Assembly: GCA_040006035.1 (NCBI GenBank)
Contig: JBDTXT010000001.1
Coordinates: 1-28,765, forward strand
Direction of reading: 5' to 3'
Source of the DNA: Pseudonocardiales bacterium
GTDB lineage: Bacteria > Actinomycetota > Actinomycetes > Mycobacteriales > Jatrophihabitantaceae
DNA length: 28,765 nucleotides
Positions 1 through 28,765 of the stretch are shown here, piece after piece. A program made the translations under genes and the position numbers. Each line of letters opens with the position of its first letter. Positions within the stretch are counted from its first letter, which is position 1. The notes beneath the pieces were generated by a model. It was not told the DNA's origin. It ran no database searches and saw nothing but the letters and a program-made list of their open reading frames with translations.

Positions 1-2
1 GC

Positions 3-68
3 ACCAGCAGATACATCTGGTGGATGTTCGACCGCATCGACGATCTGCGACCGCTCCTTCGGGGCTGA
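3..68 (+). CDS. 3' end of an upstream CDS (partial; ...TSRYIWWMFDRIDDLRPLLRG*), product unknown
   Basis: Frame +3 is open from the window edge to TGA at 66-68, with mostly G/C third codon positions; too short to assign a family. Confidence 0.45.
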   Translation, partial: TSRYIWWMFDRIDDLRPLLRG

Positions 69-378
69 CGCTCCGGAGCGACAAGCACGCGCCGACCTGT
101 CGTTCTAGACACCGTGGTCGCAGCTCGTCTGACGCCTCGCGCAGATGAGTGCGTATGCGCTCCGAAAAGCCGACCGGACCGATGAGCGCGCACGCGCGAT
201 CGTCCTCGATAGCAGCGCCGTCACGTCATTCTGGGACGCCGGGGCATCTGAGGTTAATCGCCGCCGGGAGTCCAGAGGAGCCTGACCCGCTCTCCAGACA
301 CCTGTTCTGAGGCGATGATCGTCTCGGGAAGGAGTCGCCTGATGGGTGGGCCACGGCCCGCCGTGATCTGCTGGGGGG

Positions 379-1014
379 GTGAGCGTCCGCCGGGTAAGCG
401 TTCCAGTCGAGCGGCTGGGGCGATGGCTGACCGGCTTCACCGAGCGGCATGGCGCGACGGTGGCCACGGCCGAGGCGGACGAGGTGCAACTGAGCGGCGA
501 CGACGGTGCCCGCGCCTGGGTCGAGGTGCCGTTCGGGCCGATGCCCGCGGTCGCATCCGGCGACGATCCTCGAGACGTCCTGGTCGCCCACGCGGTACGC
601 AGCCGGACGGTCGGCGTGCTGCTCGTGCGCCGGCGGGGTCACGCCGTCGGCGTATTCGCCGGCACCGACCTGCTCGCCTCCAAGGTCGATTCCTCATACG
701 TCCAGGGGACGACGAAGGCTGGCGGGTGGTCGCAGCAGCGCTACGCCAGGCGACGCGACAACCAGGCCCGGGCTGCGTTCGCAGACGCCGCAGAAACCAC
801 CGCCCGCGTCCTGTTGCCCCACGCCGCCAGGCTCGATGCGCTGATCTGTGGCGGGGACCGCGCCGCCGTGGAGGCCGTGCTGGCCGATCCCCGGCTGGGC
901 AAGCTCGCCCTACTGCGCTGCGACCCCTTCCTGTCAGTGCCCGACCCGCGCTTGCGAATCCTGCAGGCCACGCCCGCCCAGTTCCGGACCGTTCAGATCA
1001 CCCTTGATCCGTGA
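379..1014 (+). CDS. acVLRF1-family (Vms1-like release factor) peptidyl-tRNA hydrolase
   Basis: Motifs GVLLVRRRGHAVGVF and SKVDSSYVQGTTKAGGWSQQRYARRRDNQA (GGxSQ catalytic-Gln loop), C-terminal LICGGDRAAV; 211 aa. Confidence 0.88.
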   Translation: MSVRRVSVPVERLGRWLTGFTERHGATVATAEADEVQLSGDDGARAWVEVPFGPMPAVASGDDPRDVLVAHAVRSRTVGVLLVRRRGHAVGVFAGTDLLASKVDSSYVQGTTKAGGWSQQRYARRRDNQARAAFADAAETTARVLLPHAARLDALICGGDRAAVEAVLADPRLGKLALLRCDPFLSVPDPRLRILQATPAQFRTVQITLDP

Positions 1015-3496
1015 CAGCGTCCCGCTCCACCGGCCGCGCCGGCAGCATCGCCGCGAGTATTGCGACCTGCGCCGCGAACATCGGGTCCCGCCAGTAGTTG
1101 GAATGCATGTCGGCACGCGGCCATTGCGTATCGCCCGGAGGGCGGTGCCATTCGGGGTCGGTGGACTCGACCTCGATGGGCGAGTGCGTCGGGAACTTCG
1201 GTGGCGGGCCCGCGGTCACCTGACCGCCCAGGTAGTCGCTGTAGCGCCACAGGTTGCGCCAGCGGGGCTGGCCCCCAGCCACCGTGAGCACGTCGTCACT
1301 CAGCTTGGCCAACTGCGCTACCCCGAAGTACGCGGGGAAATAACGCGCGTACAGGCGGCGCAGCACGCAGCCGAACGATAGGTACGCGACCGACCACAGG
1401 ACCGGTTGGGTGCCCTCCGGTAGCGTCCGCGCCTCCTCGTCGTCGATCGCCCTCAGCTGGAAGAACGTCGCCATGCTGATGACCGTCCCCTGGCTGTGCG
1501 CGGCCACGACGACCCTGCGCGAGGGGCGCTGCTTGTCGCGGGTATGCCAGTACACCCTGGTCACCAGGTCGGGAACGGCCCGCTCGGCGTAACACGGCGC
1601 CGCGAACGGATGCGCAGAGCGTGGCCAGAACGACGCGAGATCCCAAAGAATCCCGACCGATTTGCGAGTCTTCGCGACCCGGAAAGCGGCAGCACCAAGT
1701 CCGACGAGCAGCCCCAGGGTCATCACCGCCAGATACGCCCCGGTCCCTTCGAGGGAACGGGCCGAAAGAAAGCCGCAGTGCAGCACCTTCCCCGACTTCC
1801 CGGCACCGCAGCCGTCCCTGATCGAACCGGTGGACTCATGCCAACGGATCAACGGGTTGCTCGACTTGCGGTTGTAGGCGCTGGCGATCAGCAGCCAGGT
1901 GAAGAACCCGGTGATGGCCAACCCAGCAGACGTCATGACGGCGAGGAACATGTGGGCGAAGTCGACCCGGCGAGCGAGCCAGAAGGTCCGGGTCACCTGC
2001 TTGGCCCGGGCCTTGGCATCGCTCGAGTCCCAGTCGACGTGTCGGTCGCGATAGGCGTCGCGCAGCATCTTGCGGTAGTCGGTCTTTCGTACCCTGCGCG
2101 GGTACATGTGCCGGATCAACCGCCGCCCGGCGAAGAACAGGCCGATCCCTATCACGATGACCGGGAGCATGGCCACCGCCACGGCATAGGCCCGCGTCGC
2201 GTCGCGGATGACGTCGGGAACCACGAACTCCCCGGCCGCGATGGAAACCTCCTTGAAGCCGGGTTTCAGACTGCCGGTGCGCAGCCAACCTGCGGCGAAC
2301 ACGTACAGACCTGACGAGAACACCGCTCCGAGGAAGATCCCCAGCGCGCCGAGCAGGACCGCCGAGCAGTCCCACAGCGCTCTCGGATCGTCGTGCGCCG
2401 CGCGCTCCTTCGCCCAGCGCCGCGACATGTGGACGATCAACAGGCTGAACGCGATGAACAGAGCCACCAGAGCGATGAAGATCCCCATGGCGGTTCCCGC
2501 GTAGCCGGGCAGTCCGCTCCCGCCGTTGCTCGGCAGCGGTTGGCGCCAGAGCAACGTGTAACCCAGCACCCCCGCGTAGCCCACGACCGCCGCCCAGACG
2601 GCCCAGCTGGTCAGGAACAACGACCTGATCTGCCGTCGGCCGGTGTAGGCCGGGCACAGCAGCACTGCCACGGTGTAAACCGCCACGACTGCGGTGACCC
2701 ACTTGCGCCAGTCATGCCACGCGCCGGACAGCGGGTAGGAGACGATCCAGAGAATCGTGATCAGGCCGGCGAGCAGGTGCAGATGCCGTAGCCGGCGGAC
2801 CTGGTACTCGTTGTCCCACATCCATCGCGATTCGAGGCTCGGCTCGACGTCGTCGGCGCCGCTCTTGTCCGCCTTCGTGACGGTCCGGATCGGGACGCCC
2901 TCGTAGTTGTTGATGGTCCGTCCGCTGAGCTGCCACAGCAGGGCCAGAATCGCTAGCGGAACCAGCGCACCGACGGCGATCCGGTGCTCGTTCGACATGC
3001 GCAGCAACGGATGCATGATCCGTCCCGGCTGTGCCGCCGAACAATCCGGTCCGGCCGGTACGCCCGGCGCGCACTGGTAGGCGAACAGGTCGACGGTCAC
3101 ACCCGCGATGGCGCTGACGATCAGCACGGTCATGGCCAGGGCGAGCAACCTGCTGATGAACCACAGCAACCGCAAACGCCACTCCGAGCGCCCGCCGGGC
3201 CGCAGGCGGGGCGCGACGTTGAGCAGGGTGAACGGCAGCAGCAGCAGCCACAGCGCACGGCTCGGAGCTCCGGAGGTCAGCCCGCCCCAGGCGTATCCCT
3301 CCAGTCGAGGCCCCGTCGTCGCCGGCTTGCCGTCGATCGTGCGCGGATCGCGCTCCTCGTCCGACAGCCGGGGCTTGTAGAAACCGGCCTTCGCATCGCC
3401 AGCCTGCTGCTTTACCAGCGGGGTGTCGAGCAGTTCCTCTGGCGGCGTTCCGGACACGCCGTGCACTCGGATTTCGATGATCTCCGATTCAGTCAT
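998..3496 (-). CDS. Polytopic membrane protein (832 aa) with split alpha/beta-hydrolase-like motifs
   Basis: ATG at 3496 (MTESEIIEIRVHGVSGTPPE) with GGGGAG RBS; about 10-12 hydrophobic segments; C-terminal AAHSQGT, WRNLWRYSDYLGG and HSNYW motifs; start overlaps the stop of the upstream hydrolase by 8 nt. Confidence 0.8.
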   Translation of the reverse strand: MTESEIIEIRVHGVSGTPPEELLDTPLVKQQAGDAKAGFYKPRLSDEERDPRTIDGKPATTGPRLEGYAWGGLTSGAPSRALWLLLLPFTLLNVAPRLRPGGRSEWRLRLLWFISRLLALAMTVLIVSAIAGVTVDLFAYQCAPGVPAGPDCSAAQPGRIMHPLLRMSNEHRIAVGALVPLAILALLWQLSGRTINNYEGVPIRTVTKADKSGADDVEPSLESRWMWDNEYQVRRLRHLHLLAGLITILWIVSYPLSGAWHDWRKWVTAVVAVYTVAVLLCPAYTGRRQIRSLFLTSWAVWAAVVGYAGVLGYTLLWRQPLPSNGGSGLPGYAGTAMGIFIALVALFIAFSLLIVHMSRRWAKERAAHDDPRALWDCSAVLLGALGIFLGAVFSSGLYVFAAGWLRTGSLKPGFKEVSIAAGEFVVPDVIRDATRAYAVAVAMLPVIVIGIGLFFAGRRLIRHMYPRRVRKTDYRKMLRDAYRDRHVDWDSSDAKARAKQVTRTFWLARRVDFAHMFLAVMTSAGLAITGFFTWLLIASAYNRKSSNPLIRWHESTGSIRDGCGAGKSGKVLHCGFLSARSLEGTGAYLAVMTLGLLVGLGAAAFRVAKTRKSVGILWDLASFWPRSAHPFAAPCYAERAVPDLVTRVYWHTRDKQRPSRRVVVAAHSQGTVISMATFFQLRAIDDEEARTLPEGTQPVLWSVAYLSFGCVLRRLYARYFPAYFGVAQLAKLSDDVLTVAGGQPRWRNLWRYSDYLGGQVTAGPPPKFPTHSPIEVESTDPEWHRPPGDTQWPRADMHSNYWRDPMFAAQVAILAAMLPARPVERDAVTDQG

Positions 3497-4496
3497 TCCG
3501 GCTCCCCTGCGCCGTGGAGCGAGCCGACACAACCGAGCGTCGAACCCACTCGAAGGTCGCGGCTGGCTGCTCGATGTGGGCAAAATGCCCGGCCTCGTCG
3601 ATGGACGTCACGCCCGCGTCGGGCAGCACCCGGGCGAACGCTCGCGCATCTGCGGCACCGGTGAACTGGTCGCGAACGCCGAACAGCCCGAACACCGGAA
3701 CGGCGATACGCGGCCAGTCCGTTCGCGGGTCATGGCTTTTGGCGTTGCGGGCGGCCATACGGAAAGATCTTCCTCGGAAGTCGGTCGACAAGGAAGCACG
3801 AAACGCTGGCCGCGCTCTTTTCGGCTGGGCGAGAAATGGTCGAAGCACCAGGGGCATGAGTCGGACGCGAGACAATGCCGCCAGCAGGATTGGGGCCAAC
3901 GGCCCCAACAGGCTCAGCGCGACCTGGGTCCGGTAATAGACGGTCGCGCGCGGATGATGTACCAGCGCATTGGCCGGGCGCGCCGCGGCTTCGACGATCG
4001 AGAAATACGCGCCGGACAGGCAGCAGATGGATGTGATCTCCGGTGCGCCCCCACTCGCCATTTCCATCGCCAGGTAGCCGCCCATCGAATGACCGACCAG
4101 ATCCAGTTCGCGGTAGCCCAACTGGGCGCACGCCTGCACCAGAGCCGGCCCGATCGCGGTCGCGTCCAGAGATTCTGGACGACGTTCCGATGCGCCGAAC
4201 CCAGGAAGATCAACAAACAGCACGTTGCCCAGTTCGCCCAGCCGTGGGCCGGCGGCGAGCATCAGGGGGGTCCAGGTCGTCCACGACGCGCCCACTCCGT
4301 GCAGGAATACCGTCACTCGCTCGCTGCCCGGCCGAAACCGGCCATTCAGGGCGTAAAGCGCTCCGGCTGTCGTCTGAATAGTCGCGGCCTCAAGCGTGAA
4401 ATCAGCCGGTTCGCTGCGCAGGTCGTAGGGAAAGTACGTGCGTTCGACGCCGGTCACTCGCCGAGTAAATGGCGATAACGACGCGAAGTCCAGCAC
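3489..4496 (-). CDS. Alpha/beta-fold hydrolase (serine esterase/lipase type)
   Basis: VFLHGVG oxyanion motif, VDLPGFG, GHSMGG nucleophile elbow, GVRDQF acid and AGHFAHIE His motifs. Start uncertain (GTG 4496 or GTG 4457). Confidence 0.88.
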   Translation of the reverse strand: MLDFASLSPFTRRVTGVERTYFPYDLRSEPADFTLEAATIQTTAGALYALNGRFRPGSERVTVFLHGVGASWTTWTPLMLAAGPRLGELGNVLFVDLPGFGASERRPESLDATAIGPALVQACAQLGYRELDLVGHSMGGYLAMEMASGGAPEITSICCLSGAYFSIVEAAARPANALVHHPRATVYYRTQVALSLLGPLAPILLAALSRVRLMPLVLRPFLAQPKRARPAFRASLSTDFRGRSFRMAARNAKSHDPRTDWPRIAVPVFGLFGVRDQFTGAADARAFARVLPDAGVTSIDEAGHFAHIEQPAATFEWVRRSVVSARSTAQGSRND

Positions 4497-4523
4497 CTAC
4501 AACCGTTGTGTGACACTCGCGTG

Positions 4524-6737
4524 GTGGAAGTTCGGCAGCCGGCATCGACCGTGGATCGGTCCTTGCTCGACGGCGTGCTCGCGGTGGTGCGGGAACTGGG
4601 CGGAAATATCGAGCTCGGGGAGGCGCTGAAACTGATCGTCGGCGCCGCGGCCGGAGTGCTGGGCTTCGGGGCAGCCGCCATCAATGTCACCACTCCCGAA
4701 GGCGACTTGCGCGTCGAGGCGGTCGTGGGTCCGCCGGGCATCGAGGAACTGGTGGGCACGCGTCGGCCCATGGAGTTCTGGCGCGAACTGCTCGCGGCGG
4801 CCGAGCCGTGGGGCGAGCTGCGCTACTTCAGTCACGAGCGTGATCAAAGTCTGGTTGATCAATTCACCACGTGGATGCCGCCCAGCCCAGCGGGCCCGGA
4901 ACCGGATGCCTGGCATCCCGAGGACACGCTCCTCGCGCCGCTGTGGGACGACGAACGGCGCCTGATCGGCGCAATCAGTGTGGATCAACCGAGATCCGGC
5001 CGGCGCCCGGACATCGAACAGTGCACTGTGCTCGAGGTCTTCGCCGGCCAGGCCGCGCGAGCCATCTGCGACGCCCAGGCGCGCCAGATCGCCCGGGCTC
5101 ACCGACTCGAGGTCGAGTCTCGCTGGCGGTTGGCTTTCGAACACAGCCCGACCGCGGCAGCGCTCGTCGGCACAGACGGGCGTATGACGCAGGTCAACGA
5201 TGCCTTCGTCGCGCTGTTGGGCTATACGCGTGAGCAGCTGATGGGGAGGACATTTGCCGAGGTCACGCATCCGGACGATGTGCGGAGCAGTGTTGACATG
5301 TTCGCCGAACTCATCGCCGGCCAGCGAGACAGCTACCAACTGGAGAAGCGCTACATCCGGGCCGACGGGCAGCTCGTCTGCGCGCTGCTGCATGTCGGCG
5401 CCATCCGTGACGAAGGCGGGACCGTCCAGACCATCGTGTCGCAGATCAGCGACATCACCGAGCGAAAGGTGGCCGAGGAGCGACGGACCCACCAGCTCTC
5501 GCATGATCAACTCACCGGGCTGCCCAACCGGTCCCACCTCGGCCGCGTGCTGTCCGAGTACCTGGCCGCGCGACAGCACGTGGGTGTGTTGTTCTGCGAC
5601 ATCGACCGGTTCAAGACGATCAACGACAGCCTCGGCCGGCGCGCTGGCGACGAGCTGTTGCGTTCTGTGGCCCGGCGCCTGAGCGCCGCGGTTCCCAGTG
5701 GCTGCACCATCGGGCGGGTCGGCGGCGACGAGTTCGTTGTCCTCGCACCCGGCGAGCATGATCCACCAGCCCTGCGCCGTCTCGGCGAGAAACTATTGGC
5801 GGCGCTGCGCGAGCCGTTGGCGATCGGCGGCTTCCGGCCCACTCTCGGCGTGAGCATCGGCGCAGCCGCGAGCGTGTCCTGGGACCAGCATCCTGATGAC
5901 CTCATCCGCGATGCTGAGCACGCGCTCTCGCGGGCGAAGGCACACGGTCGCGGCCTCGTCGAGGTCTACGACCCGCATCACGATCACCCGACGACGCTGG
6001 AAGACCTGCGGCTAGAGGAAGACCTGCGGCACGCGATCGACACCGGGACCGGGCTGCAGGCCCATCTCCAGTCGATCGTCAGCCTGGTCGATGAATCCGT
6101 GGTCGGCGTGGAATCGCTCATGCGCTGGCAGCATCCCGAACGGGGCCTGCTCGGTCCGGCGGATTTTCTGCGCATGGCTGAAGAGAGCGGCCTGATCGTG
6201 CCGCTCGGGTGGCGGATGCTCGAACTCGGCGTGCAGGCGGCGGCTAACTTCTCCGACAAGGCGCGCCACGGCGACTGGATCGCGGTCAACGTCTCGGGCA
6301 GCCAACTCGGCCGCGAGGTGCTGCCAGCCGAAGTACGGCGCGTCCTGGCCGTCAACCACGTCTCGCCGCACCGGCTGCACATCGAAATCACCGAGACGGT
6401 GTTGGTCGACGCCTCGCCCCAGGCCATCCGCGAGGTGCACGAGGTCGCCGACATGGGCGTCAGCATCGCGCTGGACGACTTCGGCACAGGGTATTCGTCG
6501 CTGTCCTTGCTGCGCGATCTGCCGATCAGCGTCGTCAAGATCGACCGCAGTTTCATCGCGCCGATAGCCGAGGATCGCCGTACCGCGGCGCTCGTTCGCA
6601 GCGTCGTCGCGATGTGCAGCTCGCTCGGCATCAGCACCGTGGCCGAAGGTGTCGAGACCCGCGAGCAGCTCGCTCTGGTCAGGGCATTCGGCTGCGATCA
6701 CGCGCAGGGTTACCTGTTCGGTCCTCCGGCCCCGTGA
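4524..6737 (+). CDS. Cytoplasmic GAF-PAS-GGDEF-EAL diguanylate cyclase/phosphodiesterase
   Basis: GAF (AWHPEDTLLAPL...GAISVD), PAS (EVTHPDD), FCDIDRFKTINDSLG, RVGGDEF, GVESLMRW, IEITET, LDDFGTGYSS, AEGVET, AQGY. Start uncertain (TTG 4506, GTG 4521/4524/4551); 4524 chosen for a GACACT-N6-GTG arrangement. Confidence 0.93.
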   Translation: MEVRQPASTVDRSLLDGVLAVVRELGGNIELGEALKLIVGAAAGVLGFGAAAINVTTPEGDLRVEAVVGPPGIEELVGTRRPMEFWRELLAAAEPWGELRYFSHERDQSLVDQFTTWMPPSPAGPEPDAWHPEDTLLAPLWDDERRLIGAISVDQPRSGRRPDIEQCTVLEVFAGQAARAICDAQARQIARAHRLEVESRWRLAFEHSPTAAALVGTDGRMTQVNDAFVALLGYTREQLMGRTFAEVTHPDDVRSSVDMFAELIAGQRDSYQLEKRYIRADGQLVCALLHVGAIRDEGGTVQTIVSQISDITERKVAEERRTHQLSHDQLTGLPNRSHLGRVLSEYLAARQHVGVLFCDIDRFKTINDSLGRRAGDELLRSVARRLSAAVPSGCTIGRVGGDEFVVLAPGEHDPPALRRLGEKLLAALREPLAIGGFRPTLGVSIGAAASVSWDQHPDDLIRDAEHALSRAKAHGRGLVEVYDPHHDHPTTLEDLRLEEDLRHAIDTGTGLQAHLQSIVSLVDESVVGVESLMRWQHPERGLLGPADFLRMAEESGLIVPLGWRMLELGVQAAANFSDKARHGDWIAVNVSGSQLGREVLPAEVRRVLAVNHVSPHRLHIEITETVLVDASPQAIREVHEVADMGVSIALDDFGTGYSSLSLLRDLPISVVKIDRSFIAPIAEDRRTAALVRSVVAMCSSLGISTVAEGVETREQLALVRAFGCDHAQGYLFGPPAP

Positions 6738-7536
6738 TCGTGATGATCGGGACGGCGCGCGGCGGCGTCCACTGATCGCGCGATATCAGCACTTCGCGCA
6801 GCAGGTCCGGCCGATCGGTGATGATGCCGGAAACACCGGCGTCGAGCAGCCGGTGCATCTCGTGCGGATCGTCCACGGTCCACACGATGATCGAGATGCC
6901 CACGGCGCGGGCGCGCGCGATCAGCCGCTCGCCGTACACGGGCAATCGCCCCACCCGCAGCGGCACGTGCGCGAACGCACCGCTCAGTCGCATCCGGGCC
7001 AGGCCGACGCGAGCGTGGCTGCTGGCGACGAGCGTTGCGAGATGACGCCAGCCGAGTGCGGTGTTCAAGTCGGGCCCTACCTGCTCCCGTAGCCGCCGCA
7101 GCCAACTGTCCCAAGCACCGGCGACGCACACGCGGTGCGCCGAGCCCGTCTGGATCAGCACTCGCGCCAGCTCACCGATGCCGGCCTCGTCCTTGAGGTC
7201 GATCGTGAAACACGCGTCCGGGAAATGTTCGAGCAACTCGGTCAGCGTCGGGATGGTATGCAAGTTGCCGACACGGAGCCGACGCACGTCGGCCAGGCTC
7301 CGCCCGTTGATCGCCCCACGGCCGTCCGTGACGCGATCGAGGGTGGCATCGTGGAAGACCACGAGGGCGCCGTCCGCGGTCAGTCGCACGTCGGTCTCGA
7401 GGTAGCGCACCCCGAGGGCGTAGGAACGGGCGAAGGCGTCGATCGTGTTCTCGGCCGCCAGGCCGGCGCCGCCGCGGTGCGCGATGGCCAGCACCCCGCG
7501 CCCGTCGCCGTACCGCATCGGTGCCAAAGCTTCCAT
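6679..7536 (-). CDS. Glycerophosphodiester phosphodiesterase (GDPD) family protein
   Basis: AIAHRGG...AENT, YLETDVRLTADG, VVFHD, TIDLK, WTVDD, GIITDRP motifs; start reassigned to ATG 7536; 3' end overlaps the convergent EAL gene by 59 nt. Confidence 0.93.
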   Translation of the reverse strand: MEALAPMRYGDGRGVLAIAHRGGAGLAAENTIDAFARSYALGVRYLETDVRLTADGALVVFHDATLDRVTDGRGAINGRSLADVRRLRVGNLHTIPTLTELLEHFPDACFTIDLKDEAGIGELARVLIQTGSAHRVCVAGAWDSWLRRLREQVGPDLNTALGWRHLATLVASSHARVGLARMRLSGAFAHVPLRVGRLPVYGERLIARARAVGISIIVWTVDDPHEMHRLLDAGVSGIITDRPDLLREVLISRDQWTPPRAVPIITITGPEDRTGNPARDRSRMP

Positions 7537-7725
7537 GGCGTCTACTCTGCCGCGTTCCGAGGGGCAGAAATGGCCATCGGGGGGGCGCCCCGCGAAACGT
7601 TCACCAGAGCTTCGCCTGCCCGCCGCCCGCCGTTGACACCCGTACGGGGTGCGCCACGCCGACTCGGCACAGGCCGTTGCCGCTGCCGACACAATGCCGT
7701 CCATCTGACTGGCAGAGTTGGTGGC

Positions 7726-8256
7726 GTGCGCACCCACCTGCCGACCGAGCACGGCTTAGAACTGCGCTCGTGGCGCGTGACGGACGGCCCGATGCTGCTC
7801 AGTTCGCTCGCGCCGGAGGAGATGCAACGCCAGTTCGGGCGGGTGATCGACACGGTGCCGGTTGCCGAGGAGTGGATAGCCGCGGGGCAGCTCGGCTGGC
7901 GCGACTACGCGGCGTACTCCTGGACGGCCGTCGCCGGTTCGCAGGTCGTCGGCTCGGCGACCGTGTCAGCGGTGGACCGCACGCACGACACCGGGTGGTT
8001 CTCCTACTGGACCGCCGATTGTGCCCGAGGCACTGGAGTAGCCACGGCAGCGACCCGGGCCGTCGCCGATTGGGCGTTGAGCGACCTGGGTCTGTTCCGG
8101 CTCGAGTTGGGGCACCGCACGAACAATCCCGCCTCCTGTGCGGTCGCCAGCCGCGCCGGGTTCGCGATCGAAGGGCTGCAACGGGCCAAACTGCGCTACG
8201 GCGGGGAGCGGTTCGACGTGGAGATACATTCGCGACTGGCCACGGACCGACGGTAG
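7726..8256 (+). CDS. GNAT N-acetyltransferase, RimJ/RimL type
   Basis: SYWTADCARGTGVATAA acetyl-CoA-binding motif and LFRLELGHRTNNPASCAVASRAGFAIEG; GTG start at 7726 inferred. Confidence 0.88.
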   Translation: MRTHLPTEHGLELRSWRVTDGPMLLSSLAPEEMQRQFGRVIDTVPVAEEWIAAGQLGWRDYAAYSWTAVAGSQVVGSATVSAVDRTHDTGWFSYWTADCARGTGVATAATRAVADWALSDLGLFRLELGHRTNNPASCAVASRAGFAIEGLQRAKLRYGGERFDVEIHSRLATDRR

Positions 8257-8264
8257 GTGCAGGC

Positions 8265-9293
8265 ATGCGAGCAGTGGTCTATGACGCGTTCGGCGAACTG
8301 CCCGAAGTGCGTGACATTGCCCCGCCTCTCTGTCCGCCGGACGGCGCGCTCATCCGGGTCGAGGCGACGGGGGTGTGTCGCAGCGACTGGCACGCCTGGC
8401 TGGGCCACGACGCGGACGTGACACTGCCGCACGTACCCGGGCACGAGTTCGCCGGAGTGGTGGTCGACGTCGGCCGGAGCGTCCGCTCCGCGCTTGTCGG
8501 GCAACGGGTTACCGTGCCATTCGTGTGTGCGTGCGGCGACTGCGCGCAGTGCCGAGAGGGCAACCAGCAGGTCTGCCCGAACCAGACGCAACCGGGGTTC
8601 ACCCATGCCGGATCCTTCGCGGAACTGGTCGCCGTGCACCACGCCGACATCAACCTCGTGCCGCTACCCGATGCCGTCGACAGCGTCACCGCCGCGGGCC
8701 TCGGCTGCCGGTTCGCCACGGCCTACCGTGCCGTCGTGGCGCACGGCCGGGTGCAGCCCGGCACCTGGGTGTCCGTGCACGGCTGCGGCGGCGTCGGGTT
8801 GGCCGCGGTCATGATCGCGGCCGCGCACGGCGCGCAGGTGCTGGCCGTCGACATCAACCCGGCCGCGCTCGAACTGGCTCGCGAATTCGGTGCTGCGCAC
8901 ACTCTCAACCCGCCCGCCGCCGGTGAGATCGTGCGGCTCACCGGTGGCGGCGCGCACGTCAGCGTCGAAGCGCTCGGCCGAGCCTCGACGTTCGCCGATT
9001 CGATCGGCGGGCTGCGCCGGTGCGGCCGCCACGTCCAGGTCGGGCTGCTGCTGGCCGACGACGCGAACCCGCCGACGGACATGGCCGCGGTCATCGGCAG
9101 GGAACTCGAGATCATCGGCAGCCACGGCATGCCCGCACACGCCTACCCGCAGCTGCTGGCCGAGATCGCGGACGGCGGACTACAGCCCAATCGCCTGGTG
9201 TCAAAGGTGATCACGCTCGATGAGGCACCCCTCGTGCTGGCCACCCTCGGCCAGGACGGTCAACCCGGGACGACCGTCATCAGGATGGGATGA
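8265..9293 (+). CDS. Zinc-dependent alcohol dehydrogenase (MDR family)
   Basis: GVCRSDWH, GHEFAG, structural-Zn CGDCAQCREGNQQVC, LGCRFATA, VHGCGGVG Rossmann motif; ATG 8265 is 8 nt after the GNAT stop. Confidence 0.93.
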   Translation: MRAVVYDAFGELPEVRDIAPPLCPPDGALIRVEATGVCRSDWHAWLGHDADVTLPHVPGHEFAGVVVDVGRSVRSALVGQRVTVPFVCACGDCAQCREGNQQVCPNQTQPGFTHAGSFAELVAVHHADINLVPLPDAVDSVTAAGLGCRFATAYRAVVAHGRVQPGTWVSVHGCGGVGLAAVMIAAAHGAQVLAVDINPAALELAREFGAAHTLNPPAAGEIVRLTGGGAHVSVEALGRASTFADSIGGLRRCGRHVQVGLLLADDANPPTDMAAVIGRELEIIGSHGMPAHAYPQLLAEIADGGLQPNRLVSKVITLDEAPLVLATLGQDGQPGTTVIRMG

Positions 9294-10177
9294 CGCGCAT
9301 GCGCCTGGTGTCGTTGCTGCCGTCGGCGACCGAGATCGTCTACGCGCTCGGGCTGGGAGATCAGCTCGTCGGAGTGACGTTCGAGTGCGACGAACCGCCG
9401 TCGGCGCGCCTGGAGAAGGCGGTCGTGGTGGCCGGTCGCGACACCTCCGCCATGAAGCCCGGGGAGATCGACGCTTACGTGCGCGCAAAATCGGCCGCCG
9501 GTGAGGACCTGTACACGCTGCACCAGGACGCTCTGGCCGGCCTGGACCCCGACCTGGTTATCACCCAGGACCTCTGCTGGGTGTGCGCGATCCCGTCCGG
9601 CCAGGTCGACGAGGCACTGGCCTATCTAGGCTGCAGCGCTGACGTCGTGTCACTCGACCCGCACTCGCTCGAGGACGTTCTCGAGACCATCAGCACAGTG
9701 GCCGAGCGCACCGGGACGCAGGCACGGGCCGCGGAGTTGATCGCCGGGCTGCGGCACCGGTTGGCCCGCGTGTCGGCGGCGGTCGCACACCGAGCACGGC
9801 CACGGGTCGCGGTCGTCGAGTGGGTCGACCCGCCGTTCCCGGGTGGGCATTGGATCCCGGATCTGATCAGTGCGGCCGGTGGCGAGCCAGTGGCGGCGAT
9901 GGCGCGCACGCCGTCGGCCCCCACCACGTGGCCGGCAATCGCGCAGGCGGCGCCCGATGTCGTGATCGTGGCGCCGTGCGGCTATCACCTCCCCGGCGCC
10001 GCCGAGCAGGCCCGTATCGTCGCCGACGCCCTTCCTGGCCCGCAGATCTGGGCCATCGACGCCGACGGCATCGTGGTCCGCCCCGGGCCGCGGCTCGTCG
10101 ACGGTGTCGAAGCGATCGCGGCGATCCTGCACCCAGCGTTGGTCCCGGCGTCGGACGCGGTGCTGCGCGTCAGGTAG
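9290..10177 (+). CDS. BtuF-like (cobalamin/siderophore-type) substrate-binding-fold protein without signal peptide
   Basis: RLVSLLPSATEIVYALG...VGVTFECD, DPDLVITQDLCWVC, EWVDPPFPGGHWIPD, RPGPRLVDGVE; ATGA overlap with the ADH stop. Confidence 0.85.
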   Translation: MTRMRLVSLLPSATEIVYALGLGDQLVGVTFECDEPPSARLEKAVVVAGRDTSAMKPGEIDAYVRAKSAAGEDLYTLHQDALAGLDPDLVITQDLCWVCAIPSGQVDEALAYLGCSADVVSLDPHSLEDVLETISTVAERTGTQARAAELIAGLRHRLARVSAAVAHRARPRVAVVEWVDPPFPGGHWIPDLISAAGGEPVAAMARTPSAPTTWPAIAQAAPDVVIVAPCGYHLPGAAEQARIVADALPGPQIWAIDADGIVVRPGPRLVDGVEAIAAILHPALVPASDAVLRVR

Positions 10178-12932
10178 CCGACCCGAGATCCTCAGGCGCA
10201 TGATCAGCCGCCTCTCGCGCGATCTCGCTGCGGGAGCGGGCGTCAAGCTTGGCCAGAATGTGTGACACGTGGGTCTGCACGGTGCGCCGGGACAGGAACA
10301 GTTCCGCAGCGATGTCCGGGTTGGACAACCCCTTCGCCACCAACTCCGCCGTCTTCAACTCAGTCGGGCTCAGGCTTCCCCAGCCGCTGGTAGGGCGGCC
10401 CGCGACCCGCGGGCGATGGCGGCGCATACCCAGGGGGCGGGTCCTGGCATCGACGCGGCGGATGTCCCACTCGGCCCCGAGCGCGGCGTAGGTGTCTATC
10501 GCCTCGATGAAGACCGGCCGGGCTCGCCCGAGGTCCCCACCCTCACCCAACAGAACCGCGAGCTCCTCCAGGGTCTGGGCAAGCTCGAGGGGGCGTTGGA
10601 CGCAGCGATAATAATCAGCCGCGGCCACCAACGCCGCCGGGTCGCGTTCGAGCAGGCCGCGGCACTGATCCGCCCCCGCTTGCATGGCCGGGAACGGGGC
10701 CGCCTGCGCATCGGCGAGACACATGGCGGCCGCGTCACCAGCCGTGGCGGTGTCCCCGACCGCCAGGGCCGCCCGCACAAGTGCGGGCAGGCACAGTGAG
10801 CGACCGTTTCCGCGGATGAAGTTCGCCCCGAGCGTCGCCGTGAGCTCGGCCACGGCGGCGTGAGGCTGGTGAGCCTGCTCGGCCACGACCGCCCGGGCCA
10901 GGATCACGTACGCGGAGTTCCAGAGAGTCCACGAATTAGCCGGCGTGAGTGCGTCATTCTCGTAGACCGTGTCCAGATGCAACGTGGCCGCCGGACGGTC
11001 ATTGCGATGCGCTGCCATGAGCGCCTTGAGGCCATGATGGACGAGAAAGGACGGGTCGCCTGGCTCCAGGTCGTCAGTGGCCTCGAGTTCGGCCAGCGCG
11101 TCATCCCATTGACCACAGGTGAAGTAATGAGTCGCGATCGACACCGTCACCTGAGCGAATCGCACTCTGCCCACCCGGTCGACGAGGTTGCGCGCCTGAC
11201 GGATCGTGTCCTCGGCCGCGGCGAACAGATCGCCGGCGTCCAGCGCGTGGATCCGATGGCTGAGCATGAGCAGCCGAAGGTCCGTGTGCTCGGGATTGTC
11301 ATCGCGGAGCAAGGCCAGCCCGCGTTCGAGGTTCTCGACGAATCCGCTGACATCCAAGTGGCTGGCCCGCTCGGCGGCCACCGTATGCAGTGCGTACGCG
11401 GCCGCCAGATCGTCCTGCTCGGCTGCGTCGAGAACCTCGTCCGCCGCGGCCCGGGCCACCTCGGCCTCGCCGCGCACCATGTGGCACTGTGCGAGCAGAG
11501 CGGTCAGCCGGGCCCACCACCGGTGCGGGAGCGCTTCGCTGGCCAACGTCTCACGCAGGGCCTTGATCGCCTCGTCGGCCCGTCCGGAGCGCAGCAACGC
11601 GCCGCCGAGCGCCCAGGTCATGACCCCGATCTGGTCGCCGTCCTTGGTCCGACCGAGCACCTGCCGGGCGAGCGCCTCGGACTCCTCGTTACGTCCGGCC
11701 CGCAGCAGTCCAATGGTCAGCCAACTGGCCAGGACGTCGCGGCCCTCGTCGGTTCCGATGTGCGAGCCCGCGACGGCGTCGAACAGCTGCATGGCTATCT
11801 CGGGCGCCAGATGGATCAACACCGGTGCGGCCTCGACGAGCCAGTCGAACATCCACTCATCGGCTGTTTCGGCGGCCGGGAGCATCTGTTCGGCCACCCG
11901 GTCGACCGAGGCTCCGGAATCGGCCAGGGCCCGCGCGATCTGACCATGTAGCGCCACCCGCATCCCGGTCGGAGTTGCCTCGTAGAGCGCCTGGCGGATG
12001 ACTGGGTGCCGGAACGCGTAGCGCGCCCCAGCCGGAACCACGACGCGCGCGGCCACCGCTTCGTCCATGACCGCGATGAGTTCGCTCGGTGCACGGTTGG
12101 CCACGATGGACAGATCCGCCACAGCGAACTCCCGGCCGAGCAGAGCGGCCAGGCGCAGCATCTGCCCGGTCTCGGTCGACAGAAAACCCAGCCGGTCGGC
12201 GATCGCCGCCGCCAGCGACTCCGGCGCGCGGCCGCCCGCGCAGGGCCCGTCGCGGAGCAGGGCGTCGGCGAGTTCGGTCAGGTACAGCGGGTTCCCCCCG
12301 GCTTGGGCAGCGAGTTCGTGCAGGTCAGGACCCGGTGGCCGGCCGAGCAATCCCGTGATCAGGTCTGCGGCCTGCTCGCTGTCCAAGGGACCCAGGTCAA
12401 GGACGGTGCCCCGGCCGGCTTCGATATCACGCCGCAGTCGCACCAGGCTGTCCGGCCGTGGCGTAGGCCGGCACGCGCCAACCAGCAGCAACGGGAGCTG
12501 GTCGATGACCCGGCTCAGCCGCTCCCAAACGAGCATGCTCGCGTCGTCGGCCCACTGCAGGTCGTCGATGACGAGGACGAGCGGGGAGTCGGAGCAGAGG
12601 TGATCGACCAGCGCGAGCGCCCGCTCCATCGCCGCCAGCACCGGGTCGGCACCCTCAGCCAGGGACGGATCCGGTACCCGGGCGTCGAAACCGAGACATT
12701 CGATGAGCACTTGTAAGGGGAACCGGTGTCCCCACTCCTCGGCCGCGCTCCATCGCAGCGCACAGCCCAGACGTTCGGCCTCGGCCAGGCCCTGCGCCAA
12801 TAGCGCGGACTTGCCGATCCCCGACTCCCCCTCGATCAGGACCGAGGCGCCGACTCCGTCGGCCACTGCGACCACAAGGTCGCGTAGCCGCTGGAGTTCC
12901 TTCGCTCGGCCAACGAAGACACCCTCAAGCAC
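10170..12932 (-). CDS. LAL-type large ATP-binding LuxR-family transcriptional regulator (AAA ATPase + helical repeats + LuxR HTH)
   Basis: FVGRAKEL, Walker A GESGIGKS, Walker B LVIDDLQWAD, GGNPLYL, C-terminal LSPTELKTAELVAKGLSNPDIAAELFLSRRTVQTHVSHILAKL; GTG start at 12932 inferred. Confidence 0.93.
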   Translation of the reverse strand: MLEGVFVGRAKELQRLRDLVVAVADGVGASVLIEGESGIGKSALLAQGLAEAERLGCALRWSAAEEWGHRFPLQVLIECLGFDARVPDPSLAEGADPVLAAMERALALVDHLCSDSPLVLVIDDLQWADDASMLVWERLSRVIDQLPLLLVGACRPTPRPDSLVRLRRDIEAGRGTVLDLGPLDSEQAADLITGLLGRPPGPDLHELAAQAGGNPLYLTELADALLRDGPCAGGRAPESLAAAIADRLGFLSTETGQMLRLAALLGREFAVADLSIVANRAPSELIAVMDEAVAARVVVPAGARYAFRHPVIRQALYEATPTGMRVALHGQIARALADSGASVDRVAEQMLPAAETADEWMFDWLVEAAPVLIHLAPEIAMQLFDAVAGSHIGTDEGRDVLASWLTIGLLRAGRNEESEALARQVLGRTKDGDQIGVMTWALGGALLRSGRADEAIKALRETLASEALPHRWWARLTALLAQCHMVRGEAEVARAAADEVLDAAEQDDLAAAYALHTVAAERASHLDVSGFVENLERGLALLRDDNPEHTDLRLLMLSHRIHALDAGDLFAAAEDTIRQARNLVDRVGRVRFAQVTVSIATHYFTCGQWDDALAELEATDDLEPGDPSFLVHHGLKALMAAHRNDRPAATLHLDTVYENDALTPANSWTLWNSAYVILARAVVAEQAHQPHAAVAELTATLGANFIRGNGRSLCLPALVRAALAVGDTATAGDAAAMCLADAQAAPFPAMQAGADQCRGLLERDPAALVAAADYYRCVQRPLELAQTLEELAVLLGEGGDLGRARPVFIEAIDTYAALGAEWDIRRVDARTRPLGMRRHRPRVAGRPTSGWGSLSPTELKTAELVAKGLSNPDIAAELFLSRRTVQTHVSHILAKLDARSRSEIAREAADHAPEDLGSAT

Positions 12933-13101
12933 CCCGCACCCAGCCTTCTTCTCAGCGTCAAGGTAGGGGCTTGAAAATACGCGGGTGAAGCCGGTCGGCA
13001 CCACGGCTCCATGTGACCAGCGTCAGGCGCACCGGTTAACGCGCCGGTGTCCCCGTGGCCGTCCGAGTACGCCCGTTCCTTTCCAGTGGCACACTCGGGC
13101 C

Positions 13102-13617
13102 ATGCCCTACGAGCTCGCCCAGGTCAACGTGTCCCGGCTCGCCGCCCCGTTGGACGATCCCGCCCTGGCCGACTTCGTGGCGGCCCTTGACCCGGTGAAC
13201 GCGGTGGCCGACGTTGCACCAGGGTTCATCTGGCGGATGCAGACCGAGGACGGCAACGCGACCGCGATCCAGGCCTTCACCTGGGACGCCGCCGGCAGCT
13301 CGGGCGTGATCGTCAACATGTCGGTGTGGACAGACGTCGAACACCTCGCCGCGTTCGTCTACGGCGAGATGCACCGGCAGGTCCTGCGTCGCCGGCGCGA
13401 GTGGTTCGAACCGATGAAGGAGGCGTTCAGCGCGTGCTGGTGGGTGCCGGCCGGGCACCGGCCCACCACCGACGACGCGGAGAAGCGGGTACGGCAGCTG
13501 CGCGGCCAGGGCCCGAGTGTCCGAGCATTCACACTTCGTGAGCATTACCCGCCGCCTGATGCCGGCCAGGCCGCCACGCCCCTCCCGGGGGCCGACGACT
13601 GGCTCTGCCCGGCCTGA
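13102..13617 (+). CDS. DUF3291 domain-containing protein
   Basis: YELAQVNVSRLAAPLDDP...VNAVADVAPGFIWR...VNMSVWTDVEHLAAFVY...RRREWF...WWVPAGHRPT...GPSVRAFT; ATG preceded by CACACT-N6, a leaderless-type arrangement. Confidence 0.88.
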   Translation: MPYELAQVNVSRLAAPLDDPALADFVAALDPVNAVADVAPGFIWRMQTEDGNATAIQAFTWDAAGSSGVIVNMSVWTDVEHLAAFVYGEMHRQVLRRRREWFEPMKEAFSACWWVPAGHRPTTDDAEKRVRQLRGQGPSVRAFTLREHYPPPDAGQAATPLPGADDWLCPA

Positions 13618-13628
13618 GCGGCCAAGCA

Positions 13629-13662
13629 GATGCGCCGCACACCTGGTGGTGTGCGGCGCATC
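13629..13662. terminator. Probable bidirectional intrinsic terminator
   Basis: Perfect 15-bp inverted repeat GATGCGCCGCACACC / GGTGTGCGGCGCATC with 4-nt loop TGGT, between two convergent stop codons (13617, 13691). Confidence 0.85.
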
Positions 13663-13690
13663 CTCGTACTGCGTCAGCTCGGTCAGTGCG

Positions 13691-14668
13691 TTAGGCCACC
13701 GGGCTGGAGAAACCGGAGACACCGCCACTGCCGACGCTCAGGTTCTTCTGGGTCGTCCAGCTCGTCGAACCGTCACTGCCGGTGCTGTTACCGGAGATGT
13801 AGGTGAACGAGTCGCCGTTCGCCGCCACCACCAGACCCACGTGACTGGTCCCCGACGAGACGTTGAAGACAACCGCGTCGCCGACCTGGGGGTTGTTCGT
13901 GTGGTACGTCCCGTGGTCGACCCCGTAGGTGTAGAAGCTGTTCGCCATCGCGTTCAGCCCACCGGTGTTCGCACCGGCCTGGGCCCACACCCACAGTGCG
14001 AAGTCAGCGCACCATTCCTCGGTCCGCCAGCCGTTGGAGCAGGCCGAACCGCCGACACCGAGTTCGGTCGAGTAGAAGTTGCAGTTGTACCCGCCGATCT
14101 CGTGATTGCGGCCGGCGTTGTTCAGTTCCTGGGTGGCGATGTTCGCGATGTTGCTCGTCAGGTCACCGGACGGCGGCGGGGGCGGCGGCGGGGGCGGCGG
14201 CGGCGGCGGGGCACACCCGGTCCGGGCTATGCCCATCGCAGCCATCGTGTCCGGGCCGGCCGCGCCATCGGCGCTCAAGCCGTGCGCGGCCTGCCAGGCG
14301 GCGACGGCGTCCTTGGTCGCCGGACCGTAGGCACCGTCCTGGCCGGCGCCGGCGACGCCCTGCACCTCGGAGACCTTGGCGGCCAGAGCGGCGTCAGTCT
14401 GCGGACCGTCCACGCCATCGACGGCGATACATGCGTCGGTTTGGAAGGCGCTCGTCGCGCCCTGCGTCTGGGGGCCGGACTGCCCGTCAATGCCCGAGAA
14501 CGGCAGGTAGCCCAGGCCGGCCAGGTCGTACTGGAGCTGCGTGGTGTCCACTGCCGAAGCGGGCGAGGACATGCTCACCGCCAGCCCGGCACAGGTGGAC
14601 AACGTCAGCAGGCCGAGGGCCATTCGGACACCCAGCCGGGACCGTATTCTGTGCTTTCCGATTTTCAT
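13691..14668 (-). CDS. Secreted peptidoglycan hydrolase: signal peptide + 2x PG-binding domains + poly-Pro linker + CHAP domain
   Basis: ATG 14668 (MKIGKHRIRSRLG...PASA signal); two DGxxGPxT peptidoglycan-binding repeats; CHAP motifs EEWCADF (Cys) and PQVGDAVVF...SHVGLV (His)...ISGN. Confidence 0.9.
   Translation of the reverse strand: MKIGKHRIRSRLGVRMALGLLTLSTCAGLAVSMSSPASAVDTTQLQYDLAGLGYLPFSGIDGQSGPQTQGATSAFQTDACIAVDGVDGPQTDAALAAKVSEVQGVAGAGQDGAYGPATKDAVAAWQAAHGLSADGAAGPDTMAAMGIARTGCAPPPPPPPPPPPPPSGDLTSNIANIATQELNNAGRNHEIGGYNCNFYSTELGVGGSACSNGWRTEEWCADFALWVWAQAGANTGGLNAMANSFYTYGVDHGTYHTNNPQVGDAVVFNVSSGTSHVGLVVAANGDSFTYISGNSTGSDGSTSWTTQKNLSVGSGGVSGFSSPVA
14171..14209 (-). repeat. (CCG/CCC)13 tandem repeat encoding a 13-proline linker
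   Basis: 39 nt of CCG/CCC codons between the PG-binding and CHAP domains. Confidence 0.9.
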
Positions 14669-14805
14669 GAAACAAGCCTGTCCCGACACGTTCTCGCTGG
14701 CATCCGCCATCTGGCCTAAATATCCAATTAATATCGAATGTCGCGATTGGTCCAGTCGGCGTGGGGGAGATACGTTTACGGCCGTCCGGGACGCTGGAGC
14801 ACCCC

Positions 14806-15519
14806 TCAGAGCCAAGGGGAAAGCTCAGGCAGCCCGCCGCTATCAGCCCTGCACCCACCGGCTCCCCGGCCAGCGAGCCAAGCGGCCAAGTCGGCCACCC
14901 GGCCCCGGACGGTGACTGCCTCACCGATTCCGCCCACCGCCCAGGCGCTGCCCTCGAAGCTCAGCAGCTCGAGCGCCGGGCCGTCACCCTGCGCCGAGCG
15001 GCGGGCGGCGATGTCGCCGATCAAAGCCGCGCACAACGCCACCGGCAGATCGTCGAACCCGATGCCCACCCCGAGATCGACCGAATGGACCGCGACCTCT
15101 CGCACCCGCATCCAGACGATCTCGGTCGCTGGCACCGCGCGGCCCTGAGCCGTGCGGACCTCGGCCGTCCACTGGTCCTCTGCCAGCGCGTCCAGGTCAC
15201 CGTCGAGCGCGGCCGCACTGTCGTGCACCAGCGCCCGCAGCCGAGCACCGGGCCAGGACGACGCCGCTTCGATGTCGGCCGAGCGCTGCTCCATCGAGGA
15301 GTACATCGGACTCGGTTCGCCAATAGCGGCCCAGCGCACCAGGTTCTGCAGTGCCTGCGCGTTCAACCCCACGTGAGCGATCAGGTGCCGGCGGGTCCAG
15401 CCAGGCAGCGCGCTCGCTTCGTCGAACGCGTCGTCGGCCAAGGCGTCGACGGCACCGAGGAAAAGCGTGGTGCCCGCCCGCAGCCACGGTCTCGTCTCGT
15501 CGGTACTGAGCCATTTCAT
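14806..15519 (-). CDS. Maleylpyruvate isomerase family mycothiol-dependent enzyme (MDMPI/DinB superfamily)
   Basis: SALPGWTRRHLIAHV and WMRVREVAVHSVDLG His motifs; GGAG RBS before ATG. Confidence 0.9.
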   Translation of the reverse strand: MKWLSTDETRPWLRAGTTLFLGAVDALADDAFDEASALPGWTRRHLIAHVGLNAQALQNLVRWAAIGEPSPMYSSMEQRSADIEAASSWPGARLRALVHDSAAALDGDLDALAEDQWTAEVRTAQGRAVPATEIVWMRVREVAVHSVDLGVGIGFDDLPVALCAALIGDIAARRSAQGDGPALELLSFEGSAWAVGGIGEAVTVRGRVADLAAWLAGRGAGGCRADSGGLPELSPWL

Positions 15520-15570
15520 CGCGGTCTCCAGTCAGCTGAGCAGCCGTCGGTACAGCGGCGGCCGCGTTCT

Positions 15571-16047
15571 TCACCCGGAGCGAGTGATGGTGAACATGTA
15601 GCAACCGTAGGAGACGTTGCGGCTGTGGATCTGGACCACTGCCGGATCGTCGAGCAGTGTGCTGATCGCGGCCTCGGGGTCCTGGCCGTCGTGCAGGCTC
15701 GCGGCGTGGATCCAACCCCGGTCGTCGTAGGCGCGCAATACCTGCGCGCGGCCGCGCCATCCGTTCGGGTAGGCGTCAGTCGCGGCCGGTCCGGCACACG
15801 GCTGGGCGTGGGCGAAGATCGCACCGATCTCGCGGTACGGGCTGGTCGGCAACGGCGGCTCGTAGCCGAACAGGATCAGCGCCTCGCCGGCGCGCGCATC
15901 ACGCAGGCAGCAACGCAGCGGTTCCCCGCCACCCGCGGTCACCCCCGCGGGCGGGTGGCCCGACGCGTCGCGTTCGCTGGCGCGCACCTGGTTGAGCAGC
16001 GCGGGCGGCACAGCGTGGATGCGGAGGTCTGTCGTGGTGGTGGTCAT
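15571..16047 (-). CDS. DUF1203 domain-containing protein
   Basis: GEPLRCCLRDA...LILFGYEP...PYREIGAIFAHA...LRAYDDRGWI...IHSRNVSYGCY. Confidence 0.88.
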   Translation of the reverse strand: MTTTTTDLRIHAVPPALLNQVRASERDASGHPPAGVTAGGGEPLRCCLRDARAGEALILFGYEPPLPTSPYREIGAIFAHAQPCAGPAATDAYPNGWRGRAQVLRAYDDRGWIHAASLHDGQDPEAAISTLLDDPAVVQIHSRNVSYGCYMFTITRSG

Positions 16048-16102
16048 ACCTCAATCGTGGCCGCTGTCACCGAGGCGTGCTGGCGGAAATCGGACAGCGC
16101 GT

Positions 16103-17968
16103 CTAGGCCGGCGCGATCGTTGTCACAACGACGGTCTCGACACCGTAGACCGTGCGACCCGGCGCCCGGACAACAGCGCGGAGGGTGGCGGTCGTGGGGG
16201 TGCGCGGTGGGATGACGAGCACCGCCACGATCGCCGAGCTGAAGGCGGGAATCGTCCTGCTGCTCCGCCCGACGGCCCAGTCGGGCGGCGCCGCGACGGT
16301 GACCGTGACGTAGGAAGGCTGGGCGGTGCGGTTAGCCACCTCGACCAGCACTGTGTTGGGTTGCCCGGCGGTCAACGGCCCGGAGGCGATCAGGTTGGTG
16401 GCCTCGACAAAGCGCGGCGCGGCCCGGCCGTCGCCGGCCGTGGGCACGCCCGTGTCGGGATTGACGAAGAAGGGCCCGGCTCGGTGCGGGCCGGCGAAGT
16501 CGAAGGCACCGGCCAGACTGCCGGCGACCCCGTCATAGGAGCCGTCGCCGATGCGGCGGCCACCCAGCCAGTTGTCCTCGACGAACCGGATGATCGAGGT
16601 CTGGTCGGTCAGGGCGTGATTGACCGAGTTCGGCCTGCTGTACGGCGAGATGACGAGCAGCGGCTGCCTGGCGCCGTAGCCGCAGCGGCCCTGATAACCA
16701 CCCAGCACCGGGGTGGCGGTGCCGCACAGGCCCGGTCCGGTCAGCGCGTCGAATGCCGTCTGCGACGTGTTGATCCGCGGCGGGGCGACGTGGTCGTAGC
16801 CGCCGTCGGAGTCGTCCCACGCCACGACCACCGCGGTGTCCTTCCAGCTAGGCAGCGACTGCAGGTGGTTGACGGTGCTGGCCAGGAAGTTCTGCTCGTC
16901 CAGCGGGCCGGAGCAGCTGCAGCCGCCCTGCTCGTACCCGCCGGCCTTGAGGAACGAGACGGCGGGCAGCTTGCCGGCATTGGCGGCCGCGTAGAAATCG
17001 GTGAGGTCGTACTGGTGGTTGGCCCGCCCGTCATGGCCGATCTCGGTCAGCGAGCTCGGTGCCAGGTGATGCGGGTTGCTGGTCGAGGCGTAGTAGTTGA
17101 ATGCTTCATTGCCACTGTCGTAGTCGGTGCCGCGCTTGCCGAACACGGTGGTGTGCGACTCGGCGCAGACGGCTGAGCCGTCGGCCAGGCGGCTCGTGGC
17201 CCGGAACCCGCCGCTGAACCAGCCCCAGCTGACCTGCTGATCATTGAGCAGATCGCCGATGTTGCGTCCGGTGAAGTGCACGTTGAGCGGCGGCTTCGGG
17301 CAGTCGTCGTAGGTCGGCTCGATGTTGGCGATTGTCGTGCCGTCGACGATCTTCGTGGTGGGCAAGCTCGCCACGGCGCCGTGGTTCTGCCCAGAGACGA
17401 GGTTGACCGCGCCGATGTGCGAGGGACCGAACGTGGTGCCGAACGAGTTGTCGTTGAGGGCGAAGTTCTGCGCGTAGTTCCACAGCGCGGTGACCGTGTT
17501 GCCGTCGTAGTAGTTCATGACGTGCGTCGGGCTGCAGGCCGGATCACGAGACCCTGTCTCCTCGACGAAGCGGTTCATCAGGCCGTTGTTCATGGCCTTC
17601 TGCTCGGCGAGGTAGTCGTGGTTGGACCCGCAGACCCGCGGCTCGTTGCGCGGATTGCGCTGCGGGTTCGCGCTATTGGGGTTGTTGGTGAGCAATTGGG
17701 GGGTGTAGCCGTTAAGCGCCGGCGTGCCCGGCTTGGCGGTGAACGCCGGCTCGCCCGGCGGGTTGGCCGCGTGCGGGTAGACGCCGAAGTAGTGGTCGAA
17801 GGGCACGTTCTCCTGGAACAGGACCACCAGGTGCTTGATCGGAGTCGCCGTGGCCGTGCCACCCGTCGCGGGGCGGGCCGCCGCGGCAGCCGGGGTCAGG
17901 GTGGCCACCGTGACGCTCAGCGCGGCCCCAGCGATGAGCAAGTGGCGGCAGGTGGACTTGGCTGGCAT
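16103..17968 (-). CDS. Secreted phospholipase C / AcpA-type phosphoesterase with an extra C-terminal beta-rich (NEW3/Ig-like) domain
   Basis: GAGGAG RBS and ATG 17968; Sec-type signal peptide; TPIKHLVVLFQENVPFDHYFG, FGPSHIGA, WDDSDGGYDHV, GYGARQPLLVISPY motifs; about 110-aa C-terminal extension. Confidence 0.9.
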   Translation of the reverse strand: MPAKSTCRHLLIAGAALSVTVATLTPAAAAARPATGGTATATPIKHLVVLFQENVPFDHYFGVYPHAANPPGEPAFTAKPGTPALNGYTPQLLTNNPNSANPQRNPRNEPRVCGSNHDYLAEQKAMNNGLMNRFVEETGSRDPACSPTHVMNYYDGNTVTALWNYAQNFALNDNSFGTTFGPSHIGAVNLVSGQNHGAVASLPTTKIVDGTTIANIEPTYDDCPKPPLNVHFTGRNIGDLLNDQQVSWGWFSGGFRATSRLADGSAVCAESHTTVFGKRGTDYDSGNEAFNYYASTSNPHHLAPSSLTEIGHDGRANHQYDLTDFYAAANAGKLPAVSFLKAGGYEQGGCSCSGPLDEQNFLASTVNHLQSLPSWKDTAVVVAWDDSDGGYDHVAPPRINTSQTAFDALTGPGLCGTATPVLGGYQGRCGYGARQPLLVISPYSRPNSVNHALTDQTSIIRFVEDNWLGGRRIGDGSYDGVAGSLAGAFDFAGPHRAGPFFVNPDTGVPTAGDGRAAPRFVEATNLIASGPLTAGQPNTVLVEVANRTAQPSYVTVTVAAPPDWAVGRSSRTIPAFSSAIVAVLVIPPRTPTTATLRAVVRAPGRTVYGVETVVVTTIAPA

Positions 17969-18347
17969 GGCGTCTCCTCTTCGGCCCGGACATTCCACGC
18001 TAAACGTATGAGGTGGCTGACTCAAGTGCAGACGGTAAACGCATTCTGAACAGTTCCGCGCCGCCCGGCCCGTGGAGCGTGGCCGCGTCACGCGCCGGTG
18101 TAGGTCACGCCAACCGTTAGACCCGCGAGGTCTCGGGATTCCCGGCCGAACAGACCCACCAGTCGTCTACCAGCGTGCCAACGGCTCGTCCAAGCCGGGT
18201 CGTTGCGCAGCGTCGGAGCCAAAGTGGCCAAGTGCCGGTTCAACGCGTGGACGCTGCGAGCGAAGCTCACGCGATCGTCGTGGTCGACAGCGACGTCGCG
18301 GAAATATTGCGAGCCGACTGGGCCTGAGTCGAGCCGGCTCGCGGGTA

Positions 18348-18476
18348 CTACCGCTGCGGGCGGGCCTTGGCGTCGCGCGCGGGTGGGACGACAATAGGGG
18401 CAGGCCCCGATGCCTTGGGCTTCTTGTCCTGCTTGGGTTTGCGGACCTCGCGGCCGCCCTTGTTCTTGCCACCCAT
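18348..18476 (-). CDS. Small basic protein, 42 aa (MGGKNKGGREVRKPKQDKKPKASGPAPIVVPPARDAKARPQR), below the ORF-track cutoff
   Basis: ATG 18476 preceded by GGGGAGAG 5 nt upstream; G/C-ending Lys codons (AAG); TAG at 18350-18348. Confidence 0.7.
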   Translation of the reverse strand: MGGKNKGGREVRKPKQDKKPKASGPAPIVVPPARDAKARPQR

Positions 18477-18588
18477 GATTTCTCTCCCCGGAACGTCGGA
18501 ATATGGTCTGAGGTGCCCCCGCGCCGCAGTCTCGAGTGCCTGCAGCCTACGCCCGGACTCCGCGCCAGGCCCGACGCACCTGACGGCA

Positions 18589-19281
18589 TCACGGCACGGT
18601 GCGCAACGCGGTAGCCGCGATCCCGACCACGACGGGAATCACGCCAAGGCAGACGAAGGCCGGCAGGAAGCACAGCCCGAGCGGTGCCATGGCCCACACG
18701 CCGGCGCGATGGGCGCGGGCCTCGGCCACGGCTCGGACGCCCGCGCGCACCTCGGCCGCCACCTGCGCCATGCCGCGGGCGAGCTGAATCCCGCTGTGCG
18801 CGCTGCGGCAGGCAGCCTGGGCCACCGGGGCCAGGACACCGTCGGCGGCGAGGACCCGCCAGGCCTCGGCCGGGTCGGCACCCAGCCGCAGCAGGCCGGC
18901 GACGTGGTCGAGCTGCGCCTGCCGCACCGGCCCGGCGGCCGGCGCAGCCAGGACCAATGCCGCCGAGACGGGCTGCCCGCTGTGCAGCGCGGCCGCGAGC
19001 AGGTCGAGAGTGAGCGCCAGGCTGCGATCCGGCCCGCGCCGAACCGCTCGACGGGCGAGGCGGGTAAGCACGTGGCAGGCCACCGGGATGAGCAGGCCCC
19101 CGATCAACAGCCCGCGCACCGGGCTGAGCACTGCGACGCAGGCCGCCGCGAGAGCCAGCGCGAGCACCACTCGCAACGCGGGCAGCGGAATACGTCGCGG
19201 CATGCTCGCCCTGCCGACCCGCACCGAGGGCCCGATCGGCGCGACCCAGACTGCGGCCGCGAGCAACAGCCACTCACGCAC
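18589..19281 (-). CDS. tadC: Type II secretion F-family protein, TadC-like
   Basis: LTLDLLAAALHSG...LLRLGADP...RSAHSG...EARAHRAGVWAMAPLGLCFLPAFVCLGVIPVVVG; 8-nt overlap with the tadB stop. Confidence 0.88.
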   Translation of the reverse strand: MREWLLLAAAVWVAPIGPSVRVGRASMPRRIPLPALRVVLALALAAACVAVLSPVRGLLIGGLLIPVACHVLTRLARRAVRRGPDRSLALTLDLLAAALHSGQPVSAALVLAAPAAGPVRQAQLDHVAGLLRLGADPAEAWRVLAADGVLAPVAQAACRSAHSGIQLARGMAQVAAEVRAGVRAVAEARAHRAGVWAMAPLGLCFLPAFVCLGVIPVVVGIAATALRTVP

Positions 19282-19978
19282 GTTGGGCCCGCCGCATCAG
19301 CCGCTGGGTCCAGATCACCCCGAGCGCGTCGAGCAGGACGCCCGCGCCGCACAGCAGTCGCCCGGGCGGTGTACCGAGCAGGAACGACAACGGCTTGGCG
19401 CCCATGGCCCCACCCAACGCGATGCCGATCACGGGCAGCCCGGCCAACAGGGCAGCAGAGGACCGTGGCCCGGCCAGGGCCACCGCCACCGCCCGGTGCT
19501 GCTGCTCCAGATCGGCCAGATCGGCCGCCACCCGAGCGAGCACGTCTGCCATCGGGGCGCCAGAGACGGCGGCCACCCGCCAGGCGTGCGCGAGCGGCTC
19601 GAGATCTCCGGCGGCCAGCAGCACGACGGCAGGATCCGCACCAGCCGCCGCCGCCGCACTTGCCGCGGCAAATGCACTCGCGTGGTGGGGCGCCACCTCG
19701 GCCGCCGCCGCGAGAGCCGCGGCCGGTCGGCCGCCTGCCACCAGTTCGGCCACCAGGAGCCGAGTCGCGGTGAGCAGCTCGTGGCGTCGCCCCTCGCGAT
19801 GCCGTCGCGAAAAGGTTGCGAGCACGAACGTCGGCCACCTGGTGCGCCGCGCCCTCGGCCCCGCGACTGTGGCCAACCGGCCGCGTCGAGACAGGCCGAG
19901 TGCGCGCTGCCATGCCGGCGAGGGCAATGGAACCAACGCGACGCCGACGGCCAAGGCCAGCCAGGCCAGCGCAGTCAT
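19274..19978 (-). CDS. tadB: Type II secretion F-family protein, TadB-like
   Basis: LVAELVAGG...AWRVAAVSGAPMADVL...ALAGPRSSAALLAGLPVIGIALG...PLSFLLGT...LGVIWTQRL; ATGA overlap with tadA. Confidence 0.88.
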   Translation of the reverse strand: MTALAWLALAVGVALVPLPSPAWQRALGLSRRGRLATVAGPRARRTRWPTFVLATFSRRHREGRRHELLTATRLLVAELVAGGRPAAALAAAAEVAPHHASAFAAASAAAAAGADPAVVLLAAGDLEPLAHAWRVAAVSGAPMADVLARVAADLADLEQQHRAVAVALAGPRSSAALLAGLPVIGIALGGAMGAKPLSFLLGTPPGRLLCGAGVLLDALGVIWTQRLMRRAQRA

Positions 19979-21117
19979 CGCAGCAGTGCGGGCACGGCCC
20001 GCCCCCGGTCGGCGATCAGGGCAGCCAAACGTGGCGCCGCCGGCCCCAACCCCGAGCGCACCGACCAGACCGAGGTGACGGTCAGCTCATCCCCGGCGCG
20101 ATCGAGCAGCCCGATCTCGTCGACGATCCGGCGTCCGTCGCGACCGCGACGCAGATGCACCACCACGTCGAGCGCGCTCGAGACCAGCGCCGCCACCGCG
20201 TCGGCGCGCAGCCCGCCCAGGGCGCCCAACGCGACGAACCGAGCCGGGACATCGGCGGCCGAATTTGCGTGCAGCGTCGCCGCTCCGCCCTCGTGCCCGG
20301 TATTGAGGGCGACGAGCAGTTCGATCATCTCGGCGCCGCGGAATTCGCCCACCACGAGCCGGTCCGGGCGCATCCGCAGCGCCATCCGTACGAGGTCGCG
20401 AAGCCCGACCGCACCAGCGCCTTCGACGTTCGATGTCCTGGCCACCAGCCGCACCAGATGCGGATGGTCGATGACGACCTCGGCGGCGTCCTCGATCACC
20501 AGCAACCGCTCGCTGGCCGGAGCACGCCCGAGCAGCGCGCCGAGCAGGGTGGTCTTGCCGATACCGGTACCGCCGCTGATGACGAAGGCGAGCCGCGCGG
20601 CGAGGATCGCCTCGAGTACACCGGCCACGGTGCCGGGCATCGCCTGGAGCCGCACCAGGTCAGCCAGATCGTGGCGTTCGCGGGCCAGCACCCGCAACGA
20701 CATGGTGGTGCGCGCGGTCAGCGGTGGCAGCACCGCATGCAGGCGGGTGCCGTCGGGCAGCGCGGCGTCGACAAATGGCATGGAGTCATCGAGTCGGCGA
20801 CCGGCGCCAGTCGCGAGGCGCTGGGCCAGCCGGCGCACCGCGGCGTCGTCTACAAACCGGACCGGTGCGCGCTCCATCCCGCGACCGCGGTCGATCCATA
20901 CCGCGTCAGGCCCGTTGACCAGCACGTCGGTGATCCCGGGCAGCGCCAGCAATGGCTCGAGCGGGCCGGCGCCAGTGAGCTCGGCCGCTACGTCACGACA
21001 CAGTGCCGCGAGCACCGCGTCGTCGGCGATACCCTCGGCCTCGGCACGGACCACGACGGCGAGATCGTCCGGCTCGCTGGCCACCCGGCGCCGAACCCGC
21101 GCCACCAGGTCAGTCAT
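19975..21117 (-). CDS. tadA: TadA/CpaF pilus-assembly ATPase
   Basis: ITDVLVNG, PFVDAALPDGTRLHA, Walker A ISGGTGIGKTT, ALRMRPDRLVVGE, ALNTGHEGGAATLHANS. Confidence 0.95.
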   Translation of the reverse strand: MTDLVARVRRRVASEPDDLAVVVRAEAEGIADDAVLAALCRDVAAELTGAGPLEPLLALPGITDVLVNGPDAVWIDRGRGMERAPVRFVDDAAVRRLAQRLATGAGRRLDDSMPFVDAALPDGTRLHAVLPPLTARTTMSLRVLARERHDLADLVRLQAMPGTVAGVLEAILAARLAFVISGGTGIGKTTLLGALLGRAPASERLLVIEDAAEVVIDHPHLVRLVARTSNVEGAGAVGLRDLVRMALRMRPDRLVVGEFRGAEMIELLVALNTGHEGGAATLHANSAADVPARFVALGALGGLRADAVAALVSSALDVVVHLRRGRDGRRIVDEIGLLDRAGDELTVTSVWSVRSGLGPAAPRLAALIADRGRAVPALLR

Positions 21118-21769
21118 GCCGGTGCACCCCGTCGAGAACGCCCGCAGCCGTGCGGGCCACGACCCGCGGCGGTCGCCGCGGGTCGATCACCCGCTCACGG
21201 GAACCCGCCATCGCCGGCAGTACACCGATCAGAGGCGTGGCCGTCATCGGCGCCGCCTGATCGACCGGGACCGAACCACGCCGCAGCACCAGCCCGGCGG
21301 CCACACCGGACAAGCTGGCCGCCACCGCCCGCGCCGAGATCAGCCCGCGTACCTGGGCGACGGCGAGCAGCACGACGAGCACGCACCTGGCCAACGCAGC
21401 GTCACGCTGTGCAGACTGGCCGCGGCCCAGATCGATGACGACCGGGCCGCGCGCCGCCGCGGCCGCGAGCACCTGAGCCACCGCATCGGCCGAGTCTGGT
21501 GAGGAGTCGGCGGCCAGCACCGGCACCAGGCCCCAGCGCGGCAGGCCGTCGGCGAGGAGCCCCGGGTCAAGCCGCCCGCCGCCGACCCGCAGCCCCGACC
21601 ATCGCGCGCCGGGGACACCCTCGATGCCCAGCAACACGTCGATTCCGCCGCCCATGACGTCGAGGTCGATGAGCATCGCGCGGCCGGTGACCGAGGCGAG
21701 CACCGCGGCGAAGGTCGAGGCGCCCACGCCGCCGCTGCCGCCCACCACGCCGAGCACCGGTCCGTCCAC
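21110..21769 (-). CDS. ssd: Ssd (Rv3660c/CpaE-like) MinD-type protein, ATPase domain only
   Basis: VLGVVGGSGGVGASTFA, LIDLDVMGGGIDVLLGIE...GARWSGL, VVIDLGR; directly upstream of tadA; GTG 21769 is the most plausible start. Confidence 0.8.
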   Translation of the reverse strand: MDGPVLGVVGGSGGVGASTFAAVLASVTGRAMLIDLDVMGGGIDVLLGIEGVPGARWSGLRVGGGRLDPGLLADGLPRWGLVPVLAADSSPDSADAVAQVLAAAAARGPVVIDLGRGQSAQRDAALARCVLVVLLAVAQVRGLISARAVAASLSGVAAGLVLRRGSVPVDQAAPMTATPLIGVLPAMAGSRERVIDPRRPPRVVARTAAGVLDGVHRHD

Positions 21770-21848
21770 ATGACGAGCCAACCGGCCCGGGCCGGGCCTG
21801 CGCCACCGACGGAGCGAGGCTGTGGACAACGAAGCGGGCTGTGGACGG
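21762..21848. promoter_or_regulatory. Cluster of DnaA-box-like 9-mers in the ssd/HAD divergent promoter region
   Basis: TGTGGACAA 21821-21829 (reverse complement TTGTCCACA, the actinobacterial consensus), plus TGTGGACGG 21840-21848 and CCGTCCACA 21762-21770, which are exact inverted copies of each other. Confidence 0.4.
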
Positions 21849-21906
21849 CGGACTTGACACGCGGCACCCAGCGCTGTGCCGGAACGCCGATCCGTATCCT
21901 GATCCA

Positions 21907-22728
21907 GTGTTTCCCGAACCGGCACAACCGCCCGTGCGCACCGCCGCGTTCTTCGACCTAGACAAGACGATCATTGCCAAGTCGAGCGTCCTCGCGTTCG
22001 GTAAACCCTTCTACCAAAGCGGATTACTGAACCGGCGCGCTGTCCTGCGCAGCGCTTACGCCCAGTTCGTCTTCGCCCTTGCCGGCGCCGACGAGGACCA
22101 GATCGAACGCATGCGCGCGTATCTGGCCGCCATGTGCACCGGGTGGGACGTGTCGCAGGTCCGCGAGATCGTCTCCGAGACGTTGCACGAGATCATCGAC
22201 CCGATCGTCTACAACGAGGCGGTCGAGCTCATCGGCAAGCACAAGTCCGAGGGCCGCGACGTCGTCATCGTCTCCTCCTCCGGCGAGGAGGTTGTCGGCC
22301 CCATCGGCGCGATGCTCGGCGCCGATCACGTGGTCGCCACGCAGATGCATGTCGCCGACGGCAAGTACACCGGCGAGATCGGTCGCTACGCCTACGGCCC
22401 CGAGAAGGCGGTCGCCATCCTGGCGCTGGCCGAGGAGCGCGGCTACGACCTGGCTGGCAGCTACGCCTACTCCGATTCGGCCACCGACGTGCCGATGCTC
22501 GAGGCGGTCGGCCACCCGTTCGCCGTCAACGCCGACCGCGCGCTGCGCAAGGTCGCGGCCGACCGTGGCTGGCCGATGCTGGTGTTTTCCAACGCGGTCC
22601 CGTTGCGTGAGCGCATCTCCGGACTGCGCCCGGAACACCCCACGGCGACGGCCACCGTCGTAGGCGCCGGTGTCGCCGTCGTGGGTCTGATCTGGTATGC
22701 CTCCCGGCGGCGCGCCCGCCTGGCCTGA
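21907..22728 (+). CDS. HAD-IB family hydrolase (Rv3661-like)
   Basis: AAFFDLDKTI motif I, IVSSSG motif II, GPEKA motif III, YAYSDSATDVPML motif IV, C-terminal TM anchor; TATCCT-N6-GTG at 21895-21909 (alternative start GTG 21934). Confidence 0.93.
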   Translation: MFPEPAQPPVRTAAFFDLDKTIIAKSSVLAFGKPFYQSGLLNRRAVLRSAYAQFVFALAGADEDQIERMRAYLAAMCTGWDVSQVREIVSETLHEIIDPIVYNEAVELIGKHKSEGRDVVIVSSSGEEVVGPIGAMLGADHVVATQMHVADGKYTGEIGRYAYGPEKAVAILALAEERGYDLAGSYAYSDSATDVPMLEAVGHPFAVNADRALRKVAADRGWPMLVFSNAVPLRERISGLRPEHPTATATVVGAGVAVVGLIWYASRRRARLA

Positions 22729-22757
22729 CTTCCCGCGCCAGACGCGCGCCCAGGGGT

Positions 22758-22773
22758 TGTGCTTCGGTGCACG
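22758..22773. promoter_or_regulatory. CRP/GlxR-like site upstream of the Ms1 candidate
   Basis: TGTGC-TTCGGT-GCACG: GTG-N8-CAC core with palindromic GTGC/GCAC arms, 7/10 match to TGTGA-N6-TCACA. Confidence 0.4.
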
Positions 22774-22792
22774 CAGGCGTCAAATACGACAT

Positions 22793-23015
22793 ACGGATGG
22801 GGCCCGTCCATGGCGGTCCAGCCCCCAGCGGGCCCCACCCAGCACGGCCGAACGGGCACCCACGCGGCGAACCCACCACGCGAAAGGTGAGTCGACGCGG
22901 ACTGGCAGAGCTGTTGGCCCGCGCCCGACAATGCACACAAGGGCACGCTTGGTAACCCGCAAGTCCGTGAAGGCGGCGCTGTAGAAGTCCGGCCGGACAG
23001 CTACGGCGCCGTCGT
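22793..23015 (+). ncRNA. Ms1/MTS2823/scr3559-type RNA-polymerase-binding small RNA
   Basis: 302-nt gap between the Rv3661-like HAD gene and the Rv3662c-like gene, the known Ms1 locus. Contains AGCACGG...GCACCCACGCGG (22841-22867) and GCACGCTTGGTAACCC (22943-22958), which I recall as conserved Ms1 segments; perfect 9-bp helix 22798-22806/22829-22837; 3' hairpin. Ends approximate. Confidence 0.8.
22972..23015 (+). terminator. Long hairpin, probable Ms1 terminator (may also serve the convergent gene)
   Basis: 13-bp stem 22972-22984/23001-23013 (two G-U pairs), 2x2 internal loop, then GTCC/GGAC stem. Confidence 0.7.
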
Positions 23016-23030
23016 ATTGGCGCCCGCCAC

Positions 23031-23777
23031 TCAACCGCGGGCCATCGCTTCGCAGATCGCAGTCGACTCCCGAGCGCCGGCGACCACTGCGTCCGCGCAG
23101 TGCGTCAACCACTGGGCCACGCCGCCGGACGAGCCCGTGCGATATGCCTCCAGCGCCGCGTCGTATGCATCGCGCAGCTCGCGATGCCCGGCCTCGACCA
23201 CCACCAACGACCGCGGGTCCAAGCCGCGCTCGATGAGGGTCAGCCGCACAGCCACCCGGGCGACCACACCGGACGCCGGGGCGAATGCGTCGAGCGAGAG
23301 CAGCTCACCGTGGACGATCCCAGCCACCACCACCGCCGGAGCCGACGTCGCTCCCAGCACCGCGGCCAGCGTGTCGAGGCGCGCGACCACCTCAGGTGTC
23401 GGCAGCGGACGCCCCAGCCCGTCGCTGTCCGGCACCAGGTCGGCCGCGGCCAGTGCGTGCAGGCGGGCCAGTGCCTGCCTGGGCGCATGCGTCCAAGTGT
23501 CAGCCAGCCCGGCGATGGCGGCGTGCGCCCGCAATGCTCCTTGAACGACTGGATCGCCTGCCTCAGCGCCCGAGCGCACGTCGTCGAGGGCCACCTCGGT
23601 GCCGGCCAGCCACGCGGAGGCCCACGCGCCGCGCAGCGCAGACTCGGCCGACACGTCGGCGGAGCGGCGGCGCAGAGTGCGGTTACTCAGCAGGGCGTCG
23701 ACAGCTGCCCGTGCGGCTGCGACGCCGTCCATGACGCCGGGCAGGTCGAGCAGCGGGGCCAGCGGATCGGCGGTCAC
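23031..23777 (-). CDS. Rv3662c-like protein with a degenerate Fic/Doc-like fold (often annotated 'oxidoreductase')
   Basis: ADPLAPLLDLPGV...SAESALRGAWASA; VVVAGIVHGELLSLDAFAPASGVVAR resembles an eroded HPFxDGNGR motif; conserved position next to Ms1. Confidence 0.75.
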   Translation of the reverse strand: MTADPLAPLLDLPGVMDGVAAARAAVDALLSNRTLRRRSADVSAESALRGAWASAWLAGTEVALDDVRSGAEAGDPVVQGALRAHAAIAGLADTWTHAPRQALARLHALAAADLVPDSDGLGRPLPTPEVVARLDTLAAVLGATSAPAVVVAGIVHGELLSLDAFAPASGVVARVAVRLTLIERGLDPRSLVVVEAGHRELRDAYDAALEAYRTGSSGGVAQWLTHCADAVVAGARESTAICEAMARG

Positions 23778-23894
23778 AACGCCGAAGGCTAACCGCCGCC
23801 GGGAAATGGGTAGGCCAGCAGATGCGCAGTTAGCGCTCGGACTGGAATGATCGGGCCACTACGCTGAGCAGCCGACTGCAGAGGAGCCGACATC

Positions 23895-24326
23895 GTGACG
23901 GTTGAAGCACGACCGAGCAGCGGCCCGGCCGCTCGCCAGTCCGATGAAGAACCCATCGGCCAGCTGGTCGCGGATGTGTCGAGCTCCCTGTCCACGCTGC
24001 TGCACAGCGAGATCGAGCTGGCCAAGCTGGAGCTCAAGGTCTCCGTCAAGAACGCCGGGGTGGGCGTCGGCTACTTCGGCGCCGCCCTCGTGCTGCTCGT
24101 CTTTTCGTTGACCTTCGGGCTGATCGCGCTGGCCGAGGGCATTGCCGCGCTCGGTGTGTATCGCTGGCTGTCGTACCTGATCGTCTTCCTGCTGCTGCTG
24201 GCCGTCGTGGGCATCTTCGCGTGGCTCGGCGTCAAGAAGGTCAAGAAGGTCAAGGCTCCCGAGCGCACGATCGCCACGAGCAGAGACACAGTGGCCTACC
24301 TCAAGGCCAACACGAAGCGCGGATAG
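23895..24326 (+). CDS. Phage-holin-family (superfamily III-like) membrane protein, Rv3669-like
   Basis: GAGGAG RBS; PIGQLVADVSSSLSTLLHSEIELAKLEL, two TM helices, KAPERTIAT; core syntenic gene. Confidence 0.88.
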   Translation: MTVEARPSSGPAARQSDEEPIGQLVADVSSSLSTLLHSEIELAKLELKVSVKNAGVGVGYFGAALVLLVFSLTFGLIALAEGIAALGVYRWLSYLIVFLLLLAVVGIFAWLGVKKVKKVKAPERTIATSRDTVAYLKANTKRG

Positions 24327-24341
24327 GCGGCTAGGCAACGC

Positions 24342-25283
24342 ATGGGTGTTGGTCCCCTTCCCGGTGCACCAGACAGCTCGATCGCGCTGGTCGACGGCCC
24401 GTGGACCCACCGCGTCGTGCGGGCGAACGGGATCGCGCTGCACGTCGCCGAGGCCGGCACCGGCCCGCTCGTCCTGCTGCTGCACGGGTTCCCGCAGTTC
24501 TGGTGGGCGTGGCACCAGCAGTTGAGCGACCTGGCCGGTGCGGGGTTCCGTGCCGTTGCCGTCGACCTGCGCGGCTTCGGTGCCAGCGACAAGCCGCCGC
24601 GCGGTTACGACGCACCCAACCTGGCCGCCGATATGGCCCAACTCGTCAATTCACTCGGCGAGAGCGACGCGATGGTCGTCGGTACCGACCTCGGCGGGCT
24701 GCTCGCCTGGACGATGGCGGCCCGTCATCCGCGCGTAGTACGCAGCCTGGCCCTGGTGGCCGCGGCCCACCCGTTGCGGCTGCGCAGTGCGCTGTCCGCG
24801 CGCGGCGGTGCCCAGCGGCGTGCTTCTGCTTACGCTTTGCGCACCTTTCAGGTGCCCCGCCGCCCGGAGACCCTGCTCACCCGCGACTCGCAGTACGTGC
24901 GCCAACTCTTCGACGGCTGGACCGGACCACGCTGGCGCGGCACCCCGGGCTACGTGGCCGACGTGGAGCGCTACGCCGAGGCGATGCGCGTGCATCCCGT
25001 TGCGTACTGCGCGTCGGAGTACTTCCGGTGGCTGGTCCGCTCGATGGCTCGGCCGGACGGCAGGCGATTCGCTGATTCGCTGCGCGCCCCGATCACTGCC
25101 CCGGTGCTGCATCTGCACGGCGACTTCGACACCTGCGTGCTGCCCTCGACAGCCCAGGGCTCCGGGCAATATGTCACCGGTGACTACGAGTACCGGGTGC
25201 TCGACGGGGTCGGGCATTTTCCGCACAACGAAGTTCCTGAGCTCATCAGTGGCGAATTGATTCGCTGGGCAAAACTGCACTGA
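24342..25283 (+). CDS. Alpha/beta hydrolase, epoxide-hydrolase-like (Rv3670/EphE-like)
   Basis: LLLHGFPQFWWAW, AVDLRGFGASDKP, GTDLGG Asp-nucleophile motif, LHLHGDFD, GVGHFPHNE. Confidence 0.9.
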   Translation: MGVGPLPGAPDSSIALVDGPWTHRVVRANGIALHVAEAGTGPLVLLLHGFPQFWWAWHQQLSDLAGAGFRAVAVDLRGFGASDKPPRGYDAPNLAADMAQLVNSLGESDAMVVGTDLGGLLAWTMAARHPRVVRSLALVAAAHPLRLRSALSARGGAQRRASAYALRTFQVPRRPETLLTRDSQYVRQLFDGWTGPRWRGTPGYVADVERYAEAMRVHPVAYCASEYFRWLVRSMARPDGRRFADSLRAPITAPVLHLHGDFDTCVLPSTAQGSGQYVTGDYEYRVLDGVGHFPHNEVPELISGELIRWAKLH

Positions 25284-25293
25284 ACCGACGGCG

Positions 25294-26487
25294 CTAGCCG
25301 GGCGTGCAACTTTCGGTGCCCGCTGACCCCGTCGCCGTGAGTGCCTTGGCGATGTCCGGAGCGATCTCGTTGTTCGTCAAGGCGTATCCGGTGTTGCTCG
25401 AGTCCAGCGCCGTCGCGAACACGACGCCGAGCACCGTCCCGTCGGTTGCGATGAGCGGCCCACCCGAGTTGCCGCTGCGCACGACCGCGTAGACGGAATA
25501 GATGCTGCGCCGAACGCTGCCGTGGCCGTAGATGTCCTGACCGGACACGGTGTCACGCGAGCGAACGCGAGCCGAGCGGACGTCGAACGGCCCGTCCTGG
25601 GGGTAGCCCAGCACGACGGCTGGATCGCCCGTCGAGGCCTCTTTCGGCGCGAACGGCAGCGACGGAGCATCGAGGTTTGGCACCGAGAGCACGGCCACAT
25701 CCCGGCGTGGGTCGTAGACGATGACCGTGGCCGGCACTGCCTCGGTGTCGCTGACCTGAACCCGAACATGATCGGTGCCGGCGACAACGTGGGCGTTGGT
25801 GATGATCCGGTGCGGCGCGTAGACGAAACCCGTGCCCTCGATGCCCCGGTTGCACGACGGGGCCTCGCCGTAAATTTTGAAGACCGACCCGCTCGCTCGC
25901 TGAACTCGCGCCTGCACCGCGGGCGAGAGCCTGGCGTCAGGCGGGTCGACCTTTACGACCCGGGTGTTGGGCAGATCACCGAAGACGGGCGGGAAGCCGC
26001 TTTGGTTGAGGAAAGAGCGCATCGACGAGTAGAGCCGGCGCACGTCCTGGGGCATGACGTCGTTGACGCTGCGCACGATGCGCGAGTTGACCGCCGCCGC
26101 CGACAGTGACGGGTACGGGGAGGACGCGAGCGGCACCGCGACCATCCAGGCGACGAGCAGCACCGACACGACGCCCAGCGCCGAGCCGATGCCGGCGTCG
26201 ACCTTCTGCCCGCTGTCCTTCACGATGCGCATTCGCACGTGGCCGGCCGCCCACACGCCGAGCAGCTGCCCGATCATCGCCACGAACAGCACGCAGATGA
26301 TGGCGACCGGGATCTGCGCGCGCCCGTTGGCCAGCCGAGAACCCAGCGGCTCGGCCAGTTGCGCGCCGATGATGGCGCCGCCGAAGAAGCCGATCATCGA
26401 GAACAGCCCGACGACCGCGCCATTGCGGAATCCACCTACGCCGTAGGCGATCGCGGCCAGAATGATGACGAGGTCGAGGATGTTCAC
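25294..26487 (-). CDS. marP: MarP-family membrane serine protease (CvpA-like TM region + trypsin-like domain)
   Basis: MNILDLVII...GGFRNG four-TM N-terminus; TNAHVV, RDVAVL, GNSGGP triad; Cys in APSCNR and in the C-terminal ESCTPG. Confidence 0.93.
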   Translation of the reverse strand: MNILDLVIILAAIAYGVGGFRNGAVVGLFSMIGFFGGAIIGAQLAEPLGSRLANGRAQIPVAIICVLFVAMIGQLLGVWAAGHVRMRIVKDSGQKVDAGIGSALGVVSVLLVAWMVAVPLASSPYPSLSAAAVNSRIVRSVNDVMPQDVRRLYSSMRSFLNQSGFPPVFGDLPNTRVVKVDPPDARLSPAVQARVQRASGSVFKIYGEAPSCNRGIEGTGFVYAPHRIITNAHVVAGTDHVRVQVSDTEAVPATVIVYDPRRDVAVLSVPNLDAPSLPFAPKEASTGDPAVVLGYPQDGPFDVRSARVRSRDTVSGQDIYGHGSVRRSIYSVYAVVRSGNSGGPLIATDGTVLGVVFATALDSSNTGYALTNNEIAPDIAKALTATGSAGTESCTPG

Positions 26488-26497
26488 AGGTACCGGC

Positions 26498-26926
26498 TCA
26501 ATTCGTCAGGACGACGAGCTGGCCCGTCTGTCCTTGCTTCTCGTGGATTGTGCACACGACCCTGTACCGCCCAGGTGCGGGAGCATCGAACGTCGCGGTC
26601 TTCGTCTCGCCCGAGGACGCGAGCGGCGTTCCCAATCCGATCGCGTCCCCTCTCAGCGTCCAGTTGTGTGGCGCCCCCTTGCCGGTGTTGATGAGCACGA
26701 CCCGCACCCGGCCGGGATGCACGATGATCGTGGCTGGGTCGAAACGATAGGTATCGCCCGTCTTGACGATGATCTGCTGCAGCCCGTCGACGGCCGAGGC
26801 GGTGGCGGTGCCGCCCTGCGGCCGGCGGTTGATCGAGGCTTGCGTGTTGGTGCAGCTGGCGAGCACGAGCACCGCACACCCGGCCATCGCGGCAGCGCGG
26901 AGCAGCACACGCTGCGCGGGAGACAT
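26498..26926 (-). CDS. Cupredoxin (plastocyanin/azurin-like) lipoprotein
   Basis: Lipobox LASC at residue 25; YRFDPATIIVHPG, PHNWTL, FDAPAPGRYRVVCTIHEKQGQTG type-1 copper motif with Gln at the usual Met position. Confidence 0.85.
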   Translation of the reverse strand: MSPAQRVLLRAAAMAGCAVLVLASCTNTQASINRRPQGGTATASAVDGLQQIIVKTGDTYRFDPATIIVHPGRVRVVLINTGKGAPHNWTLRGDAIGLGTPLASSGETKTATFDAPAPGRYRVVCTIHEKQGQTGQLVVLTN

Positions 26927-26932
26927 TCTCCG

Positions 26933-26938
26933 ACGGTA
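26933..26938 (-). promoter_or_regulatory. -10 element (TACCGT) of a probable leaderless promoter for the cupredoxin gene
   Basis: TANNNT hexamer exactly 6 nt before ATG 26926. Confidence 0.55.
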
Positions 26939-26965
26939 CCGGCGTCAGCGCAACGCCCGTCGGGC

Positions 26966-27619
26966 CTAGTCGGGCAGCGGTCGTAGCTGCGTCTCGTCCC
27001 AGGGCAGGGCCCAGCCGCCGAAGTCGAGCAGGCGGTCGAGCAGCCCAGCGGTGAAGCCCCAGATGAACAGCCCACCCGCGGCGAATCCGGGGCCCTGCCA
27101 GCCTGACGGATGCACGACGCGGAACCGGTTGGCCGGGTCGGTCAGCTGCGCGATCGGGACGACCGCGACGGCCGCGACCTCAGCCGGGTCGACGGCGGTC
27201 ACCGGATGCGGATCGGACCACCAGGCCAGCACCGGCGTGACCACGAAACCGGACGGCGGTAAGAAGATGGCCGGCAGCTCGGCCACGATGTGCACACTGG
27301 CCGGGTCGAGACCAACCTCCTCCTCGGCTTCACGCAGGGCGGTGGCGACCCGGTGCGGATCGTCGGCGTCGGCGGCGCCGCCAGGAAAGGCGACCTGCCC
27401 GGCGTGGGTGCGCATGTCGGCGGCCCGCTCGATGAGCAGCACGCCGGGCCCCTCGGCCGTCCCGGCCAGCGCAATCAGTACGGCCGACGCGCGGCCGCTG
27501 CCGTCGTCCGGGGGCAGGAACCGGGACAGGTCCGCTCCCTCGATCCCGCGGGCCGCGACCGCGAGCGGCCGCAGCCAGGTAGGCAGGACGTCGAGCGAGG
27601 GCTCGGGCAGTTCGCTCAC
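26966..27619 (-). CDS. Nudix-family CoA pyrophosphatase (Rv3672c-like)
   Basis: [20 protein letters not shown], Nudix box [28 protein letters not shown]; GTGA overlap with the nth stop. Confidence 0.93.
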
Positions 27620-28338
27620 TCGAGCGACTCCATCATCTGCGACGCGCTGCGCACCAGCTTGGCGGCCGCCAGCGGATCGGTGGGGCCCTCGCCGTAGGAC
27701 GGGCAGAGCCGCGCTATCGGGCACGCGCCGCAGGCCGGCTTGCGGGAATGGCAGATGCGCCGGCCGTGCCAGATGACGCGATGCGAGAGGATCGTCCAAT
27801 CCTTCTTCGGGATCAGCGCGCCGATGGCGTGCTCGACCTTGACCGGGTCGGTGTCGCTCGTCCAGCGCCAGCGCCGGGCCAGCCGGCCGAAGTGGGTGTC
27901 GACGGTGATCCCGGGGATGCCGAACGCGTTGCCGAGTACGACGTTGGCTGTTTTGCGGCCAAACCCGGGCAGCGTGACCAGTTCCTTGAGCGTGTGCGGC
28001 ACCTCGCCGTCGAAGTGTTCGACGAGCGCTTGGCCGACCTTGATCAGCGAGGTGGTCTTGTTCCGGAAGAAGCCGGTGGAGTGGATCATCTGTTCGAGTT
28101 CGGCCCGGTCGGCGCTGGCGTAGTCCTCGGCCGTGCCGTACTTGGCGAACAATGCCGGAGTGACCTCATTGACGCGCTTGTCGGTGGTCTGCGCGGACAG
28201 GATCGTCGCCACCGAGAGCTCAAGCGGATTCGTGAAATCCAGTTCGCAGTGCGCGTCGGGGTAGGTCTCGGCCAGCTCGCGGTTGATCCTGCGGGCGCGA
28301 CGGGTCAGGGCGAGCGGGGTTTCTTCGGCAGGTGGCAC
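27616..28338 (-). CDS. nth: Endonuclease III
   Basis: [11 protein letters not shown]...ILSAQTTD, Hh[19 protein letters not shown], [4Fe-4S] motif [17 protein letters not shown]; GTG start at 28338. Confidence 0.97.
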
Positions 28339-28345
28339 GTCCGCC

Positions 28346-28351
28346 AGCCTA
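28346..28351 (-). promoter_or_regulatory. -10 element (TAGGCT) of a probable leaderless nth promoter
   Basis: TAGGCT-N7-GTG with no Shine-Dalgarno sequence. Confidence 0.6.
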
Positions 28352-28404
28352 CGAGGGCGCGCCGACGACGTCCGGACCGTGGCACTGCGGCACAATGGGC
28401 CAGG

Positions 28405-28641
28405 ATGATCGGTTTCCTGTTCCTCCTGTTCCCATTCGTGCTGCTCGGCTTCATGCTCCTGATGGGGCGGGTCGAGGAGCCGCTGAGCCAGGTCGCGGTC
28501 GAGCGCGACATCGAGCAGTTCCTCGACGACGCGAGCCCGTCCGAGCTGGACACCTTCGTCCGCGAGGGCACCGAATCCGCGCTGGGGCGCTTCCGTCAGC
28601 GGTTGGGCTTCGGCCGACTGCGGCGCAACCGGCCGACATGA
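28405..28641 (+). CDS. Small N-terminally anchored membrane protein (78 aa), at the Rv3675 position
   Basis: [20 protein letters not shown] hydrophobic helix followed by a charged domain; high GC3; lies between nth and crp. Confidence 0.75.
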
Positions 28642-28664
28642 TCTTCGCTGTTTCCGCAAGTCGC

Positions 28665-28696
28665 TAGACTCGCGACCAACTGTGACCGAGCTCGCA
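28665..28696 (+). promoter_or_regulatory. crp promoter: -10 TAGACT plus downstream CRP/GlxR site TGTGA-CCGAGC-TCGCA
   Basis: TAGACT 28665-28670; 9/10 match to TGTGA-N6-TCACA at 28681-28696. Confidence 0.65.
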
Positions 28697-28750
28697 GAGC
28701 TCGTACTTGTGCCGTCACAGAAGACGATGCGCGATGAATCAGGAGCGGAC

Positions 28751-28765
28751 GTGGACGAAATCCTC
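28751..28765 (+). CDS. crp: 5' end of Crp/Fnr-family regulator (Rv3676/GlxR ortholog), partial
   Basis: AGGAG RBS 28741-28745, then GTG GAC GAA ATC CTC = MDEIL, matching the N-terminus I recall for mycobacterial CRP; synteny with nth. Only 5 codons visible. Confidence 0.7.

Follow-up and report, generated by a model that had tools for sequence, protein, structure and literature searches.

A polytopic membrane protein family of actinobacteria with a predicted α/β-hydrolase domain split between its two ends

In a 28,765-nucleotide stretch of contig JBDTXT010000001.1 from a Pseudonocardiales bacterium (hereafter the window), one large gene raises the question of whether a membrane domain can lie inside the catalytic fold of a hydrolase, and what an enzyme built in this way would act on. 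The original prediction, made from the sequence, described its product as a "split" α/β-hydrolase interrupted by transmembrane helices. Here we analyse the gene, its homologues and structure models of its product.

The gene, its family and its neighbours

The predicted 832-amino-acid reading frame at 998-3496 proved to be real and to lie on the minus strand, where it forms a single open frame of 832 codons plus a stop codon (998-1000), while the plus-strand translation of the same interval is riddled with stops. Its ATG start at 3496 is preceded by GGGGAG and is consistent with the N-termini of homologues; between this start and the stop of the gene upstream there is an overlap of 8 nt (ATGACTGA). 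Every motif quoted in the original prediction was located in the minus-strand translation, with RVHGV at residues 10-14, AAHSQGT at 665-671, LSFGCVLRRLY at 706-716, WRNLWRYSDYLGG at 746-758 and HSNYW at 798-802. The two genes considered here are:

998..3496, minus strand: whole coding sequence of the membrane protein (minus-strand open frame; full-length homologues at 33-74% identity; one copy in the genome)
3489..4496, minus strand: soluble α/β-hydrolase gene, 335 amino acids (Pfam Abhydrolase_6 at 1.7e-22; 8-nt overlap of its stop with the membrane gene's start)

Searches against Pfam, NCBIfam and PADLOC gave no match to the protein. Its family, which is actinobacterial, large and so far without a name, falls into about 2,260 clusters when grouped at 50% identity and has members in at least 596 species genomes. 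In one genus with large genomes, which we take to be Streptomyces, all 8 of the genomes sampled carry it. The expectation that such proteins are usually annotated merely as hypothetical or integral membrane proteins was borne out, as the family has no Pfam or NCBIfam model and its sole name is "integral membrane protein"; a literature search found no published study or experimental data on the family.

The gene neighbours vary between lineages, and among the loci compared we found neither a family-wide operon partner hinting at a substrate nor a conserved ATPase or other energy-coupling partner near the gene. Homologues of the 335-residue hydrolase encoded upstream adjoin the membrane gene at five of the loci, in three different arrangements; they are missing from the other loci compared, and a search of 5 genomes encoding the membrane protein did not find any. 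The upstream hydrolase is a lineage-restricted neighbour and not a family-wide partner.

A hydrolase domain modelled from two distant pieces

In the AlphaFold2 model of the 832-residue protein (pLDDT 89.3, pTM 0.91), the secondary-structure elements follow the canonical α/β-hydrolase order, and a mostly parallel β-sheet with flanking helices superposes on solved α/β-hydrolases over up to 165 of 172 target residues. Conservation was counted over 229 full-length homologues with identity down to about 33%, and a smaller alignment held 38 sequences. The elements of the modelled domain are:

3266..3496, minus strand: N-terminal hydrolase piece, residues 1-77 (DSSP of the model; homologue alignment; docking on the C-terminal piece)
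3458..3463, minus strand: His12-Gly13, putative oxyanion-loop motif directly after strand 6-12 (retained in 223/229 and 225/229 homologues; two-chain contacts)
1037..1588, minus strand: C-terminal hydrolase piece, residues 637-820 (DSSP; VIA-align Z 10-13; sub-threshold Pfam hits)
1484..1504, minus strand: nucleophile elbow, residues 665-671, with Ser668 (retained in 228/229) between strand 661-668 and helix 669-688
1235..1237, minus strand: Asp754, putative acid of the triad, located in the loop that follows canonical β7, strand 746-750 (DSSP; 227/229)
1103..1105, minus strand: His798, putative catalytic histidine between strand 775-777 (β8) and helix 805-817 (DSSP; 227/229)

The N-terminal piece consists of strand 6-12 (canonical β3), a β-hairpin (28-42) and strand 64-70 (β4), followed by an invariant WGGLTSG, and the C-terminal piece runs through helix B, β5, helix C, β6, helix D, β7, β8 and helix F by DSSP. 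The sub-threshold Pfam hits of the latter are nearly all to α/β-hydrolase families (DUF3089, Tle3, PE-PPE, DUF676 and Cutinase). When the model was compared with 48,161 PDB representatives using VIA-align, all of the best 50 matches were α/β-hydrolases (Z 10.3-13.1, 165-200 residues aligned), over a model range of about residues 1 to 820. The alignments to whole minimal lipases, of 165-168 residues, run over model residues 3 to 818: in a second look with VIA-align, Lip_vut1 (6nkc_B) aligned over 165 of 172 residues with a Z of 12.9 and an rmsd of 3.0, and LipA (1isp and 1i6w) over 168 of about 180 residues with a Z of 12.3-12.4, chain residue 2 being aligned from model residue 4. RavL (7x2p) was also among the matches (Z 11.5).

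The assembly was further examined by submitting residues 1-77 and 606-822 to ESMFold2 as separate chains. The two pieces docked with an ipSAE of 0.81 versus 0.00 for the best control, with at least 80% of contacts in common among three runs and a partner pLDDT of at least 71. The ipSAE mark used in this test is attained by 58 of 80 solved complexes and by 2 of 110 mismatched pairs, and the pass may partly be due to resemblance to solved α/β-hydrolases. In the two-chain model, residues 6-11 pair with residues 660-667, which sets the N-terminal strand beside the strand of Ser668, and residues 10-14 contact residues 666-670, with residues 10 and 11 touching 667-670. The formation of one α/β-hydrolase domain from both halves, as originally proposed, is thus seen in the full-length model, which joins residues ~1-75 with ~630-820, and the two-chain docking agrees with it.

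The putative active site has the layout of the superfamily. Residues 666-670 (A-H-S-Q-G) form a nucleophile elbow of the small-x-Ser-x-small type between β5 and helix C; the nucleophile is followed by an acid after β7 and a histidine after β8 in the DSSP assignment; and His12-Gly13 lies after β3, beside the nucleophile in the two-chain model. His667, Ser668, Gln669 and Gly670 are invariant in the 38 sequences and retained in 225-228 of the 229, and both exceptions at His798 are gaps. The Ser, Asp and His residues, whose conservation the original prediction called for, and the HG motif are thus essentially invariant (223-228 of 229). A catalytically dead scaffold or receptor with a hydrolase-like fold is highly improbable: pseudo-enzymes usually lose their catalytic residues, and here 229 divergent homologues keep the Ser668-Asp754-His798 triad, the HG motif and the entire nucleophile elbow almost without exception. 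Together, the models and the alignment argue strongly for an α/β-hydrolase architecture that is split between the two ends of the protein and very probably carries a competent triad.

The membrane domain and its orientation

Between the two hydrolase pieces lie the following features:

3203..3265, minus strand: short hydrophobic helix, residues 78-98 (the most conserved segment of the protein; block conservation 0.88)
1670..3175, minus strand: ten-helix membrane bundle, residues 108-609 (hydropathy segments; helical in both models)
3041..3073, minus strand: Cys142 and Cys152, a pair of residues in extracytoplasmic loop 1 (unchanged in all 38 sequences of the smaller alignment)
1589..1669, minus strand: junction, residues 610-636, amphipathic helix 608-622 plus loop (conservation; model secondary structure)

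A 19-residue hydropathy window gave ten strong segments (108-143, 170-193, 238-260, 265-286, 293-317, 328-361, 373-405, 433-462, 513-538 and 582-609). Of the roughly 11 transmembrane helices originally predicted, ten stand as spanning helices, and the eleventh is a short hydrophobic helix of 15 residues (81-95). This core has 15 residues in nearly all of the 229 homologues and a mean hydropathy of 2.0, yet it does not pass the threshold of the 19-residue window; in the same helix, Pro88 is invariant and Asn93 is retained in 228/229. We read helix 78-98 as an inner-leaflet or interfacial helix and not as a full span, because a full span would place the N-terminus outside, contrary to the full-length and two-chain models.

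The mean number of Lys and Arg residues is 28.1 in the loops assigned inside versus 9.0 in those assigned outside, with the inside count higher in 229 of 229 homologues. Because the number of full membrane helices is even and the charges follow the positive-inside rule, both catalytic halves would face the cytoplasm, so that they lie on the same side of the membrane, as a shared active site had been predicted to demand.

Conservation peaks at residues 61-100 and 601-640 and is lowest in the middle membrane helices (block identity 0.3-0.45). In the junction, Trp618, Asp619, Pro625, His629 and Pro630 are invariant and Trp624 and Arg626 near-invariant. The first extracytoplasmic loop contains at least two Cys residues in 97% of the 229 homologues, compared with at most 12% for any other loop, and Cys142 and Cys152 probably form a disulfide, judging from the alignment. 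Several conserved residues lie at the outer face, among them Asp136, Gln141, the Cys pair and the loop 402-414, for which a purely cytoplasmic-leaflet enzyme has no obvious need.

In Foldseek searches the membrane domain had no convincing fold match among PDB or Swiss-Prot structures (TM <0.3), and on the model it may be a fold without an experimentally determined representative. Using a membrane-only model, the first six helices (~5-258) aligned over 163-196 residues with the membrane domains of ABC exporters (ABCG5/8, ABCG1, ABCA3/4, Cdr1, NosY, CcmB and TarG) at a Z of 4.8-7.1 and an rmsd of ~5 Å, values that fall inside the noise stated for helical bundles by the tool and that lack Foldseek support. 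These weak but repeated matches to lipid-handling exporters are one reason to consider an enzyme-coupled translocator, in which the bundle would move a lipid, a lipid-linked intermediate or an acyl group and the cytoplasmic Ser-His-Asp domain would load or unload it, in the manner of AT3-SGNH or MprF-type "enzyme plus flippase" proteins. The size of the bundle, ~500 residues and larger than an anchor requires, and the conserved outer-face and outer-loop residues, to which the 326-332 loop can be added, also point in this direction. However, besides the noise-level Z values and the empty Foldseek search, the middle helices are poorly conserved, unlike a substrate pathway, and the gene has no conserved ATPase or energy-coupling partner nearby. 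We therefore consider a translocator unlikely.

Proposed mechanism and comparison with known systems

Based on the models, the protein is probably a polytopic cytoplasmic-membrane α/β-hydrolase of the lipase type, likely a lipid esterase or transacylase at the cytoplasmic leaflet. A small lid-less LipA-like catalytic domain would be made of two distant pieces, in which residues 1-77 supply β3 with the His-Gly oxyanion loop, the hairpin and β4, and residues 637-820 supply helix B, β5 with Ser668, β6, β7 with Asp754, β8 with His798, and helix F. The 15-residue hydrophobic helix and the ten-helix bundle would be inserted between β4 and helix B. In the α/β-hydrolase fold, the parallel strands end C-terminally at the edge that holds the active site. 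The chain departs into the insertion from this edge and comes back to it, so the membrane domain would cover the catalytic cleft as an outsized cap, and we infer from the model that the active site faces the membrane. In other α/β-hydrolase families, insertions after β4 serve as caps (PMC11878206).

An acyl ester in the membrane, coming from the cytoplasmic leaflet or from inside the bundle, would be offered to Ser668, and the resulting acyl-enzyme would be resolved either by water, as in a lipase, phospholipase or lysophospholipase, or by a lipid acceptor, as in a transacylase. Where the membrane meets the cytosol, conserved Arg, His and Asp side chains would probably bind an anionic head group. 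The substrate class and the chemistry are what we infer from this arrangement, and we put the chances that a lipid is deacylated or transacylated at the inner leaflet at about even.

The fold alone cannot single out lipids, because the closest structural neighbours include type II thioesterases and general esterases. Many of the top matches are in fact thioesterases (M. tuberculosis TesA, Z 12.4; juvenimicin TE, 11.9; human TE2, 11.7; and further DcsB, YbtT, ClbQ, RedJ and acyl-protein thioesterase 1), and the conserved junction arginines could bind the phosphate of phosphopantetheine or CoA. The protein might thus be a membrane-anchored thioesterase or a protein/peptide deacylase acting on acyl-CoA, acyl-ACP, a carrier-bound polyketide or fatty acid, or an acylated protein, with a bundle that merely localises the enzyme or takes up the released chain. 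We regard both this chemistry and this role of the bundle as decidedly unlikely, since true minimal lipases head the list of matches, the VHG-x-x-G and A-H-S-x-G pair is the signature of the bacterial lipase subfamilies and is not known as one of type II thioesterases, the gene was not found in biosynthetic clusters at the loci compared and has neighbours that vary by lineage, and an insertion at the cap site argues for a substrate coming from the membrane domain.

Returning to the lipase-type enzyme, we tentatively suggest, as a bolder and rather doubtful extension, that the ten-helix bundle is an undescribed membrane fold serving as an α/β-hydrolase cap, which would hold or extract a lipid or lipid-linked intermediate and feed its acyl ester to the cytoplasmic Ser-His-Asp site. 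If so, the family would represent a new class of integral-membrane lipid-remodelling enzyme, core to Streptomyces-like actinomycetes, in which deacylation or transacylation is possibly coupled to lipid movement between leaflets. Whole-domain insertions in the α/β-hydrolase core are rare, and a survey of the superfamily terms a helical insertion of 229 residues "unique" (PMC11878206); here, a polytopic membrane domain of ~500 residues occupies the cap position. The enzymes of membrane-lipid turnover and remodelling in actinomycetes are poorly mapped, and a conserved, probe-addressable membrane serine hydrolase is a directly testable candidate.

The best structural matches are the minimal lid-less lipases of family I.4 (LipA of Bacillus subtilis/pumilus, 1i6w/1isp/7r25; rumen Lip_vut1, 6nkc), with alignments that begin in the first strand and end in the last helix (Z 12.1-12.9, rmsd 3.0-3.4 Å, 165-168 of 172-184 residues). 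They share with our protein the six-stranded minimal sheet, the Ser-Asp-His order and the motif style, with V-H-G-x-x-G following the first strand and A-H-S-x-G in the nucleophile elbow. However, LipA is secreted, soluble, contiguous and ~180 residues long, whereas the hydrolase domain here would face the cytoplasm and has ~560 residues, ten membrane helices among them, inserted between β4 and helix B; identity in the structural alignment is 12-13%, with no PDB or Pfam sequence hit. Lipase_2 (family I.4) hit neither the whole protein (E up to 0.1) nor the 38 C-terminal domains (E up to 1).

The GPI inositol deacylase PGAP1/Bst1 is likewise a polytopic membrane protein whose lipase-like α/β-hydrolase domain deacylates a membrane lipid, but its catalytic domain is uninterrupted, lies on the lumenal side of the ER and comes ahead of the main membrane domain. 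PGAP1 (PF07819) hit 1 of 38 sequences (E 0.35) and DUF676 9 of 38 (best E 0.015), far below gathering scores. For DDHD/intracellular phospholipase A1, there was no Pfam hit to the whole protein or the 38 members, and none was among the best 50 VIA-align matches of either of the two lists.

AT3-SGNH acyltransferases (OafA/OatA type) are described as single polypeptides that pair a ten-helix membrane domain with a domain of the serine-hydrolase type and carry out acyl chemistry at the membrane (PMC7448272, PMC9558356). Their hydrolase domain is SGNH and not α/β-hydrolase, and the membrane domain here matches theirs in neither fold nor sequence. The SGNH domain is, moreover, C-terminally appended and extracytoplasmic.

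The "transmembrane lipases" Abhydrolase_9 (PF10081) and Abhydrolase_9_N (PF15420) have, according to the survey, a multi-helix membrane domain fused beside the hydrolase domain and a proposed action on lipids (Lazniewski et al. 2011, cited in PMC11878206). Neither HMM matched the whole protein or the 38 members. In Abhydrolase_9 the hydrolase domain itself is unbroken, whereas the family described here has its membrane domain within the fold, between β4 and helix B.

Gene call and a predicted hydrolase domain built from both ends

The gene for the membrane hydrolase (P0002; window 998-3496, minus strand) was found as a single open frame of 832 residues, and the plus strand of this interval carries stops throughout. 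Its third-position G+C of 0.85 is typical of real genes in the window (window G+C, 69%). An alternative longer frame with a TTG start reaches 3583. Judged from the sequence, the ATG at 3496 appears to be the better start, since GGGGAG precedes it and the homologues start about 5 residues ahead of the first strand. The stop of the upstream gene overlaps this ATG by 8 nt. One copy of the membrane gene was found in the genome, whose assembly is 68% complete in 510 contigs.

The original prediction described a lipase-like alpha/beta-hydrolase split by a membrane domain and quoted five motifs, all of which were found, at residues 10-14, 665-671, 706-716, 746-758 and 798-802. The whole-protein AlphaFold2 model, built from a 38-sequence alignment, reached a pLDDT of 89.3 and a pTM of 0.91, with the following elements.

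Elements of the membrane hydrolase in the AlphaFold2 model (residues)
6-12: strand, beta3, then His-Gly
28-42: hairpin, an extra element
64-70: strand, beta4
78-622: helices, the inserted membrane region
637-653: helix B
661-668: strand, beta5, ending at Ser668
669-688: helix C
703-710: strand, beta6
746-750: strand, beta7, then Asp754
775-777: strand, beta8, then His798
805-817: helix F

Compared with 48,161 PDB representatives by VIA-align, the model gave alpha/beta-hydrolases as all of the best 50 matches (Z 10.3-13.1), each with 165-200 aligned residues over a model range from residue 1-5 to about 820. A second look with this tool placed minimal lipases first among the matches listed, including Lip_vut1 (6nkc; Z 12.9, rmsd 3.0 Å, 165/172 residues) and Bacillus subtilis LipA (1isp/1i6w; Z 12.3-12.4, 168 of about 180 residues), whose chain residue 2 was aligned from model residue 4. 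Foldseek of the whole model against the PDB returned no match at E <= 0.001, with lipases and feruloyl esterases at a probability of 0.5-0.84. The whole model matched AlphaFold DB clusters strongly (E < 1e-6) only where these were uncharacterised 'integral membrane proteins'; its matches to named lipases and alpha/beta-hydrolases were weak (E 1e-3 or worse).

As an independent check, residues 606-822 and 1-77 were folded as two chains, each with its own alignment, together with three controls. The pair reached an ipSAE of 0.81 versus 0.00 for the best control; in calibration, 58 of 80 solved complexes attained that mark, as did 2 of 110 mismatched pairs. Three runs shared at least 80% of contacts, and the partner pLDDT was at least 71. 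The contacts that are best defined lie between residues 6-11 and 660-667 and also bring 10-11 up to 667-670, an arrangement in which beta3 is next to beta5, as is canonical, and the oxyanion loop adjoins the elbow. Since solved structures include very many examples of this fold, likeness to them may account for part of this pass. The element order, the aligned range and the two-chain docking all agree with the proposal that both ends form one alpha/beta-hydrolase domain.

The catalytic residues are strongly conserved. His667, Ser668, Gln669, Gly670, Asp754 and His798 are invariant in 38 homologues of 36-74% identity, in at least 90% of which His12 and Gly13 are also kept. Across 229 full-length homologues, with identity down to about 33%, Ser668 is retained in 228, Asp754 and His798 in 227 each, His12 in 223 and Gly13 in 225; Trp70, Pro88, His240, Trp618, Asp619, Pro625, His629, Pro630 and Arg639 are also absolutely conserved. 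Beside these counts, the reading of the protein as a dead scaffold is highly improbable. We consider the predicted split architecture with a working triad to be very probable.

Topology and position of the membrane domain

Hydropathy analysis with a 19-residue window revealed ten strong segments, an even number of spans that would place both ends on the same side of the membrane. Lys and Arg are far more numerous in the loops assigned to the cytoplasm than in those assigned to the outside; over the 229 homologues the inside loops carry a mean of 28.1 and the outside loops 9.0, the inside exceeding the outside in every sequence (229/229). Furthermore, the first outside loop holds at least two Cys in 97% of these sequences, as against 12% or fewer for every other loop, and no signal peptide was detected in the protein. 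On these grounds both catalytic pieces are predicted to be cytoplasmic, in line with the earlier expectation that they share one side. The opposite orientation, with the hydrolase domain outside the cell, was rejected: there is no signal peptide, the 28 versus 9 Lys+Arg bias in 229/229 homologues runs the other way, and the conserved Cys pair would become cytoplasmic.

Of the roughly 11 TM helices originally proposed, ten are borne out by the strong segments. The eleventh, around residues 81-95, has a hydrophobic core of 15 residues in nearly every homologue, and no other stretch of the protein is as conserved (Pro88 invariant, Asn93 kept in 228/229). It is predicted to be an inner-leaflet or interfacial helix and not a span, because a full span would move the N-terminal piece to the outside, contrary to the whole-protein and two-chain models.

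In the alpha/beta-hydrolase fold, the C-terminal ends of the parallel strands form the active-site edge. The modelled insertion exits after beta4 and re-enters where helix B begins; both points lie at this edge. A survey of the superfamily places cap or lid insertions after beta4 and beta6 (PMC11878206). Thus, the membrane domain would sit above the catalytic cleft, in the position of a cap. The conservation profile agrees with such a placement, since identity peaks at the two junctions (residues 61-100 and 601-640); it is lowest in the middle membrane helices and the outer loop 541-580.

Modelled alone, residues 74-628 gave a pLDDT of 88.1 and a pTM of 0.89. The VIA-align tool itself states that helical bundles can score up to a Z of about 13 by chance; the best match of the membrane domain alone had a Z of 7.1, with none at Z >= 8. 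Foldseek against the PDB and Swiss-Prot models found nothing for this domain (TM under 0.3), and its ESM Atlas matches were limited to clusters resembling its own family. The strong ESM Atlas and AlphaFold DB cluster matches are uncharacterised actinobacterial 'integral membrane proteins' only. The first six helices bear a recurring weak likeness to the membrane domains of ABCG, ABCA, NosY, CcmB and TarG (Z 4.8-7.1, below the chance mark of about 13), and we treat this possible ABC-type likeness as a lead only. An enzyme-coupled translocator, in which the hydrolase would be tied to transport, is an unlikely alternative.

Family spread and neighbouring genes

The sole Pfam match of the whole protein was a sub-threshold one to Tle3 at the elbow (E 0.067), and NCBIfam and PADLOC gave no match. 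A Pfam scan of 38 C-terminal domains yielded sub-threshold matches only, almost all to alpha/beta-hydrolase families, and PDB sequence searches, run with one profile for the whole family and another for the C-terminal domain, gave chance matches only (E 0.014 or worse). In a full-text literature search, no publication describing the family was found. HMMER identified 2,261 cluster representatives at E <= 0.001, 599 of them at <= 1e-30. A DNA-pattern scan with one genome per species located at least 596 loci, spanning Streptomyces, Micromonospora, Actinacidiphila, Streptacidiphilus, Pseudonocardia, Jatrophihabitans, Geodermatophilaceae, Streptosporangiales and others. The gene was present in 23 of 301 evenly sampled genomes of the phylum, a tally that includes one unpublished genome (G120) and whose publication needs the depositors' permission. 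The spread is patchy, since the gene occurs in 8/8 genomes of one large-genome genus and in 1/7 of another.

When stand-alone relatives were sought with the C-terminal domain, the matches were fragments of the family itself, mostly on short contigs; the two cases on long contigs are the gene in two adjacent ORFs. At L086:2127-4660, in a Nocardioides assembly, these are of 657 and 219 aa with a 100-nt overlap, and at L087:2166-4816 of 572 and 271 aa. They may be explained by a frameshift, by misassembly or by a natural division immediately ahead of the C-terminal catalytic piece.

Annotated genes around the membrane gene in the window
379-1014, plus strand: acVLRF1 / bacterial eRF1-like release-factor family (Pfam acVLRF1, 7.6e-46), convergent with the membrane gene, 3' ends overlapping by 17 nt
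3489-4496, minus strand: soluble hydrolase, Abhydrolase_6, 335 aa
4506-6737, plus strand: GAF-PAS-GGDEF-EAL cyclic-di-GMP turnover protein, divergent from the hydrolase pair
6679-7752, minus strand: glycerophosphodiester phosphodiesterase (GDPD, 5.7e-41)
10170-13004, minus strand: 944-aa LuxR-type regulator (AAA_16/STAND NTPase, TPR repeats, GerE helix-turn-helix)
13691-14815, minus strand: candidate cell-wall hydrolase (two PG_binding_1 repeats and a CHAP domain)
16103-18091, minus strand: PF04185 phosphoesterase (phospholipase C / acid phosphatase family; 8.2e-72)
18589-21117, minus strand: T2SSF and T2SSE (TadB/TadA-like) genes, suggesting a Tad/Flp pilus cluster
24342-25283, plus strand: third alpha/beta-hydrolase (Abhydrolase_1, 2.3e-29)
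25294-26487, minus strand: Colicin_V (CvpA) membrane domain fused to a trypsin-like serine protease domain

No neighbour of the membrane gene is conserved family-wide. When 619 neighbour proteins were compared all against all, the only conserved neighbours were specific to Streptomyces, for example a convergent beta-helix-AAA protein, PALP, TerD and DeoR. At 55 of the loci compared (L045:8310-10832, minus strand, and 54 others, mainly Streptomyces), an 840-aa right-handed beta-helix and AAA ATPase protein is directly convergent on the membrane gene, in a neighbourhood where DeoR, PALP, TerD, MOSC and SRPBCC genes are also conserved locally; the window contains neither this protein nor any of those genes. 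At four further loci the neighbours are unrelated, the soluble hydrolase excepted.

Homologues of the soluble hydrolase adjoin the membrane gene in three arrangements.

Arrangements of the soluble hydrolase (identity)
Upstream, overlapping: this window, L003 and L083 (68-75%)
Downstream, convergent: L004 and L084 (36%)
Upstream, divergent: L086, the Nocardioides assembly (38%)

It is missing from the other loci included in that comparison and was not found at E <= 1e-15 in five other genomes carrying the membrane gene; thus, it appears to be a recurrent but optional neighbour. The cyclic-di-GMP turnover neighbour is also kept in L003, which is the closest relative, with 80% identity across its first 208 residues. 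The CvpA-protease fusion is another membrane-domain-plus-serine-hydrolase protein in the window.

Likely function and comparison with known systems

The competent-looking Ser-Asp-His site, the LipA-like minimal domain, the predicted cytoplasmic location and the membrane domain at the cap site suggest an enzyme that would take an acyl ester from the membrane. The acyl chain, once bound in an acyl-Ser668 intermediate, would be transferred either to water or to an acceptor. We estimate that the enzyme is about as likely as not to deacylate or transacylate lipids at the inner leaflet. Arg80, Arg116, Arg235, His240, Arg497, Asp619, Arg626, His629 and Arg639, at the junction and in nearby cytoplasmic loops, are invariant or near-invariant and likely form a putative anionic head-group site. 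The GDPD and PF04185 genes in the window would fit phospholipid breakdown; they could reflect a phospholipid-catabolism context or coincidence. A weak PF04185 gene also lies about 4.5 kb away at the locus of the homologue P0011. A membrane-anchored thioesterase or deacylase is a rival reading that we hold to be improbable.

We rate the membrane hydrolase, whose membrane-domain fold is unrecognised, as combining classical catalytic chemistry with an architecture that is unusual, unnamed and widespread. It would work as the minimal lipases do, yet by sequence it is a member of no lipase family tested. Abhydrolase_9 proteins are cited as 'transmembrane lipases' in a superfamily survey (Lazniewski 2011, cited in PMC11878206). 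The membrane hydrolase gave no HMM match above threshold to Abhydrolase_9 or PGAP1, and no resemblance to DDHD appeared in the Pfam scans or among the 50 best VIA-align matches listed for it. Its nearest architectural precedents are these transmembrane lipases and PGAP1. In both of them, the hydrolase domain is unbroken.
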